Source of the DNA: an uncultured Clostridia bacterium
GTDB taxonomy: Bacteria; Bacillota; Clostridia; Christensenellales; UBA1242
Length of the DNA stretch: 64,000 nt
Assembly: GCA_934757855.1 (NCBI GenBank)
Contig: CAKVLR010000002.1
Span: forward strand, 361,397 to 425,396
Direction: 5' to 3'
Part shown: positions 1 through 64,000 of the stretch, piece after piece
How the letters are laid out: the number at the start of each line of letters is the position of its first letter
How positions within the stretch are numbered: the stretch's first letter is position 1
Notes under the pieces: generated by a model
Database searches by the model: none
What the model saw: only the letters and a program-made list of their open reading frames with translations
Told to the model about the DNA's origin: nothing
Program-made: the position numbers and the translations under genes

Positions 1-123
1 GAGTTTTTTGCGATTTTTACTAAGTATTATGCAATGTTTTCCATATTTTATGTAAGGAATATGTTATCAAACTATATTTTGCTGTAATGATTATGTTTTG
101 TATTCAATTATATAATTTTGTTG

Positions 124-139
124 TGTTTCACGTGAAACA
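124..139. promoter_or_regulatory. parS: parS (ParB/Spo0J binding site), perfect TGTTTCACGTGAAACA
   Basis: Exact 16-bp palindrome matching the Firmicutes parS consensus TGTTNCACGTGAAACA. Confidence 0.8.
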
Positions 140-215
140 TTAAATTATATAAGCGTTTCACTGTCTTATGCAATCGTTATAATATTAAAAGCGGCTTAAA
201 TATGTCTTATATAAA

Positions 216-230
216 TGTTCCACATGAACA
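216..230. promoter_or_regulatory. degenerate parS-like palindrome TGTTCCACATGAACA
   Basis: 15-nt palindrome related to parS but one base short and with central changes. Confidence 0.25.
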
Positions 231-295
231 TTTATACTGTTATGTAATAGTATTTAATTATGGTTGCATCGAAAACAGATAAACTCATATGCAAA

Positions 296-311
296 TATTT
301 CATGTGAAACA
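296..311. promoter_or_regulatory. parS-like site, 2 mismatches (TATTTCATGTGAAACA)
   Basis: 14/16 match to parS consensus. Confidence 0.4.
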
Positions 312-621
312 ACATCTTTAAACAACCTGCATTACTTTTATTGTGTGATTGTTTTGTGATTATTTTTAACAAATATTACTATTATACTTACTTTTACTGA
401 TTTTGTATTTTATATATAAATTTTTATTGCATTTAGTATTAGGTTTAAGGTGTTTAAAAATGTTAATTTTCTTTGTAAAAACATTCAATAATGTTTGTTT
501 TTGTAGTTGCTTTTTATAATAGACTTAAAAACGCATCGTTTTTTTGTTTATTGTTAAGAAATTATAATTTATTTAGTTTAACTTTTAATATAACTTATTG
601 CATAATACATTTTGTAAAAAA

Positions 622-637
622 TGTTTCATGTGAAACA
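622..637. promoter_or_regulatory. parS: parS-like site, 1 mismatch (TGTTTCATGTGAAACA)
   Basis: 15/16 match to parS consensus. Confidence 0.6.
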
Positions 638-1008
638 AAATATTGAATTATCGTTGTATTATTCAATCTCTATTGCTGTTTGACTGTTGTTATTTACTAA
701 ATTTATTTCAAATGACATATAATGAAAGCATTTTGTAAAAAGTATATTATAAAATTAAAATTACGCTTTATATTAATAAATAATTAATAAAAAACGATAA
801 AATGATTATGTGGTAATACATTATTTAATTTTTAATTTTATATATTATTATTAAACAATATATTTATATGCTAATCTTATCTTAATTCAAAAATTAAATG
901 CGTTTATATAAATATAGTTCGTTGCTATCAGTGCAATTTTGTTTGTTTTTAATTAAACTTTTAATTAAAATCGTGTTAATATGTATATAAATTAAAAACA
1001 AGACGCAA

Positions 1009-1024
1009 TGTTTCACGTGAAACA
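1009..1024. promoter_or_regulatory. parS: parS, perfect TGTTTCACGTGAAACA
   Basis: Exact 16-bp consensus, 20 bp downstream of the rsmG stop. Confidence 0.8.
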
Positions 1025-1043
1025 AAAACAGGCTATTTGCCTG

Positions 1044-1760
1044 CTATAATGGTTTTGTTTTAATTAAATTTTTAGGTCGCGGGTATTTTGATGGCGTTTT
1101 ATCATCTTTTTTAATGTAAATTATATTTCTTTCAAATATTTCATTGTTTAAACTTAAATTATATTTTTCTATTGAAATAATGCTAGAATTGAGTGTTTTT
1201 AATGCATTTTTTGCATTATGTAATTCATTTTCACAGTTTAACGATTTTAATGCTACGAACTCCCCGCCTGTTTTGGTATATGGTATGCAGTATTCAGCGA
1301 GTATGTTTAATGGAGCGACTGCTCTTGCTATTGTGTAATCAAATGTTTCACGTGAAACATTGTGTTCTTGTAACTCCTGGGCTCTTGAATGAATTGTTGT
1401 TATATTTTTGAGTTTTAACAGGGAAATAACAGTATTTAGAAAGTTTATTCGTTTATTAAGACTGTCAACTAGTGTAAAATTTAAATCAGGTCGCATTATT
1501 TTTAACGGTATGGCTGGAAACCCTGCTCCAGTACCTATATCGCAAATAGTTGAGTTTTGTATAAAGTATTTATAGTTCAAAACACTGTCTATAAAATGTT
1601 TTACAACAACTTCACTAAAATCGGTGATTGCTGTTAAGTTTAAAACTTTATTTGTTTCTATGAGTATTGCATAGTACTGCAAAAACTGCTCAATTTGCTC
1701 ATTTTTTAATAAAATTTCGTGTTTTTTAAATAAATCTATTAAAATTTCTCTATTTTCCAT
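1044..1760 (-). CDS. rsmG: 16S rRNA (guanine527-N7)-methyltransferase RsmG (GidB)
   Basis: 238 aa; SAM-binding motif DIGTGAGFPAIPLKI; lies downstream of and overlaps mnmG as in the conserved mnmE-mnmG-rsmG cluster. Confidence 0.92.
   Translation of the reverse strand: MENREILIDLFKKHEILLKNEQIEQFLQYYAILIETNKVLNLTAITDFSEVVVKHFIDSVLNYKYFIQNSTICDIGTGAGFPAIPLKIMRPDLNFTLVDSLNKRINFLNTVISLLKLKNITTIHSRAQELQEHNVSRETFDYTIARAVAPLNILAEYCIPYTKTGGEFVALKSLNCENELHNAKNALKTLNSSIISIEKYNLSLNNEIFERNIIYIKKDDKTPSKYPRPKNLIKTKPL
1344..1359. promoter_or_regulatory. parS: parS, perfect, embedded in rsmG coding sequence
   Basis: Exact 16-bp consensus; encodes ..NVSRETF.. within rsmG. Confidence 0.8.
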
Positions 1761-3633
1761 TGCTACTCCTATTTTTATATCTTTTTAGATAAATAGTCAA
1801 AATACTAATATCTGCTGGCGATACGCCACTGATTCTGCTTGCTTGTGCTAGATTTTGTGGTTGTACGCGCGCTAATTTCTGTTGCGCTTCAATTCGTAAG
1901 CCTTTCAGGGCGCTGTAATCTAAATCTTGCGGTATGAATATATTTTCGTTTTGTTCTTGGCTTTTGATTTGTTCTTGCTGAATATTGATATAACCCTCGT
2001 ATTTGGCTAAAATGTTTAATTGTTGCAATATTTCTTGTGAAAGGTCATCAAAAAAGTGAAATTTTGCGTTAAAATCGAAAATATCAATACTGTTTCGCTT
2101 TAAAAGTGAGCGAATGGTAATCCCACTTTTTATTGCTGGTTCGCCGTGCGATTTTAAATATTCTTGCAATTGTTGACTTGGCGATAAGACTTTGTTTAAT
2201 ATCTCCTCGCCTTTTTTAATGTCGCGTTCTTTCTTTAAAACTTTGAGATAATTTTTTCGTGTTACCAAACCAGCTTGGTATCCTAATTTGGATAATCGAA
2301 TATCGGCATTATCTTGCCTGAGTAGTAAGCGGTATTCTGCTCGTGAGGTCATCATTCTATATGGCTCGTTTGTGCCTTTTGTGACTAAATCATCGACCAA
2401 AACGCCTATATATGCATCATTTCGCTTTAAAATAAGTGGTTTTTTGCCTCTAACATACAAACTTGCATTTAAACCAGCCAAAATCCCTTGCGCTCCCGCC
2501 TCCTCGTAACCACTAGTGCCGTTTACTTGTCCAGCGAAAAATAATCCTGCAAGGCGCTTGTATTGTAGTGTAGCATCTAGGTCTGTTGAGTCAATGCAAT
2601 CGTATTCAATGGCATATGCATATCGCATTAAGTGCGCATTTTCTAAGCCTTTTATACTGTGAATAAAATCTAATTGCGAATGATACGGTAAACTGCTTGA
2701 AAGACCTTGTACATATATTTCATTGGTACTCATCGCCTCTGGTTCTAAGAAAAACTGGTGTCTATTTTTGTCTGCAAATCGTACAATTTTATCTTCGATT
2801 GAAGGACAATATCTTGGGCCTACCCCCTTAATTACTCCTTGATAGAGGGGGCTGTATTTTAGATTGGCGCGTATAATCTCGTGAGTGCGCTCGTTTGTGT
2901 AGCCCATATAGCAACTTGTTATGTTTTTTGGTAAGCGCCTAGTATTTTTGCTAAATGGCGGTAAATTCTCCTCGCCTTTTTGCTCCTCTAGCGCATCAAA
3001 ATTTATTGTGCGCCTATCCACTCTCATCGGCGTGCCTGTCTTAAAGCGTAAAATTTTTAAACCTAACCTTTGCAAACTCGCTGTAAGTTTGGTCGCGTTG
3101 GTAAATCCATTCGGTCCACTATTCCTTATATAATTGCCTGTAAGCGTACGGCTGTTTAAATAAACGCCAGTGCAAACCACTACCGCTTTTGCGTGGAACC
3201 TCTCACCCATTCCTGTTTCGATTCCCCAAAGTTTTCCTTGCTTGGTGATTATTTTGGTAACTTCACCCTGTAAAATCGTCAAATTTGGTTGATTTTCAAG
3301 AGTTGATTTCATAATCTCGTGATAACGAACTTTATCAACCTGAACGCGCAGTGAATGAACGGCTGGACCTTTTGAGCTATTTAACATTCGCTTATGCAAA
3401 GTCGCTTGGTCGGCTGTATGCCCCATTTCCCCGCCTAAGGCGTCAATTTCAAAAACCAAATGCCCTTTTGCTGTCCCGCCTATGCTTGGATTGCAAGGTA
3501 AAAAACCGATTCCATCTAGGTTGAGAGTTGTAATCAAAGTGTTTAGCCCCGTCCTAGCGCACGCCAAACTTGCCTCACAACCAGCGTGTCCCGCACCGAT
3601 GACTATCACATCATATTCTTTGTAATTTTTCAT
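1750..3633 (-). CDS. mnmG: tRNA uridine 5-carboxymethylaminomethyl modification enzyme MnmG (GidA)
   Basis: 627 aa; N-terminal FAD motif VIVIGAGHAGCEA; GidA-typical length and C-terminal domain. Confidence 0.97.
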   Translation of the reverse strand: MKNYKEYDVIVIGAGHAGCEASLACARTGLNTLITTLNLDGIGFLPCNPSIGGTAKGHLVFEIDALGGEMGHTADQATLHKRMLNSSKGPAVHSLRVQVDKVRYHEIMKSTLENQPNLTILQGEVTKIITKQGKLWGIETGMGERFHAKAVVVCTGVYLNSRTLTGNYIRNSGPNGFTNATKLTASLQRLGLKILRFKTGTPMRVDRRTINFDALEEQKGEENLPPFSKNTRRLPKNITSCYMGYTNERTHEIIRANLKYSPLYQGVIKGVGPRYCPSIEDKIVRFADKNRHQFFLEPEAMSTNEIYVQGLSSSLPYHSQLDFIHSIKGLENAHLMRYAYAIEYDCIDSTDLDATLQYKRLAGLFFAGQVNGTSGYEEAGAQGILAGLNASLYVRGKKPLILKRNDAYIGVLVDDLVTKGTNEPYRMMTSRAEYRLLLRQDNADIRLSKLGYQAGLVTRKNYLKVLKKERDIKKGEEILNKVLSPSQQLQEYLKSHGEPAIKSGITIRSLLKRNSIDIFDFNAKFHFFDDLSQEILQQLNILAKYEGYINIQQEQIKSQEQNENIFIPQDLDYSALKGLRIEAQQKLARVQPQNLAQASRISGVSPADISILTIYLKRYKNRSSNGK

Positions 3634-4665
3634 TTTATTTTCCTCGATAAATGTATATTATAATTATACCATATTTTGAATAAAATGTATAGATGTAAAA
3701 AGTATTTTTTGGTATCAAATTTAATTTTTAGATAGGTTCTATTTGTTTGCAAAAAGTATATTTATACATAAATAAAATTATTGATTATTAACTTGCAAAA
3801 AATGTGTTCAGAAAAAAATAGAGCAAAAGATTAAAATTTTTTACAAACATAAAAATTTTGAAAAAATATAAAAAAATATGAAAAAAATTAAAAAACTGAT
3901 ATATTAATTATTTTGTTGCGTTTTTTTAGTAAATATTATATAATTAAACGGTTTTTATGCGATTTGCTATTTAAAAGATTTTATAGTGAGATTTATTATA
4001 AATTGCAGACTTTTACGGTCTTTGTGATTGCATAAAAATAAATTAGTATTTATAAACATACATAGATGTAATGTTTTAATTTTTAATGTTTCTTTACGGC
4101 TGAAAATATTTTGCGGTTTGGATTTTTCTGTTGTTCGTTGCCACAGTTTTTTGAATATGGTATGTGTTTTATGGAATAAACTCTTAATAATGAAAGAGGG
4201 AATGTTAGTTATCTTATCAATCGATTACCGCAGTCGCTCTACGCACTCTTTCGTAATGCTTTGGAGTACCGCTAGGTACGGAAAGTCTGGCAGAAAAATA
4301 AGATTAATGGAATGACAAGTAATGCCAGCCAGTTGGAGCGTATTGGAGTCAGATATTCTAATTTAGAATAACAAATTTATGTTATAATAGAACGGTTAAG
4401 TAATAGCAAGTACGAAATTGTCATTGCGAGGGAGTGAAATGACCGCGGCAATCTAAAAAATAATAAGTAGATAAAAATTATATACCTCTTATCTTCGCAG
4501 GGCAGGTATTGTAATCTCTTCAAATTTTCATTTTTTCGTGCGGGAAATGTCTAAATTTGGCGAAAAGTAGTGAAAAATTGCAAATTTTTTCAAAAATTTT
4601 TAATTTGGTGCTTATTTTATTTGTGAAATTACACAAAATAAGATATAATTATAGTAAACATTTAG

Positions 4666-5985
4666 TTGATAGTTTTTAAAAATGGAGGAGTTTATGTACA
4701 AAAACAAAGAAGAAGCCCGCAGGGGGGGGGGCGCTTTAATAGCTCTAAAACAACTTGTATTTCAAGGAATAAAAAGGCATTTCTAATTGGGTTAATTTGT
4801 GCAAGTTTTGCCTTAATTTTAGGTGCAAGTTTACTTATTTTGAAGATTTTACCAAAGTTGAATGGGGTCGAAGAGCCTGGAAGGAGTTATACATTAACTA
4901 TTTCTCCTAGTGAAGGTGGTTATGCTATGTATATAAGAAACGGTGGTACTGCCTCAAAAGTAACCAGTAGTATTTATGCAAATGGTTGGGAAAATGAATC
5001 TACAACTTCTCTAACGGCGTATCCTAATTCTGGTTATCAATTTGTGAAGTGGGTATATAAGAACACAACATACACAACTGCATCTATCTATTATAATGGT
5101 GGCGGTATAAGTTTATATTTTGAAAAGACTGCTTTAATTGTGACAACTATTTCTAACGACTCCACGCAAGGCGGTGTTTCTGGAACGGGTGAGGTTACAA
5201 AAGGTCAATCTACCACAATCACTGCAACTCCAAATCGAGGGTATGCTTTTGATTGCTGGAAAAATAGTAACGGTGAGGTGATATCAACTAAGGCAAGTTA
5301 TACATTTACGCCGACTGAGGATATAACTTTAACGGCATATTTTAAGGTTGCGTATGTCACTATTCACAAAGGTGATGCTACCATTAGCGATTTTATTCAA
5401 GTTTATGATGATACAAATTTAACTCTAAAAATAGTAATTTCACCAAACGCAGGCGAGTATGTCAGTGAAATTTCTTTTGATAATTCGGTATTTTATGCGA
5501 TTGAAAGTTGGAAAGCCGAACTCTATGGCGCGTGTGCTGATGCTCTCAGTGTGACTTATTCGGTGACTAGTGGAACAAATAAATTTGGTATGTTTTTTGA
5601 TTATGTGTATGCAACGCCGAGTATAGATATTTATGTTCGTACGACAAATCAAGCCTATACCTCACTAAAAAAGCCAACTGCGGGTGGGGTGAGTAGCGTT
5701 GCGGTAACGGCTACATTAGGCGGAACGGTTACACTAGTGGGTGATGATTATGAAAGTTTAACTGAAAGCGATACAATCATTTGCTCGGCAACTCCTTGTA
5801 TGCAAGGCTACACATTTGCTGGGTGGTATTTGTCTGGTGATATGGCAAAACCTATCTCAACAAGCCTAAGTGTGCGCCTCGCAAAATCAACAATTTATGG
5901 GCAAGAATTAATCGCAAAATTTGAAAAAATCTCAACTTCAAACAACATAAATAGCGAAACCAACAACACAACTGATATACTATAA
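4666..5985 (+). CDS. membrane-anchored surface protein with Listeria-Bacteroides (Flg_new) repeats; likely phase-variable
   Basis: Repeat signatures GYQFVKW, GYAFDCW..TLTAYF and GYTFAGWY. TM helix LIGLICASFALILGASLLIL. The ORF-track TTG start (4666) has no SD. The SD GGAGG (4684-4688) plus ATG 4694 is out of frame with the gene body because of the G10 tract. Confidence 0.8.
   Translation: MIVFKNGGVYVQKQRRSPQGGGRFNSSKTTCISRNKKAFLIGLICASFALILGASLLILKILPKLNGVEEPGRSYTLTISPSEGGYAMYIRNGGTASKVTSSIYANGWENESTTSLTAYPNSGYQFVKWVYKNTTYTTASIYYNGGGISLYFEKTALIVTTISNDSTQGGVSGTGEVTKGQSTTITATPNRGYAFDCWKNSNGEVISTKASYTFTPTEDITLTAYFKVAYVTIHKGDATISDFIQVYDDTNLTLKIVISPNAGEYVSEISFDNSVFYAIESWKAELYGACADALSVTYSVTSGTNKFGMFFDYVYATPSIDIYVRTTNQAYTSLKKPTAGGVSSVAVTATLGGTVTLVGDDYESLTESDTIICSATPCMQGYTFAGWYLSGDMAKPISTSLSVRLAKSTIYGQELIAKFEKISTSNNINSETNNTTDIL
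4722..4731 (+). repeat. homopolymeric G10 tract between the SD/ATG and the gene body (slipped-strand switch candidate)
   Basis: 10 consecutive G counted directly, in an otherwise AT-rich genome. Confidence 0.9.
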
Positions 5986-6173
5986 TCAATAGCACAAATA
6001 CTCTAATTATGTGGAAATATTGTGAACTGAATATGTGTGTTTATACAGTAATAACACAAACAAGATTTTACACCATATTATGCTAAAATACTCGCAAATA
6101 AAACTATCCAAATTTTGCAAAAAATTATCTAAAAAAATATACTAAAAAATACAAGAAAAATAATCTAAAAAAG

Positions 6174-6374
6174 TTTTCCACTTTTTCTCAAACAAAACAT
6201 TCGTTTTAAACAAATGTTTTAGTAATTTAAAAAGTGCTTAACTAAGCCATATTTTAAAGTTATCCACATTAAAAAGTTGCTTTAATCAAGTGACTTTTTA
6301 ATTTTTTATACCAAAATGTGGAAAAAACTTGGAGTTTTCCACAAGTTATCCACATATTTTTCCACTTATCCACA
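6174..6374. promoter_or_regulatory. DnaA-box cluster
   Basis: Perfect TTATCCACA at 6260, 6346 and 6366. TTTTCCACA at 6335 and, on the reverse strand, at 6317-6325. Weaker TTTTCCACT at 6174 and 6358. A very AT-rich stretch follows at 6450-6520. Confidence 0.7.
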
Positions 6375-6541
6375 TTTTTAGATTTATTAAATCAAGAATA
6401 ATTATATAAAAAAATATCTAAAAAATTTTGAAAAAATATGTCGAAAATGTTTTGTTTTATATAATAATATATGATACAATATATATGTAAATTAATAATA
6501 TTTTTCGGGCAATTTGGCATAATAAAATAGAGGTATAAAAA

Positions 6542-9500
6542 ATGAACAAAAGTTTACAAATGGTAAGTTGGTTTACTGGGGTGATTTTGGGAATAGTTGT
6601 TTTGCTTTTTGGCGGATTAAATCTCACACAAAATCGCAAGGCAGTGCTAGGCTATCCGCAGTACACGACTTTTTGGCTCGATAGCGCGGTAAAATATATC
6701 GAGTCGGAGCAATCTGCTGGCACTAAACAATATCCATATTTAATCAACACACCTGAGCAGTTGGCGTACATTGCAAAGGCTGTGAACGGCGGTACGGTTG
6801 ATAATGATGGAAATGTGCAGTATCTTGATTTTAGCGGGGTATTTTTCCAACTCAACGCCGATATTGATTTGAGCGGGAGTAACTGGGTGCCTATTGGAAA
6901 CGAGGCGCACCCATTTAAAGGTGTATTTTATGGCAATGGTAAAAAAATCTCAAATATGGTGATTGACTCAACTATGATGAACGCGACCGCTGGCGGAGTT
7001 GTTGTGAATGATTTTAGACAAAGCCTAGGATTGTTTGGTTATGTTGGGTACAACGGGAGTGCTGGAGAAACTGCTTCCACAATCAATCAGTTGGTTATTG
7101 AAAATGCATACATAAACGCTTGCGAATACGCGCAATATGCGGGTACAGTTGCGGGGGTATTTGAGGGCGCAAGTTTAAATAATATCACTATCATTAGCCC
7201 TACGAGTGAAACTTCAAACGACACGACTAGCGCGGGCGCCGTGATTTATCACAATTTGACCGACGCAAGTGTAATGAGTGCGGACTTTATCGCGGGCGGT
7301 GTGGTAGGAAAGTTGGGTAACTCGACTAGCACAACCGTTGCAAACCTTAGCAATGCGAACCACGATAACGAAATTTTGACTTCTATAAAATCAACTATTT
7401 ACGACAACAACGGCTATTCAGTCGTTTTGGGTGGTTTAGTCGGTGAAAATAATGGTACTCTCAAAGAAAGTCGCCGTACTGGTGGCGAGATAAACGCGTT
7501 TATCGGTACAATCGGTGGTTTGGTCGGTGTAAATAGTGCTAGCGGGAAAATGCTAGACTGCTACAACTACGGAAACATTTTGATTGACCCACTTTTGCCA
7601 AACGGTGTGAGCGTAGATAGTGGCTTAAACAAGGCAGAAGAAACGGTCATCGGTGGTATGGCTGGTAAAAACTTTGGTAGCATTTCTATCGAGAATTTTA
7701 GTGCAATTTACGGTACTGTCGAAGGGCAAAATGTTGCGCAAGTATTCCAAACTTGCCGAGGACTAATCGGTGGTATCGCGGGAACAAGTAAAGGAACGAT
7801 TGAAAATATCACAAATTTTGCATTTGTAAAATGTACGGGCGACCAAGTGCAATATATGGGTGGTATTACCGCAATTAATGCGGGTACAATTCGTAAATGT
7901 GTAAATAAAGGCATCGTTGGTGCGGACGGAAATACTGAATTTTCAGCAAAGGCAGTCGGCGGTATCACTGGGCTAAATGATAGTGCATCAATAGGTGATG
8001 GCGCAGAGCAGTTGGGCGATGGTAAGATTTATGGTGTAGAAAACAAGGCTGACACTGGTATCAATATTAATGCGGAAAATGCGGGCGGTATCGCGGGTAT
8101 CAATGCAAGTACTGGAAATATTACCTCTTATGAGGCTGGCGTGGTGGCTGGTGTAGTGCGAAATTTAGGAAATGTGCAAGGCACATCTGCCGTTGGTGGT
8201 ATCGTTGGTAAAAATTACGGTACAGTGGAATATGTTTACAATACAACAAATATTAGTTGCGCAAGCAATGCGGACTCGGCTAGCGTGGGGGGCGTAGTTG
8301 GAATTATGAGCAAAGGCGCAATCAAAAATAGTTTCAATGTAGGACAAGTGCTTGATGGATATAATGTTGGTGGTTTTGTAGGCACAATGGAAAATAGAAC
8401 GGCAAGAATCGAAAATTGTATCAATTACGGAAGCGTAACAGGTAGCAGAGGATATGTTGGCGGTTTTGCTGGATATATCGAAGCGGGCGCGCTTAGCAAG
8501 GTAATCGCTATTTGTGATGTGACTGAAAACGGTGACTCGCCTTTGGGTATCGGTGGTGTAATCGGTGCGGTAAAATTAAGCAATGGTGCGCCTGATACAG
8601 GAGTTACGCTAGAAAACTATTTCTATTCGGAAAGCATTGCAAACTACGAAGAAGATGAATTTGGCGTAACTGATAACGGAATGATAGCAATCGGTAATAC
8701 TGACATCAACAAATGGGCAAAAATGGACAGTTACAAGATGACTTTGCCATATGTAGAAAGCAAAATGACTGGTAGTGACAGATACCGTAGCGGTTTGTAT
8801 AAGGCTGGTTCTACGGGTGCTGAAATTGAAAACACTGACTGGTACTTTAACACAGCAAATGAAACGGCAAATACATATTATTATCCTATTTTGCGTGCGT
8901 TTAGGGCTGGGGAAACAAATTCACTCAATGTCTATGGCGCAACGGCAGATGCGGTGAAACCTGAAAACGGACTCGAATACCCAAGCGAAACGATTTTTAG
9001 AGTAGAATTTAGAAACAATTATCCATACTGGAATGTAAACGCCAAAGATTACGAAGAACGCGTAATTTGTGAAGATAGATATGTAGTAAACGGACATTAT
9101 ACGGCTGAGCCAAACTCAGACCTTTACGATAAGCCAGCAGGCTTTTATATGCAATGGAAACAGACCGATATTGATATGACTACTGCTCCACAAAATTGGA
9201 GTTTTACAAATAAAGTTACTAGAAATATGCGCATATACATTGATTGGACCGAAAAAACTTATACAATTAAATATTACTTGCAACTAAATGGTGTAGGTGA
9301 ATTTGTAGAGATGACCGCGGAAGAAAGAGAGCAATTTGGACTGAGCGATTCTTCAACATATAGCCTTGACCCTAACGCAAAATCAAGTCTAAATGCGATT
9401 AATATACCTGAGCCAAAATTGTTTGGTTATTCTTTTGATGGCTGGTGGATAAGCAAGACCGCAAGCGGAATAGGTGCTACTCTTGATGAGACGGACAAAG

Positions 9501-11167
9501 TGACCGAATTTTCACGCAACGAAGTTTATGCAGAAGATATTATATATGTATATGGTAAAAAGACTGCTGAAACATACACTGTTTACCTTTACCCAGGCGT
9601 AAACAACTCAAATATTGCTATGAAATTTGTTGATGCACAAGAGGGTACGCCAAAAGTTGTGACCCTTACATATGGTGAGGCTTTTGATTTGAGCGACATT
9701 CAAGCGCAACTCGATTATGACCCAGCAGACATAACATTTAAAGGTTGGTTTAGTAACGAGGGGACGGGCGGTACACAATACACAAATACAAATTCAGTTA
9801 GTATTGGTGTGTTTAAACTAACTGGCACGGGCGCAATTCGTTGGTACGCGCAATGGACTGATTCAATGCAAAAAATCTTGTTTGTAAGTATTGATGAAAA
9901 CGGAACTGAGCAAAATTTAGGCTCAACTTCGGTGCCTTTTGGAAATATATTCACTTACGAACAATTTGTAAGCCAAAACCTCAAATATTATGTGATAGAT
10001 GAGCGCGGTGGTTATGAAATTGACAGGTGCTTTGCAGATGCAAGTTTGCTTACCTTGTTTGATTTTAATAATAACTCAATTACTGATAGAACGACAATTT
10101 ACATTACTTGGAAAAAGAAATTTTTTAGCCTTAGGCTTAACGCCGATGGTGGCGCGTTTAGTGATGATTCGACCGTTTATGTGATTAATAATATCGAATA
10201 CAAGAGTGACTTTTTGGGCGAAGTGCTAAACAATCTTGCCGATACGCAAATGCCAGCGCGCATAGGTTATAAGGTAAAGAGAGTGAATGATATTGCAATT
10301 TGGAACGAACAGCCAAACGGGCAAGGCGCGGTGATTTCTTACGCGAACAACAACTACATTATGCCTGCATATGACCTAAATATCTACATTTCTTGGGAAG
10401 TGGAAAAATACACTGTGCAGATTGTAGCAAATGGCGGTTTGTTTACGACCGAAAATGGCAGTACGCCTTCAATTAATATTGCGCTCGAATACAATACTTC
10501 ATTGAAACAAGCGCTTGACCGCTACTTTGTGGCTAATGCATTGCCTACAAACGAGGGGTACGGTTTTAGGTATTGGAGTTTGCAAAACGCAGGTATTGAT
10601 GACACGCCAGCACCAGCCTTGACCGATAGCGACAAAGTGCCATATCTTGGTACAACCGTTTATGCAACTTGGGGCAGACAATATATCGTTAAATTTAAAA
10701 AGATATTCTACGATGATGAAACATCTTGGCTAGAAATCAAAGTATTTGAAGGGGATTGTGTTAGCGAACCAGACACTTCTTCCACAGACTTTATGGTAGC
10801 GGGTATGGACTTTGTAGAATGGAAACAATATATGGGTACAATCACAAATGAAAATGGCGAAAAAGAACAAGTTTATCAAGCATATGATTGGCTCGAGCCT
10901 GTCACTAGCGACTTAATTTTAGTAGGTACTTGGACACCAAACGGTGGCAAAACGGACCCTATCGACACAAGCAATATCTTGATTATCGCAATTTCAATAA
11001 TCGCTGGTATTGTGGTGATTATGTTTGTGGTTATTTTGGCGCGTAGCCGTAAAAAAGGACTAGAAGTTTCGAATAAACGCCTACAAACCAAAAATAGCAA
11101 GGAAAAATTAGAAAAAATACGCGAAATTGAAAAACGCCGTAAAAATGACAACCCATTCGATTTCTAA
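6542..11167 (+). CDS. giant surface protein (1541 aa): N-terminal signal anchor, GLUG-type glycine-rich beta-helix repeats, Listeria-Bacteroides repeats, C-terminal TM plus basic tail
   Basis: Repeated GG(I/L/V)(A/V)G..N motifs. Later GYSFDGWW, FKGWFS and GYGFRYWS repeats. C-terminus IIAISIIAGIVVIMFVVILARSRKK. No LPXTG motif. Confidence 0.85.
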   Translation: MNKSLQMVSWFTGVILGIVVLLFGGLNLTQNRKAVLGYPQYTTFWLDSAVKYIESEQSAGTKQYPYLINTPEQLAYIAKAVNGGTVDNDGNVQYLDFSGVFFQLNADIDLSGSNWVPIGNEAHPFKGVFYGNGKKISNMVIDSTMMNATAGGVVVNDFRQSLGLFGYVGYNGSAGETASTINQLVIENAYINACEYAQYAGTVAGVFEGASLNNITIISPTSETSNDTTSAGAVIYHNLTDASVMSADFIAGGVVGKLGNSTSTTVANLSNANHDNEILTSIKSTIYDNNGYSVVLGGLVGENNGTLKESRRTGGEINAFIGTIGGLVGVNSASGKMLDCYNYGNILIDPLLPNGVSVDSGLNKAEETVIGGMAGKNFGSISIENFSAIYGTVEGQNVAQVFQTCRGLIGGIAGTSKGTIENITNFAFVKCTGDQVQYMGGITAINAGTIRKCVNKGIVGADGNTEFSAKAVGGITGLNDSASIGDGAEQLGDGKIYGVENKADTGININAENAGGIAGINASTGNITSYEAGVVAGVVRNLGNVQGTSAVGGIVGKNYGTVEYVYNTTNISCASNADSASVGGVVGIMSKGAIKNSFNVGQVLDGYNVGGFVGTMENRTARIENCINYGSVTGSRGYVGGFAGYIEAGALSKVIAICDVTENGDSPLGIGGVIGAVKLSNGAPDTGVTLENYFYSESIANYEEDEFGVTDNGMIAIGNTDINKWAKMDSYKMTLPYVESKMTGSDRYRSGLYKAGSTGAEIENTDWYFNTANETANTYYYPILRAFRAGETNSLNVYGATADAVKPENGLEYPSETIFRVEFRNNYPYWNVNAKDYEERVICEDRYVVNGHYTAEPNSDLYDKPAGFYMQWKQTDIDMTTAPQNWSFTNKVTRNMRIYIDWTEKTYTIKYYLQLNGVGEFVEMTAEEREQFGLSDSSTYSLDPNAKSSLNAINIPEPKLFGYSFDGWWISKTASGIGATLDETDKVTEFSRNEVYAEDIIYVYGKKTAETYTVYLYPGVNNSNIAMKFVDAQEGTPKVVTLTYGEAFDLSDIQAQLDYDPADITFKGWFSNEGTGGTQYTNTNSVSIGVFKLTGTGAIRWYAQWTDSMQKILFVSIDENGTEQNLGSTSVPFGNIFTYEQFVSQNLKYYVIDERGGYEIDRCFADASLLTLFDFNNNSITDRTTIYITWKKKFFSLRLNADGGAFSDDSTVYVINNIEYKSDFLGEVLNNLADTQMPARIGYKVKRVNDIAIWNEQPNGQGAVISYANNNYIMPAYDLNIYISWEVEKYTVQIVANGGLFTTENGSTPSINIALEYNTSLKQALDRYFVANALPTNEGYGFRYWSLQNAGIDDTPAPALTDSDKVPYLGTTVYATWGRQYIVKFKKIFYDDETSWLEIKVFEGDCVSEPDTSSTDFMVAGMDFVEWKQYMGTITNENGEKEQVYQAYDWLEPVTSDLILVGTWTPNGGKTDPIDTSNILIIAISIIAGIVVIMFVVILARSRKKGLEVSNKRLQTKNSKEKLEKIREIEKRRKNDNPFDF

Positions 11168-11240
11168 AATATTGAATTATTTAAAAATATACACAAAAAA
11201 TAAAATAATAAAAAAAACAATAATTTTTTCAATCAAAAAA

Positions 11241-11262
11241 ACACCCTCGCAGGGTGTTTTTT
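11241..11262 (+). terminator. rho-independent terminator
   Basis: Hairpin ACACCCT-CGC-AGGGTGT followed by a T-tract. Confidence 0.8.
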
Positions 11263-11350
11263 CTCTTGGCTGGCTCATTACTCATTGTTTTATTAGACTA
11301 ACTGTTCTGTTAGACTTTCCGCGTACCACGCTCCAAGGGGCAATCTCTAC

Positions 11351-12658
11351 CTATTTTCCTAAGCAGAATTTTGCAAAAATTTCATTTATTATGTGTTCAC
11401 TTGCTGTTGTGCCTGTGATTTCGCCCAGCGCGTCCCACGCCTGCATAAGCGTAATCGCGAGGCAGTCGAGCGGAGCAGTCTTGCTATTTGAAATAGTATC
11501 ATTTAAAGCAGATTTTGCTTTTTCAAGGCACGCAATATGTCTGCTGTTGGTAAGTAAAATATCATTATCAGCAAGGTGAGAATTGATAGTTTTATCAAAA
11601 ATAAGTTGTTTGAGTTTGTCTATATTTTGTCCAGTTTTTGCGCTAATTGTCAAATCAAAGTCAGCCGAATTTGTATTGTGCTGGTCTATTTTATTGAGAA
11701 TTTTTATGCAATTTTTGTTTTTAATTTCAGGCAAAACTTCATCAATCTTATCTTGCACCAAAACCACCAAATCGGCGGAATTTATTTCATCAAAAGCACG
11801 CTTTATGCCCGCATTTTCGACAATATCTGCGGTATCGCGAAGCCCTGCGGTATCGGTAACATTAAACAGCACTCCGTTAAATTCATAACTTTCGTTTAGC
11901 GTGTCGCGAGTCGTACCCGCAATGTCCGTTACAATCGCGCGCTCATAGCCCACAAGCGCATTTAATATGCTACTTTTACCTACATTAGGGTCGCCCGCAA
12001 GCACTACTTTTACGCCGTTTTTGATTTTTAATCCAGTTTGCGCGGTTGCAAGTTGTGTGTCAATTTTTTGTATCGTTTTCGCACAAAATTCACTTACCTT
12101 TACAGCCGTAATGTATTCAATATCGTGTTCGGGGTAGTCGAGCGCAACATTTACCTCGCATATGCAGTTGGTGAGGTCATCTTGCATTTCTTCTACAAAG
12201 CGCTTTAAATTCCCATACATTAGCCTAGACCCAGCGCGCAAAGAGGACATACTGTTTGCATTGATTATGTCGATAATTCCTTCGGCTTGACTCATATCCA
12301 TTTGCCCATTGAGTACGGCACGCTTGCTAAATTCGCCACGCTCCGCAGTCCTAGCCCCTGCACGGTTTAATGCACGCATAACCGCAACACTGAGGTAATA
12401 ACCGCCGTGAATTTGCAGTTCGACCACTTCTTCGCCCGTAAAACTTTTTGGCGCGGGGAAATAAAGCCCTAACGCATCATCGCTTACTCCATCAAATTCG
12501 ATTTTGCCAAAAATAGCCTTTCGCGGGGTAGGGGCTTTCTCTCTAAACGGCACAAAAATTTGCTTTGCAATTTCCAAAGCACGCTCGCCACTTATTCTAA
12601 TTATCGCAACTCCGCCGTTGCCTAGTGGGGTCGCAATCGCACAAATTGTATCAGCCAT
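11351..12658 (-). CDS. mnmE: tRNA modification GTPase MnmE (TrmE/ThdF)
   Basis: 435 aa; G1 motif GDPNVGKSS, DTAG, C-terminal CLGK. Confidence 0.96.
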   Translation of the reverse strand: MADTICAIATPLGNGGVAIIRISGERALEIAKQIFVPFREKAPTPRKAIFGKIEFDGVSDDALGLYFPAPKSFTGEEVVELQIHGGYYLSVAVMRALNRAGARTAERGEFSKRAVLNGQMDMSQAEGIIDIINANSMSSLRAGSRLMYGNLKRFVEEMQDDLTNCICEVNVALDYPEHDIEYITAVKVSEFCAKTIQKIDTQLATAQTGLKIKNGVKVVLAGDPNVGKSSILNALVGYERAIVTDIAGTTRDTLNESYEFNGVLFNVTDTAGLRDTADIVENAGIKRAFDEINSADLVVLVQDKIDEVLPEIKNKNCIKILNKIDQHNTNSADFDLTISAKTGQNIDKLKQLIFDKTINSHLADNDILLTNSRHIACLEKAKSALNDTISNSKTAPLDCLAITLMQAWDALGEITGTTASEHIINEIFAKFCLGK

Positions 12659-12891
12659 AATGTACTCCTTTGCTTAAATTATAAGATATTTTTGCTATTT
12701 TTTCAATAAAAATCGAAAAATAATTGAAAAATACGCCAAAAATAAAAATTCTCATCAATTTTTGCTTATATTAAATAGATAGTTGATTAATTAGATTAAA
12801 TAAATATTTATTAAATAGATATTATATTAAATCTAAAATTTTTTCTCAATATTAAAAATAAAAAAAGAGCAAAACGCTCTTTTTTTGTAAA

Positions 12892-13395
12892 CTACATTTC
12901 AATTTCTTGATTGTCGCGCCAAACAATGTGGCGTGGGGTATCAAATTTCTGTTCTTTTAGCACTTTTTTAAGTACTGTTGGACGAATGTCGTATTCATCA
13001 ATTTTGTCCAAATCTACCCACCTAAAATGCAAGTGAACGATTTTCCCTTCATCGTTTTCAGTGAAATCATAGTCGTGCAATTTTTCCTCAGGAAGGTCGC
13101 AGTTTTCTGCCAAAAAGTAATGCGCAATTTCGTGTTCGCGAGTGTCTTTGCTACCTTGGTAAAAATTCTCAATTACCGCAATCAATTTAGGGTTAGAAAT
13201 ATCGACACCCACTTCTTCTTTTGTTTCGCGAATAACCGCTTCGATAAAAGATTCGCCATAATGCAAATGCCCACCAGGGCAAGCCATATAATCAGCCTTG
13301 TCAATGTAAGAAAATAACACTTTGTTGCCGTGTTTGATGAGCACGCCAGCCCTCAATCTAAACCTGTAATTTTCGCATCTAAAATCAATGTCCAT
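12892..13395 (-). CDS. NUDIX hydrolase
   Basis: Nudix box GGHLHYGESFIEAVIRETKEEVG. Start moved to ATG 13395, which is preceded by AAAGGTGGTG; the ORF-track start at 13458 lacks an SD. Confidence 0.85.
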   Translation of the reverse strand: MDIDFRCENYRFRLRAGVLIKHGNKVLFSYIDKADYMACPGGHLHYGESFIEAVIRETKEEVGVDISNPKLIAVIENFYQGSKDTREHEIAHYFLAENCDLPEEKLHDYDFTENDEGKIVHLHFRWVDLDKIDEYDIRPTVLKKVLKEQKFDTPRHIVWRDNQEIEM

Positions 13396-13510
13396 ATTTT
13401 TCACCACCTTTAAAATAAATATAGAATTAATTATATCAAAAATAAAATTAAATTGCAAGATAAAACCCTTTTTTTATAAAATAAAATTAAAATTAAATTG
13501 TTACGCAAAT

Positions 13511-13705
13511 ATGGAAATACTCACTTCTCTCGACTCAGCCGCTCTTGACCAAGCGTGTATTGATTTGGTGTTCAATTCAAACGACAGTGGAAAAGAACAC
13601 TTTATCGAACGCGTAGAATCGCGCAACGGGCGCAGAATTTTGGAAACCGCCGAAAATCCAGGCGTAGGCTCACGCACATACACTCTAATAAATATAGATG
13701 AATAA
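13511..13705 (+). pseudogene. C-terminal remnant (~64 aa) of a DUF362-type Fe-S protein
   Basis: LTSLDSAALDQACIDLV...GKEHFIERVESRNG...GVGSRTYTLINID resembles the C-terminus of ~370-aa DUF362 proteins. The N-terminal ~300 aa are absent. Confidence 0.5.
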
Positions 13706-13708
13706 AAT

Positions 13709-13741
13709 AAAAGAACATACCTAACTTAGGTATGTTCTTTT
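13709..13741. terminator. 33-nt perfect hairpin (bidirectional terminator type), left copy
   Basis: AAAAGAACATACC-TAACTTA-GGTATGTTCTTTT. Confidence 0.75.
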
Positions 13742-14009
13742 ATTCATAAATTTCTAAATCTTCTCGCTCAAAAATAGGGTCGTCAAAAAATTCAGCAGTT
13801 GTCATATCTAAACCTTTGATAATCTGCATAACTGTTTTTAGATTGACACCTTTATTCCTTTCACCCATTAAAGATTTCATTGTGTTATGTGGCATAGCAA
13901 TATTCTTCTCTAATCTATATTGCGACATATTTTTTTCACGCAATATCGCGCTAACTCTCATTGCAACGGCTGTACTTAATTTCATATTTGCTTCCTTTGA
14001 AAATTTCAA
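13740..14009 (-). CDS. XRE-family helix-turn-helix regulator
   Basis: HTH_3-like segment REKNMSQYRLEKNIAMPHNTMKSLMGERN; the true start may be the internal ATG at 13985. Confidence 0.7.
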   Translation of the reverse strand: MKFSKEANMKLSTAVAMRVSAILREKNMSQYRLEKNIAMPHNTMKSLMGERNKGVNLKTVMQIIKGLDMTTAEFFDDPIFEREDLEIYE

Positions 14010-14135
14010 TATAATAATATCAAAAAATAATTGTTAACATAAGGACACAAATATAACCACAATGCTTGTAAAATACATAAAAATATGTTATTATGGTTGT
14101 GTTTACAACCGTAATAATAGGAGTTTGTATCAAAA

Positions 14136-14651
14136 ATGAATGATAAAATCTGTTTTATAGGTCATCGCTCATTATCTACACATAAAGTAAAAAGCAAATT
14201 ATATAAAACTATAGAACATGAAATAAAATTAGGAAATCATTTTTTTGAGGTGGGTGTTCACGGTGAGTATGATAAATTAGTTTTAGAAGTTTGTCTTGAA
14301 TTAAAAAAACACTATGAATTTATTAAAATTGACATTGTCTCTACAAGCCTTGTTTATATAAACAGATATTTAAAATGCTTGCCTAAGGGAGTTGGAACGA
14401 TAATGTATGATATAGAAGAAATACATTATAAACAAAGAATAATAGAAAGTAATAAGAAAATGGTGGATAATTGCAACACCTTAATTTGTTATGTTGATGT
14501 CACACGAAATAATAGTGGTGCTAAATTGATTTTAGATTACGCAAAAACAAAACAGATAAAAATTCTAAATCTTTATGATAAGAAAGATAACAGCATACAT
14601 AATTTAACACGACAGGAAAAAGAAGCATTTTTTGAAAATTTGAAGTATTAA
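14136..14651 (+). CDS. SLOG-fold / DUF1273 (YpsA-like) family protein
   Basis: N-terminal CFIGHR motif and a Rossmann-like alternation typical of DUF1273/SLOG proteins that are common in prophages. Recognised from memory only. Confidence 0.45.
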   Translation: MNDKICFIGHRSLSTHKVKSKLYKTIEHEIKLGNHFFEVGVHGEYDKLVLEVCLELKKHYEFIKIDIVSTSLVYINRYLKCLPKGVGTIMYDIEEIHYKQRIIESNKKMVDNCNTLICYVDVTRNNSGAKLILDYAKTKQIKILNLYDKKDNSIHNLTRQEKEAFFENLKY

Positions 14652-14656
14652 AGTTT

Positions 14657-14689
14657 AAAAGAACATACCTTAGTTAGGTATGTTCTTTT
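14657..14689. terminator. 33-nt perfect hairpin, right copy (identical stem to 13709-13741)
   Basis: AAAAGAACATACC-TTAGTTA-GGTATGTTCTTTT. Confidence 0.75.
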
Positions 14690-14824
14690 AATGTGTGTAT
14701 AATTTTCTTGTTTTATTTGTATCTTGCTAATTTTTTGCAATAGGAAAAATTGCACCAAATTTGCTTTGGGGCAAGAAGGGCAGAATTAGTAAATTTTCCC
14801 CCTACGCGCGCAAGATGCGGTCGG

Positions 14825-15031
14825 CTACTCATCGTCCATACCGATTAGAATATCTGCGGATACATTAAAGTAGAGGCAAATTTTTCTAATTTGCTGTAAA
14901 TTAGGCTCGCGTTTTCCGTTTTCCCAGTAACTAACGCACGCATTGCTTACTCCTAAAATCTTTGCGAGGCGGTTAACGGAAACACCTTTTTCTCTTCGTA
15001 AATCTTTCAAAACTTCTTTAAATTCGGACAT
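14825..15031 (-). CDS. XRE-family HTH regulator (68 aa)
   Basis: VNRLAKILGVSNACVSYWENGKREP is a canonical HTH_3 motif. Confidence 0.8.
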   Translation of the reverse strand: MSEFKEVLKDLRREKGVSVNRLAKILGVSNACVSYWENGKREPNLQQIRKICLYFNVSADILIGMDDE

Positions 15032-15263
15032 ACTACTATTAGTTTAACAAAATTTTTAAAAGAATACTTATAAAATAACTTTTGTTAACAAAAAATTTGA
15101 AAAAAAGTGCATTTTTTTGCAAAAATTGGCAAAATTAGACAAAAATTATCAAAAAATTACCAAAGTTTGGAAATTTTTTGCTTAAAAACTACTCGAATTT
15201 TTGGAAATATAGTTAAAAATTTACTAACAAAGTACCCAAAATGCATTTTAATTTTTATTTAAC

Positions 15264-15292
15264 TTGCTAAAATTTTGCAAATATTATATAAT
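15264..15292 (+). promoter_or_regulatory. sigma-A type promoter TTGCTA-17-TATAAT whose predicted TSS coincides with the rlmH ATG (leaderless)
   Basis: -35 at 15264-15269 and -10 at 15287-15292. The ATG at 15299 is 6 nt after the -10 element. No SD is present. Confidence 0.5.
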
Positions 15293-15298
15293 GAATAT

Positions 15299-15766
15299 AT
15301 GAGAAAAATTAGTTTAGTTTGTGTGGGTAATTTAAAAGAAAAATTTTGGGCTGAGGCTTTTTTAGAATACAAAAAAAGGCTGTCCAAATTTTTTGATTTC
15401 AATTTAATCGAGTTGCCTGAGGCGCGTTTGCAGAAAAACAATTCTAGCGAGATTGCGCGCGTAATAGAGGCGGAGGGCGACAAAATTTTGGAAAAGGTAA
15501 AAGGCAAGATGGTAGTTGCGCTAGCGGTGGAAGGAAAACAAATGGATAGTGTACAGTTTGCAAAATTTGTAGCCACGAATAGCGATTTGGGGGAGATTTG
15601 CTTTGTGATAGGCGGGAGTTACGGGCTAGATAATAGGGTAAAAGCGTTGGGCAAAAAAATTAGTTTCAGCGCGCTCACATTTCCGCACCAGTTGATGCGC
15701 GTAATCTTAATGGAACAACTCTACCGCGCAGGCACCATAATCAATAATATCGAGTACCACAAGTAG
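15299..15766 (+). CDS. rlmH: 23S rRNA (pseudouridine1915-N3)-methyltransferase RlmH (SPOUT)
   Basis: MRKISLVCVGNLKEKFW... aligns with RlmH N-termini; C-terminal knot region GGSYG...LTFPHQLMR. Confidence 0.9.
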   Translation: MRKISLVCVGNLKEKFWAEAFLEYKKRLSKFFDFNLIELPEARLQKNNSSEIARVIEAEGDKILEKVKGKMVVALAVEGKQMDSVQFAKFVATNSDLGEICFVIGGSYGLDNRVKALGKKISFSALTFPHQLMRVILMEQLYRAGTIINNIEYHK

Positions 15767-15774
15767 GTGAAATT

Positions 15775-16407
15775 TTGAGAGAAATCTATATCGGCAAAGT
15801 GAAAAATAACAAATGGTTTATCATACTAAAATCTGGCAAATGTTTTTATCAAAATTTTAGAGATAACGCCTTTTATAAATTAGACTTGACACTAAAAATA
15901 GGTGATTGCGTGGAAACGGAATTAATTGATAACGAACAGAGTTATTTTGGTAACCCTTATTGCAAGATTGTGCGAGTTTATAAAAGTGAAAATAGCAAGC
16001 AAAGAATGTTAAATTTGATTTGCGCTTTGCATTGTTATTTTGATAATTTATACACGCAGTCAAACGAATACGAACACCTTTACATATTCAATGAAATAAA
16101 TTTCTATCTGTATATGTATTATTCATATTTGCGAGATTATTTGCAAATTCTTGCGAACAATTTAAAAAAAGAATTAAAGATTGATATAACCAACAAATTG
16201 CAAAGTTTTCTAGCCCAAACGCTAAATTTGCTATATAATGGTGATGACCCAACATACGATTATAAAATTATCAATAAAAATTTTAAGCGAATAAAAAAGA
16301 CTTATCTAACCAAGAAATCTACCGACCTTGAAGTGCAAAATTTTGTGCACAATGAATGGCGAAAATCAACTGACAAATTTTTAAGTGAAATAGCCGAACT
16401 TATTTAA
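15775..16407 (+). CDS. hypothetical protein (210 aa)
   Basis: TTG start preceded by AGGTGA; no recognisable motif. Confidence 0.5.
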   Translation: MREIYIGKVKNNKWFIILKSGKCFYQNFRDNAFYKLDLTLKIGDCVETELIDNEQSYFGNPYCKIVRVYKSENSKQRMLNLICALHCYFDNLYTQSNEYEHLYIFNEINFYLYMYYSYLRDYLQILANNLKKELKIDITNKLQSFLAQTLNLLYNGDDPTYDYKIINKNFKRIKKTYLTKKSTDLEVQNFVHNEWRKSTDKFLSEIAELI

Positions 16408-16485
16408 AAAATTGTTAAATTGAATACAAAAAAGCAAATTTAAATAAAAATATATTAATGAGATTTTTTACTATTTACATAAAAC

Positions 16486-16621
16486 TTCCGTTATCGGCAA
16501 TAACAATATAAAAAGATACTGCAAAATTTCCGCTATCGGCAATTTTTAAATAAAAAATAGTGGATTTAGTTCCGTTATCGGCAATTTTAAGCGGTTTAAA
16601 TATTGACAAATTGCCGATAAC
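16486..16621. repeat. iteron-like array: TTCCG(T/C)TATCGGCAAT x3 direct at exact 42-bp spacing, plus one inverted copy
   Basis: Direct copies at 16486-16501, 16528-16543 and 16570-16585. Inverted ATTGCCGATAAC at 16610-16621. Confidence 0.85.
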
Positions 16622-16659
16622 AAAAAAAGCAAAAGTTTCTACACTTCTGCTTTTTAATT

Positions 16660-17142
16660 TTATACTTTCGAGGCTTTGTCGTAAATATTGTCGATTGCAA
16701 TAACTAGCGCAATGAGAAAAGGCATATCTTCTTCGTTTGCATCAAGAACAAATGAGTCCACAAACCACTTAATCTCACGCTTTATCGTGCCTATCTGTTC
16801 GCCATTGCGGTAAATTGTGGAGGTAAGTTTAAAAAAATTGCCTTCAATTTTGATTTCATCTTTGTACCCTTCCACAAAGAATGTACCCTTCAAATCGACC
16901 TTCTTTTTTACGCGTGCAATTTTTTCTTTATTTTCATCATAGATAAACGCACTGTGCGACCACCAGTTGAAAAATTTATTGCGCACCGAATACAAAACTT
17001 TGTTGTCTAGCGTGCAAATTCGTTTTTTATGCGTAATGCTAAAAAATTTGCCTTTTACCTTATATACAGGGTTTTTGTCCTCATCAACAACGGTAGAACT
17101 CCCGCGCAATGAGGCTAGTTTGTTTGTGATATATAAAATCAT
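16660..17142 (-). CDS. LURP-one-related / DUF567 (tubby C-terminal-like, YxjI-like) protein
   Basis: 160 aa; beta-rich pattern and length typical of DUF567; recognised from memory only. Confidence 0.45.
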   Translation of the reverse strand: MILYITNKLASLRGSSTVVDEDKNPVYKVKGKFFSITHKKRICTLDNKVLYSVRNKFFNWWSHSAFIYDENKEKIARVKKKVDLKGTFFVEGYKDEIKIEGNFFKLTSTIYRNGEQIGTIKREIKWFVDSFVLDANEEDMPFLIALVIAIDNIYDKASKV

Positions 17143-17233
17143 AATACACTCCTAAAATATTTTTATTTTCGGGCAAAAAATATGAAAAATAAAGGGTAAA
17201 TACTGCAAAAAATTAGATAAAAATCAGTTTATT

Positions 17234-17743
17234 TTAACCATTTATTTTCATTATTCCTATGATTGCAACAACCGCGATAACCGCAACCCAAGTAAAAATT
17301 TCCGCAATTCGCAAAATCTTCATACGCTTTTTTGCTTGTTTATCCACAAAATAACTATTTGAGATTGTATCTACATTGCAATCGCTTTCAATCGTTACCG
17401 TCTCGCCCTCATCTTTTAGTTGATTAAACTTAAAAGTAACATTATTTGTTTCGTTGAGGTCTATATCAAAAGAGCAATCAAGTACGATACATTTTTTGTC
17501 CAAACGCGGATTAAATATGCCCAAAATACTAATCAAAAAGAAGAAAAATTGCACCAAAAACCAGCATTTTCCGCTAATTTCAAGATATTTGTATATTTCA
17601 ACTTTCGCTTTCGAGTTTTCAGTATTATACGAGCAAGTAAAGCCCCCAAATTCGTTTTTCTTCAATTTTGCGGGCTTGCCATCAATCAAAACCGTTGGGT
17701 TTACGCGCGCCGTGCCGAGCAATTTTAAATTTAATGTCTTCAT
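17234..17743 (-). CDS. hypothetical membrane protein
   Basis: Two predicted TM helices (CWFLVQFFFFLISILGIF; FTWVAVIAVVAIIGI). Confidence 0.55.
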   Translation of the reverse strand: MKTLNLKLLGTARVNPTVLIDGKPAKLKKNEFGGFTCSYNTENSKAKVEIYKYLEISGKCWFLVQFFFFLISILGIFNPRLDKKCIVLDCSFDIDLNETNNVTFKFNQLKDEGETVTIESDCNVDTISNSYFVDKQAKKRMKILRIAEIFTWVAVIAVVAIIGIMKING

Positions 17744-18172
17744 TTACGCACCTGCCAAAATTGAAATAGTAGCCACCACCGCAATACCTAAAATTATGCA
17801 AGGTAGTATCAAGTGGGTCTTGTCCGCATTTTTATCAAAAGCAAGCAACACAACAGCACAAATTGCCAAAACTATGGTAATCGGCGCAACGATAGGGAAA
17901 GCGCTTGTTAGCCATTCACCGATAGAGGTAATCGCTTCGCCACCGCCCCAGAGCGCACGGAAATTCGGTTGCAACAAAATTACTCCAAGGGTCGCCATTG
18001 TGAGCGCAATCAAAATTACATAATAAAATATCACAAAGAAAAATGATAGTATGCTTGCAATCAACAACATTGCCCCAAAAGCCGATAACCACGAGCAAAT
18101 TTTGCCTAAATGCGTCCTATACATTCCCGCCAAAATCTTTGGCGGAGTGCTAAAAACTTTTTTATCTTCCAT
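17744..18172 (-). CDS. hypothetical polytopic membrane protein
   Basis: Four hydrophobic helices; abuts the downstream ORF with no gap. Confidence 0.55.
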   Translation of the reverse strand: MEDKKVFSTPPKILAGMYRTHLGKICSWLSAFGAMLLIASILSFFFVIFYYVILIALTMATLGVILLQPNFRALWGGGEAITSIGEWLTSAFPIVAPITIVLAICAVVLLAFDKNADKTHLILPCIILGIAVVATISILAGA

Positions 18173-18435
18173 AAAAACCTCTCTAAAAATTTAAAGATAA
18201 AAAATCAATCTACATTTTTATTATAACAAAATTTATACCAAAACGCAACCAAATATACCACGAAATTAAATTTAAAAAGTTTACCACTATAATATTATTT
18301 AGCATATAATAGATTGTTATAGATAATGCCAATGAGTTTTTGTGTTTTATCTTGACAAATTACATTTTTGTGGTACACTTATTTGGTAAGAAAGTTACAA
18401 ACTTATATTCAAATTTTTAAAGGATAGGTAAAATT

Positions 18436-19062
18436 ATGGAAAAGACTTCTATGTTTCAAGAAGTGCAAGCGCACACTATTGAGTGTTTAAACCAAATCGT
18501 GGTCGCAAATCACAACCGCCAACAAGAAATCAAGAGTTGGTTAGACCAAGCAATTCACAATGGTAAAATGGAATATGCTATGGCTGTGGTGGAAAATGTG
18601 CCATTAGAAAATCTTTCTACTGTGGCAAAATATTGTAGAGAAATTGAGAGCCGTGAAGAAATCGAAAGAAGAATTTTGGGCGAGGCATATCGTATGAGCG
18701 GACTCAGTGACCCAATTTTGGTTACAACCGACATTGCGTTTATTGAAGAGGACGAAACTGCACAAAAAGTAAACGGTAATGAAAATGAGGGAATTGAAGG
18801 CTTTGAAGGCGGTAGTAGCGAAGGCTTTGGAAGCGATGGTAATGATAATGGTGGAAACGATGACGATATCATTATCCTTGACCCAAAAACAGAAACCGAA
18901 ACTAAAAAATCACGCAAATCGCGCGCACGCCGTGTGCCACTAATTGTGGAAAAATTTACAGTTGATGGCTGTGAATTTACACTTAGCGCAAAACGCCCAA
19001 CTTTGGCTCAACAAAAGAAGATGAACACAGAAAAGAAAATGGACGCAGAAATGCAAAGATAA
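18436..19062 (+). CDS. hypothetical acidic protein with a low-complexity G/N/D/E segment
   Basis: SD AAAGGATAGG upstream; no known motif. Confidence 0.5.
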   Translation: MEKTSMFQEVQAHTIECLNQIVVANHNRQQEIKSWLDQAIHNGKMEYAMAVVENVPLENLSTVAKYCREIESREEIERRILGEAYRMSGLSDPILVTTDIAFIEEDETAQKVNGNENEGIEGFEGGSSEGFGSDGNDNGGNDDDIIILDPKTETETKKSRKSRARRVPLIVEKFTVDGCEFTLSAKRPTLAQQKKMNTEKKMDAEMQR

Positions 19063-19196
19063 TTTAAAAGAGCAAACCTAAATTTGGGTACAACCAAAAT
19101 CAAGGTTTGTTTTTTGTTTGTAATTTGCTTGTTGCGGGCTAGATTTTATGGTAATATAATGATTATAAATCTAATTGAACAACGGAGGTAAATTTG

Positions 19197-20219
19197 ATGA
19201 CCGAAAATGATTTGCGCGCGATTGAGAGTGCGCTAGGATATAGTTTTGATAATATTGATTTGTTGCAACAGGCTTTTGTGCGCCGTAGTTATTCGCAGGA
19301 AAATGGCGGGCAAAATAACGAAGTTTTGGAGTTTATCGGGGACAAGGCGTTAGACCTTGCGGTAATCAAGATTTTGATGCAACGCTTTGGCGAGATTACC
19401 GAGCAAAAAGAGTGTCAAGAATTGAAATTGCGCAACCCTAAATATTTTGTAACCAAACACGATGAGGGCGAGTTTACAAACATAAAGGCAGATTTGGTGA
19501 ATAGAGGCGCGCTTGCTAAGTGTATAGATAGACTGGAATTTAATCAATATTTGATTATGGGCAAGGGCGATATTGAGCAAAATGTGCAAAATAGCACGGC
19601 GGTAAAAGAGGACTTGTTTGAAGCGATTATCGGCGCGGTTGCGGTCGATTGCGATTATGATATGCAAATTATTTGCGAAGTAACAAGCAGAATGATTGAT
19701 TTCGATGGTTATTTTAGTGGAGCAGATTTTGTAGATGAAAGACCTATATTAGACCTCAAAGACTGGGCAGACAAAATCGGTTGCGGTGCGCCCGAATACA
19801 ATTTTATTGAAAAGAATGGCGAGTGCTTGTGTAGCCTAGAAATTAAATCAATAGGCTTAACCGCGTTGGGTGCTGGTAAAAATCGCGTAGATGCGCAGGC
19901 GGATTGCGCACTAAAAGCGTGTGAAATTTTGGACGACAACAAGATTTTAGCCGATGAATACGAAATAGAGGTCGGCGTGCCTGAACGCGATGAGGCAATT
20001 CAGCAGTTAAATGACTTAAAGCAAAAAAATATGATTTTTAACCTCGAATACAAGTTTGAGGAAACGGAAAACGAGGGCGATGAGCGCTGGTATTGCGTAG
20101 CAACCGCTGAAAATATCGCATACAATTACGGCGGAGATGGCAAGGCTAGCACCAAAAAAGAAGCCCAAAAAACTGCAGCCTTTGACCTTTTGCTAGGCTT
20201 AATGAAATACGATTTTTAA
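19197..20219 (+). CDS. rnc: ribonuclease III family protein with two C-terminal dsRBD-like domains
   Basis: RNase III signature NEVLEFIGDKALDL and EDLFEAIIGAV. Two dsRBD-like ends: GAGKNRVDAQADCALKACEIL and GDGKASTKKEAQKTAAFDLLLGL. ATG 19197 follows GGAGG. Confidence 0.8.
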   Translation: MTENDLRAIESALGYSFDNIDLLQQAFVRRSYSQENGGQNNEVLEFIGDKALDLAVIKILMQRFGEITEQKECQELKLRNPKYFVTKHDEGEFTNIKADLVNRGALAKCIDRLEFNQYLIMGKGDIEQNVQNSTAVKEDLFEAIIGAVAVDCDYDMQIICEVTSRMIDFDGYFSGADFVDERPILDLKDWADKIGCGAPEYNFIEKNGECLCSLEIKSIGLTALGAGKNRVDAQADCALKACEILDDNKILADEYEIEVGVPERDEAIQQLNDLKQKNMIFNLEYKFEETENEGDERWYCVATAENIAYNYGGDGKASTKKEAQKTAAFDLLLGLMKYDF

Positions 20220-20223
20220 TAAG

Positions 20224-20279
20224 AAGTGAAGCAGAAAATAAAAGACCCGTAGAGGTCTTTTATTGGTGCGAATGAAAGG
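20224..20279. repeat. direct repeat copy 1: terminator hairpin plus 16 nt of the tRNA-Leu(UAG) 3' end (displaced copy)
   Basis: 55/56-nt repeat of 20436-20490 (one 1-nt indel and one substitution); ends in TGGTGCGAATGAAAGG. Confidence 0.85.
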
Positions 20280-20352
20280 TCGTGTAGCAGGCAGGCTATG
20301 CCGTGCCTAGCGTATTAGCGAGCCGAAATAATTATAATTTAGAAAGTCGAGC

Positions 20353-20443
20353 AAGAACGGCGAGCGTCCGTTCACGGAAGTGAAGGTTACACTGCTTTTA
20401 GAGCAGTGGGAGAGTGGAACACTCTCACAAGTCCTAAGTGAAG
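20353..20443. other. tRNA-Leu-associated structured element, copy E1
   Basis: Homologous to 50691-50778. The 55-nt core is about 95% identical. Three hairpins are present, with one compensatory base-pair change between the copies. Confidence 0.7.
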
Positions 20444-20474
20444 CAAAAATAAAAGACCCGTAGAGGTCTTTGAT

Positions 20475-20557
20475 TGGTGCGAATGAAAGGACTTGAACCT
20501 TCACGGTCTCCCACTAGAACCTAAATCTAGCGCGTCTGCCAATTCCGCCACATTCGC
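20475..20557 (-). tRNA. tRNA-Leu (anticodon UAG)
   Basis: Acceptor GCGAATG/CATTCGC, anticodon loop UUUAGGU, long variable arm, T-loop GGTTCAAGTCC, encoded CCA. Confidence 0.9.
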
Positions 20558-20621
20558 ATAAATGGTATAAAAATTGTAGTTTAATATTGCTAATAACTCG
20601 CATTGTTTGCCACTTGCAATC

Positions 20622-20637
20622 GCGGGCGATGGGAATC
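20622..20637. repeat. displaced duplicate of the tRNA-Gly 3' end (16 nt)
   Basis: GCGGGCGATGGGAATC is identical to 20739-20754 inside tRNA-Gly, 117 bp away. Confidence 0.8.
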
Positions 20638-20734
20638 TCCTTGGTAGTTGTGTGCAAGCCCGCAACTGTGGGCGATTCCCCTTGTGCTATACGGATACCT
20701 AGTTACTATTCCAAATACCAACTAACTACCCGAT

Positions 20735-20808
20735 TGGAGCGGGCGATGGGAATCGAACCCACATAACCAGCTTGGAAGGCTGGCGCTCTACCACTGAGCT
20801 ACGCCCGC
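20735..20808 (-). tRNA. tRNA-Gly (anticodon UCC)
   Basis: GCGGGCGTAGCTCAGTGGTAGAGC..., anticodon loop CUUCCAA, T-arm GGGTTCGATTCCC, encoded CCA. Confidence 0.92.
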
Positions 20809-20852
20809 ATATTTGCTAAATTTTGCGCAAAATTTTTCATTTAGCAAAATTA

Positions 20853-20881
20853 ATTATACCATTAAATTGGGCGCAAGTCAA
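20853..20881 (-). promoter_or_regulatory. promoter of the tRNA-Gly/tRNA-Leu operon: TTGACT-17-TATAAT
   Basis: On the minus strand: TTGACT (20881-20876), 17-nt spacer, TATAAT (20858-20853). Confidence 0.75.
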
Positions 20882-21046
20882 CAAAAACACCTAAAATTTA
20901 ATCGCAAATTTATTTTAATTTTGTCTAATAATATGATTAAATTTTGCAAAATACCGCAACTTTTGTAGGAATTTAATGTTTAGGTGATTGCTATTGGGCA
21001 AAAATTGTGTTATAATTAGCGAAAATTTACATTAAAAAGAGATTTT

Positions 21047-21760
21047 ATGTTATCGTTAAAAAATATCAAATTTTCCGTAGAAGAAAATGAAAACAAGACA
21101 ATTTTGAGTGATTTAAGTTTCGATTTTGAGGCGGGCAAAAATTATGTTATCACGGGTGCAAACGGCTGTGGTAAATCGACTTTGGCAAAGATAATTATGG
21201 GCATTTATCCGTTAAAATCGGGCAAAATTTACTTTCAAAATCAAGATATTACCGCGCTCTCAATCACTGATCGCGCGCGTGCTGGCATTGCTTTTGCTTT
21301 TCAGCAACCCGTTCGTTTCAAAGGCTTAACCGCCCGCGATTTATTGGAGCAAGCAAGCGGTGGTACGCTCAGCACCAGTATGGCGTGCGAGTATCTCTCA
21401 AAGGTAGGTTTATGCGCTCGCGAATATCTTGACCGCGAGTTGGACAACACCTTGTCTGGTGGCGAATTAAAGCGTATTGAGATTGCGAGCGTACTGGCTA
21501 GAAATTGCCCGCTAAACATTTTTGATGAGCCAGAAGCGGGTATTGATATTTGGAGTTTTAATAATTTGGTAGATATTTTCAAAAATTCAGTTACCGCGAG
21601 CAGTACAAACATTATCATCAGCCACCAAGAAAAATTATTCGCAAGCGCAGATGAAATTTTGTTGATTGCAGATGGCAAAATCGCTTTGCATGGGACTCCG
21701 CAAGAAGTGATGCCCAAATTACACAATTTTAGCAACTGCAAAAAATTGAGGGGGGACTAA
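21047..21760 (+). CDS. sufC: Fe-S cluster assembly ATPase SufC
   Basis: Walker A GANGCGKST, ABC signature LSGGELKR, Walker B IFDEPEAGID; no TM domain. Confidence 0.88.
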   Translation: MLSLKNIKFSVEENENKTILSDLSFDFEAGKNYVITGANGCGKSTLAKIIMGIYPLKSGKIYFQNQDITALSITDRARAGIAFAFQQPVRFKGLTARDLLEQASGGTLSTSMACEYLSKVGLCAREYLDRELDNTLSGGELKRIEIASVLARNCPLNIFDEPEAGIDIWSFNNLVDIFKNSVTASSTNIIISHQEKLFASADEILLIADGKIALHGTPQEVMPKLHNFSNCKKLRGD

Positions 21761-21761
21761 T

Positions 21762-22685
21762 ATGGAAAAAATCGACAGCACACTTTTGGCTGAAATTGCC
21801 GACCTACATGGGACTCCGCAAGGCGCGTACAATATTCGTAAAAACGGGCAACTGCTTGCTAGAAATTGTGTGGCGGGTATAACTATAAATACCAAAAAAG
21901 ACAAACCTGGTATTGATATAATCATCGAGGACAATGTTCAAAACCAAAGCGTGCATATTCCGGTGATTGTGACCGAACAAGGGCTAAATGATTTGGTTTA
22001 TAATGATTTTTATATAGGCAAAAATTGTGAAGTGCTGATTGTGGCTGGGTGCGGTGTGCATAATGCAGGCACAACAAAAAGTGGACACGATGGCATACAC
22101 ACATTTTATATCGGCGAGAATAGTAAATTGCGATATGTAGAAAAGCACTTAGGCACAGGAAATAGCGGGGTAGAAAAAGTCTTAAACCCAACAACAGTGG
22201 TGCATTTAAGTAAAAACGCACAAATGAAAATGGAAACAATACAACTAGGCGGGGTATCAAGTGCGGAACGCAAGACAGTAGCGGACCTTGCCAATGATGC
22301 AGTGCTAGAAATAAACGAAAGCATACTCACGACCGACACGCAAACAGCGACTACTCAATTTAATGTAGATTTAAACGGCTTTAATTCGCGCGTAAATGTG
22401 GTGAGCCGAAGTGTAGCAAAAAATGACAGCAAGCAAGCCTTTATTTCGAGCGTGAATGGGCATAACGAGTGCTTTGGCCATGTGGAATGTGATGCGATAG
22501 TTATGGATAGGGCGCAAGTTGTTTCGACCCCGGCGCTCAAAAATACCGATGCCAATGCAAACCTTACTCACGAGGCGGCAATCGGCAAAATTGCGGGCGA
22601 ACAACTGGTAAAACTACAAACTTTGGGCTTGACAAAAGAGCAAGCAGAAAATGTAATCATAAAAGCCTTTTTGCGAAAAATTTAA
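21762..22685 (+). CDS. SufB/SufD-family Fe-S scaffold protein (short, 307 aa)
   Basis: C-terminal HEAAIGKIAGEQLVKLQTLGLTKEQAENVIIKAF, typical of the SufBD beta-helix family; starts 2 nt after sufC. Confidence 0.75.
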   Translation: MEKIDSTLLAEIADLHGTPQGAYNIRKNGQLLARNCVAGITINTKKDKPGIDIIIEDNVQNQSVHIPVIVTEQGLNDLVYNDFYIGKNCEVLIVAGCGVHNAGTTKSGHDGIHTFYIGENSKLRYVEKHLGTGNSGVEKVLNPTTVVHLSKNAQMKMETIQLGGVSSAERKTVADLANDAVLEINESILTTDTQTATTQFNVDLNGFNSRVNVVSRSVAKNDSKQAFISSVNGHNECFGHVECDAIVMDRAQVVSTPALKNTDANANLTHEAAIGKIAGEQLVKLQTLGLTKEQAENVIIKAFLRKI

Positions 22686-22894
22686 TTTTAATAATACGCA
22701 TTCAATTATTTTGAGTGCGTATTTTTTTAGAAATTTTTGCGGTAATTTATTGATATTTTTTAGTTATTTTTTAAATAAAAATTAAAATTGGCATTATTTC
22801 TTTCATTATTTGACAAATTATTAAAAATTGCTATTGATTTATGCACTTTTTTATGCTATAATTTAGCCGAAATTACAAATGAAAGGAGAAAATT

Positions 22895-23032
22895 ATGTCA
22901 AGTTGTTATGGTTCAACGTACAGGAGAAGTATAAGCCCTGAAAAATGTGCCCAAATTAAGGCAGAAATCAAAAAGGCCGAGTTAGAAGCGCAAAAAGCAA
23001 AACTTGAAAAAGAGCAAGAAATGCAACGCTAA
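22895..23032 (+). CDS. small ORF (45 aa), not in the ORF track
   Basis: GAAAGGAGAA SD 5 nt before the ATG; C-terminal K/E-rich helix. Its stop is followed immediately by the AAGGAG SD of the next gene. Confidence 0.5.
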   Translation: MSSCYGSTYRRSISPEKCAQIKAEIKKAELEAQKAKLEKEQEMQR

Positions 23033-23042
23033 GGAGTGAATT

Positions 23043-23450
23043 ATGAAAGTAGTTAGATTTACAAAAGGCTTTTTTCTTGAAGATATAGAGCAAAAATCTG
23101 CAAAACTAGCGGAAATAAAAGCCGAGCAAGAGCAAGCAAGTGTGGTGCTTGTGGGAAATGATTTGCGCATTGAAAAGAAATTTGAGAGCGTGCAAGCGGG
23201 CAAAATATTTTACTTATATATTATATCAAAATCACGCGGAATCGATGTGAAATTTTATCCATTGAGTATGCGTGGCGATTTTGAAAAGTCGGGCAAGGTA
23301 GAGGTCTATCGTGATGTTATTTGCAACGCAAACGAGGCGACAAATGCGCTTAGCAAATATGTTGTAAAAGAAAAAGACGATTTAGTGAATTTGGCTATGG
23401 ACAACTTAACTCAAAAACAGCAAAAAAACGAACTAGAAAGGACACTATAA
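23043..23450 (+). CDS. hypothetical protein (135 aa)
   Basis: Good SD; tightly linked to the flanking ORFs. Confidence 0.55.
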   Translation: MKVVRFTKGFFLEDIEQKSAKLAEIKAEQEQASVVLVGNDLRIEKKFESVQAGKIFYLYIISKSRGIDVKFYPLSMRGDFEKSGKVEVYRDVICNANEATNALSKYVVKEKDDLVNLAMDNLTQKQQKNELERTL

Positions 23451-23455
23451 ATTAA

Positions 23456-23986
23456 ATGAATGAAAGAAAAACTGAATTTTTAGCAAAATTACAAGCGTTG
23501 GAAAATAGCGAATATGAGCGCAACTGTTGGGGGTTTTTGCTAGGTGGCGAGAGTGATAAGATTGAAATCAATTTAACTATTTTTGATAAAACTGAGTCAT
23601 TTGTTGAGATATTTAAGTTTAACGCAGACAACGCATTCACTGCGGTTTTGTATCAATATGAAATATTAAATATTTTGAAAAATTCATCACTTACTGATTG
23701 TGTTGTGCGCGTGGACAAATTATCTCGCAATATTACAGAAGAATTTTGCATTCAACAAATCGAGAGCAATTACAGCGCATTGTTAAAGGGCAATATGTCG
23801 CAAATCGCGCAAGACTATCAAGAAATAGTAGAGAGTGCAGAAGAAAAGACTATTACAAATTTAAGGCAAAGCATTGCTAACAAAAAAACGCAAAATGAAA
23901 AACAAAAAGCAAGCGATGATACATTACAATATTTTTTACAAAAATCTGAAAATAGAGTAATTAAAAATTTTGAACGCGTTATGTAA
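23456..23986 (+). CDS. hypothetical protein (176 aa)
   Basis: Starts 5 nt after the previous stop; no known motif. Confidence 0.55.
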   Translation: MNERKTEFLAKLQALENSEYERNCWGFLLGGESDKIEINLTIFDKTESFVEIFKFNADNAFTAVLYQYEILNILKNSSLTDCVVRVDKLSRNITEEFCIQQIESNYSALLKGNMSQIAQDYQEIVESAEEKTITNLRQSIANKKTQNEKQKASDDTLQYFLQKSENRVIKNFERVM

Positions 23987-24127
23987 ATTTTAAAAAATAG
24001 GTAAAATGCAGTAAATACAAGTGATATTTATTGAAATTTTGCTTATTTTTCTTTTATACAAATTTGATTAAAAAGATTGTATTTTAGCGTCATATATTAT
24101 ATAATAAATATAAGGGAGGAGTTGCGT

Positions 24128-24613
24128 ATGATGTGGGTTTATATTTGGCTCGCTGTTGCGTGCGTGAGTGCGCTAATTGAAGCGTTTACAATGCAAATGG
24201 TGTCGATTTGGTTTATCGCGGGCGGAATCGTTGCATTGATTTTGTCTGCATGCGGAGTAGGTGTCGGCATACAAGTAGTTGCATTTGTCGCAGTATCGTT
24301 ACTCGCTATGCTGTGTTTGCGTAGTTTGTGTATGAAATACTTATTGCGCAAAGACACAGTCAAGACTAATGTTGATGCTTATCAAGGCAAGGAAACAAAA
24401 CTATTAAAAGCAATTACCGCCGATGAAAGTGGCGAAGTAAAATTTGCTGGCGTTGTGTGGACTGCGGTAAGCAAAAATGGCGAGGCCATTGAAAAAGATA
24501 GTTTGGTGAAAGTTTTGCGCGTTGATGGCAACAAAATGATTGTTGTTCCTGTGCTGAAAGAAACCAAACAAGACACAAATCAAGAAAGCGAAGAAACTAA
24601 AAAAGAAGATTAA
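24128..24613 (+). CDS. NfeD-family membrane protein
   Basis: Three N-terminal TM helices plus a C-terminal OB-like segment GEVKFAGVVWTAVS. GGGAGGAG SD before ATG 24128. Paired with the SPFH gene. Confidence 0.75.
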   Translation: MMWVYIWLAVACVSALIEAFTMQMVSIWFIAGGIVALILSACGVGVGIQVVAFVAVSLLAMLCLRSLCMKYLLRKDTVKTNVDAYQGKETKLLKAITADESGEVKFAGVVWTAVSKNGEAIEKDSLVKVLRVDGNKMIVVPVLKETKQDTNQESEETKKED

Positions 24614-24631
24614 TTTAAAGGAGAAAAAATT

Positions 24632-25555
24632 ATGGCAACTTGGATAATCGTATTGTTAGTGCTTGCAGTCGTTGCGTTTGTTATCTTAGGTTTTAGTATC
24701 AAAGTAGTTAGGCAATCGACCGCAATCGTAATTGAGCGTTTGGGTAAATTCCACCGCGTATTAGAAACAGGTATTCGCTTTATCGTGCCTTTTGTGGACC
24801 GCAAAGCAGGAGATGCAATCAGTCTAAAAGAACAGGTGCAAGACTTTAAACCGCAACCTGTAATCACAAAAGATAATGTTACTATGCAAATCGACACAGT
24901 GGTTTATTTTCAAGTAACAGACCCAAAAGCATACACTTATGGTGTAGAGCGCCCTATTTCAGCGATTGAAAATTTAACCGCAACTACTTTGCGTAATATC
25001 GTTGGTGAGTTGGAATTGGACGGCACACTCACATCGCGCGACACTATCAATAGCAAAATGCGTGCCGTGCTTGATGAGGCAACTGACCCATGGGGTATCA
25101 AAATCAACCGTGTAGAACTTAAAAATATTTTGCCTCCAAAAGATATTCAACAAGCAATGGAAAAACAAATGCGTGCCGAGCGTGAGCGCCGTGAAGCAAT
25201 TTTGCGCGCCGAAGGTGAAAAACGCAGTAGTATTTTGGTAGCAGAAGGTGAAAAAGAAGCAGAAGTATTGCGCGCGGAAGCAAAGCGTTTGGCTTTGATA
25301 AAAGAGGCTGAGGGTACAGCAAACGCAATCAAAATGATTGTAGATGCAAAACCAGACCAAGCCTACCTTACGCTAAAAGGTTATGAAGCACTTGCACAAG
25401 TCGCTGACGGTGAAAGCACAAAATTAATCGTGCCTACCGACATCGCAAATATTACTAGTTTGCTTGCTAGTATGAAAGAAGCGCTTACAATTCCAGAACC
25501 AGCAGAAAAGAAAACAGCAAAGTCCCAAGAAAAAACCGACCAAAAAACAAAATAG
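24632..25555 (+). CDS. SPFH/band-7 (stomatin-like) protein
   Basis: N-terminal TM, SPFH core VITKDNVTMQIDTVVYFQVTDP, coiled-coil EAILRAEGEK repeats. Confidence 0.88.
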   Translation: MATWIIVLLVLAVVAFVILGFSIKVVRQSTAIVIERLGKFHRVLETGIRFIVPFVDRKAGDAISLKEQVQDFKPQPVITKDNVTMQIDTVVYFQVTDPKAYTYGVERPISAIENLTATTLRNIVGELELDGTLTSRDTINSKMRAVLDEATDPWGIKINRVELKNILPPKDIQQAMEKQMRAERERREAILRAEGEKRSSILVAEGEKEAEVLRAEAKRLALIKEAEGTANAIKMIVDAKPDQAYLTLKGYEALAQVADGESTKLIVPTDIANITSLLASMKEALTIPEPAEKKTAKSQEKTDQKTK

Positions 25556-25635
25556 ACAAAAAATATGACTTTAAATAAAATACTTTAAAGTATAAATAAA
25601 AAAAGAACTCCGTTTTATCGAAGTTCTTTTTAATT

Positions 25636-25959
25636 TTAAGCAACGCCGTTTACAACATTTACCATTGCGTGGAAAGTGTCTGGGAAGAATTGGAAAATTA
25701 CCGCAAGCGCAATCAAAGCGTAAACCACAATTTGAATGATTAAGTTGCGTTTTATCGCAAATTCAACAAGCACAAGACCGCAAATAATCAATGGACCATA
25801 GCGCATAATCATACTAAGAATTGTCATCACAACGCTGTCGCTAGGAATAAATGTCCAGTTCGCGTTAATCGCAAAAACCACATACGCCAAGATTACCACA
25901 AACGCCAAAAGTTTGTTTAAAAAGTCAAAAACCTTGCTCAAAGACTCACCGATAGCCAT
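25636..25959 (-). CDS. small membrane protein (3 TM)
   Basis: Hydrophobic profile only. Confidence 0.5.
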   Translation of the reverse strand: MAIGESLSKVFDFLNKLLAFVVILAYVVFAINANWTFIPSDSVVMTILSMIMRYGPLIICGLVLVEFAIKRNLIIQIVVYALIALAVIFQFFPDTFHAMVNVVNGVA

Positions 25960-26116
25960 ATATTACCCTCCGTTAGTTTATAATTATATTATTATATAAA
26001 TCAATTAAAATTGCAACTTATTTTATACAATTTCGCGAAAAAGTTGATTTTTTGTCGTATTTTCACCAAATATAGCGGTCTTGCATATATAATTTTATAA
26101 ATTTTAGGAGGAAAAT

Positions 26117-26428
26117 ATGAATTTTGGCGTGCCATATAGAGGGACTCCGCAACCGCGCTCGGGGCAATATTTTACCAAAAATGAGTTGATAACAGCCGTT
26201 CGAGAAGATATAATCGGTGAGTTGGAAGCGATAAATCAATACAATGCACACATTGTTAGCACAGATAACGAACTTGCTAGGCGCGTTTGGGCGGATATTC
26301 GTGATGAAGAACGAGTACATACAGGCGAATTGATAACGCTATTAAATCAACTTAGCCCAGATGAGTTGCAAAAACTCCAACAAGGGCAGGCGGAAGTAGA
26401 AAAAATAATGCGCGAACTAGGATTGTAA
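26117..26428 (+). CDS. encapsulated-ferritin-like (EncFtn family) protein
   Basis: IGELEAINQY...IRDEERVHTGELITLL parallels the EncFtn E...ExxH di-iron motif; AGGAGG SD. Confidence 0.55.
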   Translation: MNFGVPYRGTPQPRSGQYFTKNELITAVREDIIGELEAINQYNAHIVSTDNELARRVWADIRDEERVHTGELITLLNQLSPDELQKLQQGQAEVEKIMRELGL

Positions 26429-26648
26429 ATCAAAGCATATTGATTAATTTCAATATGTTTTTTATTTGCAATTTTATTACCGATAAAAAGTAATTATTTT
26501 AAATAACATTTTATTTAATTGTGTAATCACATACCGCTATTAAACACAAATTCAAAAAGTGTCATATTTTTTCATTTTGTGCAAATAATGGCTATTTTGG
26601 TATATTTATGGTATAATTAACTAATAATTCTAGTAATTTGGGGATATA

Positions 26649-28235
26649 ATGAGTAAACAAAAAATTTTATTTTCTTATATAAAGGATAGCGAATATATAG
26701 ATTTAGTTGCCGACAGATTAGCGCAAGATTATGCTGAAAACTATACGATAAACAAACTCGATTTAGCGACAGAAGTAAACGCTAGTGCGCCTAAAAAATG
26801 GGCAACCTTTGTAGGCAACCTTAGTAAAAAGCAAAACGCAATGTGTGGCACAAGCAAGTTTTTATATAGTAGTTGTTTTTATATAAAATCTAAAAAACGA
26901 ATGAGATTTGTTTACCGAAAATTCTATAAAAAATATGTAGAAAATACAATCAAAATTTACCAGAATTTCGCCCCAGATATTATATTTAGTACGCATTATT
27001 TCACTTCATTTTGCGCACTAGAATATAAGCAAAAATTCAATCAAAATGTAAAGATTATTACCTATTGTGCAGATAAAAATGTCAACAAACTTTGGGACAA
27101 CCGCGTGCAGTTGTTTTTGGTAAATAACAAGCAGGCGTGGATTCAAGCAATCGGCAAGCGCGGATTTTGCCCAGCGTGTGTCGAAAATATTTGCGGGGGC
27201 GAGAGCGAAAAGTTTATTTTTGATGAAAACGCCATAGAGGTAAAGCAAAAGCCATACGAAATTGCCGAAAAACTTGCAAAGCAAATCACCGCGCAAGCGG
27301 ATAGGCAAGAGATATGCGTAACCGATGATTTGTACAAAAATATGCTATACGAACTCGCACTTGCGGGCAAGTTTAATAAACTCACAACTCCTACAAATTA
27401 CCAAACAGCCTTAAACCCTAAAAAATACAATTACTTCAAAAAACGCGGATTTTTCTTTAAGTGCTGGCGAGGGATATTAAAAGGCATAATCAAAATTTTG
27501 GGTCCAGTGCTAGATTTCTTTGCTTTTGGGTTAAAAATTGAGGGTCGCGAAAATCTAAAAGGTATCAAAAGCGCGGTGACATTTAGCAATCATATTCATT
27601 ATGTCGATGCATTGTGGAATTTGCAAGCACTGACACACAAAAAGAATGTCTATATCACGGGCGGTCCGCACAATATGAAAAAGGGTTTCAACGGTGAATG
27701 TTTGCTTGCGGGTGGATTTTTGCCGTTGCCAACCAACCTAAATCAAACCAAAGAATTTGATAAACTTATGGCGCAAATTGTCAAAAATGGCGGTTTTGTG
27801 CATTTTTACGCAGAGCAGTCGTTGTGGTTTCGCTATGAGCAGTCTAGGCCACTCAAAAAGGGCGCGTTTCACTATGCTAGTAAAAATAATGTGCCAGTTG
27901 TGCCTATCGTAATCCTTTTTAAAGAAAGCAAATTCCGCCGTAAGAAAAAAGTTATATTGAAAATTTGCAAGCCAATTTATCCAGATAAAAATCTTTCACA
28001 ACGCGAAAATTGCGAAATGATGCAAAAAATAGGTCAACAAGTTTACGACAAAACAATTATAGACTTTTATGGTTACGATGCGGAAACTTACGTGCACAAC
28101 AAGATAAATTTACCAAAAACGCAAAATATTATTAAATTTGAAAATAAATTAAATAATGAAAAAATCAGCGAAAATCAATCACTAAATACGCAAAAAAATG
28201 AAAGCGCAAAACAATCTAAATCAAATATATCGTAA
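26649..28235 (+). CDS. two-domain lipid-metabolism protein; C-terminal lysophospholipid acyltransferase (PlsC-like)
   Basis: HX4D motif SNHIHYVDAL; the N-terminal ~250 aa resemble a glycosyltransferase N-domain (weak). Confidence 0.65.
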   Translation: MSKQKILFSYIKDSEYIDLVADRLAQDYAENYTINKLDLATEVNASAPKKWATFVGNLSKKQNAMCGTSKFLYSSCFYIKSKKRMRFVYRKFYKKYVENTIKIYQNFAPDIIFSTHYFTSFCALEYKQKFNQNVKIITYCADKNVNKLWDNRVQLFLVNNKQAWIQAIGKRGFCPACVENICGGESEKFIFDENAIEVKQKPYEIAEKLAKQITAQADRQEICVTDDLYKNMLYELALAGKFNKLTTPTNYQTALNPKKYNYFKKRGFFFKCWRGILKGIIKILGPVLDFFAFGLKIEGRENLKGIKSAVTFSNHIHYVDALWNLQALTHKKNVYITGGPHNMKKGFNGECLLAGGFLPLPTNLNQTKEFDKLMAQIVKNGGFVHFYAEQSLWFRYEQSRPLKKGAFHYASKNNVPVVPIVILFKESKFRRKKKVILKICKPIYPDKNLSQRENCEMMQKIGQQVYDKTIIDFYGYDAETYVHNKINLPKTQNIIKFENKLNNEKISENQSLNTQKNESAKQSKSNIS

Positions 28236-28273
28236 AAGAAAATCTCACTAGTAATACTAATGAGATTTTATAT

Positions 28274-29587
28274 TTATTTTTCATTTTTTAAGTTTTTTAC
28301 AACTGCTTTTGATTTTTTCGCCTCAGCTACTTTTTCCTTTTTGGCTTCTTTTGTCTTTTGTTTTTTAGCAGTCTTTTCATCTACCGCTTTATTTTCTTTG
28401 GTCGCTTTTTGTTGTTCAGGCGCGCTTTCTTGTTTTTGTTGTGCAATTTTTTTAGCTGGCTTTTGCTCTACTTCCATTTCAGTAATTTCCTTTTTCTTGC
28501 GCTTTGGAGCAATTTCTAATTCAATTTCAGCACTAGCGGTTTTTGCTTGATTTTTCGCTACTTTTTGAGGCACGATTTGGTCTTTTTTGGCACCCTCAAT
28601 CGCGCGTTTAAGTTCTTCTTTTTCGTGCGCCAAACGCTTTTTCTTTTCCTCTTCCGTTTCTGGCGCTTTTTCTTTTGCCTTAGGCTCTTTTTCTAGTGTT
28701 TTTGCAGATTTTTCTTGCTTTAATTGTTGTTTCAATTCTTTCGCTTTTGCCTTGTTTTCAGCCTTTTCTGCTTGTTCTTTTCGCTTTTTCAAATTTTCAA
28801 TTTCTTGCTTCTTTTCACGCTCTAATCTAGCGATTTCAGCATTGCGCTTGTTTTCTACCTTCGCCTCTTTGCGGTCTTGTTTTTCTTTTAACTTTCTAAT
28901 TTTTGCCAAAAGTTTTTGCTCGGCTTTTTTGCGTTGTTCGAGGCTCACAGTCTCGACAGGTCTTATATTATTTTTATCAGTAACATTTGCACCGATTACG
29001 CTATCAAGGTTGCCTAATTCTTTGTTTAATACCTTGCGTTGCAAATCTTCTTCATATTCCACAGCGTGGGCTTGCGCGCGCAATTCAGATTTGTCTAAAT
29101 TTGGATTTTCGTTTTGCTCTTTGCGTGCCTTTTCGATTGCCTTCGCTTGCGCACTCTTTGGTGCATCTTTATAAACCTCAGTAGATTTTGAAATCTCAGC
29201 ATTTACTACATCGCGAAATTGCTCGCGGTTGGCAGGGGACACATACACAGATTTAATTTTTTCATTTTCCATATATCTAATCATTATGCGTTGGTGACTT
29301 AAAGCAAACGAAGGGCAAACGCTCTCGGCATCGGTCATTGAGATAATGTTTTGGTACTCAATCGACTTGCCGAAAATTCCACAATAAATGCATAATTCGT
29401 TGCGTGTGATTTCGTAATAAGTGCAGAAATACACGGGCGCAAAACCGATTAGTAAAATCGCTGTTAGAGTGATTGCGGGCCACCAAACGCCAGTGATAAC
29501 CCACACAACAAACATTGCCAAAGTGACAATGCTAAACATTACGAGGCTGATAAACAACCCATCACCAATTTTAGACTTAAATTTCAT
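28274..29587 (-). CDS. membrane protein with a bacterial PH-like domain and a long K/E-rich tail
   Basis: Two N-terminal TM helices, then a YdbS/DUF304-like segment, then ~300 aa of lysine/glutamate-rich low complexity. Confidence 0.6.
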   Translation of the reverse strand: MKFKSKIGDGLFISLVMFSIVTLAMFVVWVITGVWWPAITLTAILLIGFAPVYFCTYYEITRNELCIYCGIFGKSIEYQNIISMTDAESVCPSFALSHQRIMIRYMENEKIKSVYVSPANREQFRDVVNAEISKSTEVYKDAPKSAQAKAIEKARKEQNENPNLDKSELRAQAHAVEYEEDLQRKVLNKELGNLDSVIGANVTDKNNIRPVETVSLEQRKKAEQKLLAKIRKLKEKQDRKEAKVENKRNAEIARLEREKKQEIENLKKRKEQAEKAENKAKAKELKQQLKQEKSAKTLEKEPKAKEKAPETEEEKKKRLAHEKEELKRAIEGAKKDQIVPQKVAKNQAKTASAEIELEIAPKRKKKEITEMEVEQKPAKKIAQQKQESAPEQQKATKENKAVDEKTAKKQKTKEAKKEKVAEAKKSKAVVKNLKNEK

Positions 29588-29740
29588 AGAATTGCCTCCT
29601 ATTTTCTATGCCTTTATATTATTTTACAAAATCAGCAAAAAAATGTAAAGCAAAATAAAAAGAAAAAACGAAAATACGAAAAAAATACACAAAAAATGCA
29701 CCTTTAAGCAAAAGTGCATTAAATTTCAATTTTTTAAATG

Positions 29741-29992
29741 TTAAAATTTGTCGGTCGATACTTGCTCGTTTCTATTGAGTAAGTAGATTGCGCCCTGCAA
29801 ACATAGAGCCACGATGAGCCAAATTGCAGAAATTAAAACTAAAACATACACAATGATAGAACCAGCGTTTAGACCGCCAAAAATCCATTCTACAAGGTTA
29901 AAGTTAAAGATACCCACAAGACCCCAGTTGATACCGCCTAGTAACAAAATAATAAAGGCAATCCAGTTTGGAATAATTAAATTCATTTTCAT
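29741..29992 (-). CDS. DUF378-family small membrane protein
   Basis: IAFIILLLGGINWGLVGIFNFNLV motif; start set at the ATG preceded by AAGGAGGTGG. Confidence 0.7.
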   Translation of the reverse strand: MKMNLIIPNWIAFIILLLGGINWGLVGIFNFNLVEWIFGGLNAGSIIVYVLVLISAIWLIVALCLQGAIYLLNRNEQVSTDKF

Positions 29993-30103
29993 ACTTTCCA
30001 CCTCCTTTGAGATTATTTTGAGCAAATTTAATAAAAATATTTGTAAAAATAATATAAAAAATTTATAAAAAAATGGTAAAAAATAATATTTTGAACAAAA
30101 AAA

Positions 30104-30358
30104 TTAATTTTTCAAAATATCAGCGATTTTGCCTTTTATATACAACCCGTCTTTGCTAAGCCTTTGAATGGTTAGATTTTCGCCAGTGATTGCGTAATTT
30201 TTTTCGCCAATGATTATGCAAATTTTTACGCTAGAAATTTGCGAAATTGATAGATTGCCTTGAATATATACGCCATTTCCGCCATAGTTTAATATAGAAA
30301 AATTATTTTTGCTTGTTCCGCTCAAACCTAGATTTTTGATAATTTCATCTACAAACAT
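30104..30358 (-). CDS. YabP/YqfC-family protein
   Basis: Pattern ..ITGENLTIQRLSKDGLYIKGKIADI matches the YabP-family G.NL.I..L....G.L.I.G.I core; divergent from yqfD. Confidence 0.45.
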   Translation of the reverse strand: MFVDEIIKNLGLSGTSKNNFSILNYGGNGVYIQGNLSISQISSVKICIIIGEKNYAITGENLTIQRLSKDGLYIKGKIADILKN

Positions 30359-30430
30359 TTTTGCACCTTTTTTTACTATTCTATTTTTTTTAAATCAATA
30401 ATATGATATAAAAGGGAAAAGGAGGTGGTT

Positions 30431-31552
30431 ATGAAATTTTGCACGAATTTTTTGTCGGGCAGTGTAGAGTTAAAAATCAAAGGCGCAAATTTTGCAAACC
30501 TCCTAAATACAATCACGCGCGAAGAAATGTTGGTACAAAATGTATCAAAAATTGATGATACCACTATGCTACTCAAAATTCGCAAAAATTACCTTGCTAG
30601 ATTAATTGCAATATTAAATAATAAATGCTATAATTACACCATAACACGCAAAACTGGGCTTTTCCAAAATATAGGTATCGGCTTGGTCGTGGGGCTAGTT
30701 TTTTGCGGTATCGCGCTTGCAATTTTGTCTAATTTCTGCTTTGGGGTAAAAATCAATAGCGACAATGTAGTATTAGTAAAAAAAGTAGAGAAAGTGTTAT
30801 CGACCCACGATTTCTGTGTGGGTAAAATGTGGGGTAGCGTAAATTTTGAGCAAATTGAGGCAACTCTTAGGCAAGAAATTGAAGATTTAAGTTTGGTAAA
30901 TGTCACTAGAAACGGCGCGTATCTTTTTGTCAATTTTTCTAGCGCAACCCTGCCTATAACTATTGAACAAGAAAATCAGCAGGGCATTTTTTCAAATGTA
31001 AATGGCGTAATCTCGCGCGTGTTTGTGAGTAAAGGTACGGCACTCGTGGGACCAGGCGACACGGTTTCAGTAGGGCAAATGTTGATTGCTCCGTATTTTT
31101 TAGATGAAAATGAGGAGCAAGTCGCGTGTAGTGCAAAAGGGGCAGTTTTTGTCTATGTTTGGCAATCGCAAACGGTCGAGTTTAGTGAAAATTCAATCGA
31201 ATACGCGCGCACTGGCAAAACGCAAGTCAACCAAAAAGTGATGTTTGGTAACGACATTTTATCGAGTAAAGAAAACAAAATTTCTTTTGAAACATACGAA
31301 ACAGAGGAAAAAACAAAATATTTATCAAATATTTTACCTATAAAATGTATCTACACTGTTTTTTACGAAACCACACCCATAACCGTTACCAAAAAATTTG
31401 CCGATGAAGAAACGGTACTTATTTACGAAGCGAAGCAAAAAGCCCTAAAAAGTGTAAACGAAAACGAAATACTAGAAGAAAAGCATACTGTATCGCAAAT
31501 TGGAGAAAAATATTATATAACATATTATCTCAAATTGGAGGTACAAGTTTAA
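30431..31552 (+). CDS. yqfD: YqfD-like (stage IV sporulation protein family) membrane protein
   Basis: N-terminal VELKIKGANFANLLNTI...RKNYLARL, a central TM, and length typical of YqfD; GGAGG 5 nt before ATG 30431. Confidence 0.6.
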   Translation: MKFCTNFLSGSVELKIKGANFANLLNTITREEMLVQNVSKIDDTTMLLKIRKNYLARLIAILNNKCYNYTITRKTGLFQNIGIGLVVGLVFCGIALAILSNFCFGVKINSDNVVLVKKVEKVLSTHDFCVGKMWGSVNFEQIEATLRQEIEDLSLVNVTRNGAYLFVNFSSATLPITIEQENQQGIFSNVNGVISRVFVSKGTALVGPGDTVSVGQMLIAPYFLDENEEQVACSAKGAVFVYVWQSQTVEFSENSIEYARTGKTQVNQKVMFGNDILSSKENKISFETYETEEKTKYLSNILPIKCIYTVFYETTPITVTKKFADEETVLIYEAKQKALKSVNENEILEEKHTVSQIGEKYYITYYLKLEVQV

Positions 31553-31561
31553 GGAGTAAAA

Positions 31562-32056
31562 ATGGAAGTAATTTTAACCAACAAGACCAAATATATTTTG
31601 CCAAATGCAAAAATTTTAAAAAAAATAGCAAAAAGTGTATTAAAACACGAGGGCTACAAGCCAAACAAGGTGGTAGTGGGTGTATTTTATGTGGGCGAAG
31701 ATGAAATTCACCAAATCAACAAAGAATACCGCAAAAAAGACAAGCCGACTGATGTCATCACTTTCCGTTTAGTTGACAATCCAGAAAAATTGCAGTTTAC
31801 AAAAGCAAATTTTGAGTTCGACTACGATGAGGGTATGAAAGGGATTTATATCGGTGAAATCTTTATTTGTGCAGAAGTTGCGGAAGCGCAGTCGCACGAA
31901 TGGGGACATTCTACAAATCGCGAAGTTGCCGAACTTTTTGTGCACGGAATGTTGCATATTTTGGGACACGACCACGAGGAAGAGCAAGAGCGCAAAATTA
32001 TGAAAGACTGTGAGTTGGTAGAAACAAAACTTTTGGATAAATTGATAAAAAATTAA
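31562..32056 (+). CDS. ybeY: rRNA maturation endoribonuclease YbeY
   Basis: Zinc motif HGMLHILGHDH. Confidence 0.92.
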   Translation: MEVILTNKTKYILPNAKILKKIAKSVLKHEGYKPNKVVVGVFYVGEDEIHQINKEYRKKDKPTDVITFRLVDNPEKLQFTKANFEFDYDEGMKGIYIGEIFICAEVAEAQSHEWGHSTNREVAELFVHGMLHILGHDHEEEQERKIMKDCELVETKLLDKLIKN

Positions 32057-32073
32057 TATTTTAGGTGCTTTTT

Positions 32074-32457
32074 ATGGATAAAATCGTTATAGACAAGTTG
32101 ATTGAGAAAGCAAAGCAGGCGGGTGAGCGTGCTTATTGCCCGTGTAGTGAAATGCCAGTCGGCGCGTGTGTGCTGACCCGTAGCGGTATGATTTTTACTG
32201 GGTGCAATATCGAAACAACCGCACTTGCGGGCAGTATCGGCGCTATGGAAGTGGCTATCGCAAAGGCAATCAGTGAGGGTGAAAGCAATATCATCGCGAT
32301 TGCAAGTTATTGCTCAGAGAAAATGATTTTTCCTACGGGTAATGAGCGCCAGTTTTTGCGCGAGTTTACCGAAAGAGCAGAGATAATTTGCGCCACACAA
32401 GATAAAATAGAAACATTTAAAATTCAAGAATTGTTGCCGTTTTCGATGAACGATTAA
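32074..32457 (+). CDS. cytidine deaminase-fold protein with degenerate active site
   Basis: Aligns with Cdd (AY.P.S...VGA...GCNIE...SEG), but CAE is replaced by GAM and PCGxCRQ by PTGNERQ. Confidence 0.7.
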   Translation: MDKIVIDKLIEKAKQAGERAYCPCSEMPVGACVLTRSGMIFTGCNIETTALAGSIGAMEVAIAKAISEGESNIIAIASYCSEKMIFPTGNERQFLREFTERAEIICATQDKIETFKIQELLPFSMND

Positions 32458-32480
32458 ACAAGTTTTTATTTTTTAAAAAG

Positions 32481-32497
32481 TTATCCACTTTTCCACA
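32481..32497. promoter_or_regulatory. two adjacent DnaA-box-like 9-mers (TTATCCACT, TTTTCCACA)
   Basis: Read directly; 1 mismatch each to TTATCCACA. Confidence 0.4.
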
Positions 32498-32588
32498 ATG
32501 GTAAATTTGAGAAAATTCTTGTATTTTGTCATTTAATATACAAAAAATAGGCACTTAACTACTAAAATTAGCGGTTAAGTGCCTAAAT

Positions 32589-32861
32589 TTATTTAATTTT
32601 ACGAATTATGCTTTTTGCTGATTTGATAGGAATAGGGGAAATTTGTGCGGATAAATTGCGCTCTATTTTGAGTATTTTGGCAGTGCAAGTTTCATTTTTT
32701 AACCCCACAGGCACTAGTACCAAATCGCTAATTTTTAAATCTAAAATATCAAAAATATACCAGCGTATTGCACCTGCAAGAGAGCCGCCCAAAATCTCCA
32801 CTTTTGCGAAATCAGCCATTGCCAAATCGCGTATTTTTCCGCCCGCAAGGGAGTGAATCAT
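32589..32861 (-). CDS. hypothetical protein (90 aa)
   Basis: ORF only; no confident motif. Confidence 0.4.
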   Translation of the reverse strand: MIHSLAGGKIRDLAMADFAKVEILGGSLAGAIRWYIFDILDLKISDLVLVPVGLKNETCTAKILKIERNLSAQISPIPIKSAKSIIRKIK

Positions 32862-32875
32862 ATTTTGCCTCCGTT

Positions 32876-34705
32876 TTATTCTTCCGCTTCTTCAAACTGG
32901 CTGTTGTACAAATCTGCATAAAAACCATTTTGCGCCAGCAATTCTTCGTGAGTGCCTTTTTCCACAATATCACCATCACGCATTACGAGTATTAGGTCAC
33001 TATTTTTGATTGTAGATAGTCGGTGCGCAATTACAAAAGAAGTACGATTTTGTGTTAGTTTATCCATTGCTTGTTGAATTAATACCTCTGTGCGAGTGTC
33101 AACCGAACTTGTTGCTTCGTCGAGTATAAGCATAGGACTGTTTTGCACCATTGCGCGCGCAATAGTGATGAGTTGTCGCTGACCCGCGGAAATTGTAGTA
33201 TTTTCATCTAATAGTGTGTCATAGCCGTGAGGTAGTGTTCGTACAAAATGGTCTAGCCCGCACGCTTTGCTAGCCTCCACAACTTGCTCTAAGGTAACGC
33301 CTTGCTTGTCATAAGCGATATTTTCCTTAATTGTTCCATTAAATATCCAAGTATCTTGCAATACCATTGAAAATAATTCGTGTACATTTTCGCGTTTCAT
33401 ATCTTGCGTGTTTACACCATCAATAGTGATTGTACCGCTATCTACATCGTAAAAGCGCATAAGTAAGTTTACGAGAGTTGTTTTACCAGCACCCGTTGGA
33501 CCAACGATTGCCACTTTTTGACCCGCCTTGATTGAGGCAGAAAAATCTTTTATAACAGGCTTTTCAGGATTATAGCCAAAACGAATATGACTAAATTCTA
33601 CATCGCCTTTGACATTTTCAATTTTGGCAGTCTTGTGCGACTCATCAGCCATTTCTTTTTCTTCCAAAAATTCAAATACGCGTTCGCAACCAGCGCTAGC
33701 CGATTGAAGGCTAGTAAACGCTTGCGCCATTTGAGATAGTGGTTGAGTAAATAAGCGTACATAAATGATAAATGCAGAAATTACACCAAAACTAACCGTT
33801 CCGTTTACTGCTAGCACCGCGCCGACTACACACACAGCCACATAACCAAAGTTACCGATAAACATCATTATAGGCATCATAAGCCCAGATAAAAACTGAC
33901 TTTTCCACGCACTTTTGTAAAGTTCTGTGTTGTGCTTGTCAAAAGTTTCTTTGGCTTGTCTCTCGCCATTATATGCTTTTACTACATTGTGGCCAGAGAA
34001 AATTTCCTCAATATGTCCGTTCATTTTACCTAGACTTTGTTGTTGTTGAACAAAGTACTTTTGCGACTTAGACATTATGACGCCCATAATCACAAAACCA
34101 AGCAAACTTGCACCTATTGCCGTAAGCGCCATAATCCAGTTAGTGACAAACATCATAATGATTGAGCCGACAAACAAAGTTATCGCAGACACTAGGGTAG
34201 AGAGGCTGTTATTTAATGTTTGCCCAATTAAATCTACATCGTTTGTGATTCGGCTCATCACATCGCCGTGTGAGCGTGAGTCAAGGTATTTTAGAGGCAA
34301 ACGATTGATTTTTTGAGTAATATCTCTACGCATTTTGCGCGAAACTTTGTTTGTAGCGGTCGCCATAATCAAGCCTTCGATTAGATTGCAAATTGCACCC
34401 GCCACATATATAATGATTAGAAACAGCCCAACTTCCCAGATTAAATCAAGGTTTGCATCGCGTGGCATAATGCCTTGAGTGAGGTCGCCCATAGCGTTGA
34501 TTAATTCATCAGTAATTTGTTTTACATAGTCAGGACCGATTACATTTAAAATAGCCCCCAACATAGCAAGCGCGCAGGCGATACCGATTGCCCACCAGTA
34601 GGATTTGCAATATTTGAGGAGTTTGCCGATTGATTTTTTAAAGTTTTTTGGCTTTTCGCCAACATTCATAGGACCGTGAGGCTTGTTAGATTTGTGGTTA
34701 CTCAT
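32876..34705 (-). CDS. ABC exporter, fused permease-ATPase (MsbA/LmrD-like)
   Basis: Six TM helices; Walker A GPTGAGKTT, signature ISAGQRQ, Walker B LILDEATS. Confidence 0.9.
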   Translation of the reverse strand: MSNHKSNKPHGPMNVGEKPKNFKKSIGKLLKYCKSYWWAIGIACALAMLGAILNVIGPDYVKQITDELINAMGDLTQGIMPRDANLDLIWEVGLFLIIIYVAGAICNLIEGLIMATATNKVSRKMRRDITQKINRLPLKYLDSRSHGDVMSRITNDVDLIGQTLNNSLSTLVSAITLFVGSIIMMFVTNWIMALTAIGASLLGFVIMGVIMSKSQKYFVQQQQSLGKMNGHIEEIFSGHNVVKAYNGERQAKETFDKHNTELYKSAWKSQFLSGLMMPIMMFIGNFGYVAVCVVGAVLAVNGTVSFGVISAFIIYVRLFTQPLSQMAQAFTSLQSASAGCERVFEFLEEKEMADESHKTAKIENVKGDVEFSHIRFGYNPEKPVIKDFSASIKAGQKVAIVGPTGAGKTTLVNLLMRFYDVDSGTITIDGVNTQDMKRENVHELFSMVLQDTWIFNGTIKENIAYDKQGVTLEQVVEASKACGLDHFVRTLPHGYDTLLDENTTISAGQRQLITIARAMVQNSPMLILDEATSSVDTRTEVLIQQAMDKLTQNRTSFVIAHRLSTIKNSDLILVMRDGDIVEKGTHEELLAQNGFYADLYNSQFEEAEE

Positions 34706-36455
34706 TTTCTAGTTCCTCCTTTGAAAGTTGTGAAAGCGCAATTTCTTGATAAACAGGGCAAGATTTGAGCAATTCTTCGTGCGTGTCACTGCCCACCATT
34801 TTACCATTGTCTAGTACAATAATTTTGTCCGCATCTTTGATAGTACCTATTCTTTGCGCCACAATCAAAACGGTTGCATCTTTGGTGTACTTTTTGAGTG
34901 CAGAGCGCAAATTGCGGTCAGTTTTGTAGTCAAGCGCAGAGAAAGTATCATCAAAAATGTAAATTTCAGGGTCGCGACAAATTGCCCGCGCAATAGAAAT
35001 TCGTTGCTTTTGCCCGCCCGATAGGTTTGTACCGCCTTGCGAAATAGGCGAGTAATATTGATTTTCTTTCTTTTCTACAAAATCTTTTGCTTGCGCCACT
35101 TCAACCGCAGTTTTTATGTTATCATCAGGTAGTTTTGCGTTGTTTTTGTCACCATAAGCCACATTGCTTGCGATAGTTCCGCTAAACAAGACCGCTTTTT
35201 GCGGAATGTAACCGATTTTGTCGTGTAACGCATCTAATTTGTAATCACGCACATTTACGCCATCAACGGTAATTTCACCAGCGGTTGCATCGTAAAAACG
35301 CGGTACAAGATTAATTAGTGTAGATTTACCGCTACCAGTTGAGCCGATAAACGCCACCGTTTCACCTTTTTTAGCGGTAAATGAAATATTTTCCAGCACA
35401 TTTTCCTCAGCATCTGGGTACTTAAATGATACATTGTCAAATACCACTTCGCCACTCTTTCCTTCTATACCAGAAATAATTGTGCCGTCCTTGATATTTT
35501 CAGGTGTATTCATTACTTCGTTTATACGCTTGCCCGCTGTAATTGCACGCGGTAGCATAACGAAAATCATTACTATCATCATAAATGCCATAATAATTTG
35601 GATTGCGTACGAGCAGTATTCCATCATATTACCGATAACGAGTGGCCGAGCGAGAACGGCTGTATCGTTAAAGATATACGCGCTGAGTATGTAGATTGCC
35701 AAAGTAACACCGCTCATAATGAGCGTAATAAATGGAAATAACACGCTCATCATTCTAGTCACAAACATATTTGTATTTGTAAGAGTATCGTTCGTTTTGT
35801 CGAATTTCTTTTGTTGATATTCCTCGGCATTGTATGCGCGTATTACACGCACGCCTTGCAAATTTTCACGCGCGCTCGCGTTTACATCATCGGTTTGCTT
35901 TTGTAATTTGCGAAATTTAGGGAAAGTCACCAAAATTGCTATCGCAAAGAAAATCAGCATAAGTACTACTGCAATCGCGATTGAGAGTGTCCACTCCCAG
36001 TGAGTATTTGAAATTTTGCAAATTGCCCAAATCGCAAGTATAGGGGCTTTGATGATTACTTGCAAGCCCATTGCAATAGTAAGTTGAATTTGCGTAATGT
36101 CGTTTGTGCAACGGGTGATAAGACTAGGAGTGCTAAACTTGTTGATTTCTTGCATCGAAAAGCCTTGCACTTTGCCAAAAATATTTGCGCGTACGCGGTT
36201 TGAAAAGCCCGCAGATATTCTTGACGCAAAGTAGCCCGTAAAGACAGCAAGCACCGCACTACCCAAAGCACACGCAAGCATTAATGCGCCGTTTGTCCAA
36301 ATTTCAGTCATATCGCCAGTAGTGGTCGCATATTGAATGACAAGATTTAAGTATTCAGGAAGTTTGAGGTCTAAGTAAACTTGCCCAACGACTAGCACGA
36401 TACAGCAAAACAACGACACATAATCCCATTTTTGCAAAAATCGTAAAATATTCAT
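34698..36455 (-). CDS. ABC exporter, fused permease-ATPase (partner subunit)
   Basis: Walker A GSTGSGKST, signature LSGGQKQR, Walker B IFDDTFS; overlaps the downstream partner by 8 nt. Confidence 0.9.
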   Translation of the reverse strand: MNILRFLQKWDYVSLFCCIVLVVGQVYLDLKLPEYLNLVIQYATTTGDMTEIWTNGALMLACALGSAVLAVFTGYFASRISAGFSNRVRANIFGKVQGFSMQEINKFSTPSLITRCTNDITQIQLTIAMGLQVIIKAPILAIWAICKISNTHWEWTLSIAIAVVLMLIFFAIAILVTFPKFRKLQKQTDDVNASARENLQGVRVIRAYNAEEYQQKKFDKTNDTLTNTNMFVTRMMSVLFPFITLIMSGVTLAIYILSAYIFNDTAVLARPLVIGNMMEYCSYAIQIIMAFMMIVMIFVMLPRAITAGKRINEVMNTPENIKDGTIISGIEGKSGEVVFDNVSFKYPDAEENVLENISFTAKKGETVAFIGSTGSGKSTLINLVPRFYDATAGEITVDGVNVRDYKLDALHDKIGYIPQKAVLFSGTIASNVAYGDKNNAKLPDDNIKTAVEVAQAKDFVEKKENQYYSPISQGGTNLSGGQKQRISIARAICRDPEIYIFDDTFSALDYKTDRNLRSALKKYTKDATVLIVAQRIGTIKDADKIIVLDNGKMVGSDTHEELLKSCPVYQEIALSQLSKEELENE

Positions 36456-36925
36456 AAAAATTCTCCTTTTTCTTTATTTGTACTATTTGTTTGGCTCAAA
36501 CTCTCCAAATTTTGCATCATTTTCTCCAAAATTAGACTAAAATGTGCCAATTCTTCATTTGATATGTTTTTAAGTGCTTCTTCTTCAAAATCGTGTAAAT
36601 CTTTTTCCACAATGTCGCTAAATCGTGCAGATTTTTTAGTCAATACCAGTTGTTTTAACCTTGCATCACTTGCTACATTTTCGCGAATAATCAAGCCCTG
36701 CTTTTCTAGATTACTGATTATTTGCGTAGCGGTCGAGCGCCTTATACAAAACTCTTTTTCAATGTCGCGTTGAAATACTGCTTTATCCGCATTTTCGTGT
36801 AAAAAACCCAGTACGCACAACTGCAAATGCGTGGGTGATTTGCTCACACAACGATACTTTTGCATCAAAGTGCGATGAATAAGATTTTCGATTTTTCTAA
36901 ACTCAAAAAAGACACTTTTTGGCAT
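36452..36925 (-). CDS. MarR-family transcriptional regulator
   Basis: Winged-HTH FQRDIEKEFCIRRSTATQIISNLEKQGLIIR. Its TGA stop overlaps the ATG of the ABC gene (ATGA). Confidence 0.85.
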   Translation of the reverse strand: MPKSVFFEFRKIENLIHRTLMQKYRCVSKSPTHLQLCVLGFLHENADKAVFQRDIEKEFCIRRSTATQIISNLEKQGLIIRENVASDARLKQLVLTKKSARFSDIVEKDLHDFEEEALKNISNEELAHFSLILEKMMQNLESLSQTNSTNKEKGEFL

Positions 36926-37153
36926 AATTGCTCCAAATTTGTTAGTATGCTAACAATTATATTCATTTAATTTTGAAAAGTCAAGATTTTGGTCACAAAT
37001 TTTTTGCTAATTTTGTAGAAATTAGTTACCACGAAACAAAAAATACCCTCAACAAAAATTGAAAGTATTTTATGTATGATTTTTATCATTTGCTACTTTG
37101 AAAATAGTGTTAGGTAAAACAAATTGATTGAATTTTTTATAATGCTAAAAGAT

Positions 37154-37516
37154 TTATCTATTTTTGATATAATCAATATATTCATCTTTTATTGTATTGA
37201 GTTCGCTACGCAAGTTTTTGTAGTATTTGTAATTGTCGTAATTTTTCTTCGCATTAGGCAAATTGATAACCCCCAAAGCAACGGAAAAAGCTCCAAATCC
37301 AACAGCAACCATAGACATAACGCTACCATATTCGTTGTAAACAAGCCCCGCAACTCCTAGCATAGCCACCGAAAATACACTAGTCACCGCATTAGTTACT
37401 GCGATACTCTTGTGCTTTTTCTCTCTAATTTCTGCCAACTCATTTACATAGTCAATTTCCTCTAAAAATTGTCTTTGGTGGTAGTTTGCAAACTCGCTAT
37501 ATTTTTTCGCTGACAT
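37154..37516 (-). CDS. small membrane protein (2 TM)
   Basis: Hydrophobic profile only. Confidence 0.45.
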   Translation of the reverse strand: MSAKKYSEFANYHQRQFLEEIDYVNELAEIREKKHKSIAVTNAVTSVFSVAMLGVAGLVYNEYGSVMSMVAVGFGAFSVALGVINLPNAKKNYDNYKYYKNLRSELNTIKDEYIDYIKNR

Positions 37517-37654
37517 ATTTTTGCTCCTTGTATGTTTTTTTCTATAAAATAATTATAGCACACAAAACATCATTTTTCAATAGGGAAAAACAAGGTTTTT
37601 AGCGAAATTTATTGTAATTTTCAATAAAATAAAAAAGCAAATTATTTTGCTTTT

Positions 37655-39310
37655 CTATAAAATATTTGTACCGCCGTTGTCCGTTGTGTCGTTTATGTTT
37701 GCGTTAGTTATCGGCTCAAAAGTCGCCGTAATTATCGCATTTTTGATGAGGTTAAACGGAATATTTACACTAAGTTTGTTGTACGCGGAAAGGTCCGCAC
37801 CATTGCTTGCAGTCCAGCCAGTAAAATTATAGCCCGTGAATGGTACAGCGCTTAGATGAATAGTGCTTGTGTTATCATCATAGCCAATCACACGCGCCTC
37901 ACCACCACTGCTAGCCGAGATTGCCACGCCCTCAATTTTAGACCCATAACTAGGCGTTTTTAGCGTTTGTTTGGTGTTGGTTAGGTTTACAGTTATATTT
38001 GTAGTTCCATAAAGATACTCAAAACTCATCGACACGACATTTGTTTCTTCTTTTGCATAGTAGGTAATTCGGTTTGCGTTGCCCGCGCCATACAGCACAC
38101 CCTCATAATATTCGGTAGGGTAGGTCGTGTTGCCAACCGTGATGCTGTTTACATACATTCCGCTACTAGGGGTAAGGACTAAGTAATCAGTATCGCCTAT
38201 TTTTTCGTTTGAGTAAGTACCTTCACCTCCACTAAACGCGACTGTAATGGTAGGTAAGGCTTTGAAATATGCAACAAGTGTACTATCTTGTGTAATAGTA
38301 AATGAAAGAGGGTTCGCTGTTTTGCGTTCGTTGTTTAATAACCAATAATCAAAGGTATAGTTGCTTTCTGGCACCGCTTGCGCCTTTACGGTGCTATTTT
38401 TGGCATATTCAGTGGTTGTGTCTACAATTGCACCCCCACCAGTAGGTGATACACTGGTAGATAAAGTATAACCAGTAAATGTCCAATTAGCCATAGCAGT
38501 TATATCACTAGTCCAAAGCCATAAAGTTGATGAGGTTATTCGTGTACTATTTATATACCAACCATTAAAAATGTATAATTCTCTTTGTGCAGTTGGTAAA
38601 GAGGAAGATATTGTTTGATTGTATGTAACATTAATAGTATTACTGGCTCCAGTACCACCATTAAAATCAAATGATAAGCGGTAAGTTTTTGCAGTCACAC
38701 CTGAACTAATAGATAGTTTTAATACGCCTACATAAAAGTAAGTATAGATTGATGCAAACGTTTTTTTACTAAGAAGGGCGCATGAAAAACCTGAGTTTGA
38801 ACTAGTAAAGTTATTTCCCGAGCAAGTATAAGAAACTGTGGTGTAATTCGATGAGTCACTACTGTTTACATTAGCAAGTGCATTAGATAGAGCTGTTGAT
38901 TCATCGCTTGTGGTTACTTGTCCTAAGTTTCCACTTTTTGTGCCCCAAGCAAATTTTGCACTAAATGAAGTAGGGGACCAAGTGCAACCTTTTGGTGTTA
39001 AACTAAATGCTCCAGTCCATTGATAGAAGTAATAATAATTGTCCGTGCTAGATGTTGTTCCTTGCTGTTTTGTTGTAATACCTGTAATATTACAACTATC
39101 CACATAGATTCCATCATCTACATAAATATATATTTTACCATATCCAGTTTTGCTATCCTTAGTTACTGTTGTTCTCGAAGAACTAAAACTGCTCTCACTT
39201 GCCAGTGCGGGAGGAGTTTTTGGAGTTATGAGAACACATACTAGCGCTACGACACCAGCCACCAAAATTGATACAAAAATGGCTGAAATTTTGTAAATTT
39301 TTGCGTTCAT
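37655..39310 (-). CDS. membrane-anchored surface protein with Listeria-Bacteroides repeats (paralog of 4666-5985)
   Basis: N-terminal anchor ISAIFVSILVAGVVALV. Repeats FNGWYI, YTFDYWL and YNFTGW. The C-terminal tail ..TFEPITNANINDTTDNGGTNIL parallels ..KFEKISTSNNINSETNNTTDIL. Confidence 0.8.
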   Translation of the reverse strand: MNAKIYKISAIFVSILVAGVVALVCVLITPKTPPALASESSFSSSRTTVTKDSKTGYGKIYIYVDDGIYVDSCNITGITTKQQGTTSSTDNYYYFYQWTGAFSLTPKGCTWSPTSFSAKFAWGTKSGNLGQVTTSDESTALSNALANVNSSDSSNYTTVSYTCSGNNFTSSNSGFSCALLSKKTFASIYTYFYVGVLKLSISSGVTAKTYRLSFDFNGGTGASNTINVTYNQTISSSLPTAQRELYIFNGWYINSTRITSSTLWLWTSDITAMANWTFTGYTLSTSVSPTGGGAIVDTTTEYAKNSTVKAQAVPESNYTFDYWLLNNERKTANPLSFTITQDSTLVAYFKALPTITVAFSGGEGTYSNEKIGDTDYLVLTPSSGMYVNSITVGNTTYPTEYYEGVLYGAGNANRITYYAKEETNVVSMSFEYLYGTTNITVNLTNTKQTLKTPSYGSKIEGVAISASSGGEARVIGYDDNTSTIHLSAVPFTGYNFTGWTASNGADLSAYNKLSVNIPFNLIKNAIITATFEPITNANINDTTDNGGTNIL

Positions 39311-39493
39311 TTTTTAGACCTCCAAAGTCACTTTTTGATTAAATTATATTAAATATAGAGCGATAAGTCAAATATATCGACTGACATTCTATAAATTTTG
39401 AAAATTTTTTAAAATTACTGTTTCACAGTCTGCTATATTTTGTGAATTTTGTTATGTAATTATACTATAAAATTTACAAAAGGTGGAATAACT

Positions 39494-39835
39494 ATGAAAC
39501 AACAACTTAAAACATTACAACAAGAAAACCAACTTACACTTGCCGATTTAGCGGAAAGAGTGGCATATTTTAGAAACCGCGAGCAAATTAGCGCGCGCGA
39601 ACTTAGTTTATTAATAGGCAAGCACGAAAGTTATATAAATAAATTAGAAAACACCGATTTCAATTTTTCAACAAGAACATTACTCGAAATAATCAATACC
39701 CTAAATGTGCCGATTGAGGAATTTTTTGCGCCTGATTTCAAAACTTATAGAGAGGACACCGAGTTGCAAACCATTATCAAAAATCTTTCGTTAGCCCAGC
39801 GAGTTTGTCTAATTGAGTTTTTAAAAAGTAAATAG
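39494..39835 (+). CDS. XRE-family HTH regulator
   Basis: LTLADLAERVAYFRNREQISARELSLLIGKHESYINKLE; AAAGGTGG SD before ATG 39494. Confidence 0.7.
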   Translation: MKQQLKTLQQENQLTLADLAERVAYFRNREQISARELSLLIGKHESYINKLENTDFNFSTRTLLEIINTLNVPIEEFFAPDFKTYREDTELQTIIKNLSLAQRVCLIEFLKSK

Positions 39836-40078
39836 TTTTATAGTGTTCTATTATTTGCCATATATATGGCTTTTTCTTTTATATGTCTATATATAGTATA
39901 AATACAATAAATTTATTTCATTATTTTTTTACATATTTTTCGCGTATTTAATTGCTATTTTAATGTGATTTATTATATAATATGTTTAGACTGTTATTTT
40001 GAGATTTTGTTGAGATTTTTTGCTATATTTTCGTATTTAATTGCAAAAATAACAAAATATAATTAAAAAGGAGCGGTT

Positions 40079-42829
40079 ATGTCTAAAAAGATTGATGACA
40101 CCACCACCGTGCAGGTAAAGCCTATTATCAAAAAACGCGGAGGCTGTGGCTCATTTGCGATGGGATTTTTGTTTGCTTTTGTGTTTTTGATTGTATTTGT
40201 GGGCGGTACAATGCTATATTGCTACTACAATGTTACACTTACGCAAATTGAAAACATTCTAGGGGTAAAACTACCTGTTGAGGGCGAAATTCGTGACAAA
40301 GCGTTGAAAGATTTAATTGCATTAGGTATCGAATACAAAGATAGTTATACCGAAGCAACACTCGAAACTTTGGAAAATGATTTTGGGGTAAAATTGCCTG
40401 AAACTATACCAGGTACGGAGATAAAACTTGCTTGCGTTTACTCGGCAGAGGTAAACTTTTTAGGCAAAAAGCAAGCGGTGAAATCTTACCGAATACAAGA
40501 CATTGCAAATAACTTAGGTGATTTTGTAGATGTGATTTTGCCTGTACTTTACGACAATACAACCGTTGATGAAGTGCTAAAAAGTTTCAATATCACCATT
40601 CTTAATGACCTAGGATATCCAGCACTAAAAGATAAATATTATATGACTAATACAAGCACTGCAAAAAAATCTCTTGCCGAACTCACTATTAGCGAAGCGC
40701 TAGAAATTTTACCAAAGCATTTTAGTGAAGATAATTTAACTATTCAAGAAATTATCAATGCTGGTGGTTTGAGTATTATGCCTTATCCAGAAACTGGACA
40801 AAAAGATGTGTATGCAGGACTTAGAAACTTGCTCGTAACCAAAATTACGACCGACCAAATTTTGGAAAATGCAGACGGTGCATTGTTAAATGATTTACTC
40901 GATTTAACTGATTTTGATTTTGCACAAACGGAAGAATTTAACAATACCAAATTAAACAAAATGACTGATTATATAAAAACTGTGCCTTTGCACCAGTTTA
41001 TGACCGTACCTGAAACAGTTGATGAAAATAGCACCGCAAGCGACCATATTTTGTTTGCCTTGCGCAATGTAAATTACAACGACCTAAACGGCACTGAGCC
41101 TATCAAAACGGTTACTACAAAAATGAACGAAGCATATGCAGGACTTGTACTTAGCAAGATTATCGACTTTACCGACACGCCAAACCTTGACTTTTTGGCA
41201 AACACAAAATTGACCGATTTGATTGATGACCCAACAACTACTATTGATAACTTACTCGGCAGTGTCTATATCGGCAACTTTGTGACTTTGGGCAAAGTGG
41301 TAGAGGGCAACACGGATTTCTTTACAAATTCGATTTTCACACACATAAACGCCGACACAAATTTGAGCGAATTGCGCGATAGTATCGCAAATTTAAAAAT
41401 TAACCAAATTTTGACAACTGCGCAACTAAATAGCAGTACCTTGACCGATGCGCAAAAAGAAATGACTTTGCAACAACTTCTAGATTCAAACACAACCGCA
41501 ACGCTAGGCGAATTAATTTCTAGCGGACAAAGTGCCGATTTTGTAAACACATTAGGCGGGTTTATCAAAGCCCTACAAAATAGCACTAGCGCAACCTTCG
41601 TTGATGACCTCAAAACCGCAAAAATTTACGATTTAATCGGTGATGAAAATTCACCAAACGCACTCGCAAAACTCGCTGATATGGACTTGAATACTATCGC
41701 AAAAAGCGATGATATGATTGCGGTACTTGCAGAGAATTTTGGCACACTAGGTGAATTGTTAAAAACGCAAGATGATGATGGGTTTTTAGGAATAATCGGT
41801 AATGTAGCGTTTGCTGACTTGCTAGGTAGCGACCCAAGCGGGGCCATTATGGCGGAATTGAAAAAGAGTACAAAGACCCTTGCAAATGTACTAGGAATTA
41901 ATACATTTAGTAGCAAATTGATTGAATGTGTGATGACTATTCAAGTAAAAGACTTGTTTGGTAGCGACCCTGAAACCGCGTTTAAACAAGCACTCTCAAA
42001 AGAGGGTAACACAATCGGCTCAATCTTTGACTTTACCGCAACTACTGGAATGATGAAATATATCGCAAATGTTGAGTTTGCTGACCTATTAGGCGCAAAC
42101 CCAGCAGATGCAATTCTCAATGCGATTATCGGTAGCGAGGGAAGTTATACCACTTTGGGTGATTTCCTTGACAACCAAGAAACTACTGGCGTAATGAGTA
42201 TGATTTCTAGCGTAACAATGCGCGACTTATTAGGCAAAAATCCTAGCGTTACCGCTGGTAATGCGATTATGAATGCAATCGGTGGTAGCGGTAAGACTTT
42301 GGGCGATTTAATGGGAATTACTCCTACCGAGGGTATCGCAAATGTTGTGGCTGGTATGAGTCTTAGCGACCTATTCGGTGGTACTGCCAACCCAACCAAA
42401 GCGTTTAACGATTTGAAAGATAGCATATTACTTAAAGATGTGTTTACAAATATCGAAGAATTGCCACAAAATAATGTTTTACGCTTGATTTATGATGCTG
42501 ACAATAATGTAAAAGTAAGCGACATTTCTAGCAAAGTTGATGACATAAAAATTGCCGATATTTTGGGAATTAGCGAAACAAACCCAGCAACAGGCGTGTT
42601 TAGTTTGATAGGAAACTTAACCACTGAATATAACGGCAAAGCTCCAGTTACAATCGGCACTATAAATGATATGGAAATTAAGAGTGGTTTGACTATTGGT
42701 GACTTAGAAACTGCTGGAATTATCACCCTTACCGATGCGCAAAAAACAACATTAGGAACGGACATTAATTTATCTATTCAAGACTTTATTAATAAATATA
42801 TCGAGCAAAAATCACAAGCGACCCCATAA
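40079..42829 (+). CDS. large N-terminally anchored repeat protein (916 aa)
   Basis: TM FAMGFLFAFVFLIVFVGGTMLY. The C-terminal half has at least 5 tandem ~45-aa units built on (F/L)xDL(L/F)G..(D/N)P....A......G.T(L/I)G. Confidence 0.65.
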   Translation: MSKKIDDTTTVQVKPIIKKRGGCGSFAMGFLFAFVFLIVFVGGTMLYCYYNVTLTQIENILGVKLPVEGEIRDKALKDLIALGIEYKDSYTEATLETLENDFGVKLPETIPGTEIKLACVYSAEVNFLGKKQAVKSYRIQDIANNLGDFVDVILPVLYDNTTVDEVLKSFNITILNDLGYPALKDKYYMTNTSTAKKSLAELTISEALEILPKHFSEDNLTIQEIINAGGLSIMPYPETGQKDVYAGLRNLLVTKITTDQILENADGALLNDLLDLTDFDFAQTEEFNNTKLNKMTDYIKTVPLHQFMTVPETVDENSTASDHILFALRNVNYNDLNGTEPIKTVTTKMNEAYAGLVLSKIIDFTDTPNLDFLANTKLTDLIDDPTTTIDNLLGSVYIGNFVTLGKVVEGNTDFFTNSIFTHINADTNLSELRDSIANLKINQILTTAQLNSSTLTDAQKEMTLQQLLDSNTTATLGELISSGQSADFVNTLGGFIKALQNSTSATFVDDLKTAKIYDLIGDENSPNALAKLADMDLNTIAKSDDMIAVLAENFGTLGELLKTQDDDGFLGIIGNVAFADLLGSDPSGAIMAELKKSTKTLANVLGINTFSSKLIECVMTIQVKDLFGSDPETAFKQALSKEGNTIGSIFDFTATTGMMKYIANVEFADLLGANPADAILNAIIGSEGSYTTLGDFLDNQETTGVMSMISSVTMRDLLGKNPSVTAGNAIMNAIGGSGKTLGDLMGITPTEGIANVVAGMSLSDLFGGTANPTKAFNDLKDSILLKDVFTNIEELPQNNVLRLIYDADNNVKVSDISSKVDDIKIADILGISETNPATGVFSLIGNLTTEYNGKAPVTIGTINDMEIKSGLTIGDLETAGIITLTDAQKTTLGTDINLSIQDFINKYIEQKSQATP

Positions 42830-42966
42830 TTTAAACAAAAAAATTAATTAAATTTATCAAATTTTATTGCTAAAAAAATATAAAAAAAATTACCTAAAAA
42901 TTAGTGACTTAAATTTACCCGAACACTTACTCTTAAAATTTAGAGTGTTTAGAAAGGAGGAAAATT

Positions 42967-44406
42967 ATGAATGAAGAAAAAAGGGGCAGAGGTCGCCCTA
43001 GAAAAGTACTAACCGAAGAAGAATTGAATAGACCAAAGCGCCCACGAGGCAGACCTAAAAAAGAAATTACCGAAGTAAAACCCAAAAGACCTCGTGGCAG
43101 ACCTCAAAAGCCAAAACCTGATGTAATTGAATTAAAGCGCCCACGCGGTAGGCCTAAAAAAGAAGAATCTGCTATCAAACCAGTTAGTGGCAAAAAATCG
43201 GCAAAAATTAAGCAAAAAGAAGAAAAAACTGCTAAAATCAAGCAAAAAAACACCGAAAATCTGCAAAATTTCACCAAAATAGACTTTAACGATGAAAAAG
43301 AAAACCACAAAGAAGGCGATACCCAAGGGTATTTGAAATTAAAAGCAAAGGTTGCAAATATTATTGATTCTGGCGAACTTGCGCCTATTATTCCAGCAAA
43401 GCACTTAAAGGAAAACTTGTTGGAAAAACCTGAACAACCAGCAATCATTACTCCACCTTTGCAAAATAAACTTAATATCAGCCGTTCGCGTACGCCACAA
43501 TCTTTTGCACCCAAAATGGTGAGGAGGAGTTTTGAAAAAGCCCCAGAAATGCCAAATAAAGTGATAGTTATCACTGGTGCAACTAGCGGAATGGGGCTTG
43601 CAATGGCAAAAAATCTCGCTGGGCTGGGGCATATCGTAATCGGTATCGGGCGTAGATCAGGTACTTGCCGTGATGCGCGCAATGAGATTTTAGATGAATA
43701 CCCAAATGCAAATATTTATTATGTGGTGGCTGATTTGAGTCTTATGAGTCAAGTAAAAATAGTTGCAGACGAGATTGCTACCAAAGTAGCAAGCCTAAAT
43801 CGTGAATGTGTTGATGTGCTTATCCACAACGCGGGCGTAGATACCGAAAACTTTAAACTCACTTACGAAAATCGCGAGTATATGTGGGCAACAAATTACC
43901 TTTCTTGCGTAATGCTCACAAACTGTTTGCAACCTATGCTAGACCGCGCGCGTGATGCAAGAGTGATTACTTTCACCACCTCAAAGGCTTCGCGCAAAAC
44001 TAAGTTAAACTGGAAAGAAATTTCTGCAAAAAATCCAAAATTTACCCCTAAAATGTATTTGCAAACCAAACTTGCTGACCTTATGTTTGCGCTCGAATAT
44101 GACCACCGCAATGCAGACCGTACAGATTTGCACGCGTACTGCGTGGACCCAGGCACAGTAAATACAACTTTGCGTACAAAATATACTAGTGGCTTGCGAA
44201 AATTCGTGTTTAATATGAGCCGTAAACACGGTAAAACTGTCGAGCAAGGCATAGAAACTGCAATTTACCTTACATTAGCGCAAAAATTACCGCAAAATGT
44301 GGTATTTTATGCAAATAAAAAACCTGTAAACCCTAGCAAATTTGCATTAGATTCAAGTAACCGTACCGCGCTTTGGCGCATAACAGAACGCGATTTAGCA
44401 AATTAA
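42967..44406 (+). CDS. AT-hook (x4) - short-chain dehydrogenase/reductase fusion protein
   Basis: N-terminus RGRGRPRK, RPRGRPKK, RPRGRPQK, RPRGRPKK. C-terminal SDR domain with TGATSGMGLA, NAG and YLQTK. Confidence 0.8.
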   Translation: MNEEKRGRGRPRKVLTEEELNRPKRPRGRPKKEITEVKPKRPRGRPQKPKPDVIELKRPRGRPKKEESAIKPVSGKKSAKIKQKEEKTAKIKQKNTENLQNFTKIDFNDEKENHKEGDTQGYLKLKAKVANIIDSGELAPIIPAKHLKENLLEKPEQPAIITPPLQNKLNISRSRTPQSFAPKMVRRSFEKAPEMPNKVIVITGATSGMGLAMAKNLAGLGHIVIGIGRRSGTCRDARNEILDEYPNANIYYVVADLSLMSQVKIVADEIATKVASLNRECVDVLIHNAGVDTENFKLTYENREYMWATNYLSCVMLTNCLQPMLDRARDARVITFTTSKASRKTKLNWKEISAKNPKFTPKMYLQTKLADLMFALEYDHRNADRTDLHAYCVDPGTVNTTLRTKYTSGLRKFVFNMSRKHGKTVEQGIETAIYLTLAQKLPQNVVFYANKKPVNPSKFALDSSNRTALWRITERDLAN

Positions 44407-44539
44407 AAAGTATTTATTTAGTATTTATATTTTTGCTATTTAATTGATACTTAAATTATAATATTTTTCTCTATTTATATATTATTTTTCTCCAAATAAA
44501 AAATTGTTGGTAATTTCCAACAATTTTTTTGTATATTAT

Positions 44540-45520
44540 CTAACTTTCTCTTGTTTTATTTTCTATATCGGTTTGTGTGCTATCTTCGTTTGCATTTTGT
44601 TCTAACTCAATATTAGCGTTTGTGGTACTTTCATTTGTTTTATTTATCGTGAAATATACTTCATCAATGTGATTGCGTTTGTTTTTAAAATACAACATAA
44701 GGTACATTATTAGTCCAAAAATCAACGCAATACCAATTGCCAACACATACCACGCGATTCTATTTTCTTGTAAAAATACATTGCGATATATATACATATA
44801 AGGCACAGGGTCGGCAAGCGTGCAAGTCCAGATATGCGCGGTGTAGTTGCTTTGCTCAATCGAATTTATCCCATAAGCCCCCACAATTTGTTGCGTAGAA
44901 TTTGCGTTTGAATGGGTCTTATACACACTAGGATATACGCGGGCGATATTCGTTTCAATTTTGCTAAAAAGTGCCACTACTTGCGTAGTATCGCCACTAA
45001 AAAATTCATTTGCAAAACTATTCACGAGATTTTGTGTCAAAGCGGGAATAATTTGCATTTCCAACATCAAATCACTGCTATTTTCCAGTTTGCTATCCAC
45101 CAGCACCGAACGCGACACAAACAAACTTTTTTCATATTCAACAGGCTGATTTAAGATTTCCTCTACCGTTCTGCCGTAAAATTTGAGATATTCTTCTACT
45201 GTGCCAAACGAAAGCGAAATGTTGTAGCGGTTCGGGTTTTGAGTGTCTACTTGCGCCTTAAAAGTAACCCCGCTTGTACTGCGCCCCGCACTAAATGTGG
45301 TCCAGTATTCTTGCACGCCTGAGTCAATCAATTCCATTGCACGAGTCGAGTCAATGCCCACACTAGCGCAAAGAGCAGGGGTAAGCACGATTGTATAATT
45401 ATATGAGCGCGAGCCGTCCGCATAAATTGTAGTCATCTGCACCGTTTGTGCACAACCGCCAAACAACACACTTGCGCAAATAATTAGTGCAAATACAGCC
45501 AAAACAAATTGCTTTTTCAT
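44540..45520 (-). CDS. lipoprotein with a C-terminal TM segment
   Basis: Signal peptide plus lipobox VLFGGC; C-terminal helix WYVLAIGIALIFGLIMYLMLYF. Confidence 0.65.
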   Translation of the reverse strand: MKKQFVLAVFALIICASVLFGGCAQTVQMTTIYADGSRSYNYTIVLTPALCASVGIDSTRAMELIDSGVQEYWTTFSAGRSTSGVTFKAQVDTQNPNRYNISLSFGTVEEYLKFYGRTVEEILNQPVEYEKSLFVSRSVLVDSKLENSSDLMLEMQIIPALTQNLVNSFANEFFSGDTTQVVALFSKIETNIARVYPSVYKTHSNANSTQQIVGAYGINSIEQSNYTAHIWTCTLADPVPYMYIYRNVFLQENRIAWYVLAIGIALIFGLIMYLMLYFKNKRNHIDEVYFTINKTNESTTNANIELEQNANEDSTQTDIENKTRES

Positions 45521-45724
45521 TTTTTCTCCAAAATTAAAGTATATTTTAGTTTATCAAAATGTATGCATTTAGTAAAGTGTAAATGCGAAATTTCCCACCA
45601 AAACTATAAAAACGACCATAAAGTCTTGTAGTTTGAATAAAAATATAAATATTTCTCCTAAAAAGAAAAACTTTCTCCTAAAATTATTGCCTTTTTAGGA
45701 GAAAGTTAAAAGTATGGTTAATTT

Positions 45725-46768
45725 TTAGCGGTATTTGATACCCATCGCTTCCTTTACTTCTTCAAGAGTTTTATTTGCAGTTTCGCGCGCGAAATCACTA
45801 CCCTTAAACAAAATTTGCATAACTTCGCCTTTGTCTTTTGCAAATTCTTCACGCCTTGCGCGGATAGGTGCTAGAATTTCTTGCAAAATTTCATTCAAGA
45901 AGTTTTTAATCTTTACATCGCCTAAACCACCGCGCTTGTAATGGTTTTTGAGTTCATCAAGATTTGCGTATTCAGGCAAGTATCTAGTAAAATGCTCAGG
46001 TCTGCAAAACGCATCAAGGTAGGTAAATACGATATTGCCTTTTACACTGCCTTTGTCATTAATATTTATATGATTAGGGTCGGTGTACATCATTTTTACT
46101 TGTTTTTTGATTGTGTCAGCATCATCGGCAAGGTAAATGCAGTTGCCTAGACTTTTGCTCATTTTCCCGTTACCATCTACACCAGGTAAGCGCAAACAAG
46201 CAGAATTTGTAGCAAATACGCCTTTTGGCTCAACAAGTACATCAGTTTTGTATAGACCGTTAAACGAACGCACGATTTCACGCGCTTGCTCAATCATTGG
46301 CTCTTGGTCCTCACCAACTGGCACAATATTTGCCTTAAACGCGGTAATATCTGCGGTTTGGCTCACAGGGTACAACAAAAACCCAGCAGGGATACTTTTA
46401 TCAAAATTTTTTTGCTTGATTTCTGCTTTTACGGTAGGGTTGCGTTGCAGTCTTGCCACAGAAACGAGATTCATATAATAATAAGTTAGTTCGGTAAGTT
46501 CAGGGATTTGTGATTGAATAAATAGCGTTACCTTGCTAGGGTCTAGACCAACAGCAAGATAATCGAGTGCGACTTCAATTAAGTTGTTGCGTACTTTTTC
46601 GACATTATCATAGTTGTCTGTAAGCGCTTGTGAGTCAGCAATCATAACAAACATTTTGTCAAAATCGCCTTCATTCTGTATCTTTACACGGTTCATCAAC
46701 GAGCCAACAAAGTGACCTATATGTAATTTGCCGGTAGGTCGGTCGCCAGTCAAAATAATATTTTTCAT
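45725..46768 (-). CDS. trpS: tryptophan--tRNA ligase
   Basis: Class I motifs TGKLHIGH and KMSKS; 347 aa. Confidence 0.95.
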   Translation of the reverse strand: MKNIILTGDRPTGKLHIGHFVGSLMNRVKIQNEGDFDKMFVMIADSQALTDNYDNVEKVRNNLIEVALDYLAVGLDPSKVTLFIQSQIPELTELTYYYMNLVSVARLQRNPTVKAEIKQKNFDKSIPAGFLLYPVSQTADITAFKANIVPVGEDQEPMIEQAREIVRSFNGLYKTDVLVEPKGVFATNSACLRLPGVDGNGKMSKSLGNCIYLADDADTIKKQVKMMYTDPNHININDKGSVKGNIVFTYLDAFCRPEHFTRYLPEYANLDELKNHYKRGGLGDVKIKNFLNEILQEILAPIRARREEFAKDKGEVMQILFKGSDFARETANKTLEEVKEAMGIKYR

Positions 46769-46813
46769 AGTGTTATTTCCTTTATTTTATACAAGTTTTT
46801 TATTTTTTAAAAG

Positions 46814-46845
46814 TTTTCCACAATGTGTTGATTTTGTGTGGATAA
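46814..46845. promoter_or_regulatory. pair of convergent DnaA boxes upstream of trpS
   Basis: TTTTCCACA at 46814-46822 and a perfect TGTGGATAA at 46837-46845. Confidence 0.45.
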
Positions 46846-46904
46846 CTACAATTTTTTGACACTTTCTATCTAATTTTTGCAAGAATATGCCTAAAAATTA
46901 TATT

Positions 46905-47543
46905 TTAAGCAACATTTTCATTTTGTTTCCTATCTAAATTATTAAAAAATGTGTATATGTCGCTTAATTCGTGAGTTTGAAAAGTTTGAATGTTCAATTT
47001 TTGCGCAGGGAGTAGGTCATCACGGAAATTATCGCCAACTACCAGTATTTCCTCAGGGGCGACCCTTTCCGCTTCCATTATTTCTTTATAAAATACTGCT
47101 TTTGTAGGGTCGGTAGGCAAAAATTGATTAAAATAAATTTTCTTAAATATTGCGGGGTCTATGCCCCAGTGAGAAAAGTGCCTCTTGATTGCGCTAACGG
47201 GCGAATTTGACACAATGTAAAGCGTGTAGTGCTTGCTAAGATTTTTGATAAATTCAGGGTCAACAAATTTCATATTTGGGTAGTCTAGGCGGTAAATATT
47301 TTGCGAATGAAAGTCAATCAGCCCTTGCGCCGTGCCAAATTCTTTTATCATAGCCACCGCTACATCGGCTGTCATTGGATTTTTAGGGTCAATGCCGTAT
47401 TTAATCAAAAAATCGTTTCGCTCTTTTGAGGTAAGGGCGGGGAGCGCACTTTCCAAAGTGCGTTGCATATACTCAACCCAGTTTTCCCATTTTTCACCAT
47501 TGTGCAAAGTGCCGTCAAAATCAAAAATAATTACCTTAAACAT
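46905..47543 (-). CDS. HAD-superfamily hydrolase
   Basis: Motif I IIFDFDGTL; motif IV GDNFRDD. Confidence 0.8.
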   Translation of the reverse strand: MFKVIIFDFDGTLHNGEKWENWVEYMQRTLESALPALTSKERNDFLIKYGIDPKNPMTADVAVAMIKEFGTAQGLIDFHSQNIYRLDYPNMKFVDPEFIKNLSKHYTLYIVSNSPVSAIKRHFSHWGIDPAIFKKIYFNQFLPTDPTKAVFYKEIMEAERVAPEEILVVGDNFRDDLLPAQKLNIQTFQTHELSDIYTFFNNLDRKQNENVA

Positions 47544-47732
47544 AATTCGCTACCTTTATTATTTGTTTTAATTTTATCATAGTTTTTGTAGTTTTGCAAA
47601 TATTTGATTAAATTTAAGCATTATTTATAAAAAAACAAAACCCCGCAGTGCGGAGTCTTGAATTAATAGTGGTTCTTTATTAATTTTTAAATAGTAAAGT
47701 TAATCATTAGTTTTTAAAAAGTTTTTATCTAA

Positions 47733-48548
47733 TTATGCAGTTGGCATAGTAAAATCAGTGTAACCATTTGTGTCAAAGTTGATTTCATCAGTAAAGGTAC
47801 ACATAGAGCAGTTTACTGTTATAACGCCCATACTGTTATCAGTGTAAGTGTAGTTGTTGATTTGGAAACCAACCCACTTGTTGTTTTCAAACACATAGTA
47901 AAGGTCAGCAGTTTTGTCATCACCTGATGAAAGTGTAACTTTAAACTTTGTAGAGTTGTCAGTAACTGATTTCATAATAGCCTTGTCGCCAGACAATGAT
48001 GATTCAAGGTTTTTGATGTTGTCGAGGCTAAATTCTTCAGTAACAGCAGTTAAGCCAGCAACTACACCATATAAGTCAGGTCTACTTTCAAAGTCTTTTA
48101 TGCTAAACTTGTACTTACCGTTCATCTCACTACCCATATTAATGTCAGCGTAAACGGTACCAGTTATTTCAGATGTTTCTGATTTTTCACCAATCATATA
48201 AAATGTCATTGACAAAGACTCTTTACCTGATTTCCCAGTCAATTTTGTGTACATTTCGCAAGTGGTTTCATTCATTTTCATAATAGAATTAAGGCTAAAA
48301 GTGACTTTTTGTCCCTCAACATCCATCGCTAAATCCAAAGATAATTTAAAACCATTTTGAATAGATTCAGCATCGGTAGTTGCATCGTTTACATAAGCTT
48401 GCAAGTCCTCAACGCTTGATTCTTGGTTGTAATTACCAGAAACATTTACGCTAGCCTTAGAGTCCAAAGGACCACCGCAGGCAGCAAAGATTAGTGTAGC
48501 AGGTAACAACACAAGAGCCATTAAGAATGTTTTAATTTTTGTGTTCAT
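47733..48548 (-). CDS. lipoprotein
   Basis: Signal peptide plus lipobox LIFAAC. Confidence 0.7.
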   Translation of the reverse strand: MNTKIKTFLMALVLLPATLIFAACGGPLDSKASVNVSGNYNQESSVEDLQAYVNDATTDAESIQNGFKLSLDLAMDVEGQKVTFSLNSIMKMNETTCEMYTKLTGKSGKESLSMTFYMIGEKSETSEITGTVYADINMGSEMNGKYKFSIKDFESRPDLYGVVAGLTAVTEEFSLDNIKNLESSLSGDKAIMKSVTDNSTKFKVTLSSGDDKTADLYYVFENNKWVGFQINNYTYTDNSMGVITVNCSMCTFTDEINFDTNGYTDFTMPTA

Positions 48549-48956
48549 ACTTTTCTTTACTCCTTTAAATTAATATAATTTAAGTATATGAAATTTTTGA
48601 TAATTTGGCAAGCAATTTGGACATATTTTTACAAATTGTATAACATTTTTACAAAATTTGCAAAATTAATTAACCATCTATTTTTTTAAAAAACGAAACT
48701 TTGATTTTAAAAAGAACAAAAAGTACAATTACCAAGCGAAAATAAAAATAATTTAAAGGTAGAAAAAATTAAAATTATAATTGCAAATGCTTTGCGTATT
48801 TTATCACATAGTTGCAAGTTGTTAAATTTAAAAAGCAATGCAATATTTTGAAAATAAAAAATAATTTAATAAAAACACAAAAAATAGGCTAAAATTGCAC
48901 AAAAAAGCCTATTTTTTCATAATAAATATTAAATTTTATAGAAATTAGGTGGTAAA

Positions 48957-49403
48957 ATGATAAGTAGAGAAACAATGCAAATTCTCGCAAAAATAAAAAG
49001 TTTTCCTGACCTGTCCGCAAAAATTATGGGGCAAAATATCAAGGGCAACGCGTACTTTTGGGGTACAAATTATGGGGTAGTGTGCTTGTTTGATGTGTTC
49101 GGCTTGCCCGCGGGGAAATTTTTGGGGCTACATATTCACGAGGGGACTACTTGCGATAATGGCGATTTTATGAGCGCTGGCGGACACTTAAATTTAGACA
49201 ATACTCAACACCCAAACCATACGGGTGATTTGCCACCATTATACACAAATAACGGACACGCGCTAATGGCAGTGTTGATTGATAAATTCACTCTAAATGA
49301 TATAAAAAACCGTACAATAATTATTCATTCACAGCCCGATGATTTTACCTCACAGCCTAGCGGAAATTCAGGCTCGCGCCTCGCGTGCGGTGTAATTAAA
49401 TAA
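48957..49403 (+). CDS. Cu/Zn superoxide dismutase-like protein without an obvious signal peptide
   Basis: GLHIHEGTTC...GGHLN...HTGDLPPL...IIIHSQPDD...GNSGSRLACGVI. Confidence 0.8.
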   Translation: MISRETMQILAKIKSFPDLSAKIMGQNIKGNAYFWGTNYGVVCLFDVFGLPAGKFLGLHIHEGTTCDNGDFMSAGGHLNLDNTQHPNHTGDLPPLYTNNGHALMAVLIDKFTLNDIKNRTIIIHSQPDDFTSQPSGNSGSRLACGVIK

Positions 49404-49452
49404 CAAAAAACGCATTTATGGTGAAATAAATACGTTTTTTGTGTAAATAAAG

Positions 49453-50400
49453 TTACATTTGATAAATATTGTCTTTTGTCTTGTTTAGCCCTGAAACCTG
49501 AAATTGTGGCAAAAACTCTTGTTCTTTAAGATACTTTTCATCTGGGTCTATGTCCCAAAAATATCTGCTATCCCTAGATTGAAAGTTTAATGTTCCATTA
49601 CCATAGTACCAGTCATAAAATTGTTTTGCGCTGTCAAAGTGTTCAATCGCGCAACTGCACGCACGAAAAGTGTGTCTGCCTTTGCTATCGCTCTTTGTTT
49701 CGACTACATATTGCGCCATTCGCTTAGGGAAAATAAGTTGATTGTTGATATCGTTTTCATTTCTAACAAGCACGCCAGCGCCTTGGTCTGTAAATACAAC
49801 TTCGGTGTCAAAACCTAAAAATTTTAGCATATTGTGCGTGATGAGAGAAACCTCAAATTCAGATGCACATTTTTGAGCAAACATTTCACTTGTAAAAGAC
49901 TCACGCCCAGTTGTGAGGTCGTTGTATTTGGCATAATTATATGCGTGTTCATCAAGATATTTGCCGAGGTCTTTAAAGTTTAAAATACCAGTTTCTTTAA
50001 AAAGTTCTTGCTCATTTATGCGTTTATCTAATACCCTTAGTGGCTGTACATAATCCATCAAAACCCAATTTGTAAGTAAATTTAGTACATAGTTAGACAT
50101 TTTTTGTCTATCTGCTGGGTTATCGCAGTTGTAATTTTGAAACGCATCTTTCAAAATTGTTACGACTTCAGTCGCTAAATACTGAGGCATATTGTCTATA
50201 AATACACCCTTTTGGTGTGGATTTTGAAAACATCTTGCTGTTGGAGCAATGTATTGTGAGTAAGATTTTTTGATAGGCAAAACTTGTGTTTTTTCCGCAT
50301 CGCGTTCTAACTCTTTGACACGGTCTTGTACTAAACGAGGAATACTTGCAGAGTCGGTTTTTTGCAAAATTTTTAAAAAGTTAAAAAATTCATCATACAT
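49453..50400 (-). CDS. hypothetical protein (315 aa)
   Basis: Long ORF; no recognised motif. Confidence 0.5.
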   Translation of the reverse strand: MYDEFFNFLKILQKTDSASIPRLVQDRVKELERDAEKTQVLPIKKSYSQYIAPTARCFQNPHQKGVFIDNMPQYLATEVVTILKDAFQNYNCDNPADRQKMSNYVLNLLTNWVLMDYVQPLRVLDKRINEQELFKETGILNFKDLGKYLDEHAYNYAKYNDLTTGRESFTSEMFAQKCASEFEVSLITHNMLKFLGFDTEVVFTDQGAGVLVRNENDINNQLIFPKRMAQYVVETKSDSKGRHTFRACSCAIEHFDSAKQFYDWYYGNGTLNFQSRDSRYFWDIDPDEKYLKEQEFLPQFQVSGLNKTKDNIYQM

Positions 50401-50546
50401 AGTAAAATTCTCCCAAAACTTTTTCTTATATGATTATAGCATATCAATGGGAAAAATGCAATATTAATTTGTTGAATTTAAGCAAGAAAAATAAAAAATT
50501 TACTGAAAATCAGTTGACATTTTTCAAAAAATTTGGCTATGCTAAA

Positions 50547-50575
50547 TTGACTTTAATTAAGTTTTTTGTTATAAT
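50547..50575 (+). promoter_or_regulatory. tRNA-Leu(CAG) promoter TTGACT-17-(TGt)TATAAT
   Basis: -35 at 50547-50552; extended -10 at 50567-50575. Confidence 0.75.
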
Positions 50576-50584
50576 AAAAAATAT

Positions 50585-50667
50585 GCGATTGTGGCGGAAT
50601 TGGCAGACGCGCTAGGTTCAGGTCTTAGTGGGAAACCGTGAAGGTTCAAATCCTTTCAATCGCACCA
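50585..50667 (+). tRNA. tRNA-Leu (anticodon CAG)
   Basis: Acceptor GCGATTG/CAATCGC, anticodon loop UUCAGGU, long variable arm, encoded CCA. Confidence 0.9.
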
Positions 50668-50690
50668 AAAGACCCCTTGCGGGTCTTTTT
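50668..50690 (+). terminator. rho-independent terminator
   Basis: GACCC-CTTGC-GGGTC followed by TTTTT. Confidence 0.8.
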
Positions 50691-50778
50691 GATTGAAAGG
50701 ATTTGAGAGAGCGTGCGCTCTCGCACTGCTCTAAAAGCAGTGAACCTTCACTTTCGTGAACGGACGCTCGCTGTTCTT
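50691..50778. other. tRNA-Leu-associated structured element, copy E2
   Basis: 16/16 nt (50691-50706) and 9/9 nt (50743-50751) are the reverse complement of the adjacent tRNA T-arm and 3' acceptor region. A 36-nt two-hairpin insert splits them. Homologous to 20353-20443. Confidence 0.7.
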
Positions 50779-50784
50779 AAAAAA

Positions 50785-50970
50785 CGATATTGACCTAGCG
50801 GTCAATGATATTACTCACTATCGTTCGTAGTGATATTATTTACTAGCGTAAATAATGATATGATATTTGCCTTCACTGCAAACAAAGTTTGCAATATCAC
50901 TCGCTAAGCGAATATCATTGCGGAGCAATATCACTCACGCAGTGAATATCACTGAGCCGTAGGCTCAATT
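50785..50970. repeat. array of eight different short hairpins separated by GATAT (x5), then ATATC (x4), linker words
   Basis: GATAT at 50786, 50807, 50832, 50857 and 50862. ATATC at 50894, 50912, 50928 and 50946. Hairpins at 50791-50804, 50815-50833, 50838-50853, 50877-50893, 50901-50911, 50917-50929, 50931-50945 and 50953-50967. Confidence 0.8.
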
Positions 50971-50974
50971 TCAT

Positions 50975-51019
50975 TGTAAACAAAAGGAAAAGCCTCATAG
51001 GCTTTCCTTTTTTGTTTAC
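50975..51019. terminator. long hairpin with flanking A/T tracts (bidirectional terminator type)
   Basis: GTAAACAAAAGGAAAAGCC-TCAT-AGGCTTTCCTTTTTTGTTTAC. Confidence 0.7.
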
Positions 51020-51090
51020 TGAGGGACTCACGCCGTTACGCTAACCAGCCTGTTATTCTATTAGCATCGTACGGACAGCGCTTCACTATC

Positions 51091-51160
51091 GTGCCGAGGT
51101 GCTAAAAACTTGCCACTGGCAATTTTTTCAAACGCACCTGTTCGAGTCCGACGACTATCG
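51091..51160 (+). other. inverted tRNA-Leu(CAA)-derived fragment (tRNA-like, not a functional tRNA)
   Basis: GTGCCGAG (the tRNA 5' end) and TGTTCGAGTCCG (a T-arm-like sequence) flank an unrelated hairpin AGGTGC..TTGCCAGTGGCAA..GCACCT. There is no matching acceptor 3' strand. Confidence 0.35.
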
Positions 51161-51161
51161 T

Positions 51162-51196
51162 AAAACAAAAACAAGACCGTTCTATTAGTCTTGTTT
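51162..51196 (-). terminator. terminator of tRNA-Leu(CAA)
   Basis: On the minus strand: ACAAGAC-loop-GTCTTGT followed by TTTTGTTTT. Confidence 0.7.
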
Positions 51197-51201
51197 AGTA
51201 C

Positions 51202-51288
51202 TGGTGCCGAGAGAGGGACTCGAACCCTCATGGGATTGCTCCCGGCAGATTTTGAGTCTACTGCGTCTGCCAATTTCGCCATCTCGGC
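51202..51288 (-). tRNA. tRNA-Leu (anticodon CAA)
   Basis: Acceptor GCCGAGA/TCTCGGC, anticodon loop CUCAAAA, long variable arm, T-arm GAGGGTTCGAGTCCCTC, encoded CCA. Confidence 0.9.
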
Positions 51289-51304
51289 ACGAAATTATAG
51301 TTAC

Positions 51305-51333
51305 ATTATATCATATCAAAAATATTTAGGCAA
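51305..51333 (-). promoter_or_regulatory. tRNA-Leu(CAA) promoter TTGCCT-17-TATAAT
   Basis: Minus strand: -35 at 51333-51328 and -10 at 51310-51305. Confidence 0.65.
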
Positions 51334-51498
51334 GAGTTTTTGCAAAAATAATTTGAAATTCTTATTTAAAATAATAAATAGGCACTTGACTACACCTCCA
51401 AAAGTATTTTCCTTTTTTTATAGACTGCAATTTATTGCTACTTTATTTTTTTATGTTTAAAAATTTACCAAACGGGTAGCCTTTTGTTGGGGTAAATT

Positions 51499-52188
51499 AT
51501 GGCGGAATTGGTGAAGTTATTGATTTTTGCATCGGTTTCGGTTGCTTTTTTGTTTATAATTTCCAAAATTTTGGGCAAAAAACAGATAGCGCAACTTGAA
51601 TTTATTGATTATGTTATGGGGATTTCGATAGGAAGCATTGCTGCTGAAATGGCGACAGATGTTAGTGAAACGCCGTTTTATTACTATTTAATTTCGATGA
51701 CAATTTTCTTTTTGTTTGACCTGCTGATTACATTTTTGGGGCGCAAAGGGACATTTTTCAAGCACTTTTTCAAGGGCAAGCCGATAACGGTTATATATGA
51801 AGGAAAAATTGACTACAAGCAACTAAAAAAGAGCAAACTAGACATAAATGACCTTTTGGGAATGTGCCGAAACAAGGGTTATTTCGATGTAAACGACATT
51901 GCTTATGCGGTGTTAGAAAATAGCGGAGATTTGAGTGTTTTACCAAGAGGAAATGAAAAGCCAGTGGTGATTTGCGACATTACGCAAGATTTTGAGCAAG
52001 CGGAATTGCCGACTTACCTAGTGATTGATGGCAAAATTTCATTTTCTAGCCTCTCTAACTTGCAAAAAGATGTAAAGTGGCTATTCGATTCCCTAAAAAT
52101 AACAGACAAAAAGGAACTTAAAAATTTTATTTTAGTATCTTATGATGAAAAAACGCAACAATTTTCCGTACACAAAAAAGATGAATAA
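51499..52188 (+). CDS. DUF421 (YetF-like) membrane protein
   Basis: N-terminal TM region with ILGKKQIAQLEFIDYVMGISIGSIAAEM; C-terminal soluble domain. Confidence 0.75.
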   Translation: MAELVKLLIFASVSVAFLFIISKILGKKQIAQLEFIDYVMGISIGSIAAEMATDVSETPFYYYLISMTIFFLFDLLITFLGRKGTFFKHFFKGKPITVIYEGKIDYKQLKKSKLDINDLLGMCRNKGYFDVNDIAYAVLENSGDLSVLPRGNEKPVVICDITQDFEQAELPTYLVIDGKISFSSLSNLQKDVKWLFDSLKITDKKELKNFILVSYDEKTQQFSVHKKDE

Positions 52189-52340
52189 AAGCAAATTTGA
52201 TTATATAAAATAGTAATTATTTTGTGTGTTATATTAAACATTTTTACTAATTTGCAAAAAAGAAAAATTTACTTTTATCCATTTAATATTAAATTAGCAA
52301 AATTTTTGTGTTTTTTGGTCACAAAATGTCAATTTTTGTT

Positions 52341-52376
52341 GAAAAATAGCGAAAAATAGCGAAAAATAGCGAAAAA
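52341..52376 (+). repeat. 10-bp tandem repeat GAAAAATAGC x3 plus a partial fourth copy, in the adhesin promoter region
   Basis: Three perfect copies at 52341-52370, then GAAAAA. Confidence 0.9.
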
Positions 52377-52475
52377 ATTTCTAAAATTTGGTAAAATCGG
52401 CAAAAATTGCTTGCTTTTTCTTATATATAGGCGTACACTAAAACAAAAATAGGAAATGATTTTAGGTGCATAGAT

Positions 52476-55400
52476 ATGTTTAAAATTGTTTCAAAATTGA
52501 GTAAGGTTGTTGCAGTGATTGGTGCTGTTTTTCTTACTCTTTTATTTTTAAATTTTACTTTAAATTTCCATACAAAAAGTTTTGCGAGTAGTGAATTCGA
52601 AATTAACACTGCACAAGATTTGTATGATTTGGCAAATTCTGTAAACAACGGCAACAATTTTTACTTAACGGAAGTAAATTTAATGCAAGATATAGACCTA
52701 AATTTTGCGGAATGGCAGGCAATCGGTATTACAAAAGCAAAATGTTTTGCGGGTTCGTTTAATGGTAACGGGCATAAAATTTCAGGGTTATTGATTAATA
52801 ACAGTGGAAATGCAGGTTTGTTCGGAGCGCTGTGTGGAAAAGTGGAAAACTTAGTACTCGAAACAAAAATTGTATTGCGTGATTTTGGCGAAACTGCTAA
52901 AATCGGTGGTATTGCGGGGAATTTGATAAGCAAACTTATAAATGGCACAAATATCTATGGCAGTATTGTAAATTGTGCTGTATATTCAGAGGTTGCGGTT
53001 GAAGCAAAAAATTCTAAAACCACACAAGTTGGTGGGTTGGTTGGCACATATTCGAGCAACACTCGTCTAGCAGATTGCGCGGTTTATGTGCAAAATGAGT
53101 ACGATTTTATGCAAAGCAGTATGAGTTTTGGCTTACTGGCTGGAAAAAGTGGAATTTCTGCTACCGATTGCGTGTCGTACGGAAATGAAAATTTTATCAC
53201 CATTGAAAATGAAAATATAAATTCCAGCAAACTGGATTTTAATGAAAATTGGGCATTTTGCGAGAGTTGCGAGCAAATGTATCTAAAAATTGATACCTTG
53301 CACTTGCATCAAAACGATACAAAAATTATTACCCCAGAGTTGTCAAAAACTACTTACGAATATACTCAAAAGCCTTTGGAATTATCGCTAAAGCCTATCA
53401 CAAAACTCAACGAAAATGATGATATTTCGTACAAAATTGAGATAATTTCACAAAATTTAGGCGAAAATATAGCAAAAATTAGTCTTTTGGGTGCTGACAA
53501 AGATAAATACATACTATCTACCGACACAGTTAAATTTACTGTGATTGCCAAAAAAGTATATATAGTTATAAAAGCAAATTCCAGTGTGTACGGCGAACCG
53601 CTAAACGATATTGAATACACGCAAAGCGTTGATGAAAATTTGCAAATTGAATTTGGTTTGTTTCAACAAAATGAGCAAGTTGATGCATTTGATGCGGGCG
53701 AATATGATATAAAAGTTACCACTTATGATGAAAATTATAAACTCGTAATTACTGGGGCAAAATACACAATTTTACCGCGTGAAATTGCGCCCAAAACAAG
53801 TGATTTTACTTGCAATTACTCTCAACCATTTGATTTTGCTAGTATAGAACTAGAAAGTGTGCTAAATTGTGATAAAAGTGCAGTATATTGCATAAATAAT
53901 GGCACTATACCGCAAAATAAAGGCACATACCCGCTAAAAATTGCAATTAGTGGAGATAGAAGTAATAACTATTTATTGATAAACAACGAGATAAATTTAA
54001 CGATTTTACCTAAAAATATTGAGGTAATCTGGCAAGAAAGTACTTTTACCTTTAACAATGAATTTCAATACCCGTTGGCGAAAATAAACGAAAACGAAAT
54101 AACGGAAAATATAGAGTTTACCTACTCGCAATATGGCAAATTTGCTGGTGAAAATAGAGTGGTTGCAAAGAGCGAAAATGAAAATTACAATATCACAAAT
54201 TACGAAAAAACCTACACCATTTTGCCTTTACCTGTCGAGGTAATTTGGGTAAATAACACTCATATTTTTGATAATCAGCCGTTTTATCCACAATTTGAAA
54301 TAAAATTAGATTTTAAATATCAAATCAATATTATTACAAGTTCAAGCCAAAGTGAGGTGGGTGAATATACGGCGACACTCAATGTGCTGGACGCAAATAT
54401 TTTGTTAAATAATAATACTACTCAATTTACAATCACGCCATATGCGATTAATATAGTTTGGACAAAAACCGAATTTACTTTTGACAATTTACCGCACGCG
54501 CCAGAGTTTATTTTAGAACCTTTGCCTTTTGAATATGACTTAAAATTAACCAACTCCTCACCGCAAATTGATGCGGGCGAACATACTGGCATAGTTGTCT
54601 TAAATGACAAAAATTTCACAATTTTTAATGCAAAAACGCAATTTTTTATCAAAAAATACGATTTTTCGTTGATTTGGAGCGAAAATTTATTCATTTTTGA
54701 TAGTACTATGCAATGTCCAACCGTGCAAAATGATTTGCCATTTGAGTATAATTTATCTATTAATTACACACCCGCGCAAAGTGAAGTAGGTAAGCACGCG
54801 ATAGAGGCTAGCACCAAAGATACTAACATTAATTTACTAAATAAAATAGCCGAATACGAAATTTTACCATATGTTTGCGAGTTGTGTTGGAGTGATACTA
54901 CCAGCACATTCAATAACACTTGTTTCAATCCAACTTGCAGTTTTGAGTTGCCATTTGTATATGATTTAAAGATAAACTTATCCGCACCTCAAACCAACGC
55001 AGGGCAATACACTTGCACCGCAAACACAATGGACAAAAATATCAAACTCGCAAACGCCAGCACTTTGTTTACTATTAAACCCAAAACTGTTAGGCTTGCG
55101 TGGACAAATACTTATGTTTGTTATACGGGGTATGTTCAAACCCCGACTTGCGCCTACGATATTTTAGATTATGATTTTCCTATTGAGATTACGGGCGCGC
55201 AAGAAAATGTCGGCGTATATACGGTGACCGCTACCACTACCGACACAAATATAAAAATTGATAATTGTATGACTAAATTTGAAATATACAATCTAGTTTG
55301 CGAGGTGCTTTGGAGCGAAAAAGAGTTTGTTTATAATGGCAGTAAATTTTGTCCAACGCCAACTCTAAATTTGGCTGACAATATAAATAAAGCAAAAATT

Positions 55401-56135
55401 GCGCTCAAAACAAGAGGGGCATCTAGCAGTATAGGTAGCCACACGGCGGTAGCATATACGGACAATAAAAATGTCAAATTATACAACATTGCGTGCAGTT
55501 ATAAAATACTAGAAAATTCTGCTTATTTTGTTTCGCAAGAAGATGAATTAAATGTGCGTGTTAGTGGCGAATTTGTGGGCGATGTAAATATTGATTTAAC
55601 TACGATTGATGAGAAAAATATTGTACCGCGCAACTGGGAAATTTTGTGCGCAATAAAACTTGAAAATCGTTTAGAAAACAGCGAAAATTTGCAAAAATTA
55701 CTAAAAAATACACAAAAAACACTCATTTTTGATGATTTTTCAGCAAATTTGGAAGATTTGAGTGAGGAAAACGAAAATGAAACGGAATACAATTTCAACA
55801 TAAATTACTCCATAATTGTAGGTGTAAATAATCTAAAAGTGTACTTAATTACAGATAATGATTTCAACGAAATTGACTACAATATTAGCAACAAAAATTT
55901 ATCTTTTACCACAAACGATTTAGGAGTTATTTGCATAGTAAATGAAAAGCCTGATACATTTGTATCGGACTTGATTAGGTCCATTATGGGCGCTATTATT
56001 GTAGTGTGCGCGGGTACTTTTATCACAATCAAACACTTGCAAGAAAAACAACAAATTGTGTTTAAAAAAGTAGAACCGCAAACCGCCAAAAATGAAAACG
56101 AAAAAACCAAAGCCAAAAAGCAATCGAAAAAATAA
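52476..56135 (+). CDS. giant surface protein (1219 aa): signal anchor, GLUG-type region, ~10 tandem Ig-like (MBG-type) repeats, C-terminal TM plus basic tail
   Basis: N-terminal region GLFGAL..GGIAGN..GGLVG. Repeats of ~85-90 aa end in YTILP, FTITPY, FFIKKY, YEILPY and FTIKPK. C-terminus IMGAIIVVCAGTFITIKH followed by a K-rich tail. Confidence 0.8.
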   Translation: MFKIVSKLSKVVAVIGAVFLTLLFLNFTLNFHTKSFASSEFEINTAQDLYDLANSVNNGNNFYLTEVNLMQDIDLNFAEWQAIGITKAKCFAGSFNGNGHKISGLLINNSGNAGLFGALCGKVENLVLETKIVLRDFGETAKIGGIAGNLISKLINGTNIYGSIVNCAVYSEVAVEAKNSKTTQVGGLVGTYSSNTRLADCAVYVQNEYDFMQSSMSFGLLAGKSGISATDCVSYGNENFITIENENINSSKLDFNENWAFCESCEQMYLKIDTLHLHQNDTKIITPELSKTTYEYTQKPLELSLKPITKLNENDDISYKIEIISQNLGENIAKISLLGADKDKYILSTDTVKFTVIAKKVYIVIKANSSVYGEPLNDIEYTQSVDENLQIEFGLFQQNEQVDAFDAGEYDIKVTTYDENYKLVITGAKYTILPREIAPKTSDFTCNYSQPFDFASIELESVLNCDKSAVYCINNGTIPQNKGTYPLKIAISGDRSNNYLLINNEINLTILPKNIEVIWQESTFTFNNEFQYPLAKINENEITENIEFTYSQYGKFAGENRVVAKSENENYNITNYEKTYTILPLPVEVIWVNNTHIFDNQPFYPQFEIKLDFKYQINIITSSSQSEVGEYTATLNVLDANILLNNNTTQFTITPYAINIVWTKTEFTFDNLPHAPEFILEPLPFEYDLKLTNSSPQIDAGEHTGIVVLNDKNFTIFNAKTQFFIKKYDFSLIWSENLFIFDSTMQCPTVQNDLPFEYNLSINYTPAQSEVGKHAIEASTKDTNINLLNKIAEYEILPYVCELCWSDTTSTFNNTCFNPTCSFELPFVYDLKINLSAPQTNAGQYTCTANTMDKNIKLANASTLFTIKPKTVRLAWTNTYVCYTGYVQTPTCAYDILDYDFPIEITGAQENVGVYTVTATTTDTNIKIDNCMTKFEIYNLVCEVLWSEKEFVYNGSKFCPTPTLNLADNINKAKIALKTRGASSSIGSHTAVAYTDNKNVKLYNIACSYKILENSAYFVSQEDELNVRVSGEFVGDVNIDLTTIDEKNIVPRNWEILCAIKLENRLENSENLQKLLKNTQKTLIFDDFSANLEDLSEENENETEYNFNINYSIIVGVNNLKVYLITDNDFNEIDYNISNKNLSFTTNDLGVICIVNEKPDTFVSDLIRSIMGAIIVVCAGTFITIKHLQEKQQIVFKKVEPQTAKNENEKTKAKKQSKK

Positions 56136-56582
56136 AATAACAAAGAGGAGTGATACCTGTATCGTAAAATTTTTTATTAATTAATATTTTTTGGATTGCC
56201 ACGCTAACGCTCGCAATGACTTGGAGTGTGCAAGCATGCTTAAAGGGGCAATTTTTTCAATCTGCAACTTTTTGCAGAGGTGGAAGACATCAAAAAGATA
56301 AAAACGCTTCACCATAATGCAATCTTTTTTTGTTGCAATCACTTGCATATTTTTTTCATTCCAGAGATAGCAAGGTAAATATAGCCACTTCCATTGCATA
56401 GAATTATATTGTCGCCTTTTCTTAAATTTTTTTTGCTAAAATTTTACTAAAAATATTTTTAAAAATAATTTTAGTAAAATTGTATTGATTTTATATAAAA
56501 GTTATGATATATATTAAAAGTCAATTAAAATCTATGATTAATTGGCTCCCTTCCCCCAAAATAAATTTTTGGAGGTGTTAAC

Positions 56583-57233
56583 ATGTATGAATTTGTTAGC
56601 AAAAAAGAAGTGCAATCTGCAAGAAATGAAATTGAGGGTGTAATCCATAATGTGCAAGATTATTTGAGAAAAAATAATATTTTAACTTTTCAATATAATC
56701 TTGTTGGTAGTGCTAGTAAACATAGGCATCTTGTAACAAGAATTGTGGGAGGAAACCAAGGTTTTGATATGGATTATAATATTATTATTCAGTCAATCGA
56801 TGATAAATATAATAATCCTAAAAGAACTAAAATAATTCTTATGCAAACTTTTAATGAATTTCTGCCAAAAGATTTCAAGCCTTGTGAAGATTCTTCATCG
56901 GTGTTCACTATTAAAAAAGTGAATAAACAAAGCAAAAAAATTGTTTACAGTTTTGATTTTGCTATTGTCCATTATTACTATCCTGAGACAGAAGATGAGT
57001 ACTATCAAGTTGAAAGACAAGAATATATTTCTTTTAATAAAAAAGCAAATTCGTATTCTTGGGAATTAAGAAAAATTGCTTCTGACCATAGATATATGGA
57101 GCAATATATCAAACACAATAGTTTATGGAATAGATTAAGAGAAGATTATCTTAAACACAAAAATAGTGAGCCAACAAAGAAATCAAGAATAGTTTATTAT
57201 GAAACTCTCAAACGCATTTATAACAAATATTAA
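56583..57233 (+). CDS. Pol-beta-superfamily nucleotidyltransferase-like protein (216 aa)
   Basis: VGSASK...(18 aa)...FDMDYNI (GS...DxD) and a third acidic strand YSFDFAIV; GGAGG SD; AT-rich like the cas genes. Confidence 0.55.
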   Translation: MYEFVSKKEVQSARNEIEGVIHNVQDYLRKNNILTFQYNLVGSASKHRHLVTRIVGGNQGFDMDYNIIIQSIDDKYNNPKRTKIILMQTFNEFLPKDFKPCEDSSSVFTIKKVNKQSKKIVYSFDFAIVHYYYPETEDEYYQVERQEYISFNKKANSYSWELRKIASDHRYMEQYIKHNSLWNRLREDYLKHKNSEPTKKSRIVYYETLKRIYNKY

Positions 57234-57247
57234 AAAGCACTTCAAAG

Positions 57248-57278
57248 CAATAGGTTATTAACTTGCCTATTGTTTTTT
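57248..57278 (+). terminator. rho-independent terminator after the NTase gene
   Basis: CAATAGG-11 nt-CCTATTG followed by TTTTTT. Confidence 0.75.
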
Positions 57279-57333
57279 ATTTTCCCAGTTTTTTACTTTT
57301 TTGGTGATAATTGCGTACAAAATATTGAGTTTA

Positions 57334-57342
57334 TGTTATAAT
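57334..57342 (+). promoter_or_regulatory. extended -10 (TGtTATAAT), candidate cas operon promoter
   Basis: TATAAT at 57337-57342 with an upstream TG; no good -35 at 17 nt. Confidence 0.4.
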
Positions 57343-57356
57343 GCTGGTGGAGGAAA

Positions 57357-57452
57357 CAAAAAAGGTCCGCAATTAGCGCAGACCTAACATATTTCTATGT
57401 GATGAGTTTAAATTTATTTTAACTCTATCATGTAATTCAGGTGTTTCCACCT
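57357..57452 (-). ncRNA. tracrRNA: tracrRNA candidate (antisense to the cas9 5' leader)
   Basis: The minus strand reads GGUGGAAACACCUGAAUUACAUGAUAGAGUUAAAAUAAAUUUAAACUC...GGUCUGCGCUAAUUGCGGACCUUUUUU. It shares AGUUAAAAUAA with the S. pyogenes tracrRNA. It has its own promoter and an intrinsic terminator. Confidence 0.65.
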
Positions 57453-57458
57453 ATTTAA

Positions 57459-57487
57459 ATAATACATTATTTTAAAGGAGAAGTCAA
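57459..57487 (-). promoter_or_regulatory. tracrRNA promoter TTGACT-17-TATTAT
   Basis: Minus strand: -35 at 57487-57482 and -10 at 57464-57459. The predicted TSS (~57452) is at the start of the anti-repeat. Confidence 0.6.
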
Positions 57488-57491
57488 GCGA

Positions 57492-60400
57492 ATGGCAAAA
57501 GAAAAAGAGAAATTAAAGCATACTAATTATAGCATTGGACTGGATATTGGTACAAATTCAGTTGGTTGGGCTGTTGTAGATGAAAATATGAATTTGGTTA
57601 AGCGTTGTAAAAAGCACTTATGGGGTAGTCGCTTGTTTGATGAGCGCGAAACAGCAAAAAATAGGCGTATATTTCGTACTACGCGCAGAAGGTTATTGCG
57701 TAGGCGTATTCGTATCGCAATACTAAATAAATTGCTACAAGATTTTGTTGGCGACCAAAACTTTTTTGTTAGAATGGAAGAAAGTTTTTTGCAGAAAAAC
57801 GACCGCACTTTGCAAAATAAATACACACTTTTTGATGAAGAAAGTTCTTGCGACATAAAATCAAGTGATGGCAAAATTTTATATACCATAACAAAAGATG
57901 ATGATTTTTATAAATTATTTCCTACAATTTATCACTTGCGCAAAAGCATTATTGAGCATCAAGATTGGATATTTGCTCCAAAACTGGTTTATTTAGCGAT
58001 TCACCATATCTTAAAGAGTCGTGGTAACTTTATCAATGAAAGTTTGGACTCAAAAAATAGCGATGATAAAAATACCGATGAGGACCAAGAACAAGAGATA
58101 GATATAAATAAATTATTTGTTAAAATTTTGCAAGATGCTTGTGATATATATGATGTGGAATTAGAAAATATTGATGAATTTAGCGAATATAAATGGATTA
58201 GAAATCTAAGTGCACAATCGCAGGTATTTTTTGAAGTTTTGCAAAATAATGATTTAAGCAAAGAAGCAAAAATTGCGCAAATAAAACAAAAATTTAATTG
58301 TGGAAAAGATGATACAGAAATTGAATCGCTCCTAAAATTGTTACTTGGCGATTTGGCGGATATCAACAAGATATTTAAGAGTGATACCAAAGAGAAATTT
58401 AAAGTGAAATTTTCAGAGGACAATATTGATGAAAAAATATTAGCAAGTGGTGAATATTCACAATTTTTAGAAAATGCTAAAAACTTGTATTCCTTGGTAG
58501 AGTATCAGCGAATTATGCAAGGCAAAAATTATCTTTCTGATGTAATGATAGAGCGATACAATCGTTACAAACAACAATTAAAAGACTTAAAAACTGTATT
58601 TTTAGCGATTTATCCAAAACAAAATGGCAAAATGCACCCAGAATATCGCAAGTTTTTCCGTGATTTAAAAACTGTTGATGGTTATGCTTGATATACATAT
58701 TCCGTTAATTCTTGTGATGAGAAAAAATTTAAAAGTACTATTATAGGGGCAATAAAAAATAATGAGCAAAAAATAATTAGTGCGGGCATTTGTGCGGAAG
58801 ACAACCAAAGTATTGCGGAAAAAGCGAAAAAAATCTTAATTTGTCTTGGAGAGTATTCGGCAAAAGATGGAAAAGAACAACTTTATGTTGGTATAGACTT
58901 TACAGACAAAGATTTTAGGACAGAGAGTGATAGGCAAAAGCAACAAGAGTTAGGCTTTTTACAGCGCCCTCGCGTGGCTGGTAATGGTATTTTCCCAAAA
59001 CAAGCACACCAAAAAGAATTAGATATAATTCTTAAAAATCAATCAGTATATTGGGGCAATTTTTTAAACAAAAAAACTGATTTCTCAAACAACACAATTC
59101 AAGAAGATATCAAAAAATTATTCAATTTTAAAATTGACTACTATGTTGGACCATTGGGTATCAGCAAAAATGGAACAAACAATTTTGGCTGGGTGGTACG
59201 CAAAGAAGGTTTTAGTGAAATAACTCCTTTTAATTATTACGATGCTGTTGATTTTGAGAAAACTCGTAAAAATTTTATTGAGAGAATGTCTGGCAACTGC
59301 TCATATATTTTGAATAAAAAAGCGTTACCTAAAAACTCAATGTATTACTGCTATTTTAATGTACTAAATGAATTATGCAATATTAGTATTTTGATAAAAG
59401 ACAAATTAATGAAATTGCACGAGATTTCACTAAATGGAAAAAATTGCTTTGATATTATTATTGATAAATTGCTCGAGAAAAATACCTTTAAACAAAAAGA
59501 TTTATTGCATATGCTGACAGAAGAATATGATGATGTGTCTATAAGAGGTTTTTCAAATGGCGAAAAGTTAAATTCTAATTTAAAATCAATTCGCGATATG
59601 GCTAGAATATTTGAGGATAGAAAATTAAATCATTGTGAAATTATGGAATTTCTAGGCAGTGAAAAAGCAAGTATGTATGAAGATGTAATTCGTGATGTTA
59701 CTATTTTCGGCGAAAGCAAAAAAGCACTAAAAGAATCTTTGAGTAAATATCATTTGAAGGAAGATGAAAAAGAGAGAGAGAAACAAATAAACGCCATTTG
59801 TGAGTTAAATTATTCTGGTTGGGGTAATTTGAGCAAAAAATTAATTTTTGGCATTGAATCTGAGAGTAGCGGGAACAAAATTCTAAAATTAATGGAAAGC
59901 GAACATAGAAACTTTATGTCTATTTATATGGACAAGCGATACGGCTTTGATGAGCAAGTAAAAAAACTAAACGAAGTAGATAAACCTAATGTCCTTGAGC
60001 AAATTAACTCGCTTGTTTGCTCTCCTAGCGTAAAAAGAGGGGTTAACCAAGCGTATAAAATTGTGGAGGAACTAGTACAAGTTATGGGACACGCTCCGCA
60101 AAATGTATTTTTAGAGTTCGCGCGTGGTGGAGATTCTAAGAAAAAAGGTAGTGTTATTCCAAACAGACAAAAACAAATTGACAAAAAATATAAAGATGCA
60201 AAAGCATTAAAAGATGGCTTATATGAAAAATATATAAATGCTGACGGTAAATTAAATGAAAATATAAGCCTTTTATCACAAAACGATAAAGAAAATGATA
60301 AATTAAAGAATAAATTTGATAATGAAAAAGTAGTACTATATTTCTTGCAAATGGGTAGATGTATGTACAGTAATGAGATATTAGACTTAAATCATATTAG

Positions 60401-62255
60401 CGAATATGAAGTGGACCACATCGTGCCTCAGTCGATTATAGATGATAATAGTTTTGATAATAAAGTTTTGGTTAAGGTGAAAAGAAATCAACAAAAATCC
60501 AATGGAATTTTAGAGATAAAAGACTCAGAAGTAACGAAATTATGGAAAGAGTTGCGTAAAATGGGGTTGTTGACAGTTGAAAAATATGATAGATTGCTCA
60601 AATTGCAGAATGGCACTCTGCTTGATAATACTGCTGGTTTTGTTGCTAGACAATTAGTGGAAACTAGGCAAATTATAAAAAATACCGCAGAAATTTTAAA
60701 AGACTACTTCAAAGAATATAATGCTAAATCTGCTCAAATTAATGCAGAAAATCAAGCATTTGAAACTTCGGTTTATCCTGTAAAGGCTGAGATGAATAGT
60801 ATTTTTAGACAAAAATTTGGTTATCCAAAGGGCGAAGGTGGCAGGGCTATCAATGACTTTCACCACGCAAAAGATGCCTATATCACAACGGTTATGGGGA
60901 CTTATATGCTAAATCATTGGCATTTAGATGACCCTAAAATGTGGTTTGTAGCAAGGAGTAAAAAGAATGAAGATGACCCTAAATTTGAATGTTCATTTTA
61001 TCAAAACTATATCGAAGATATAAAAGCGGAACAAGACACGCTAAACCCGCAAAATACAAATAAAAGCGGTGTGATTGTTGGTTCGATGAAGAAATATCAA
61101 GACAAAAATTGGTGTGGTAGCAAATGCGAAACTCATACAAACATTACTATTAAAGATGTGCTTAATAATTTTGACCGTAACTACTACTCCGCAGATTGTT
61201 ATTATTCAAGAAAAATTGATTCAAAACCAACAGGTGCTTTTTACGACCAAACCATTTACAAAAGCGACAAGAATAAAGAAAAGTTTGGGAAAACGCGCAA
61301 TCATGAGGGTATTGCGAGTATTTCTTTGGGAAAAATCAAAAAACCAATTATGCCATATGGTGAGAAGGTAGTGCAAAAAATCAATAGAATAGACTTAGAT
61401 GTGAGTAAATATGGTGGCTATTCTTCAACTAAATATGCATATTTTATGCTAATTGAGTACAAAGATGAAAAGGGTAAAGTAATTCAGGAAATAATTGGTT
61501 GTCCATACTACATATTAAAACAATCATCGAATGATATTGAATTAGTGAATAACATAAAAAATAATTTAATAATAAAAAACCAACAAGAATATACTAATTT
61601 TAAAATTTTAAATAAACGATTACCTAAAAAAAGTGTTTTGCAAACTAATTTGTATTCAAAAGTTTCGTTAGATCGGTCTGAACAATTCAAGATTATAAAT
61701 CGCTTCAGTATCCCACGAAATAATAAAGAATTATATCATTTTATTTATTTAATTTTTAAGTATACTAAGAGCAAAGATGAATATGAGGGTAATAGAAAGA
61801 TTACAATAAATTATATTGATTATAATGCATGGCTAAAAGAAAAACAGTATCCGTTAGGTGTGAATATAGATTTAGAGAATTATATAAATGAGAATTTTGC
61901 TAATTTTTATAAGATTTTTCTTGAATATGTTAAGTCAAAACATAGACATAAGACTTCTATAATTAATATTGAAAAAGCATATGCTAAGATTTGTAATGAA
62001 ACTGATTTAGATGCGATATATCACGATACCAATACAAAAACCATACTTGAAAAGAAATTATTATTTATTGTAGGGTTATTAAATATTTCAAAGGGAGAGG
62101 CAGATTTTACATTGTTTGATTTAGCAAAAAATTGTGGACTTATTAGGATTACACAGGAAGTGGACTGGTATAACACTTACATTATTCACAATTCCATAAC
62201 TGGTATTTATTGCACAAAAGAAAAAATAATAAAAAATACACAAGAAAATAGGTAA
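57492..62255 (+). CDS. cas9: Cas9 (type II-A), 1587-codon frame interrupted by one in-frame TGA at 58689-58691 (possible pseudogene or read-through)
   Basis: RuvC-I YSIGLDIGTNSVGWAVV; Arg-rich bridge helix RRIFRTTRRRLLRRRIRI; RuvC-II VFLEFARG; HNH YEVDHIVPQS..N; RuvC-III NDFHHAKDAY. ORF-track pieces 57492-58691 and 58974-62255 are in the same frame, and 58692-58973 is open. Confidence 0.93.
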
Positions 62256-62258
62256 AAT

Positions 62259-63131
62259 ATGAGTTTTAGGACTGTTTTAATTACTCAAAAATCAAAGTTA
62301 TCATACAAAGATAACTTTTTGGTTATTCAAGGTAAAACAACAAATATGGTGCATTTAAGCGAAATTCATACTATTATTGTTGAATCTACAATGGTGCAAA
62401 TATCGGCATATCTTTTAGCTCAATTATCTGCAAACAAAATCAAATTGATTGTTTGCGATGAACGCCACAACCCTACAGCAGAAATGGTACCATATTATGC
62501 AAATTACAATACATCAAAAAGATTTTTAAATCAGGTCAAATGGAATGAGGAAAGTAAAAAAGCCCTTTGGACAAAAATAGTATCAAATAAAATACTAAAT
62601 CAGGCAAGAATTTTAAAAAATTTTGGAATAGAAAGACACAAAATGTTGCTAGGATATTTGAGTGAGGTAGAATTAAACGATGAAACAAATAGAGAGGGAC
62701 ATTCTGCAAAAGTCTATTTTAATAGTTTGTTTGGTATGGATTTTTCGCGGGACAAGGTTTGTGATATAAATATGGCATTAGATTACGGATATACTATTAT
62801 TTTATCTGCGTTTAATCGTACTATATCTAGTTTGGGTTATGCAAACCAATTAGGAATTAAACATAAAAATGAGTACAATTTCTTTAACCTAGGTTGCGAC
62901 CTTATGGAGCCGTTTCGAGTGGTTATAGATGAATTTGTGTATGAAAATCGTGAGCGAATGTTTGATTCTTCATACAAACAAGATTTGGTGCAGTTGTTAA
63001 ATAAGAATATTAATTATTGTGGCAAAAATATGATTTTAACCAATGCAATAAATATATTTGTGCTAAACGCGTTGCGCGCAATTGATGAAAATAGAATAGC
63101 GGAGTATGAAGCATATGAGTACGGAGTATAG
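62259..63131 (+). CDS. cas1: Cas1 (type II)
   Basis: Strong similarity by eye to S. pyogenes Cas1: SKLSYK.N.L, NREGHSAKVYFNSLFG.DFSRD, LDYGYT, EPFR. Confidence 0.95.
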   Translation: MSFRTVLITQKSKLSYKDNFLVIQGKTTNMVHLSEIHTIIVESTMVQISAYLLAQLSANKIKLIVCDERHNPTAEMVPYYANYNTSKRFLNQVKWNEESKKALWTKIVSNKILNQARILKNFGIERHKMLLGYLSEVELNDETNREGHSAKVYFNSLFGMDFSRDKVCDINMALDYGYTIILSAFNRTISSLGYANQLGIKHKNEYNFFNLGCDLMEPFRVVIDEFVYENRERMFDSSYKQDLVQLLNKNINYCGKNMILTNAINIFVLNALRAIDENRIAEYEAYEYGV

Positions 63132-63441
63132 ATTTATGAGATTAATTGTATTTTTCGATTTGCCTACATTTACAAAAAAAGATTTGCAAAATTACAATCA
63201 ATTTAGAAGATTTTTAATAAAAGAAGGTTTTGCAATGATGCAAGAATCTGTTTATACAAAAATTTTGCTAAACGGAACTATGGCGGGGCTTTTAAAAGAG
63301 AGAATAAAAAAGAATTCCCCTCGAAATGGGCTTATTCAACTGCTTTTAGTTACCGAAAAGCAGTTTGCAAACATTGAATTTGTATCGGGAGAGTCTAAAA
63401 GTATAATAGAAGATTCAGACAAAAGGTTTGTGGTGTATTGA
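63115..63441 (+). CDS. cas2: Cas2 (type II)
   Basis: MSTEYRFMRLIVFFDLPT...EGFAMMQESVYTKILLN...VTEKQFANI parallels S. pyogenes Cas2. The start is ambiguous (63106, 63115 or 63136). The TGA stop overlaps the csn2 ATG. Confidence 0.92.
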   Translation: MSTEYRFMRLIVFFDLPTFTKKDLQNYNQFRRFLIKEGFAMMQESVYTKILLNGTMAGLLKERIKKNSPRNGLIQLLLVTEKQFANIEFVSGESKSIIEDSDKRFVVY

Positions 63442-64000
63442 TGAAACTTGGCTTTTTTGAAATAGAAAATCCTATTGAATTTAGACAAGGTTTTGTAAGT
63501 ATATTAGAAATAGGGAACAAAACACTGCTAAGAAATGTTGTATTTGGACTTTATAAATTGTATAATGGCTTGCAAGCGGATATGTCTATCGTGATAGAAC
63601 AAAATAATACGGTTGAAGCGTTGAGTAAATTTGAGTTGGTAACTGATATTATAAATTTAGATTTATCGACTTCGCAAACAAAACTGAATAAGTACCTTTT
63701 AAATGAATTGGAAAATAATCAAGAGGAGTTTAGAGCAGTTTTTGATGAATTATTTGCTATAAAATCTAAAATTTTCAACTTTTTAGATGACATTCCTTTC
63801 GATTTGTGTTATAATGAGCCAGAAGTGCTAGATTTGATAAAAGATTTCAATTTCAAACTAGACTGCAAAAGTGAAGAGGGGCTATTAAAAGGTGTGCTAA
63901 ACTATATCAAAGCAGTAAAGTTATTGAAATTGGCGGAAATTATCATATTTGTGGACCTAAAAAAATATTTTACAGAGGCGGAATTAAAGCAAATTTATGA
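63441..64000 (+). CDS. csn2: Csn2 (type II-A marker), 3'-truncated by the window end
   Basis: Open frame from ATG 63441 to the window end (missing from the ORF track). Position after cas2 and the VTDIINLDLSTSQTKL.. segment resemble S. pyogenes Csn2. Confidence 0.75.
   Translation, partial: MKLGFFEIENPIEFRQGFVSILEIGNKTLLRNVVFGLYKLYNGLQADMSIVIEQNNTVEALSKFELVTDIINLDLSTSQTKLNKYLLNELENNQEEFRAVFDELFAIKSKIFNFLDDIPFDLCYNEPEVLDLIKDFNFKLDCKSEEGLLKGVLNYIKAVKLLKLAEIIIFVDLKKYFTEAELKQIY

Follow-up and report, generated by a model that had tools for sequence, protein, structure and literature searches.

A compact cluster of predicted parS sites beside parAB marks the putative chromosomal centromere in an uncultured, Christensenellales-like member of the Clostridia

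Introduction

In the genome of an uncultured Clostridia bacterium, several copies of one palindromic 16-mer are crowded into and beside an AT-rich region next to rsmG. The original prediction interpreted these copies as parS centromere sites and described the region as an ORF-free segment standing where noc, parA and parB would be expected. The locus thus raises the question of whether the repeats are indeed parS and, if so, whether a partition locus can have parted from its own partition genes. We analyzed the window, by which we mean the whole 64-kb stretch of DNA, together with a longer contig (L001) that is identical to it across an overlap of 11,760 bp and with the corresponding loci of related genomes.

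Results

The repeated palindromes match the parS consensus

The repeated motif is identical with the universal parS consensus TGTTNCACGTGAAACA, as quoted in PMC2346475. The perfect, one-mismatch and two-mismatch copies were all confirmed at their predicted coordinates, as was the position of one perfect copy within rsmG (Table 1). The degenerate palindrome also reported there turned out to be TGTTCCACATGAACA, that is, parS minus one base of the right arm, and is probably a decayed site. Allowing up to three mismatches, 0.64 matches per 64-kb window are expected by chance and five were found; 100 shuffles of the window gave a maximum of three matches, and none reached five. A search for TGTTTCACGTGAAACA with the same tolerance in 73 contiguous kb of the ~135-kb contig (the window plus 9 kb past its left edge) revealed no sixth match. 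GTTTCAC half-sites number 16 in these 73 kb, and nine of them sit within the cluster. The very high local density claimed for the sites is therefore borne out, with five in 1.25 kb and none in the other ~72 kb; further parS sites may lie outside the 73 kb scanned.

Table 1. Features of the rsmG-proximal part of the window (window coordinates)
Feature	Position	Strand	Remarks
Window share of gene-free rsmG-parA spacer	1-1043		Full spacer 1175 bp
Predicted parS site 1	124-139		Perfect palindrome TGTTTCACGTGAAACA; nearest of the five to parA
Isolated half-parS GTTTCAC	155-161	plus	
Degenerate parS-like palindrome	216-230		TGTTCCACATGAACA; right arm minus one base; GTTCCAC half-site
Predicted parS site 2	296-311		Two mismatches, TATTTCATGTGAAACA
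Predicted parS site 3	622-637		One mismatch, at the central CpG, TGTTTCATGTGAAACA
Predicted parS site 4	1009-1024		Perfect, TGTTTCACGTGAAACA; 2 bp beyond the rsmG terminator hairpin
Intrinsic-terminator-like hairpin and T-run	1027-1045	minus	End of rsmG; L001 10716-10734
rsmG (gidB), 16S rRNA methyltransferase G	1044-1760	minus	Pfam GidB, E = 1e-50; transcribed towards spacer and parAB
Predicted parS site 5	1344-1359		Perfect, TGTTTCACGTGAAACA; within rsmG, coding V-S-R-E-T
mnmG (gidA)	1750-3633	minus	Upstream of rsmG; part of conserved mnmG-rsmG-parA-parB-yidC order

Palindromes that recur in non-coding DNA may have other sources, namely a mobile element, a plasmid- or phage-derived centromere, a generic dispersed repeat or the operator of an unrelated transcription factor. 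However, the likeness between the copies ends at about 16-21 bp, there are no tandem or iteron-like repeats in the spacer, and the 16-mer is missing from the other ~72 kb, so that the check for a generic repeat left the parS reading intact. In addition, the spacer had no blastn match in plasmid and phage collections, distant Clostridia have the same motif on the flanks of parAB, and the adjoining ParB is of the Spo0J type and lies in conserved mnmG-rsmG synteny. We regard these explanations as negligible. Judged by the consensus motif and the canonical parB beside it, the repeats are parS centromere sites, at which ParB would be expected to bind.

parA and parB lie just beyond the window edge

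Taken alone, the window offers nothing after rsmG except 1043 bp without an ORF of at least 60 aa, which would suggest that noc, parA and parB had been lost or displaced and a gene-free, parS-rich region left in their place. Contig L001 refutes this: past position 1 of the window it has another 132 bp of spacer and then parA, parB, yidC, rnpA and rpmH. The window stops about 130 bases before parA is reached, which had hidden the partition genes, and their apparent replacement by an ORF-free region is an artefact of that edge. The position between rsmG and parA is in any case without noc in all 10 non-Bacillales loci that contain both rsmG and parA, and the order rsmG-noc-parA-parB was found only in the Bacillales locus (L013). 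A loss or displacement of these genes is thus scarcely credible.

ParA (273 aa) contains the deviant Walker A motif KGGVGKTT and matches AAA_31 (E = 6e-70), and parA overlaps the start of parB by 8 bp, stop codon included. ParB matches ParB_N (the CTPase N-domain, E = 8e-35) and HTH_ParB (E = 9e-33), whereas its match to the C-terminal dimerization domain ParB_C is sub-threshold (E = 1.7e-4; 21.4 bits versus the Pfam cut-off of 23.8 bits). It carries the motifs GERRFRA and ENLQRED and an N-terminal LGRGLSSL, and among solved structures it matches ParB/Spo0J (7bnk, 1e-51; 6sdk, 9e-49) more closely than Noc (1e-38). These sequence criteria place the adjoining ParB with the chromosomal Spo0J type, and the presence of a canonical parB homologue is in keeping with the parS reading. 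A parS site inside parB, which had been expected from model Firmicutes, was not detected at up to three mismatches.

The residues that specify parS binding are R173 and G201 (no requirement at 179 or 184), versus Q/K/K/R in Noc (PMC7383237). The corresponding positions of this ParB are R/S/N/A, of which the first three are ParB-type and the fourth is neither Gly nor the Arg of Noc. This ParB thus has Ala where the equivalent of the Caulobacter G201, a Gly reported as "universally conserved" and invariant among natural ParBs, would stand (PMC7383237). In a mutational scan the small residues C, S and T were tolerated at 201 for parS binding, with Ala unmentioned (PMC7383237). To a small degree, the substitution argues against taking parS recognition to be standard in every respect.

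The rsmG-parA spacer is AT-rich and largely unconserved in sequence

The predicted ORF-free character of window positions 1-1043 was confirmed at the 60-aa threshold, whereas the length of 1043 bp reflected clipping at the window edge and the real spacer measures 1175 bp. The remaining 132 bp hold a promoter-like element (TTTGCA-18-TATAAT with an extended -10 TG) and, further on, a Shine-Dalgarno sequence ahead of the parA ATG. Site 1 lies 204 bp upstream of the predicted -35 element of parA, which is located beyond the window start. The GC content of positions 1-1043 is 20-21%, whereas intergenic DNA as a whole has 26.8% and coding DNA 36.8%. No other long gap in the 73 kb is as low in GC as the spacer. 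No Rfam family was detected at E<=0.1 in L001 10300-20717. Helical A-tract phasing was not found, and the 10-11 bp periodicity of AA/TT was non-significant in three of the four spacers assessed, including this one, for which the fraction of shuffles reaching the observed value was 0.105.

Could the spacer be the remnant of a decayed gene, such as noc or a second parB paralogue, with its parS sites left over or secondarily acquired? Its gene-sized length (1.1-2.2 kb across the closest lineages), the presence of noc at the same position in the Bacillales locus, and a weak 22-aa tblastn match to Noc (E = 0.036, opposite strand) would be in agreement with such an origin. However, the weak match recurs in no relative, and tblastn of an authentic Fictibacillus Noc against this spacer (L001) and those of L004, L005, L006 and L014 gave nothing significant, in comparison with E = 2e-46 for the positive control. 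The same was true for the organism's own ParB against the L001 spacer. Furthermore, the spacers have 19-22% GC, well under that of coding DNA, and are unalignable between species. A decayed gene, conceivably an old pseudogene eroded throughout, is therefore a very unlikely source of the spacer. A Noc/NBS nucleoid-occlusion system was considered separately and rejected: the spacer contains neither a noc ORF nor Noc/ParB similarity, and no NBS (ATTTCCCGGGAAAT) was found at up to two mismatches in the 64 kb.

In the multi-species alignment, the spacers are conserved only at the terminator, at the parA promoter and Shine-Dalgarno sequence, and at the parS motifs. Since nothing else can be aligned between species, parS appears as the element that was retained. 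In L004, L005, L006 and L008, rsmG likewise carries a parS copy, with a matching codon offset (398-401 nt). Comparison of these sequences indicates that it is the DNA of this site that is conserved, with the local peptide dictated by it; the site follows the DNA motif of the lineage rather than the conservation of the RsmG protein.

parS clusters beside parAB are common in related Clostridia

The order mnmG-rsmG-spacer-parA-parB-yidC is common to five related MAGs. Among the 12 other distinct loci with DNA on the relevant side, 10 contain parS clusters of two to six sites beside parAB. The cluster is located upstream of parA in L005, L006, L008, L014, L015 and L017, as it is in L004, with weaker sites of two to three mismatches, and downstream of parB in L009-L011. 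No recognizable parS was found within 10-13 kb of parAB in L007 and L016, and for this reason the cluster is not universal. The comparison with related genomes that had been proposed as a check thus bears out the gene order and the parS clusters in most loci, with these two as exceptions. The implied unusualness of the arrangement did not hold up, as clusters of this size are common in related Clostridia and the mycobacterial loci are comparable.

In the closest relatives, the spacer is both long and fast-evolving: the four closest lineages all keep 1.1-2.2 kb free of genes at this place, although hardly any of the sequence is conserved. Spacers of just 441-491 bp are found in L007 and L008, where the gene order is unchanged.

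The cluster lies near a putative replication origin

A DnaA-box-rich region with 14 boxes (six of them perfect) in 2 kb is found beside rpmH, 5.8-7.8 kb from the cluster. This region is dense in stop codons, with 97 in the first frame, so that this frame is non-coding, and no dnaA gene adjoins it. A second group of DnaA boxes lies 6.2 kb to the other side (window 6260-6374), and the cumulative GC skew has its minimum between window -1000 and +4000. At this scale, GC skew is confounded by gene orientation. Assigned from DnaA boxes and GC skew alone, oriC likely lies beside rpmH. The proposed search for parA, parB and oriC therefore placed parA 132 bp past the window edge and an oriC-like region about 6-8 kb off.

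As the most AT-rich stretch of the neighborhood and one that coincides with the skew minimum, the spacer might itself be part of the origin, for instance its DNA-unwinding element or an additional oriC module, and not primarily a centromere. However, no DnaA box (TTATCCACA) was detected at up to one mismatch in L001 9474-14651, which covers the whole spacer, nor within 2 kb of the spacer; the DnaA-box clusters are 5.8-7.8 kb away on the rpmH side and 6.2 kb away on the other, and the skew minimum is subject to the confounding by gene orientation. An origin function for the spacer is highly improbable.

Discussion

The evidence assembled here makes it very probable that this uncultured Christensenellales-like Clostridia lineage has its chromosomal centromere at the locus, with five parS sites in 1.25 kb beside parAB. 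The array would start in the 3' part of rsmG, run through the spacer and stop some 200 bp short of the parAB promoter. According to established ParABS biology, CTP-bound dimers of the adjoining ParB would load at each parS, close as clamps and slide onto the flanking DNA. The closely placed loading sites may thereby give rise to a single dense partition complex spreading across rsmG-parAB-yidC, upon which the Soj-type ParA would act to segregate the origin region. The SMC condensin would probably be loaded at the same complex. Spreading of ParB from the array towards the nearby parAB promoter may, in addition, dampen transcription of parAB.

Tight parS clusters next to parAB are already a known pattern. 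[quoted passage not shown] One parS of M. smegmatis is located at the gidB 5' end, no further parS is reported for other parts of these chromosomes, and a role of ParB in regulating promoters close by has been suggested (PMC2346475). In contrast to the locus described here, with five sites, two further degenerate ones and a 1.2-kb gene-free, AT-rich spacer between rsmG and parA, the mycobacterial loci have two parS, and gidB, parA and parB abut or overlap.

In B. subtilis, the parS sites are spread over the origin region, one of them inside spo0J, and noc is located between gidB and soj. Spo0J binds at or around 10 parS sequences in this organism (PMC7022226). The Clostridia locus shares with it the consensus parS, a Spo0J-family ParB (6sdk, E = 9e-49), a Soj-type ParA and the origin neighborhood of mnmE, mnmG, rsmG, yidC, rnpA and rpmH. 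It differs in that all detected parS sites fall within 1.25 kb upstream of parA, with none in parB, and in that neither noc nor an NBS is found in the window. In P. aeruginosa, Caulobacter crescentus, Corynebacterium glutamicum and Streptomyces, the clusters extend over several to tens of kb and lie mostly within or between ordinary genes. The present array is more compact, with five sites in 1.25 kb, and is mostly contained in a dedicated non-coding spacer. Common to all of these is the presence of several parS (parS1-4 in P. aeruginosa) near oriC and parAB, with one large ParB complex (PMC7022226; PMC4368675; PMC7333895). A single parS is often enough, and redundancy is thought to add robustness (PMC7022226; PMC4368675; PMC7333895), while multiple origin-proximal sites have been described as the norm (PMC7022226; PMC7333895).

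The centromere arrays of plasmids (F sopC, P1 parS, pSM19035 parS) likewise present dense ParB-binding repeats beside the par operon and possible autoregulation. They consist of regular tandem or iterated repeats of plasmid-specific motifs. In this locus, by contrast, the spacing is irregular (172, 326, 387 and 335 bp), tandem repeats and matches in the plasmid collection are absent, the motif is the chromosomal consensus and parAB have chromosomal synteny; a plasmid-type array was rejected on these grounds.

A further proposal, compatible with the centromere reading and adding to it, is that the spacer is selected as a transcription-free landing pad for ParB, as an autoregulatory region of parAB, or as both. 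For the autoregulatory variant speaks the nearest perfect parS, 204 bp upstream of the promoter-like element. Bound to an intergenic parS, the ParB of P. aeruginosa represses adjoining promoters; in B. subtilis, however, loss of Spo0J left the expression of parS-adjacent genes unchanged (PMC7022226). The retention of a long gene-free spacer of hardly conserved sequence in the four closest lineages, and its standing as the lowest-GC long gap, would fit a landing pad. On the other hand, the short spacers of L007 and L008 imply that length is not essential, the coding density of this genome is low (~77%) with several other long gaps, and neither A-tract phasing nor regular parS spacing is seen. 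We consider selection of this kind possible, though on the unlikely side. A broader version is more doubtful still: the expanded spacer would be a dedicated, gene-free 'regional centromere' of 1.1-2.2 kb and roughly 20% GC, undergoing rapid turnover in which parS copies are renewed, with the rsmG copy fixing a peptide of RsmG and with a ParB bearing a natural Gly-to-Ala change at a residue that contacts DNA and is reported as invariant.

The locus leaves the current understanding of ParABS unchanged, and the apparent loss of parAB is exposed as a window-edge artefact. If the spacer were under selection, for instance as a roadblock-free loading platform for ParB and SMC or as an autoregulatory module, the reasons for parS clustering, raised as a question in a 2020 review (PMC7333895), could be studied here in a natural system. 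As it stands, the locus provides one more natural example, with data from relatives, of how parS sites cluster and vary in number, and its value for annotation is that it would mark the centromere and the origin-proximal region in the genome of an uncultured gut Clostridia bacterium.

Predicted parS sites and the parAB genes beside rsmG

The original prediction had identified the 16-mer TGTTTCACGTGAAACA as parS and had described a cluster of copies in AT-rich, ORF-free DNA beside rsmG. A motif search recovered all five sites at the predicted positions, one of them inside rsmG, and the identification proved correct. Likewise, window 1-1043 contains no ORF of at least 60 aa and has a GC content of ~20%. 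Allowing up to three mismatches, five 16-mer sites in all were found in the 64 kb, against a chance expectation of 0.64, and none of 100 shuffled sequences reached this number. GTTTCAC half-sites were also concentrated, with 9 of the 16 present in 73 kb (the window plus 9 kb of its leftward extension) falling within the cluster. The matching sequence around the 16-mer copies extends for ~16-21 bp and then ends, and regular parS spacing was not found in the spacer.

The ORF-free region had further been proposed to take the place of noc, parA and parB. Through an exact-protein match to RsmG, we reached a 134.9-kb metagenomic contig, L001, which is identical to the window across the whole 11,760-bp overlap and continues past its left edge. 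In L001, parA starts 132 bp outside the window and is followed by parB and yidC, with yidD, rnpA and rpmH past yidC on the opposite strand; the apparent replacement is therefore an artefact of the window cut. The total rsmG-parA spacer in L001 is 1175 bp long. Ahead of parA lies a promoter-like element (TTTGCA-18-TATAAT with an extended -10 TG), followed by a Shine-Dalgarno sequence, AAAGGAGGA.

Genes, predicted parS sites and other features of the window, its extension and the related loci
Locus	Feature	Position	Remarks
Window	rsmG	1044-1760	minus strand; GidB, E=1e-50
Window	mnmG	1750-3633	precedes rsmG
L001	parB	12707-13765	just outside the window
L001	ParB residues 1-95	12707-12990	linker region
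Window	parS (predicted)	124-139	perfect; motif search
Window	parS (predicted)	1009-1024	perfect; motif search
Window	parS (predicted)	1344-1359	perfect, inside rsmG; motif search
Window	parS (predicted)	622-637	one mismatch; motif search
Window	parS (predicted)	296-311	two mismatches; motif search
Window	degenerate palindrome TGTTCCACATGAACA	216-230	parS minus one base in the right arm
Window	isolated half-site GTTTCAC	155
L004	parS inside rsmG	2678
L005	parS inside rsmG	3667
L006	parS inside rsmG	3781
L008	parS inside rsmG	4376
L004	parS		degenerate, 2-3 mismatches
L005	parS upstream of parA		two in spacer, one inside rsmG
L006	parS upstream of parA		four in spacer, one inside rsmG, one upstream of rsmG
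L008	parS upstream of parA		two in spacer, one inside rsmG
L009-L011	parS downstream of parB		two to five
L014, L015	parS upstream of parA		Lachnospiraceae; three perfect each, within ~860 bp of parA
L017	parS upstream of parA		two
L001	rpmH-adjacent stretch	16113-19418	window ~-4350 to -7660
Window	second DnaA-box cluster	6260-6374
Window	mnmE-mnmG insert	4666-11167
Window	Gut-1 RNA (RF01706)	50907-50976	54.7 bits; region 50585-51288
Window	type II CRISPR-Cas locus	57492-63131
Window	Cas9 ORF	58974-62255	1093 aa
Window	Cas1	62259-63131

ParA and ParB

ParA is a 273-aa Walker-type ATPase with the motif KGGVGKTT (AAA_31, E=6e-70). The 352-aa ParB comprises ParB_N and HTH_ParB domains, with a sub-threshold match to ParB_C, and carries the N-terminal ParA-interaction motif LGRGLSSL and the CTP-binding motif GERRFRA, as well as ENLQRED. 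It matches solved ParB/Spo0J structures (7bnk, 1e-51; 1vz0, 6e-49; 6sdk, 9e-49) and, more weakly, Noc (1.5e-38). A typical Spo0J has ~280-290 aa; the length of the present protein is due to an unusually long Lys/Glu-rich linker of ~80 aa between the ParA-interaction motif and the CTPase domain.

The choice between parS and the Noc-binding site is set by four residues: for ParB these are R/x/x/G, for Noc Q/K/K/R, and the Gly at the fourth position is reported to be invariant among ~1,800 natural ParBs (PMC7383237). The alignment places R, S, N and A at these positions in the L001 protein, which marks it, as judged from sequence, as clearly not Noc-type. Ala is also present in the two closest long-spacer relatives (L004 and L005) and in L017 from Mogibacterium, and Gly in the related loci L006, L007 and L008. 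Since a mutational scan found small residues (C, S and T) to be tolerated at the fourth position (PMC7383237), we take the Ala to be probably a curiosity and not a problem. The His beside this position is replaced by Ile or Leu across the whole clade (alignment columns ~178-186).

Conservation of parS in related loci

A ParB scan with one genome per species yielded 15 loci, mostly from uncultured Clostridia and 'Christensenella sp.' MAGs. All five of the closest loci covering the region (L004-L008; ParB 69-78% identical) keep the gene order mnmG-rsmG-spacer-parA-parB-yidC. Their spacers are long in L004 (2190 bp, with no ORF of at least 50 aa), L005 (1204 bp) and L006 (1093 bp), at 19-22% GC, and short in L007 (441 bp) and L008 (491 bp). 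parS clusters adjoining parAB are common among the related loci; none was found next to parAB in L007 and L016. The Bacillales locus L013 has the textbook order rsmG-noc-parA-parB, with a parS directly behind rsmG and another within parB. When the spacers were aligned, almost nothing was conserved save the rsmG terminator, the parA promoter and Shine-Dalgarno sequence, and the parS motifs, which are not positionally homologous. This pattern argues that parS sites are either kept or formed anew as the DNA around them turns over.

L001, L004, L005, L006 and L008 share a site inside rsmG at a common codon offset, 398-401 nt. The RsmG peptide at this position varies across the wider family (SDFREQ, TEFRQQ, QKFRAN, QIPFES), and in the site-bearing clade it reads V-S/P-R/H-E-T, which is parS translated in that frame (VSRET at the window site). 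In L006, the codon CAT (His) stands for CGT (Arg), giving the CACATG core that is found in three of the five other L006 sites, with its reverse complement CATGTG in the other two. The conserved object in rsmG thus appears to be the DNA site, not the protein. Nearly all parS copies in L006 (3104-5058) and in L010 and L011 (6941-7337) have TG or CA for the central CpG (CATGTG/CACATG cores), which points either to tolerance at the centre of the palindrome across the lineage or to decay of the CpG.

Properties of the spacer and the candidate origin

A spacer derived from a recognisable decayed noc or parB was rejected: tblastn searches of the L001 spacer with the ParB encoded beside it, and of five long spacers with an authentic Noc from Fictibacillus, gave only noise, and the same Noc probe matched the real parB at 2e-46. 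The spacer matched no Rfam family, contained no tandem repeats and had no plasmid or phage similarity, and helical phasing of its A-tracts was not significant. Its GC content of 21% is the lowest among gaps of at least 500 bp in the 73 kb, where the intergenic mean is 26.8%. The coding density of ~77% (non-overlapping ORFs of at least 90 aa, 73 kb) is unusual in a free-living Firmicute, and many intergenic gaps exceed 500 bp; long gaps are therefore not exceptional in this genome.

The spacer was also ruled out as the replication origin, because no DnaA box occurs in it, even when one mismatch is allowed. The 3.3-kb stretch adjoining rpmH lacks any ORF of at least 100 aa (97 stop codons in the single frame reported by the Pfam scan) and holds 14 DnaA boxes within 2 kb, six of them perfect, with the extended box AAAAAGTTATCCACA as the repeat unit. 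From its sequence, this stretch is the likely site of oriC, which would place the origin 5.8-7.8 kb away from the parS array. Cumulative GC skew reaches its minimum at window ~-1000 to +4000. No dnaA adjoins the candidate oriC or occurs within the 73 kb; past it, an unannotated ORF of 238 aa comes next, on the opposite strand. A second, smaller cluster, with three perfect and two one-mismatch DnaA boxes in 115 bp of a 21% GC gap, sits just upstream of the gene for a 1541-aa predicted surface protein; it could act as a DnaA-regulated promoter, titrate DnaA or form an alternative origin module. The parS array is origin-proximal whichever cluster is the true origin.

Other features of the window

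mnmE and mnmG usually form a contiguous origin-region operon. Here they are separated by an insertion of two large genes whose products are apparently secreted or located at the surface: a 439-aa protein with InlB B-repeat/Flg_new domains and a 1541-aa protein in which no Pfam domain was confidently identified. In the CRISPR-Cas locus, residue 3 of the Cas9 ORF aligns to Pfam model position 240, so that the ORF opens inside the REC lobe and lacks the N-terminal RuvC-I and bridge helix; a 399-aa ORF with no Pfam match lies 285 bp upstream. cas9 may have been split or degraded, or its start may be misassigned, and no CRISPR array was found within the window. The Gut-1 RNA, flanked by tRNA genes, is consistent with a gut-associated organism.

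Proposed role of the parS array

What the analysis established is the array itself, with its statistical significance and conservation, the presence of a canonical ParA and ParB next to it, and its closeness to the origin; the steps of the mechanism proposed for it follow established ParABS biology. CTP-bound ParB dimers would load at each parS, close into clamps and slide onto the flanking DNA, and the closely spaced loading sites would give one dense partition complex over rsmG, parAB and yidC, probably extending to the oriC region. ParA would use this complex to segregate origins, and SMC would probably be loaded there. Because the nearest perfect parS lies 204 bp upstream of the predicted parA promoter, ParB spreading might conceivably exert feedback on the expression of parAB, and the spacer, being free of genes, might serve as an unobstructed loading zone, a speculative proposal that we consider rather unlikely.

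Most species with ParABS have more than one parS near oriC, one site is usually enough, and why the number varies and the sites cluster is an open question (PMC7022226; PMC7333895). Mycobacteria carry the same perfect 16-mer at only two positions, both around gidB/parA and 1-2 kb upstream of parB; no further copies were found in the chromosomes, and nearby promoters have been suggested to be under ParB control (PMC2346475). In P. aeruginosa, four parS are clustered near oriC, and ParB bound at those in intergenic DNA represses adjacent promoters (PMC7022226). The present locus fits the same picture. The array represents an unremarkable case of a known arrangement in a newly sampled lineage, differing from known parS arrangements in degree only, with five sites in 1.25 kb, mostly within a long dedicated non-coding spacer.

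Follow-up and report, generated by a model that had tools for sequence, protein, structure and literature searches.

The gene and its start region

The gene described here lies on the forward strand of a 64-kb stretch of DNA (the window, 35% GC), where it adjoins mnmG-rsmG-parAB-yidC-rnpA near dnaA. The next gene on its 3' side encodes a 1541-aa GLUG/Flg_new protein, and no sortase was found among the neighbouring genes. The host is a spore-forming Clostridia lineage, with yqfD present in the window and both spo0A and spoVA beside a paralog of the gene. These sporulation genes led to the rejection of a mollicute origin. Since the window also carries a Gut-1 RNA, a gut-metagenome origin is indicated.

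The open reading frame containing the protein body spans positions 4666-5985 (439 aa). Its part downstream of a run of ten G residues starts at 4732, ends with the stop codon at 5983-5985 and comprises 418 codons free of any interruption. The body is composed of a basic segment, a membrane helix, a variable part of the ectodomain (approximately 4760-5115), and a conserved C-terminal part (5116-5985), the latter carrying InlB-B-repeat domains. Hydropathy placed the helix at residues 38-62 (nt 4777-4851), as a hydrophobic stretch of 19-25 residues. Pfam assigned the body to Flg_new_2 (3.8e-24, 84.9 bits with a cut-off of 23.6) and to Flg_new (1.9e-11, 44.4 bits with a cut-off of 27), and both hits are above the gathering score, which places the protein among the InlB B-repeat surface proteins (PF18998/PF09479). 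A sequence search of the PDB gave no match, and neither did an Rfam search of the region 4250-4850.

The start region is arranged as follows. A promoter-like sequence, TTGTGA-17 nt-TATAAT, is located at 4621-4649 of the forward strand and matches 10 of the 12 consensus positions. The only ribosome-binding sequence is the Shine-Dalgarno (SD) motif GGAGG at 4684-4688, found 5 nt upstream of the ATG at 4694-4696. This SD-served start is out of frame with the 439-aa body. The reading frame opened by it runs through a 28-nt ATG-to-tract spacer into the G10 homopolymer (4722-4731), which is the proposed slipped-strand switch, and terminates at the TAA at 4784-4786. The resulting 30-codon open reading frame (4694-4786, translated as MYKNKEEARRGGGALIALKQLVFQGIKRHF) would be the OFF-state product of the locus as sequenced. 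An additional ATG at 4682, in frame with ATG 4694, has no SD. At G10, the body frame offers TTG 4666-4668 as its sole upstream start-type codon, which follows the inferred start of the transcript by about 10 nt and has no purine-rich SD within the 20 nt upstream of it, while the first Met of the body frame (residue 88) is positioned C-terminal to the membrane helix.

In a simulated series of tract lengths from G8 to G14, the SD-served ATG shared the frame of the body at G8, G11, and G14 only, with products of 429-431 aa. The G11 product, of approximately 430 aa, starts with MYKNKEEARRGGGRFNSS. Its basic tail of 30 residues (9 K/R) is followed by a single hydrophobic helix and an ectodomain of about 380 residues. 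Neither an LPXTG motif nor a lipobox was found in the G11 product, whose C-terminus is ...ETNNTTDIL. It is a surface-type protein and presumably surface-exposed.

Most of this anatomy had been proposed in an earlier note made on the same DNA. Its placement of the SD and of an ATG out of frame with the body, and its reading of that frame through the G10 tract to the TAA, agree with the coordinates and frames given above. The prediction that 11 (or 8, or 14) G residues would fuse this ATG to the body was reproduced by the simulation, and the fused product has the basic N-terminal tail and the membrane helix that the note ascribed to it. It was also right in stating that TTG 4666 has no SD and that the next in-frame Met is found behind the helix.

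The same note had called the poly-G run conspicuous, and this is justified by numbers. The G10 tract is the sole G/C run of at least 7 nt in the window, and the expected number of G runs of at least 10 nt is 0.0025 per window. Moreover, GGG accounts for only 12.5% of the Gly codons and is the rarest Gly codon here; therefore, the run is not explained by the coding of Gly-Gly-Gly.

A conserved 5' cassette shared by paralogous genes

The gene family was found by a homology search with the repaired (frame-fused) protein, and the DNA of the relatives was then compared. Both blastn and alignment showed that the 5' end of the gene (4534-4758, forward strand) belongs to a conserved cassette of about 225 nt that is common to paralogous genes. 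Its order is promoter, leader, SD-ATG, a 28- or 29-nt spacer, a pure G tract, and then CGCTTaAATAGC. According to blastn, the window copy is 80-83% identical to the five other copies (L003, L005, L006, L007, and L040). All cassette copies have either GGAGG or AGGAG as the SD. The following stretch of about 350 nt on the 3' side of the cassette is not alignable with the paralogs by blastn, and conservation resumes in the 3' part (5116-5985).

At least four paralogous genes of the lineage carry the cassette, with tracts of G10, G10, G11, and G12. These are locus 1 in the window (G10); locus 2, next to dnaA and about 14 kb distant on the same contig (L003, G10); locus 3 from the same sample (L006, G11); and locus 4 from a near-clonal strain in another sample (L005, G12). 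Two further copies were recovered. One represents locus 1 in a lineage of 91% identity (L007, G10), and the other, on a 1.2-kb metagenome contig, is attached to the gene of a small membrane protein that is not related to the family (L040, G10). Among these six distinct copies, all 10 of the 10 tract columns are invariant, compared with 59% of the flanking cassette columns (P ~0.005). The earlier note had suggested that further G/C tracts of 8 or more be sought at the 5' ends of surface-protein genes; such tracts do exist, and in the approximately 90 kb checked (this genome and the near-clonal relative) every G/C run of at least 8 nt is a cassette tract.

The protein family was narrow in the searches performed. 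A scan of JGI metagenomes with the pattern CCCGCA-G7+...AATAGC returned 35 matches, among which the cassette was present only in L040, and viral contigs scanned for the cassette promoter gave no match. A profile search of 1.84 billion representatives recovered family members only in the P0001, P0006, and P0007 clusters, the rest being giant multi-repeat proteins. In a protein-guided scan of GTDB genomes, only distant InlB-repeat proteins with at most 34% identity were present among the matches listed.

Distant relatives of the protein (P0005 and P0006, contigs L073-L077) keep a homologous promoter (...gcacaaaataagttataat), and the -10 region ACAAAATAAGrTATAAT is kept both in them and in all cassette copies. 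Their loci have an ordinary leader of about 130 nt with its own SD, encode a classical signal peptide (MAKTKSIVLSVATMICIIVASVACVLAFSG), and are free of G/C runs of at least 6 nt throughout. Since P0005 and P0006 do without the tract, it is dispensable for the protein. Judging from this comparison of sequences, the module of SD, ATG, and G tract was added to an older gene family in this particular lineage, as would be expected of a regulatory device and not of a structural Gly-Gly-Gly element.

Start codons and reading frames of the cassette copies

Five of the six cassettes (all but the window copy) possess two SD-ATG pairs upstream of the tract, lying in different frames: pair A has the form AAGGAG-N8-ATG and pair B the form GGAGG-N5-ATGTAC. 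In such two-pair cassettes, a tract of n G residues gives the B-started protein at n = 1 mod 3 and the A-started protein at n = 2 mod 3, while at n = 0 mod 3 an SD-less ATG is available at most. With SD-served ATGs in two frames, two of every three tract lengths are therefore ON in the paralog cassettes. All four intact paralog copies have an SD-served ATG in frame at their observed length, namely pair B in L003 and L040 (both G10) and pair A in L006 (G11) and L005 (G12, followed by CC).

The window copy differs from this scheme in two respects. Its B spacer is 28 nt long, compared with 29 nt in the five other cassettes, and pair A is missing. The sequence in place of pair A resembles the mnmG leader and is one arm of an inverted repeat of 36 nt, the other arm being in the divergent mnmG promoter. 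As a result of this loss, the starts of the window copy are limited to the frame-B ATGs (4682 and 4694) and the SD-less TTG. The shorter spacer and the lost second SD/ATG pair explain why G10 is OFF in the window but ON in a paralog. Since a paralog with the same G10 length is in frame, a contraction from G11 to G10 is not the sole possible history of the window copy. Locus 1 of the 91%-identical lineage (L007) is disrupted too, since the run that codes for the helix contains one T too many. The OFF state that the earlier note assigned to the gene thus stands for the window copy, where G10 is out of frame, but not as a property of G10 itself, which is in frame in a paralog with the 29-nt spacer.

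Tract length within and between loci

The earlier note had proposed comparing strains or assemblies for variation in tract length. In the material compared here, no length difference within a locus was found at any of the four loci, each represented by 2-4 consensus assemblies with a near-clonal key pair. Locus 1 has G10 in three of three assemblies (the window, an NCBI MAG with the identical protein P0062, and L004) and locus 2 has G10 in four of four (P0003, P0063, P0064, and P0065), while G11 was present on all three contigs of locus 3 and G12 in both assemblies of locus 4. The agreement per locus was read from identical protein N-termini in consensus sequences. An identical G10 sequence is present in the ENA contig L001, which is apparently the window's own contig, and in the second sample (L004), the latter having a single mismatch to the window in 7320 nt.

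If the lengths were randomised among the three phases, two samples would agree at all four loci with a probability of about 0.01. The constant lengths might result either from slow switching or from selected states. They lower the confidence in high-frequency, unselected switching, by a comparison that is near-clonal and made on consensus sequences only. Between copies, the tract lengths do differ, even when the cassettes are very similar, as for L006 (G11) and the related L040 (G10).

Look-ups with the neighbouring proteins of locus 1 retrieved only the same contig, the near-clone, and Logan contigs ending at positions 4290 and 5931. These two ends flank the gene, one on either side. Assemblies break around the gene, and gene callers annotate a probably spurious TTG start.

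Proposed switch and alternative explanations

Overall, the G10 tract is probably a poly-G slipped-strand contingency switch in a family of membrane-anchored InlB-B-repeat paralogs. The tract is long enough for an SSR contingency locus (a homopolymer of about 8 or more). It separates the functional start from the body, so that each one-unit change alters the frame, and homologous loci have all retained it to an extent that coding does not require. The phase-variation switch suggested in the earlier note gains from the presence of a pure tract at the same place in the paralogs (10, 10, 11, and 12 G residues) and in L040, but loses from the constancy of the lengths within each locus. The same applies to the likeness to contingency loci that it had seen, which holds for tract length, position, and conservation; as to length differences within a locus, the 2-4 consensus assemblies of each of the four loci, with their near-clonal key pair, agree.

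According to this model, transcription would start from the cassette promoter (TTGTGA-17-TATAAT), and ribosomes would load at GGAGG 4684 and initiate at ATG 4694. Having entered the G tract 28 nt further on, they would be out of the body frame at G10 and terminate at TAA 4784, so that the anchored protein would not be made (OFF). A replication slip adding one G or removing two would fuse the start to the body (ON), and the 430-aa product would begin with MYKNKEEARRGGGRFNSS and continue through the membrane helix into the ectodomain. In the paralogs, the second SD/ATG pair in the other frame would turn two of every three lengths ON, with alternative cytoplasmic tails. The window copy, which has no second pair, would act as a simple one-in-three switch. 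We infer that the tract changes its length at a useful frequency and that TTG 4666 is not used. A more far-reaching version, to be taken as tentative, is that the promoter, the two-frame SD/ATG pairs, and the G10-12 tract form a portable switch cassette grafted onto a surface-protein family, which would allow each gene three states (tail A, tail B, and off) according to tract length.

Among the alternatives, the strongest, although unlikely, is that the gene is a young pseudogene, i.e., a copy broken by a 1-nt deletion and by the loss of its second start, with no meaningful switching. The 28-nt spacer (29 nt in the other five cassettes) and the replacement of SD_A/ATG_A by a sequence similar to the mnmG leader would be the traces of such an event. 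The out-of-frame state in three of three assemblies of locus 1 and the additional T that disrupts the helix region of L007 point in the same direction. However, the 418 codons following the tract are fully open despite the 35% GC of the genome, and the compared assemblies are near-clonal, so their shared state has little weight. Moreover, a +1 change in the tract would compensate for any upstream frameshift, so that a broken copy and an OFF phase look alike in sequence.

It is less probable still that the gene is expressed at G10 in some other way: from TTG 4666, by a -1 ribosomal slippage, or by slippage of RNA polymerase producing G11 transcripts. TTG 4666 is in frame and was chosen by the gene callers in all assemblies, and its 439-aa product would have the same basic tail and helix. 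On the other hand, there is no SD within the 20 nt upstream of it and it is located only about 10 nt from the inferred transcript start. Concerning slippage, a run of G codons lets tRNA-Gly re-pair after a -1 slip, and such re-pairing might take place on this run. However, no stable RNA structure was found after the tract (z = -0.14), and the paralogs are in frame without slippage at differing lengths, which means that a conserved programmed frameshift is not a property of the family. For these two reasons, a conserved programmed frameshift was rejected, and the gene does not fit the pattern of one that requires ribosomal or transcriptional slippage in all homologs. Recoding of TGA was also rejected as affecting this gene, since the relevant stop is a TAA.

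A miscounted homopolymer, with a true G11 tract and an intact gene, seems improbable in comparison with the slipped-strand switch. Every source used here is a short-read metagenome assembly, and G tracts are known to trouble both Illumina chemistry and database annotation (PMC9187656). However, G10 was obtained by different assemblers and from at least two samples (a MEGAHIT k141 contig, the scaffolded SAMEA4765514 assembly, and an NCBI MAG), and the same assemblies resolved G11 and G12 at the paralogous loci.

The least probable explanation, with only a very slight chance of being correct, is that the 36-nt inverted repeat (arms at 3648-3683 in the mnmG promoter and at 4629-4664 in the cassette promoter) marks an invertible 945-bp segment controlling the gene: its 30/36 matching positions were reached in none of 200 dinucleotide shuffles (maximum 27), but the arms are centred on the palindromic -10 boxes of divergent promoters, so that inversion would swap like for like, and the inverton was rejected because the repeat is limited to this locus and lineage (24/36 in L007, absent from the paralogs), its orientation is identical in both samples, and no recombinase gene is present nearby.

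Comparison with known phase-variable systems

The mechanism of the proposed poly-G switch is itself of a known type, and what is new is its occurrence in uncultured gut Clostridia that form spores, together with the proposed portable cassette. To our knowledge, only DNA-inversion switches have been described so far in this group. If the three states per gene are real, SSRs would drive a combinatorial "phasome" at the surface of this commensal, spore-forming lineage. With a cassette-borne switch, the ON/OFF states of its four loci would be readable directly from metagenomic reads across hosts. Multi-locus, repeat-driven phase variation has been documented mostly in pathogens, and a recent review asks whether this reflects database bias (PMC11868660). 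A cassette-borne poly-G switch on a recombining surface family of an uncultured gut commensal would add a further group to those known for it.

In the contingency loci of Campylobacter jejuni, Neisseria, and Helicobacter, a run of 8-13 G residues in the 5' coding region shifts the frame upon a 1-base change (PMC6321876, PMC11868660). The intragenic 5' G run, the presence of several loci per genome, and the surface-related products are common to those systems and the present one (PMC6321876, PMC11868660). The differences are that the host here is an uncultured spore-forming gut Clostridia and not a Gram-negative pathogen, that the tract is placed inside a duplicated promoter-leader-start cassette common to paralogs, and that the lengths are constant within each locus (2-4 assemblies) but differ between the paralogs.

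By analogy, the bifidobacterial pilin G tract would be the closest ecological parallel. Sortase-dependent pilin genes of Bifidobacterium breve and other bifidobacteria contain an intragenic G10-12 tract, and in B. breve a replication-slippage switch at this tract, between the secretion signal and the body, has been demonstrated; the reference genome is annotated as two open reading frames (OFF), whereas growth in vivo enriches for ON variants (PMC9187656). As in the present case, the organism is a Gram-positive gut commensal, and the body of a surface protein is set apart from its N-terminal portion by a G10-12 tract (PMC9187656). In contrast to the pilin system, there is no sortase, LPXTG motif, or pilus operon here, and the locus is not a pilin cluster. 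The tract precedes the hydrophobic signal/anchor, whereas in the pilin it comes after it. The protein is an InlB-B-repeat protein, and its cassette has two start codons.

The two-frame starts have their counterpart in licA (lic1) of Haemophilus influenzae, in which two of the three frames have an initiation codon ahead of a 5' repeat (PMC2212159). The paralog cassettes are alike in that two of three phases give a full-length protein with different N-termini and one phase is OFF (PMC2212159). Such starts in two frames were found in L003, L005, L006, L007, and L040 but not in the window copy. Unlike the G homopolymer and the surface protein described here, licA has a CAAT tetranucleotide repeat and encodes a cytoplasmic kinase.

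The opa genes of Neisseria form a recombining multigene family of adhesins with CTCTT repeats in the region coding for the signal peptide. Shared with the present family are the surface-protein character and a frame-shifting repeat in each copy, located between the start and the mature protein, as well as mosaic recombination between the copies and, as predicted for the present family, their independent ON/OFF states. The pentanucleotide repeat, the outer-membrane beta-barrel proteins, and the Gram-negative host of opa are unlike those of the present system. The mosaic structure is seen directly in two of the paralogs: P0002 combines a locus-2-like N-terminal half with a locus-1-like C-terminal half, and P0064 contains a patch of the locus-1 C-terminus. 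Both the product type and the mosaic recombination between the paralogs are typical of variable surface antigens.

Mosaic paralogs and relatives of the cassette-bearing genes

Compared with P0003 and P0001, two proteins of the InlB-B-repeat family are composed of segments typical of different loci. P0002, encoded on contig L007 (locus 1 in a strain at 91% identity), joins an N-terminal half of the locus-2 type to a C-terminal half of the locus-1 type, and P0064, the locus-2 protein of another sample, carries the C-terminal patch of locus 1 (PCIQGY...SGDMAKP). These mosaics indicate gene conversion between family members. The locus-1 gene of L007 has the standard cassette, the conserved module of promoter, SD/ATG and G tract, with G10 in phase. 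Its frame is broken at approximately 2995-3005 by an extra T (T5 vs. T4) in the helix-coding region, either a second genuine lesion of the gene or an assembly error at low coverage (cov 11).

The loci of the more distant member P0006 (L073-L077), which have no tract, share the promoter region with the cassette, but their leader is long and of an ordinary kind and their signal peptide is classical; spoVG and another large Flg_new protein lie beside them.

Repeats and assembly breaks around locus 1

A 36-nt inverted repeat with 30 of 36 positions matching links the promoter and leader of mnmG (window 3648-3683) to those of the cassette (4629-4664). The best of 200 shuffles matched at 27 positions, short of the 30 seen here. 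The repeat is restricted to the window lineage and locus 1, where it coincides with the missing upstream SD/ATG pair of the window cassette, and it looks like a trace of past recombination between two divergent promoters.

Several cassettes are directly preceded by a small palindromic element, TTGCGAGGGAGTGAAATGACCGCGGCAATCT, whose single copy in the window lies at 4424-4454. Further copies were located at approximately 2690 and at 7041-7117 in L003 (locus 2), at 2800-2850 in L006 (locus 3) and at approximately 300-400 in L040, in which the cassette is joined to an unrelated small membrane protein; there, two copies fall within the reading frame beyond the G tract, and translation runs through both.

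In the Logan assembly of run ERR7738273, the flanking contigs L002 and L072 end at window positions 4290 and 5931, in sequence common to the paralogs. Since the assembly breaks on both sides of the locus-1 gene, the gene is absent from it.

Other features of the window

Neither of the two further InlB-B-repeat/GLUG surface-protein genes of the window, encoding 1541 aa (6542-11167, plus strand) and 551 aa (37655-39310, minus strand), carries a G/C tract, and the starts of both are ordinary. A Gut-1 RNA (RF01706, 54.7 bits) lies between tRNA genes at 50907-50976 on the minus strand. The cas9 gene (57492-62255, plus strand), directly followed by cas1 (62259-63131), is a continuous frame of about 1590 codons with a single in-frame TGA at 58689-58691. 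The start of its 399-aa N-terminal part reads ...YSIGLDIGTNSVGWAVV (RuvC-I), and the C-terminal part carries Cas9_REC, HNH, RuvC and PI domains. This TGA could be a nonsense mutation in a pseudogene, an error or a codon that is read through; as a stop codon, TGA is rare in the window (2 of 32 ORFs of at least 200 aa).

What the first reader, a model, noticed from the sequence alone, without database searches (positions are those of the whole stretch)
6174..6520. DnaA-box cluster plus AT-rich stretch between two adhesin genes, with no dnaA nearby
About 200 bp contain three perfect TTATCCACA boxes (6260, 6346, 6366), two TTTTCCACA boxes (6335, and reverse at 6317) and two weaker boxes.

Four of the boxes are packed into 6335-6374. 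A strongly AT-rich segment follows at about 6450-6520.

This is the architecture of an oriC sub-region or of a DnaA-box cluster (DBC). It lies in the promoter region of a 1541-aa surface protein, inside an insert that splits mnmE from mnmG.

Smaller box pairs occur at 32481-32497 and 46814-46845, the latter upstream of trpS.
Basis: partly seen in the sequence, partly recalled or inferred. Interest (0 to 1): 0.55.

Follow-up and report, generated by a model that had tools for sequence, protein, structure and literature searches.

The report
Conserved DnaA-box cluster near origin
A tight, evolutionarily conserved group of binding sites for the replication initiator DnaA lies about 12 kb from the probable chromosome origin of an uncultured gut Clostridia bacterium; it is most likely an auxiliary DnaA-binding cluster of the kind known from Bacillus subtilis, not the origin itself.

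Summary
Window 6260-6374 holds 3 perfect and 2 one-mismatch DnaA boxes, plus a conserved two-mismatch box. No simulated 64-kb sequence reached this density, and no other intergenic region of the window does.

The cluster is a conserved element. The same boxes with the same spacing (57/18/11/12/8 bp) occur in eight loci from related uncultured Clostridia. In five it lies upstream of the homologue of the 1541-aa protein; in three it lies directly upstream of mnmE.

The AT-rich stretch at 6450-6520 is not tied to the boxes. It stays at a fixed distance from the start codon of the 1541-aa gene and looks like a promoter with an extended -10 plus a leader.

No DnaA-trio run follows the strong boxes.

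About 12 kb to the left, just outside the window, a 3.3-kb gene-free region next to rpmH carries 14 boxes. It also has a core conserved in four lineages: tandem boxes, a CTA-type triplet run, then about 40 nt of pure AT. That region is the better oriC candidate.

dnaA lies about 20 kb from the finding.

Verdict: an oriC-proximal DnaA-box cluster (DBC), a new member of a known kind. Local GC skew and gene orientation do not exclude an origin role.

The parts
6260..6374 (+). The conserved DnaA-box cluster (DBC) as a whole. It has six boxes at start-to-start spacings of 57, 18, 11, 12 and 8 bp.
   Evidence: Alignment A5 of eight loci. Majority fraction is 0.88 in box columns and 0.58 in spacer columns.
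6260..6268 (+). Distal perfect box TTATCCACA, within the invariant motif AAGTTATCCACA.
   Evidence: Invariant in all 8 loci.
6317..6325 (-). Inverted box TTTTCCACA (1 mismatch).
   Evidence: Conserved in the five loci linked to the 1541-aa gene family and degenerate in the three mnmE-linked loci.
6335..6343 (+). Tandem box 1, TTTTCCACA (1 mismatch).
6346..6354 (+). Tandem box 2, TTATCCACA (perfect).
6358..6366 (+). Tandem box 3, TTTTCCACT (2 mismatches). It overlaps the next box by 1 nt.
   Evidence: Column conservation 0.94.
6366..6374 (+). Tandem box 4, TTATCCACA (perfect).
6174..6182 (+). Weak box TTTTCCACT (2 mismatches). It is not conserved in relatives.
6452..6480 (+). Promoter-like element of the 1541-aa gene: TTGTTT (6452-6457), a 17-nt spacer, TG (6472-6473) and TACAAT (6475-6480). 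This is the core of the 'AT-rich stretch'.
   Evidence: Columns T.TG.TA.A.T are invariant in five lineages and anchored to the start codon, not to the boxes. The promoter function is inferred. The generic promoter scan was uninformative.
6530..6544 (+). Ribosome-binding site GAGG and the ATG of the 1541-aa gene.
6542..11167 (+). Gene for a 1541-aa protein with an N-terminal hydrophobic segment and no Pfam or NCBIfam match. Its homologues follow the cluster in five lineages.
4666..5985 (+). Gene for a 439-aa protein with an InlB B-repeat (Flg_new_2). It lies between mnmG and the cluster and is absent at this position in L086.
1750..3633 (-). mnmG (gidA).
11351..12658 (-). mnmE (trmE/thdF).
124..1359 (.). 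Five parS sites (TGTTTCACGTGAAACA; three perfect) at 124, 296, 622, 1009 and 1344. They mark the origin-proximal domain.
   Evidence: 5 found against 0.06 expected.

Best explanation
What it is. Window 6260-6374 is an oriC-proximal DnaA-box cluster (DBC). It is a roughly 115-bp cassette of six DnaA boxes with fixed spacing: one distal box, one inverted box and four head-to-tail boxes. It binds several DnaA molecules cooperatively. It is not the site where the chromosome is unwound.

Where the origin probably is. The probable origin is the 3.3-kb gene-free, box-rich region beside rpmH, about 12 kb to the left of the cluster and just outside the window.

How the cluster most likely works (inferred, by analogy with the Bacillus subtilis DBCs).
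- It holds DnaA close to the origin and so damps or times initiation.
- As a side effect it may modulate transcription of whichever promoter lies next to it: the 1541-aa gene here and in four other lineages, mnmE in three lineages, and mnmG-rsmG-parAB in L086.

What is shown.
- The boxes, their statistical excess and their conservation in number and spacing across eight loci.
- The changing gene neighbours of the cluster.
- The AT-rich stretch belongs to the gene's promoter and leader.
- A better origin core exists nearby.

What is inferred. DnaA binding itself, any titration effect, and any transcriptional effect.
For: (1) Density far above chance. There are 5 boxes with <=1 mismatch in 115 bp. 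None of 300 simulations exceeded 3. It is the outlier among 38 intergenic regions.

(2) Conservation targeted to the boxes. Eight loci, with MnmE 69-100% identical, keep the boxes and their spacing while the spacers diverge. The majority fraction is 0.88 in boxes and 0.58 in spacers, and AAGTTATCCACA is invariant.

(3) The cassette keeps its form while its neighbours change.
- It precedes the homologue of the 1541-aa protein in the window, L086, L094, L099/L100 and L097.
- It lies 89-233 bp upstream of mnmE in L091, L092 and L088.
- Its distance to the promoter-like block of the 1541-aa gene varies from 65 to about 590 bp.
- This argues that DnaA binding as such is what is selected.

(4) Origin-proximal position.
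- Five parS sites, parAB and the rpmH-rnpA-yidD operon lie within 12 kb.
- The cluster lies 4-12 kb from the rpmH-side core in every lineage where both are seen.

(5) A separate, better origin candidate.
- L002 16113-19418 (window -7657 to -4352) has no ORF of 100 aa or more and carries 14 boxes, 6 of them perfect.
- Its core reads TTATCCACATATCCACA-CTC CTA CTA ATA ATG, followed by about 40 nt of pure AT.
- This core is conserved in four lineages.
- The triplet run resembles the C. difficile DnaA-trio CAC CTA CTA CTA TTA CTA CTA (PMC7561715).

(6) Precedent.
- B. subtilis has six DBCs outside oriC, nearly all oriC-proximal, one of them between thdF (mnmE) and jag. Deleting all six causes over-initiation (PMC3245932).
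- DnaA appears to repress trmE-noc (PMC4447404).
Against: - The four tandem boxes point toward one of the least stable duplex segments of the region (rank 4 of 73 kb). That is origin-like.
- The cumulative GC-skew minimum of the 82 kb available lies at about +3.6 kb. That is 2.6 kb from the cluster and about 9.5 kb from the rpmH-side core.
- Genes between the two candidates (mnmG, rsmG, parA, parB, yidC) would be co-directional with replication only if the origin lay at or near the cluster. Their third-position skews resemble the presumed leading-strand class slightly more, but the signal is within noise.
- The gene-free rpmH-side region has a GC skew of -0.18 to -0.28 on both sides of its putative core, with no sign change. 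This is unexplained.
- The triplet criterion alone is weak: 27 of 358 boxes with <=2 mismatches have a run of 5 or more by chance.
- No binding, unwinding or replication data exist for this organism.
Confidence: 0.65

Rival explanations
1. The cluster is the replication origin itself, or one half of a split (bipartite) origin. The tandem boxes would load DnaA toward the AT-rich segment 6375-6520, which would melt. The rpmH-side region would then be the auxiliary or regulatory cluster.
For: - Four head-to-tail boxes are oriented toward a very unstable AT-rich segment.
- The local cumulative GC-skew and AT-skew minima lie at about +3.6 to +5.6 kb.
- In both the window genome and L086, placing the origin here gives the best co-orientation of genes with replication.
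- The element is conserved in eight loci.
- mnmG/gidA-adjacent origins are known, for example in E. coli (my own knowledge).
Against: - No run of three or more NTN triplets starts within 16 bp downstream of any strong box.
- The AT-rich block is anchored to the start codon of the 1541-aa gene and has the form TTGnnn-17-TGnTAnAAT. Its distance from the boxes varies from 65 to about 590 bp. In the three mnmE-linked copies nothing AT-rich and conserved follows the tandem boxes.
- A separation of 10-12 kb is far beyond known bipartite origins, which are split only by dnaA.
- The skew minimum coincides with a switch in gene orientation, and the replication component of the third-position skew is only about 0.02-0.03. 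The 12 kb between the candidates therefore cannot be resolved.
Confidence: 0.13
2. The cluster is purely a transcriptional operator. DnaA would act here only as a transcription factor that couples expression of the giant 1541-aa envelope protein (and, in other lineages, mnmE or mnmG-parAB) to replication status, with no effect on initiation.
For: - The cluster travels with the homologue of the 1541-aa gene to different chromosomal positions in five lineages. In L099 it sits on the other side of the rpmH region.
- In three lineages the distal box lies 89-233 bp from the mnmE start.
- DnaA regulates neighbouring genes at several B. subtilis DBCs, including trmE-noc (PMC3245932, PMC4447404).
- DnaA boxes upstream of gidA regulate gidAB-parAB in P. 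aeruginosa (PMC13438810).
Against: - The boxes lie 113-227 bp upstream of the inferred transcription start and do not overlap the core promoter.
- The distance to that promoter is not conserved (65 to about 590 bp). This fits poorly with a fixed activator or repressor geometry.
- The same cassette serves unrelated neighbours.
- It is always near the origin wherever the context is visible.
Confidence: 0.17
3. The boxes are a chance or compositional artefact in AT-rich spacer DNA and have no function.
For: The spacer is 21% GC and the box is AT-rich at its 5' end.
Against: - Simulations with the spacer's own composition give a mean of 0.21 boxes per 556 bp and a maximum of 3 in 5000 trials.
- The boxes and their spacing are conserved in eight loci while the spacers diverge.
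Confidence: 0.01

Closest known systems
Bacillus subtilis DnaA-box clusters outside oriC (DBCs), in particular DBC[thdF-jag], upstream of trmE/mnmE (PMC3245932, PMC4447404)
   Same: - A Firmicute.
- An intergenic cluster of consensus DnaA boxes.
- An origin-proximal position.
- Association with the mnmE/mnmG gene group. In three related lineages the homologous cluster sits directly upstream of mnmE.
- Neighbouring promoters that DnaA could modulate.
   Different: - In the window genome the cluster precedes a 1541-aa gene of unknown function, lodged between mnmG and mnmE, rather than mnmE itself.
- jag is absent from the locus.
- DnaA binding and any effect on initiation are untested.
- The cassette has a rigid six-box layout kept across species. 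I am not aware that this has been reported for the B. subtilis DBCs.
Pseudomonas aeruginosa oriCII, a DnaA-box region upstream of gidA that regulates gidAB-parAB (PMC13438810)
   Same: - A second DnaA-box cluster near the true origin, next to gidA (mnmG)-gidB (rsmG)-parAB.
- In L086 the cluster lies 320 bp upstream of mnmG-rsmG-parA-parB.
   Different: - A different phylum.
- In the window genome a 439-aa gene lies between the cluster and mnmG, 2.6 kb away.
- The tandem boxes point away from mnmG.
- No expression data exist.
E. coli datA
   Same: A cluster of about five high-affinity DnaA boxes near oriC that restrains re-initiation (as summarised in PMC3245932).
   Different: datA works through IHF-dependent hydrolysis of DnaA-ATP. 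No IHF site or equivalent was looked for or is evident here, and Firmicute DBCs appear to act differently (PMC3245932).
Firmicute oriC unwinding module: the basal unwinding system (BUS) of DnaA boxes, DnaA-trios and an AT-rich DUE (PMC8287927, PMC6669920, PMC7561715)
   Same: Tandem consensus boxes in one orientation with an AT-rich, easily melted segment downstream.
   Different: - No trio run lies within 16 bp of the boxes.
- The AT-rich part belongs to a gene's promoter and leader, and its spacing from the boxes varies.
- The rpmH-side core about 12 kb away fits this module much better.

Membership tests
DnaA-box cluster outside oriC (B. subtilis-type DBC) | At least three DnaA boxes (<=1 mismatch) with an average spacing under 100 bp (criterion quoted in PMC7561715) | tested here: met
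   Five boxes with <=1 mismatch in 115 bp, plus a conserved two-mismatch box.
DnaA-box cluster outside oriC (B. subtilis-type DBC) | Intergenic, and distinct from the origin's unwinding region | tested here: inconclusive
   - Intergenic: yes.
- Distinct from oriC: supported by the conserved rpmH-side core 12 kb away and by the lack of trios here.
- The origin has not been mapped experimentally, and the local skew does not decide.
DnaA-box cluster outside oriC (B. subtilis-type DBC) | Origin-proximal position | tested here: met
   Five parS sites, parAB, the rpmH operon and a 14-box gene-free region lie within 12 kb, and dnaA lies about 20 kb away.
DnaA-box cluster outside oriC (B. subtilis-type DBC) | Stable DnaA binding in vivo or in vitro (ChIP, IDAP-seq) | not testable with these tools
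   Needs EMSA, ChIP or IDAP-seq with this organism's DnaA. In L084 that protein is 457 aa with the Bac_DnaA and Bac_DnaA_C domains.
DnaA-box cluster outside oriC (B. subtilis-type DBC) | Deletion alters initiation frequency or neighbouring transcription | not testable with these tools
   The organism is uncultured.
oriC unwinding module (BUS: DnaA box, DnaA-trios, DUE) | A DnaA box (<=2 mismatches) oriented toward the trios | tested here: met
   Tandem boxes at 6335-6374, all on the + strand.
oriC unwinding module (BUS: DnaA box, DnaA-trios, DUE) | At least three consecutive trios (NAN on the trio strand, NTN on the box strand) starting 0-16 bp after the box (PMC8287927) | tested here: not met
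   - No such run follows 6260, 6317(-), 6346, 6358 or 6366.
- The only hit for 6335 overlaps the next boxes.
- A run of 8 follows the weak, non-conserved box at 6010-6018(-), enters the 3' end of the 439-aa gene and has one consensus triplet.
oriC unwinding module (BUS: DnaA box, DnaA-trios, DUE) | An AT-rich unwinding element functionally coupled to the boxes | tested here: not met
   - A segment of low duplex stability is present (rank 4).
- It begins about 80 bp from the last box.
- It keeps register with the gene's start codon, while its distance to the boxes varies from 65 to about 590 bp.
- It is absent from the mnmE-linked copies.
oriC unwinding module (BUS: DnaA box, DnaA-trios, DUE) | Coincidence with the switch of strand compositional asymmetry | tested here: inconclusive
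   The cumulative GC-skew minimum lies at about +3.6 kb, 2.6 kb away. It coincides with a switch in gene orientation, and the replication component is too weak to resolve 12 kb. The whole genome was not available.
E. coli datA-type element | An IHF-dependent complex that promotes hydrolysis of DnaA-ATP | not tested
   No IHF site search was made, and Firmicutes lack the E. coli system (my own knowledge).
Pseudomonas oriCII-type regulator of gidAB-parAB | DnaA boxes immediately preceding the gidA (mnmG) promoter | tested here: not met
   - In the window, a 439-aa gene and 2.6 kb separate the cluster from mnmG.
- The layout is met only in the relative L086, where the cluster is 320 bp upstream of mnmG.

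The most novel reading that the evidence does not exclude
The six-box cassette could be a portable DnaA-sensing module. In this Clostridia clade it repeatedly ends up in front of a giant envelope-protein gene or of mnmE. It might therefore tie expression of a major surface protein to the replication cycle.

Alternatively it could serve as a second, conditionally used origin, like the historical 'oriCII'. Inverted copies could also drive the origin-region inversions that distinguish these genomes.
Probability: 0.12. Interest if true: 0.6.

Novelty: new member of a known kind. Interest (0 to 1): 0.3.

Why it matters
If right, this extends oriC-proximal DnaA-box clusters from Bacillus to an uncultured gut Clostridia lineage. 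So far they have been tested functionally mainly in Bacillus subtilis.

It also shows that such a cluster can be a rigid cassette with conserved spacing that keeps its form while its neighbouring genes change. That gives a defined 115-bp sequence for DnaA-binding and titration experiments.

It also corrects an origin prediction. In this clade the probable oriC sits in a gene-free region beside rpmH. It is separated from dnaA by about 6-14 kb, and dnaN is not next to dnaA. Annotation pipelines that look only next to dnaA, or that pick the densest box cluster, would misplace the origin.

Tried and rejected
- Rfam scans of the window and of the rpmH-side region found nothing relevant. The hits were only tRNAs and Gut-1 RNA.
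- A tblastn search for a dnaA pseudogene in the gene-free region and in the window found no hit better than E = 0.27.
- The generic sigma-70 promoter scan of 5900-6600 was uninformative: 7 hits against 5.7 expected. The promoter call rests on cross-species conservation instead.
- Third-codon-position GC and AT skew was used to decide which strand leads between the two origin candidates. The replication component is about 0.02-0.03 against a per-gene scatter of about 0.15, so the result is inconclusive.
- Duplex stability as a discriminator failed: both candidates rank among the six least stable regions.
- The GTDB representative genomes gave no close relative. The best MnmG match is 65% identical (L004), which has no comparable cluster. 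The informative relatives came from ENA, Logan and NCBI contigs found through MnmE and YidC homologues.
- L084 is too close (95% identical) to be informative about conservation.
- The Spo0A-box-like motif TGTCGAA at 6439 is not enriched in the window: 6 found against 6.6 expected.
- I considered a bipartite origin spanning both clusters. I rejected it as unlikely because of the 10-12 kb separation and because the order of the two elements varies.

Full report
**Observation.** The stated boxes are all present. TTATCCACA occurs at 6260, 6346 and 6366 (+), and TTTTCCACA at 6335 (+) and 6317-6325 (-). Two-mismatch boxes lie at 6174, 6358 and 6010-6018(-).
- Perfect 9-mers number 7 in the window against 0.66 expected.
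- Five boxes with <=1 mismatch fall within 115 bp. In 300 Markov simulations of the window the maximum in 120 bp was 3.
- Of the 38 intergenic regions in the window, this one is the clear outlier: 5 boxes in 556 bp, against 0.52 per kb elsewhere.
- The minor pairs at 32481/32489 and 46814/46837 exist.
- The spacer is 21% GC. The 40-mer at 6458 is the 4th least stable duplex segment in 73 kb.

**Context inside the window.** The gene order is rsmG (1044-1760, -), mnmG (1750-3633, -), a 439-aa InlB-B-repeat protein (4666-5985, +), the cluster, a 1541-aa protein with no family match (6542-11167, +), mnmE (11351-12658, -) and a Nudix hydrolase.
- The remaining genes include YqfD (a sporulation protein, so a Firmicute), SufCB-like proteins, trpS and a Cas9-Cas1-Cas2 locus. 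There is no dnaA or dnaN.
- Five parS sites (TGTTTCACGTGAAACA) lie at 124-1359 and nowhere else: 5 found against 0.06 expected. The window therefore starts inside the origin-proximal domain.
- In most Clostridia fetched from GTDB, mnmE is immediately upstream of mnmG, with rpmH and dnaA on the far side. The split of mnmE from mnmG is real.

**Context to the left of the window.** An ENA contig identical to the window over the 11.76-kb overlap (L002; window coordinate = 11761 minus L002 coordinate) extends 9 kb further left.
- It carries parA, parB and yidC, then yidD-rnpA-rpmH in the opposite orientation.
- Next comes a 3.3-kb stretch (L002 16113-19418, window -7657 to -4352) with no ORF of 100 aa or more, no Rfam match and no dnaA remnant. 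It holds 14 boxes with <=1 mismatch, 6 of them perfect.
- L084, a strain about 95% identical across this non-coding region, continues further left. It carries a 238-aa gene, two surface-protein genes, then dnaA (457 aa, full Pfam architecture) followed by a RecF-like gene.
- dnaA therefore sits at about window -15.1 to -13.7 kb. It has almost no boxes of its own, and dnaN is not beside it.

**The cluster is a conserved cassette.** I fetched contigs through homologues of MnmE and YidC.
- The same boxes with the same start-to-start spacing (57, 18, 11, 12, 8 bp) occur in L086/L095 (MnmE 90% identical), L090/L094 (70%), L099/L100 and, partly degenerate, L097. In each case the cluster lies upstream of the homologue of the 1541-aa protein.
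- A homologous cluster lies 89-233 bp upstream of mnmE in L091 (79%), L092 (69%) and L088 (72%), with no such gene beside it.
- In the eight-locus alignment A5 the invariant columns are almost confined to the boxes, and AAGTTATCCACA is invariant. The majority fraction is 0.88 in box columns and 0.58 in spacer columns.
- The neighbours differ between lineages. In L086 the cluster lies between the large gene and mnmG-rsmG-parAB, with dnaA divergent from mnmE 6.3 kb away. In L099 the cluster and the large gene lie on the other side of the rpmH region.

**The AT-rich stretch is not a box-coupled unwinding element.** I aligned the region between the last box and the start codon in five lineages (A6).
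- The conserved block is AAATGTTT.G, then a 17-nt spacer, then TG.TA.AAT, followed by ATAATAAAA, an RBS and the ATG.
- This block keeps register with the start codon. Its distance to the last box is 65 bp in the window and L086, about 170 bp in L094 and L099, and about 590 bp in L097.
- The form TTGnnn-17-TGnTAnAAT is that of a sigma-A promoter with an extended -10. This is an inference; the generic promoter scan was uninformative.
- In the mnmE-linked copies nothing conserved or AT-rich follows the tandem boxes.
- No strong box in the finding is followed within 16 bp by three or more NTN triplets, which is the pattern used to search for DnaA-trios (PMC8287927).

**A better origin core lies next to rpmH.** At L002 17682-17770 (window about -5921 to -6010, window minus strand) the sequence reads TTATCCACATATCCACA-CTC CTA CTA ATA ATG, followed by about 40 nt of pure AT.
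- The same architecture is conserved in L094, L099 and L097. It consists of TT[A/T]TCCACAT[A/T]TCCACA, a short C-rich spacer, TTACTAAT, then TTAAAAAAATAAAATAAATAATAAATTATTTTT. The flanks diverge (A3 and A4).
- The triplet run resembles the C. difficile trio CAC CTA CTA CTA TTA CTA CTA, which precedes its unwinding element (PMC7561715).
- Other boxes of this region are also conserved, including an inverted pair (L002 19195-19211, L094 13389-13404).
- I take this gene-free region to be oriC. That is an inference from anatomy and conservation.

**What does not fit.**
- The cumulative GC skew over the 82 kb available has its minimum at about +3.6 kb (the mnmG / 439-aa gene gap), and the AT-skew minimum is at about +5 kb. 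Both are nearer to the finding than to the rpmH-side core.
- This point is also where gene orientation switches. The replication-associated third-position skew is only about 0.02-0.03 against a per-gene scatter of about 0.15, so the 12 kb between the candidates cannot be resolved.
- Co-orientation of mnmG-rsmG-parAB-yidC with replication would favour an origin at or near the cluster.
- The gene-free region has a strong negative GC skew on both sides of its putative core, which I cannot explain.
- Both AT-rich segments are among the six least stable regions.

**Mechanism.** The best-supported reading is an oriC-proximal DnaA-box cluster. It would be a six-site platform that binds DnaA cooperatively a few kilobases from the origin. 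What is selected is DnaA binding itself, because box number and spacing are kept while neighbours and promoter distances change.
- By analogy with B. subtilis, such clusters restrain initiation and can modulate adjacent promoters.
- In B. subtilis six DBCs are nearly all oriC-proximal, and one lies between thdF (mnmE) and jag. Their combined deletion causes over-initiation (PMC3245932).
- In B. subtilis, DnaA also appears to repress trmE-noc (PMC4447404).
- P. aeruginosa oriCII, upstream of gidA, is another parallel (PMC13438810).
- I give this reading 0.65, an actual origin role 0.13, a purely transcriptional role 0.17, and chance 0.01.

**Novelty and score.** This is a new member of a known kind.
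- Two points are modestly interesting: the rigid conservation of the cassette with changing neighbours, and the decoupling of the probable oriC from dnaA and dnaN in this clade.
- Neither overturns current understanding. Interest 0.3.

Noticed in passing
window 124-139, 296-311, 622-637, 1009-1024, 1344-1359: Five parS sites (TGTTTCACGTGAAACA; three perfect, one inside rsmG) are packed into 1.2 kb between rsmG and parA. The first 1 kb of the window is 21% GC and has no ORF of 60 aa or more.
   Followed up: yes
L002 16113-19418 (window about -7657 to -4352, outside the window); also L094 12142-14109, L099 10482-12148, L097 12055-13256: A gene-free region of 1.2-3.3 kb lies next to rpmH. It has many DnaA boxes and a conserved core of tandem boxes, a triplet run and an AT-rich block, and is the probable oriC. 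On the window + strand its GC skew is -0.18 to -0.28 throughout, which is unexplained.
   Followed up: partly
L084 3261-4634; L086 8351-9724: dnaA is not next to rpmH or dnaN in this clade. It is followed by a RecF-like gene, gyrB, gyrA and polA, and has at most one or two boxes nearby. Its position relative to mnmE differs between close relatives, which implies an inversion of the origin region between the window genome and L086.
   Followed up: partly
window 4251-4479, and window about -8611 to -8893 (L002 20372-20654): Short repeat modules of about 46 and about 100 bp, 85% identical, occur in inverted orientation. They flank the roughly 13-kb segment that carries mnmG-rsmG-parAB-yidC-rpmH and the box-rich region, so they are a possible substrate for inversion. 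They include the motif GTCATTGCGAGGGAGTGAAATGACCGCGGCAATCT.
   Followed up: partly
window 6439-6445: TGTCGAA (Spo0A-box-like) lies 7 bp upstream of the -35-like TTGTTT of the 1541-aa gene. It is the only intergenic copy in the window, but the motif is not enriched overall (6 found against 6.6 expected). It is kept in L086 and altered in more distant relatives.
   Followed up: partly
window 32481-32497 and 46814-46845: Two small DnaA-box groups. One has two overlapping tandem one-mismatch boxes plus a third at 32646, in the gap between cdd and an ABC-transporter gene. The other has a facing pair, one of them perfect, in the gap upstream of trpS.
   Followed up: no
window 50907-50976 (-): An Rfam Gut-1 RNA (RF01706, 54.7 bits) lies between tRNA-Leu genes. 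This is consistent with a gut-associated organism.
   Followed up: no
window 58974-63441: A type II CRISPR-Cas gene set: Cas9 (1093 aa as listed), Cas1 and Cas2. No tandem repeat array was detected in the last 560 bp of the window.
   Followed up: partly
window 26117-26428: An encapsulin-associated ferritin-like (EncB family) cargo protein gene.
   Followed up: no
window 37655-39310, 40079-42829, 52476-56135: Further large genes, either without a family match or with InlB B-repeats. The pair of a 916-aa gene and an adh_short-domain gene (40079-44406) sits directly downstream of mnmE in the relatives L092 and L093, another sign of frequent rearrangement in this clade.
   Followed up: no

Follow-up and report, generated by a model that had tools for sequence, protein, structure and literature searches.

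An inverted, hairpin-bearing copy of the T-arm conserved behind tRNA-Leu genes of uncultured gut bacteria: a candidate trailer RNA

What might keep a split, inverted copy of a tRNA's own T-arm just behind the gene for that tRNA? The window analysed here, 64,000 nt of DNA from an uncultured Clostridia bacterium, raises this question twice. It carries two homologous copies of an element, c1 (50691–50778, plus strand) and c2 (20353–20437, minus strand), each behind a tRNA-Leu gene, on the tRNA strand and 1–16 nt past the tRNA terminator; each combines three hairpins with the T-arm of its own tRNA-Leu in reverse complement, split into two pieces. We tentatively favour, with a probability of roughly 40%, the reading that the element acts as a 3'-trailer RNA of the tRNA strand, structured and under selection, able to clamp the T-arm into a four-way junction, and that it arose by a direct-inverted-direct rearrangement or a mini-insertion.

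In c1, the parts mirrored by the element are the T-arm and 3' acceptor strand of tRNA-Leu(CAG) (50585–50667, plus strand), a gene called by ARAGORN and scoring 51.3 bits against the Rfam tRNA model. The symmetry centre between the tRNA 3' half and the first arm is T1 (50668–50690, plus strand), a terminator-like sequence that folds as a hairpin, ends in a five-T run and is homologous to the T1 of c2. The first arm, GATTGAAAGGATTTGA (50691–50706), is, as originally predicted, a 16/16 reverse complement of the tRNA (nt 62–77; 50646–50661), a match found 0 times in shuffles of the downstream sequence. Behind it, a 36-nt insert holds hairpin 1 (GAGAGCG-TG-CGCTCTC, 50707–50722) and hairpin 2 (CACTGC-TCTAAAA-GCAGTG, 50724–50742), and hairpin 3 (CTTCAC-TTTC-GTGAA, 50746–50760) follows; all three had been described correctly from the sequence. 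The second arm, AACCTTCAC (within 50743–50760, overlapping hairpin 3), is the reverse complement of tRNA nt 54–62 and had been given as a 9/9 match. The complementarity is real and extends further, TGAACCTTCAC (50741–50751) being an 11/11 reverse complement of tRNA nt 54–64, so that the two arms flank the 36-nt insert and share 3 nt (TGA). A conserved tail, CGGACGCTCGCTGTTCTT (50761–50778), can form an optional hairpin, GAACGG/CTGTTC.

The second copy lies behind tRNA-Leu(UAG) (20475–20557, minus strand), the second gene of a tRNA-Gly/tRNA-Leu operon, and behind a T1 (20452–20471, minus strand) listed by the terminator scan. Scoring 112 bits against our covariance model, c2 (20353–20437) comprises AGGACTTG (20428–20435), hairpin 1 (20410–20426), hairpin 2 (20390–20408), AACCTTCAC (20380–20388), hairpin 3 (20371–20385) and the tail (20353–20370). 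The original prediction had extended this minus-strand copy over 20353–20443 and had placed the element immediately past the terminator. The copy is indeed homologous and ends at 20437, the last 6 nt being non-homologous spacer, and the immediate position holds for c1, whereas c2 starts 16 nt after its terminator. BLAST aligns 50582–50778 with 20560–20353 at 83.7% identity over 209 nt (E=1e-26), continuously from tRNA through terminator into element, and the 55-nt cores differ, as reported before, by two substitutions and one indel. The 19-mer of hairpin 2 is found two times in the window, where 0.03 occurrences are expected, and a covariance-model scan of all 64 kb matched the two tRNA-Leu-linked copies only.

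The element is also present at the orthologous tRNA-Leu(UAG) of three related genomes (L001, L012 and L019), and the hosts seen belong to a single narrow clade of Clostridia-like gut bacteria (uncultured, 35% GC), in which they make up three lineages at species level. An exact 19-mer scan returned one true relative (L001) and two chance matches among GTDB representatives and chance matches only among JGI metagenomes. We reached L019 via SufC homologues, a route that led to no more distant species; homologues of the neighbouring gene, which encodes a 340-aa RNase III-like protein, were not syntenic, and DUF421 homologues brought up no tRNA-Leu loci.

Between the window and L019, the most distant relative, this left part of the locus (the left module) is 85% identical, and a right module with its repeat, described below, is 88% identical, compared with 60–63% at SufC/SufD third codon positions, 58% in the Gly-Leu spacer and 53% in the flank past the repeat. 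Identities of 85–88% where neutral sites give 53–63% require purifying selection, and the unpaired, non-repeated stretches CGGACGCTCGCCG and CGGCTCGCTAATACGC are conserved as well. Hairpins 1 and 2 are paired in 100% of cells (n=5 copies), the sequence of hairpin 3 is invariant, no stem is broken by a single substitution in any of the five copies, and the remaining substitutions fall in loops and linkers (P=0.014 for two or fewer of 12 changes in stems). Two double compensatory changes, both T-A to C-G, affect hairpin 1 and hairpin 2 in different lineages; this covariation comes from five sequences and two or three events, and DNA template switching can restore hairpin arms without selection on an RNA (PMC8604942). 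The hairpin-1 change, which separates c1 from c2, had led the original prediction to argue for selection on the hairpins, an argument strengthened by the second, independent change, which a related species has in hairpin 2, and by the 85–88% identity against a neutral level of about 55–63%. As far as these alignments tell, the element is kept intact by selection in related species.

What is being preserved includes the match to the tRNA. The arms (AGGAYUUG... and AACCUUCAC) exactly complement both T-arm halves of the tRNA that directly precedes them; the split falls between U55 and C56, where the two hairpins are inserted. Copy c1 matches its own CAG tRNA over 16+11 nt, a difference in the acceptor strand included. 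Of the 83 positions of the UAG tRNA, the window and L019 differ at one, a G/A in the T-loop, for which the element has the matching C/T. The complementarity to the T-arm, which the original prediction had put forward as an antisense relation, tracks the tRNA in these comparisons.

The element forms the left module of a larger composite (155–380 bp) at the UAG loci. This composite closes with another conserved hairpin and a stretch that repeats the tRNA 3' end in direct orientation (17–56 nt), and this repeat looks like an att site. For c2, the hairpin is the right module, CGGCTCGCTAATACGCTAGGCAcGGC-ata-GCCTGCCTGCTACACGA (20280–20325, minus strand; 88% identical to L019), and the repeat of the tRNA-Leu(UAG) 3' end follows, with a second T1 and TGCTTCACTT (20224–20279, minus strand; 54/56 against 20436–20490). 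Its tRNA-end part, CCTTTCATTCGCACCAAT (20262–20279), measures 18 nt, or 56 nt including the terminator and trailer; the repeat is 17 nt long in L001 and at least 23 nt in L019, and we found none at c1. The right module and direct repeat of c2 were absent from the original prediction, as were the arrays behind c1 and the analogous fragments at the other two tRNAs, both described below. The scenario that would have counted against that prediction, plain attL/attR scars lacking conserved hairpins, is half borne out: att-like repeats do exist here, but the hairpins are conserved.

Like an RNA of the 3'ETS type, the element occupies a tRNA operon trailer, shares the strand of the tRNA and has no promoter of its own that we could find; the only strong promoter is upstream of tRNA-Gly, and the window, L001 and L019 all have it at the corresponding site. 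In L019, the element begins 11 nt past the tRNA with no terminator in between, and a stem, GAACGGAC/GTCCGTTC, with a T-run comes right after hairpin 3. A good intrinsic terminator separates tRNA and element in the window, L001 and L012, so transcription of the element there would depend on read-through. The RNA would then be the tail of the tRNA operon transcript, made directly in L019 and by read-through of the short terminator in the window and L001. Folded together, tRNA and trailer are predicted to form one shared four-way junction in c1, c2 and L019 (−84, −80 and −77 kcal/mol; z-scores −5.9, −5.4 and −5.1).

The complementarity of its arms would let the trailer lock the T-arm and 3' strand of the precursor it belongs to in a four-way junction that resembles a cloverleaf. 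We infer that this clamp may mark or hold read-through precursors, possibly as a determinant of processing or decay. Alternatively, a released RNA of ~100 nt might pair with tRNA-Leu precursors. The order of tRNA, inverted T-arm and displaced 3' end could have arisen through a template switch during replication, at the terminator hairpin, or through a small piece inserted at the tRNA.

Several observations count against a trailer RNA. The terminator past hairpin 3 in L019 is not conserved in the other copies, and the L019 right module and tRNA 3' repeat, which lie beyond that terminator, are equally conserved and hence unexplained by a trailer RNA ending there. A tRNA that is folded co-transcriptionally and modified may never be invaded by its trailer, and misfolding its own tRNA offers no obvious benefit. 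We also considered a hairpin-4 terminator common to all copies and rejected it, the hairpin being intact only in L019, c1 and c2 and followed by a T-run in L019 only.

The best-surviving alternative, which we regard as unlikely, is that the composite is a miniature non-autonomous integrative element, or what remains of a trimmed island, in the tRNA-Leu 3' end. The tRNA-proximal part would replace the tRNA 3' end and supply T1, the direct repeat would be the displaced native 3' end (attR), and the hairpins and inverted T-arm would be recombination sites, recognised in double-stranded form as palindromes or, when folded as a single strand, through their likeness to the tRNA target. The closest parallel would be the folded attP of the CTX phage, or the integron attC. 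Displaced tRNA fragments are a standard mark of integration (PMC4383910, PMC9897764), and in c2, L001 and L019 the insert is enclosed by the tRNA 3' end and its direct repeat. In L001, T1 follows the tRNA-side copy of the repeat and a different terminator follows the distal copy, as expected of attL/attR; genes past the repeat differ in all three species compared; sequence assemblies break at the repeats; and the predicted fold closes the element by pairing AAGG at its left end with CCTT of the repeat. The paralogues c1 and c2 are closer than the orthologues (3 differences versus 10, counted from hairpin 2 onward). Together with the long and short forms of the element and a tandem copy at tRNA-Gly, the direct repeats and the break in synteny past them point to dynamics at the level of DNA.

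Set beside tRNA-integrated islands and prophages (Islander, PMC4383910; PMC9897764, which cites Williams 2002, PMC100330, on tRNA-fragment/att junctions), the locus is alike in its intact tRNA with a distal direct repeat of the 3' end, in the terminator difference of L001 and in the gene change past the repeat. It differs in its size of just 155–380 bp and its inverted, split T-arm copy, and in its conservation at orthologous sites: all four of the four orthologous UAG loci are occupied, and the lack of an empty tRNA-Leu(UAG) site among them is weak evidence at n=4. Every copy lacks an integrase, transposase or relaxase, both inside it and nearby, the insert being non-coding; Pfam scans of neighbours in the window and L018 (a Gut-1-bearing contig discussed below) showed no recombinase, and the genes near the copies are housekeeping genes, with no transposase or reverse transcriptase among them. 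Phage and plasmid BLAST searches yielded nothing for the element, nor did IMG/VR scans with hairpin 2, hairpin 3 plus tail, the Gut-1 centre, the right module and the right end plus repeat. Copy c1 has no direct repeat at all, and the inverted arm complements the T-loop, which is absent from the distal repeat, so that a simple hairpin-att model fits poorly. T1 stands after both repeat copies in the window and after neither in L019; trailers thus change in concert within a genome, which suggests gene conversion and not a fixed attP identity block. Were the composite nevertheless such an element, its circle junction would read ...CTACACGA-CCTTTCATTCGCACCA-...-AGGAYTTG.

Two other tRNAs of the window have trailers that recall the arrangement. 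Behind tRNA-Gly(UCC) (20622–20680, minus strand), an inverted T-arm fragment, GGGAATCG-CCCACA (20667–20680), is followed by a hairpin and a 16-nt direct repeat of the tRNA 3' part (20622–20637); this feature has a tandem copy in L012 and lacks 43 nt in L001, the indel being flanked by ATCGCCC. Behind tRNA-Leu(CAA), GGACTCGAAC (51140–51149, minus strand) is the reverse complement of that tRNA's own T-loop (p about 0.03) and precedes a hairpin-bearing insert. Similarity of this trailer to the left or right module stays within shuffle scores, making it analogous only; the right side of c1 fares no better in that comparison, and a TTTCAAACGCACC match at 51126–51138 is not significant.

Another idea, in our view quite improbable, is that the element has no function and is what errors of replication left behind at a hairpin-rich locus under heavy transcription. 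An inverted triplication of the tRNA 3' part would have come about through template switches between short palindromes, quasi-palindrome correction would keep arms and hairpins complementary, and gene conversion among paralogues and with the tRNA would keep them similar. Inverted triplications do arise at short inverted repeats (PMC4689423), and template switching homogenises the arms of inverted repeats (PMC8604942). Like these products, the UAG and Gly loci have the direct-inverted-direct order of the tRNA 3' part, complementary arms and palindromes at the junctions: the inverted arm of c1 is symmetric about the terminator hairpin, and hairpin 3 itself joins an inverted to a direct form of GTGAA(G)G. 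The instability of the tRNA-Gly version (the 43-nt indel at ATCGCCC and the tandem in L012) and the concerted evolution of c1 and c2 fit as well. Template-switch products would, however, be expected to be unconserved, whereas CGGACGCTCGCCG and CGGCTCGCTAATACGC are unpaired, beyond the protection of arm correction, and conserved well over the neutral level; no stem is disrupted by a single substitution in five copies, and arms of 8–10 nt are probably short for RecA-type conversion.

The long form of the element carries a cargo. Directly behind c1 lie two convergent arrays of 'TGATAT + variable hairpin' units (50782–50976), separated by a palindrome, TGCAAACAAAGTTTGCA (50877–50893). The minus-strand array (50907–50976) is an Rfam Gut-1 array at 54.7 bits, and the plus-strand array (50782–50866), at 33.4 bits, is sub-threshold and Gut-1-like, assignment to Gut-1 being taken to need three hairpins, UGAAAU-like linkers between them and at least 50 bits. 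Gut-1 (RF01706) is an RNA motif of Weinberg et al. 2010 (PMC2864571), whose model gives no match to the element itself. In L001 the element is followed by the same Gut-1-type block (L001 2150–2537 versus window 50582–50935, 82.5%); c2, L012 and L019 have the short form, without arrays. Our phage and plasmid BLAST searches also turned up L018, a faecal contig from an unrelated gut bacterium in which Gut-1 lies directly past a tRNA-Arg terminator. Element and Gut-1 are thus physically linked in the long form and both known only from uncultured human-gut bacteria, but each occurs alone, Gut-1 in L018 and the element in c2, L012 and L019.

We think it rather more doubtful still that the element is merely the 5' domain of a longer ncRNA or DNA unit in which the Gut-1 arrays do the work, the left module anchors or regulates them and c2 has lost them. 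The immediate succession of left module and convergent arrays in c1 and L001 fits this, as does the position of Gut-1 behind tRNA-Arg. The array-less short form is nonetheless conserved in three genomes, including the most distant one, the L018 locus lacks both the left module and the tRNA fragments, and the arrays, being convergent, cannot both be carried in the Rfam sense by one transcript. A further construal, to which we give a similarly slim chance, makes the composite a miniature tRNA-homing element whose target is located through pairing between nucleic acids and not through protein–DNA recognition. It would consist of the displaced tRNA 3' end and the antisense T-arm in its two pieces, together with the hairpins and, where present, the Gut-1 arrays. 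As a transcript or as a folded single strand, it would hold the tRNA-Leu T-arm, in gene or precursor, in a four-way junction resembling a cloverleaf, and this junction would serve as the substrate for insertion, processing or tRNA control. Were this so, the orphan Gut-1 motif would have its first biological context.

That the opposite strand is the functional one, as a tRNA-Leu-derived tRNA-like RNA or pseudogene whose T-loop is interrupted by 36 nt carrying two hairpins, hairpin 2 being its anticodon-like arm, seems very improbable: that strand does read GTGAAGGTT-[two hairpins]-CAAATCCTTTCAATC, a tRNA-sense T-arm, and T1 is roughly bidirectional, but ARAGORN and the Rfam tRNA model found no tRNA-like gene in the element on either strand, just the four true tRNAs of the window, the tRNA 5' half is absent, the fold is weak (z = −2.3) with hairpin 1 missing from the minimum-energy structure, the G.T pairs of the c1 tail hairpin and the c2 T1, workable on the tRNA strand only, become A.C mismatches, no promoter-like site points that way, and the 7-nt hairpin-2 loop, earlier read as anticodon-like, is not conserved (UCUAAAA in the window, UUGAAUA in L019), the U33-NNN-purine pattern being kept on neither strand.

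Searches against known families placed the element in none. An Rfam 15 search of the window and both loci, at the gathering threshold and at E<=10, gave only chance-level matches over 50691–50778 and 20353–20437, which agrees with the original prediction that no known RNA family would fit; T-box models gave no score over the element. Among mobile elements, a MITE was rejected on the grounds of only two, tRNA-Leu-linked copies in 64 kb and of terminal inverted repeats that go no further than TGTG...CACA. The bridge RNA of IS110 has two guide loops, for target and donor; a guide of this type was rejected since no recombinase gene is nearby and both arms complement one continuous strand. An IS91 target (CTTG/GTTC), an IS200/IS605-type two-hairpin mini-element, a casposon-like target duplication and retroelement priming were set aside for want of a supporting gene or end structure.

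Returning to the trailer RNA, its closest functional parallel would be 3'ETS-leuZ, the 3' external transcribed spacer of the E. coli glyW-cysT-leuZ tRNA operon, reportedly described by Lalaouna et al. in 2015 as an sRNA sponge. Both are non-coding, lie in a tRNA-Leu trailer at the end of a tRNA operon and lack a promoter of their own; 3'ETS-leuZ is functional, and the element putatively so. The two have no relation in sequence or structure and no Rfam match connects them, and the element complements the T-arm of its own tRNA, lies past a terminator in the majority of copies and is associated with direct repeats. With T-box leaders and other tRNA-binding RNAs it shares a sequence matched to one particular tRNA. 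T-boxes, however, read the anticodon and NCCA end, stack on the elbow and lie upstream of genes, whereas the element complements a T-arm strand and lies downstream of the tRNA itself.

The reach of these findings is limited to three species-level lineages of one uncultured clade, and the role of the element is putative. As for Gut-1, a 'gut-only' orphan motif since 2010, two unrelated gut Firmicutes have it right behind tRNA genes, in convergent pairs of arrays, which makes it testable. Small att-like inserts at tRNA genes, the locus also shows, can be preserved by selection instead of decaying. If the favoured reading is right, the element would be a new kind of conserved tRNA-operon element, a trailer that matches its tRNA's T-arm by base pairing and co-varies with it.

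The hairpin trailer behind the tRNA-Leu genes occurs twice in the window. Copy 1 (50691-50778, +) follows tRNA-Leu(CAG) (50585-50667, +) and is preceded by T1, a terminator-like hairpin plus a run of five T (50668-50690, +); copy 2 (20353-20437, −) lies behind tRNA-Leu(UAG) (20475-20557, −). ARAGORN and Rfam called both genes, as well as tRNA-Gly(UCC) (20735-20808, −) and tRNA-Leu(CAA) (51202-51288, −). On the plus strand, copy 1 consists of arm 1, GATTGAAAGGATTTGA (50691-50706); hairpin 1, GAGAGCG-TG-CGCTCTC (50707-50722); hairpin 2, CACTGC-TCTAAAA-GCAGTG (50724-50742); arm 2, AACCTTCAC (50743-50751), overlapping hairpin 3, CTTCAC-TTTC-GTGAA (50746-50760); and a tail, CGGACGCTCGCTGTTCTT, up to 50778. 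The first arm is, as originally predicted, a 16/16 reverse complement of the tRNA (nt 62-77). The second was correctly called a reverse complement, but its extent of 9/9 was too short, as TGAACCTTCAC matches nt 54-64 at 11/11; the two arms, which flank a 36-nt insert, therefore have TGA in common. No shuffle of the downstream sequence, our chance control, gave a 16-nt reverse-complement match. That the element is real and present in two copies is borne out by BLAST, which aligns 50582-50778 with 20560-20353 (83.7% identity, 209 nt, E=1e-26) and joins the loci end to end, so that tRNA, terminator and element form one homologous block. The window contains two occurrences of the hairpin-2 19-mer (0.03 expected), and the 55-nt cores differ, as first described, by 2 substitutions and 1 indel, with a clean T-A to C-G swap in hairpin 1.

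An exact 19-mer scan across one genome per GTDB species returned a single true relative, the gut MAG L001, whose sequence around the tRNA-Gly/tRNA-Leu(UAG) operon matches the window at 91% identity over 2.4 kb; exact scanning of metagenomes gave chance matches only. Exact-protein look-ups added two contigs that cover the UAG locus: L011, with no difference from the window, and L012, at 97% identity. A SufC homologue (92% protein identity) led to L019, a more distant species (sufCD ~83% nucleotide identity). In all of these the element sits behind the orthologous tRNA-Leu(UAG), with covariance-model scores of 107-112 bits. The model, built from five copies, matched nothing in more distant loci and only copies 1 and 2 in the window. 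The host is uncultured, with 35% GC and a yqfD sporulation gene, and the relatives are labelled Clostridia MAGs. Elsewhere in the window lie a type II CRISPR-Cas locus (57492-63131, +), in which cas9 is split into two ORFs ~280 nt apart (57492-58691, with a weak bridge-helix match, and 58974-62255, with REC, HNH, RuvC and PI domains) and followed by cas1 (62259-63131), and, convergent with copy 2, a gene for a 340-aa protein with an RNase III domain and a dsRBD (19197-20219, +). The latter family is common in uncultured gut Firmicutes and sits beside AbiH and DpnII-type defence genes in another species (L015). In a more distant species (L028, 2960-3270, −), a tRNA-Tyr precedes a DUF421 gene, and an apparent CRISPR array (repeat GTTTTAGTTCCCTATTAAATTTTGGTATGGTATAAT), located further downstream of the tRNA-Tyr, has no relation to the element.

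The original failure to match the element to an RNA family was borne out: Rfam 15, searched at gathering thresholds and at E<=10, gave only chance-level matches over the element at both loci. ARAGORN found no tRNA-like gene there on either strand, and neither BLAST against phage and plasmid collections nor five IMG/VR pattern scans returned a match to the element. In function, the closest precedent is the E. coli trailer RNA 3'ETS-leuZ. In structure, the closest precedent is the kind of displaced tRNA fragment that integration leaves behind (PMC4383910, PMC9897764), and the nearest named neighbour is the orphan motif Gut-1 (Rfam RF01706), described only as a non-coding RNA candidate from gut metagenomes (PMC2864571). 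Membership tests failed for each: displaced tRNA fragment, 3'ETS-leuZ-type trailer and Gut-1 family. We regard the element as a conserved tRNA-trailer element of narrow distribution that matches no known family.

Comparison of the window with L019 shows how unevenly the locus has changed. Identity is 99% in the tRNA genes, 88% in the right module plus repeat and 85% in the left module, which is the element itself, versus 65% in the linker between modules, 60% and 63% at third codon positions of sufC and sufD, and 58% in the tRNA-Gly/tRNA-Leu spacer. The left module differs at 12 positions, including a compensatory pair in the hairpin-2 stem (CACTGC/GCAGTG to CACCGC/GCGGTG), which strengthens the earlier argument from hairpin 1 for selection on structure; the remainder fall in loops (5), linkers (2), an arm position pairing with the tRNA T-loop (1) and arm-lengthening bases (two). 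The probability of no more than 2 of 12 changes within the 42 stem positions is 0.014. Hairpins 1 and 2 are paired in 100% of cells in all five copies, and each has one double change, in separate lineages. The element is therefore not a decaying scar.

Its predicted antisense relation to the tRNA-Leu 3' half also held: the complementarity is present and tracks a T-loop change in L019. The UAG tRNAs differ at 1/83 positions (CAAGTCC in the window versus CAAATCC in L019), and the matching arm site reads AGGACTTG and AGGATTTG, respectively; the arms of copy 1 fit their own CAG tRNA, acceptor-strand difference included. The arms seem to follow the tRNA, in only one or two independent events. For tRNA plus trailer RNA, the same four-way junction is predicted in copy 1 (-84 kcal/mol, z-score -5.9), copy 2 (-80 kcal/mol, -5.4) and L019 (-77 kcal/mol, -5.1), comprising helix A (GUGAAGGUU/AACCUUCAC), helix B, in which the tRNA T-loop and 3' strand would pair with AGGAYUUG..., and hairpins 1 and 2. 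In these predicted minimum-energy folds, the junction displaces the cloverleaf T-arm and acceptor pairing. The opposite strand is predicted to fold weakly (z = -2.3), with hairpin 1 missing from its minimum-energy structure. The proposed anticodon-like loop of hairpin 2 did not survive, as it reads UCUAAAA in the window versus UUGAAUA in L019 and we judge it not conserved.

In the window, L001 and L019, tRNA-Gly has one strong promoter (TTGACT-17-TATAAT, with TG just 5' of the second hexamer) at an equivalent upstream position, and none precedes the element. Copy 1 has a similar promoter 5' of its tRNA and none after it. In L019, the element begins 11 nt 3' of the tRNA, with GAACGGAC...GTCCGTTC and a T-run behind it, an arrangement that would place the element inside the operon transcript; in the window clade, T1 stands between tRNA and element. 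The few G.T pairs, found in the copy 1 tail hairpin and the copy 2 T1, form only on the tRNA strand. We tentatively read the element, with a probability of about 0.4, as a structured RNA made as a tRNA trailer, a reading favoured by its location on the tRNA strand, the operon layout in L019, purifying selection, loop-only or compensatory substitutions and strand-specific wobble pairs. The predicted T-arm pairing may mark read-through precursors for processing or decay; alternatively, a released RNA could pair with tRNA-Leu precursors.

The element is also one module of a larger unit. At UAG loci the tRNA is followed in turn by T1 (absent in L019), the left module, a linker, the right module (CGGCTCGCTAATACGCTAGGCA-hairpin-TGCCTGCTACAC(G)A) and a directly repeated copy of the tRNA 3' end (CCTTTCATTCGCACCA...); copy 1 has no such direct repeat. 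The repeat spans 18 nt in the window, or 56 nt (54/56 identical) because T1 and TGCTTCACTT are also repeated, 17 nt in L001, with a different terminator behind it, and 23+ nt in L019. In both the window and L019 it ends exactly where the inverted arm starts, despite differing trailer sequences. In the window each of the two repeat copies carries T1, and in L019 neither does; within one genome, therefore, they change jointly. Past the distal repeat, genes differ in all three species and identity drops to 53%.

In the long form (copy 1 and L001; 82.5% identity between window 50582-50935 and L001 2150-2537), the left module leads into ~200 nt of 'TGATAT + variable hairpin' units, which form two convergent arrays on the two sides of a central palindrome (50877-50893 in copy 1). 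Rfam matches Gut-1 here at 50907-50976 (−, 54.7 bits), at 50782-50866 (+, 33.4 bits) and in L001 (44.6 bits). Gut-1 arrays lie directly 3' of tRNA genes in two unrelated gut Firmicutes (window 50782-50976 and L001 2380-2560; L018 5000-5175); in L018, a faecal contig (MT835815.1), the array comes after a tRNA-Arg(ACG) terminator and ahead of a gene for a 121-aa PF05635 '23S rRNA intervening sequence protein'. The linker of Gut-1-type units is constant and the hairpin sequence varies from unit to unit. Independent short-read assemblies break at the central palindrome (start of L010, window 50875), inside tRNA-Leu(UAG) (end of L011, window 20541) and in the tRNA-Gly spacer repeat (end of L012), which is consistent with assemblers failing on repeats or palindromes.

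Similar fragments stand behind other tRNAs. In the tRNA-Gly/tRNA-Leu spacer (window 20558-20734, −; L012 5082-5303; L001 2021-2152; L019 7565-7695), GGGAATCG-CCCACA, the reverse complement of the tRNA-Gly T-arm minus T54-T55, is followed by a hairpin and by 16 nt that directly repeat the 3' part of tRNA-Gly. This version is unstable: L012 has two tandem copies, L001 lacks the 43 nt between two ATCGCCC repeats, and only GGAATCGAAC is left in L019. Immediately 3' of tRNA-Gly, ATCGGGTRGTT folds back onto the 3' acceptor strand of that tRNA (window 20724-20750, −; L019 7683-7708) as a terminator-like hairpin with G.U pairs and a U-rich run, present in the four genomes examined. Behind tRNA-Leu(CAA), GGACTCGAAC (51140-51149, −), the reverse complement of its own T-loop (p ~0.03), precedes a hairpin-bearing insert. 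This trailer (51021-51201, −) also holds short direct 3'-strand copies, CTCGGCAC (51091-51098) and GAGTCCCTC (51021-51029); TTTCAAACGCACC (51126-51138, +) resembles the tRNA-Leu(CAG) 3' end, not significantly. The tRNA-Leu(CAA) feature shows no homology to the left or right module, and the trailer is not predicted to invade its tRNA. Nothing comparable lies behind tRNA-Arg in two other taxa. With fragments behind several tRNAs, the direct-inverted-direct tRNA 3' arrangement is therefore a habit of this lineage.

Several features point to DNA-level events: direct repeats, two different terminators in L001, the existence of a long and a short form, a tandem copy, the break in synteny and concerted evolution. 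Under the last we count that, from hairpin 2 onward, copies 1 and 2 differ at 3 positions, copy 2 and L019 at 10. One DNA-level reading is a miniature integrative element; we found no recombinase, empty site or mobile-element match for it, and consider it unlikely. Less likely again is a purely neutral inverted triplication by template switching, which can restore hairpin arms (PMC8604942, PMC4689423) but cannot protect the conserved unpaired stretches (e.g. CGGACGCTCGCCG, CGGCTCGCTAATACGC). The RNA and DNA-level readings are not mutually exclusive, and we favour an origin by rearrangement or mini-insertion, with the product later brought under selection.
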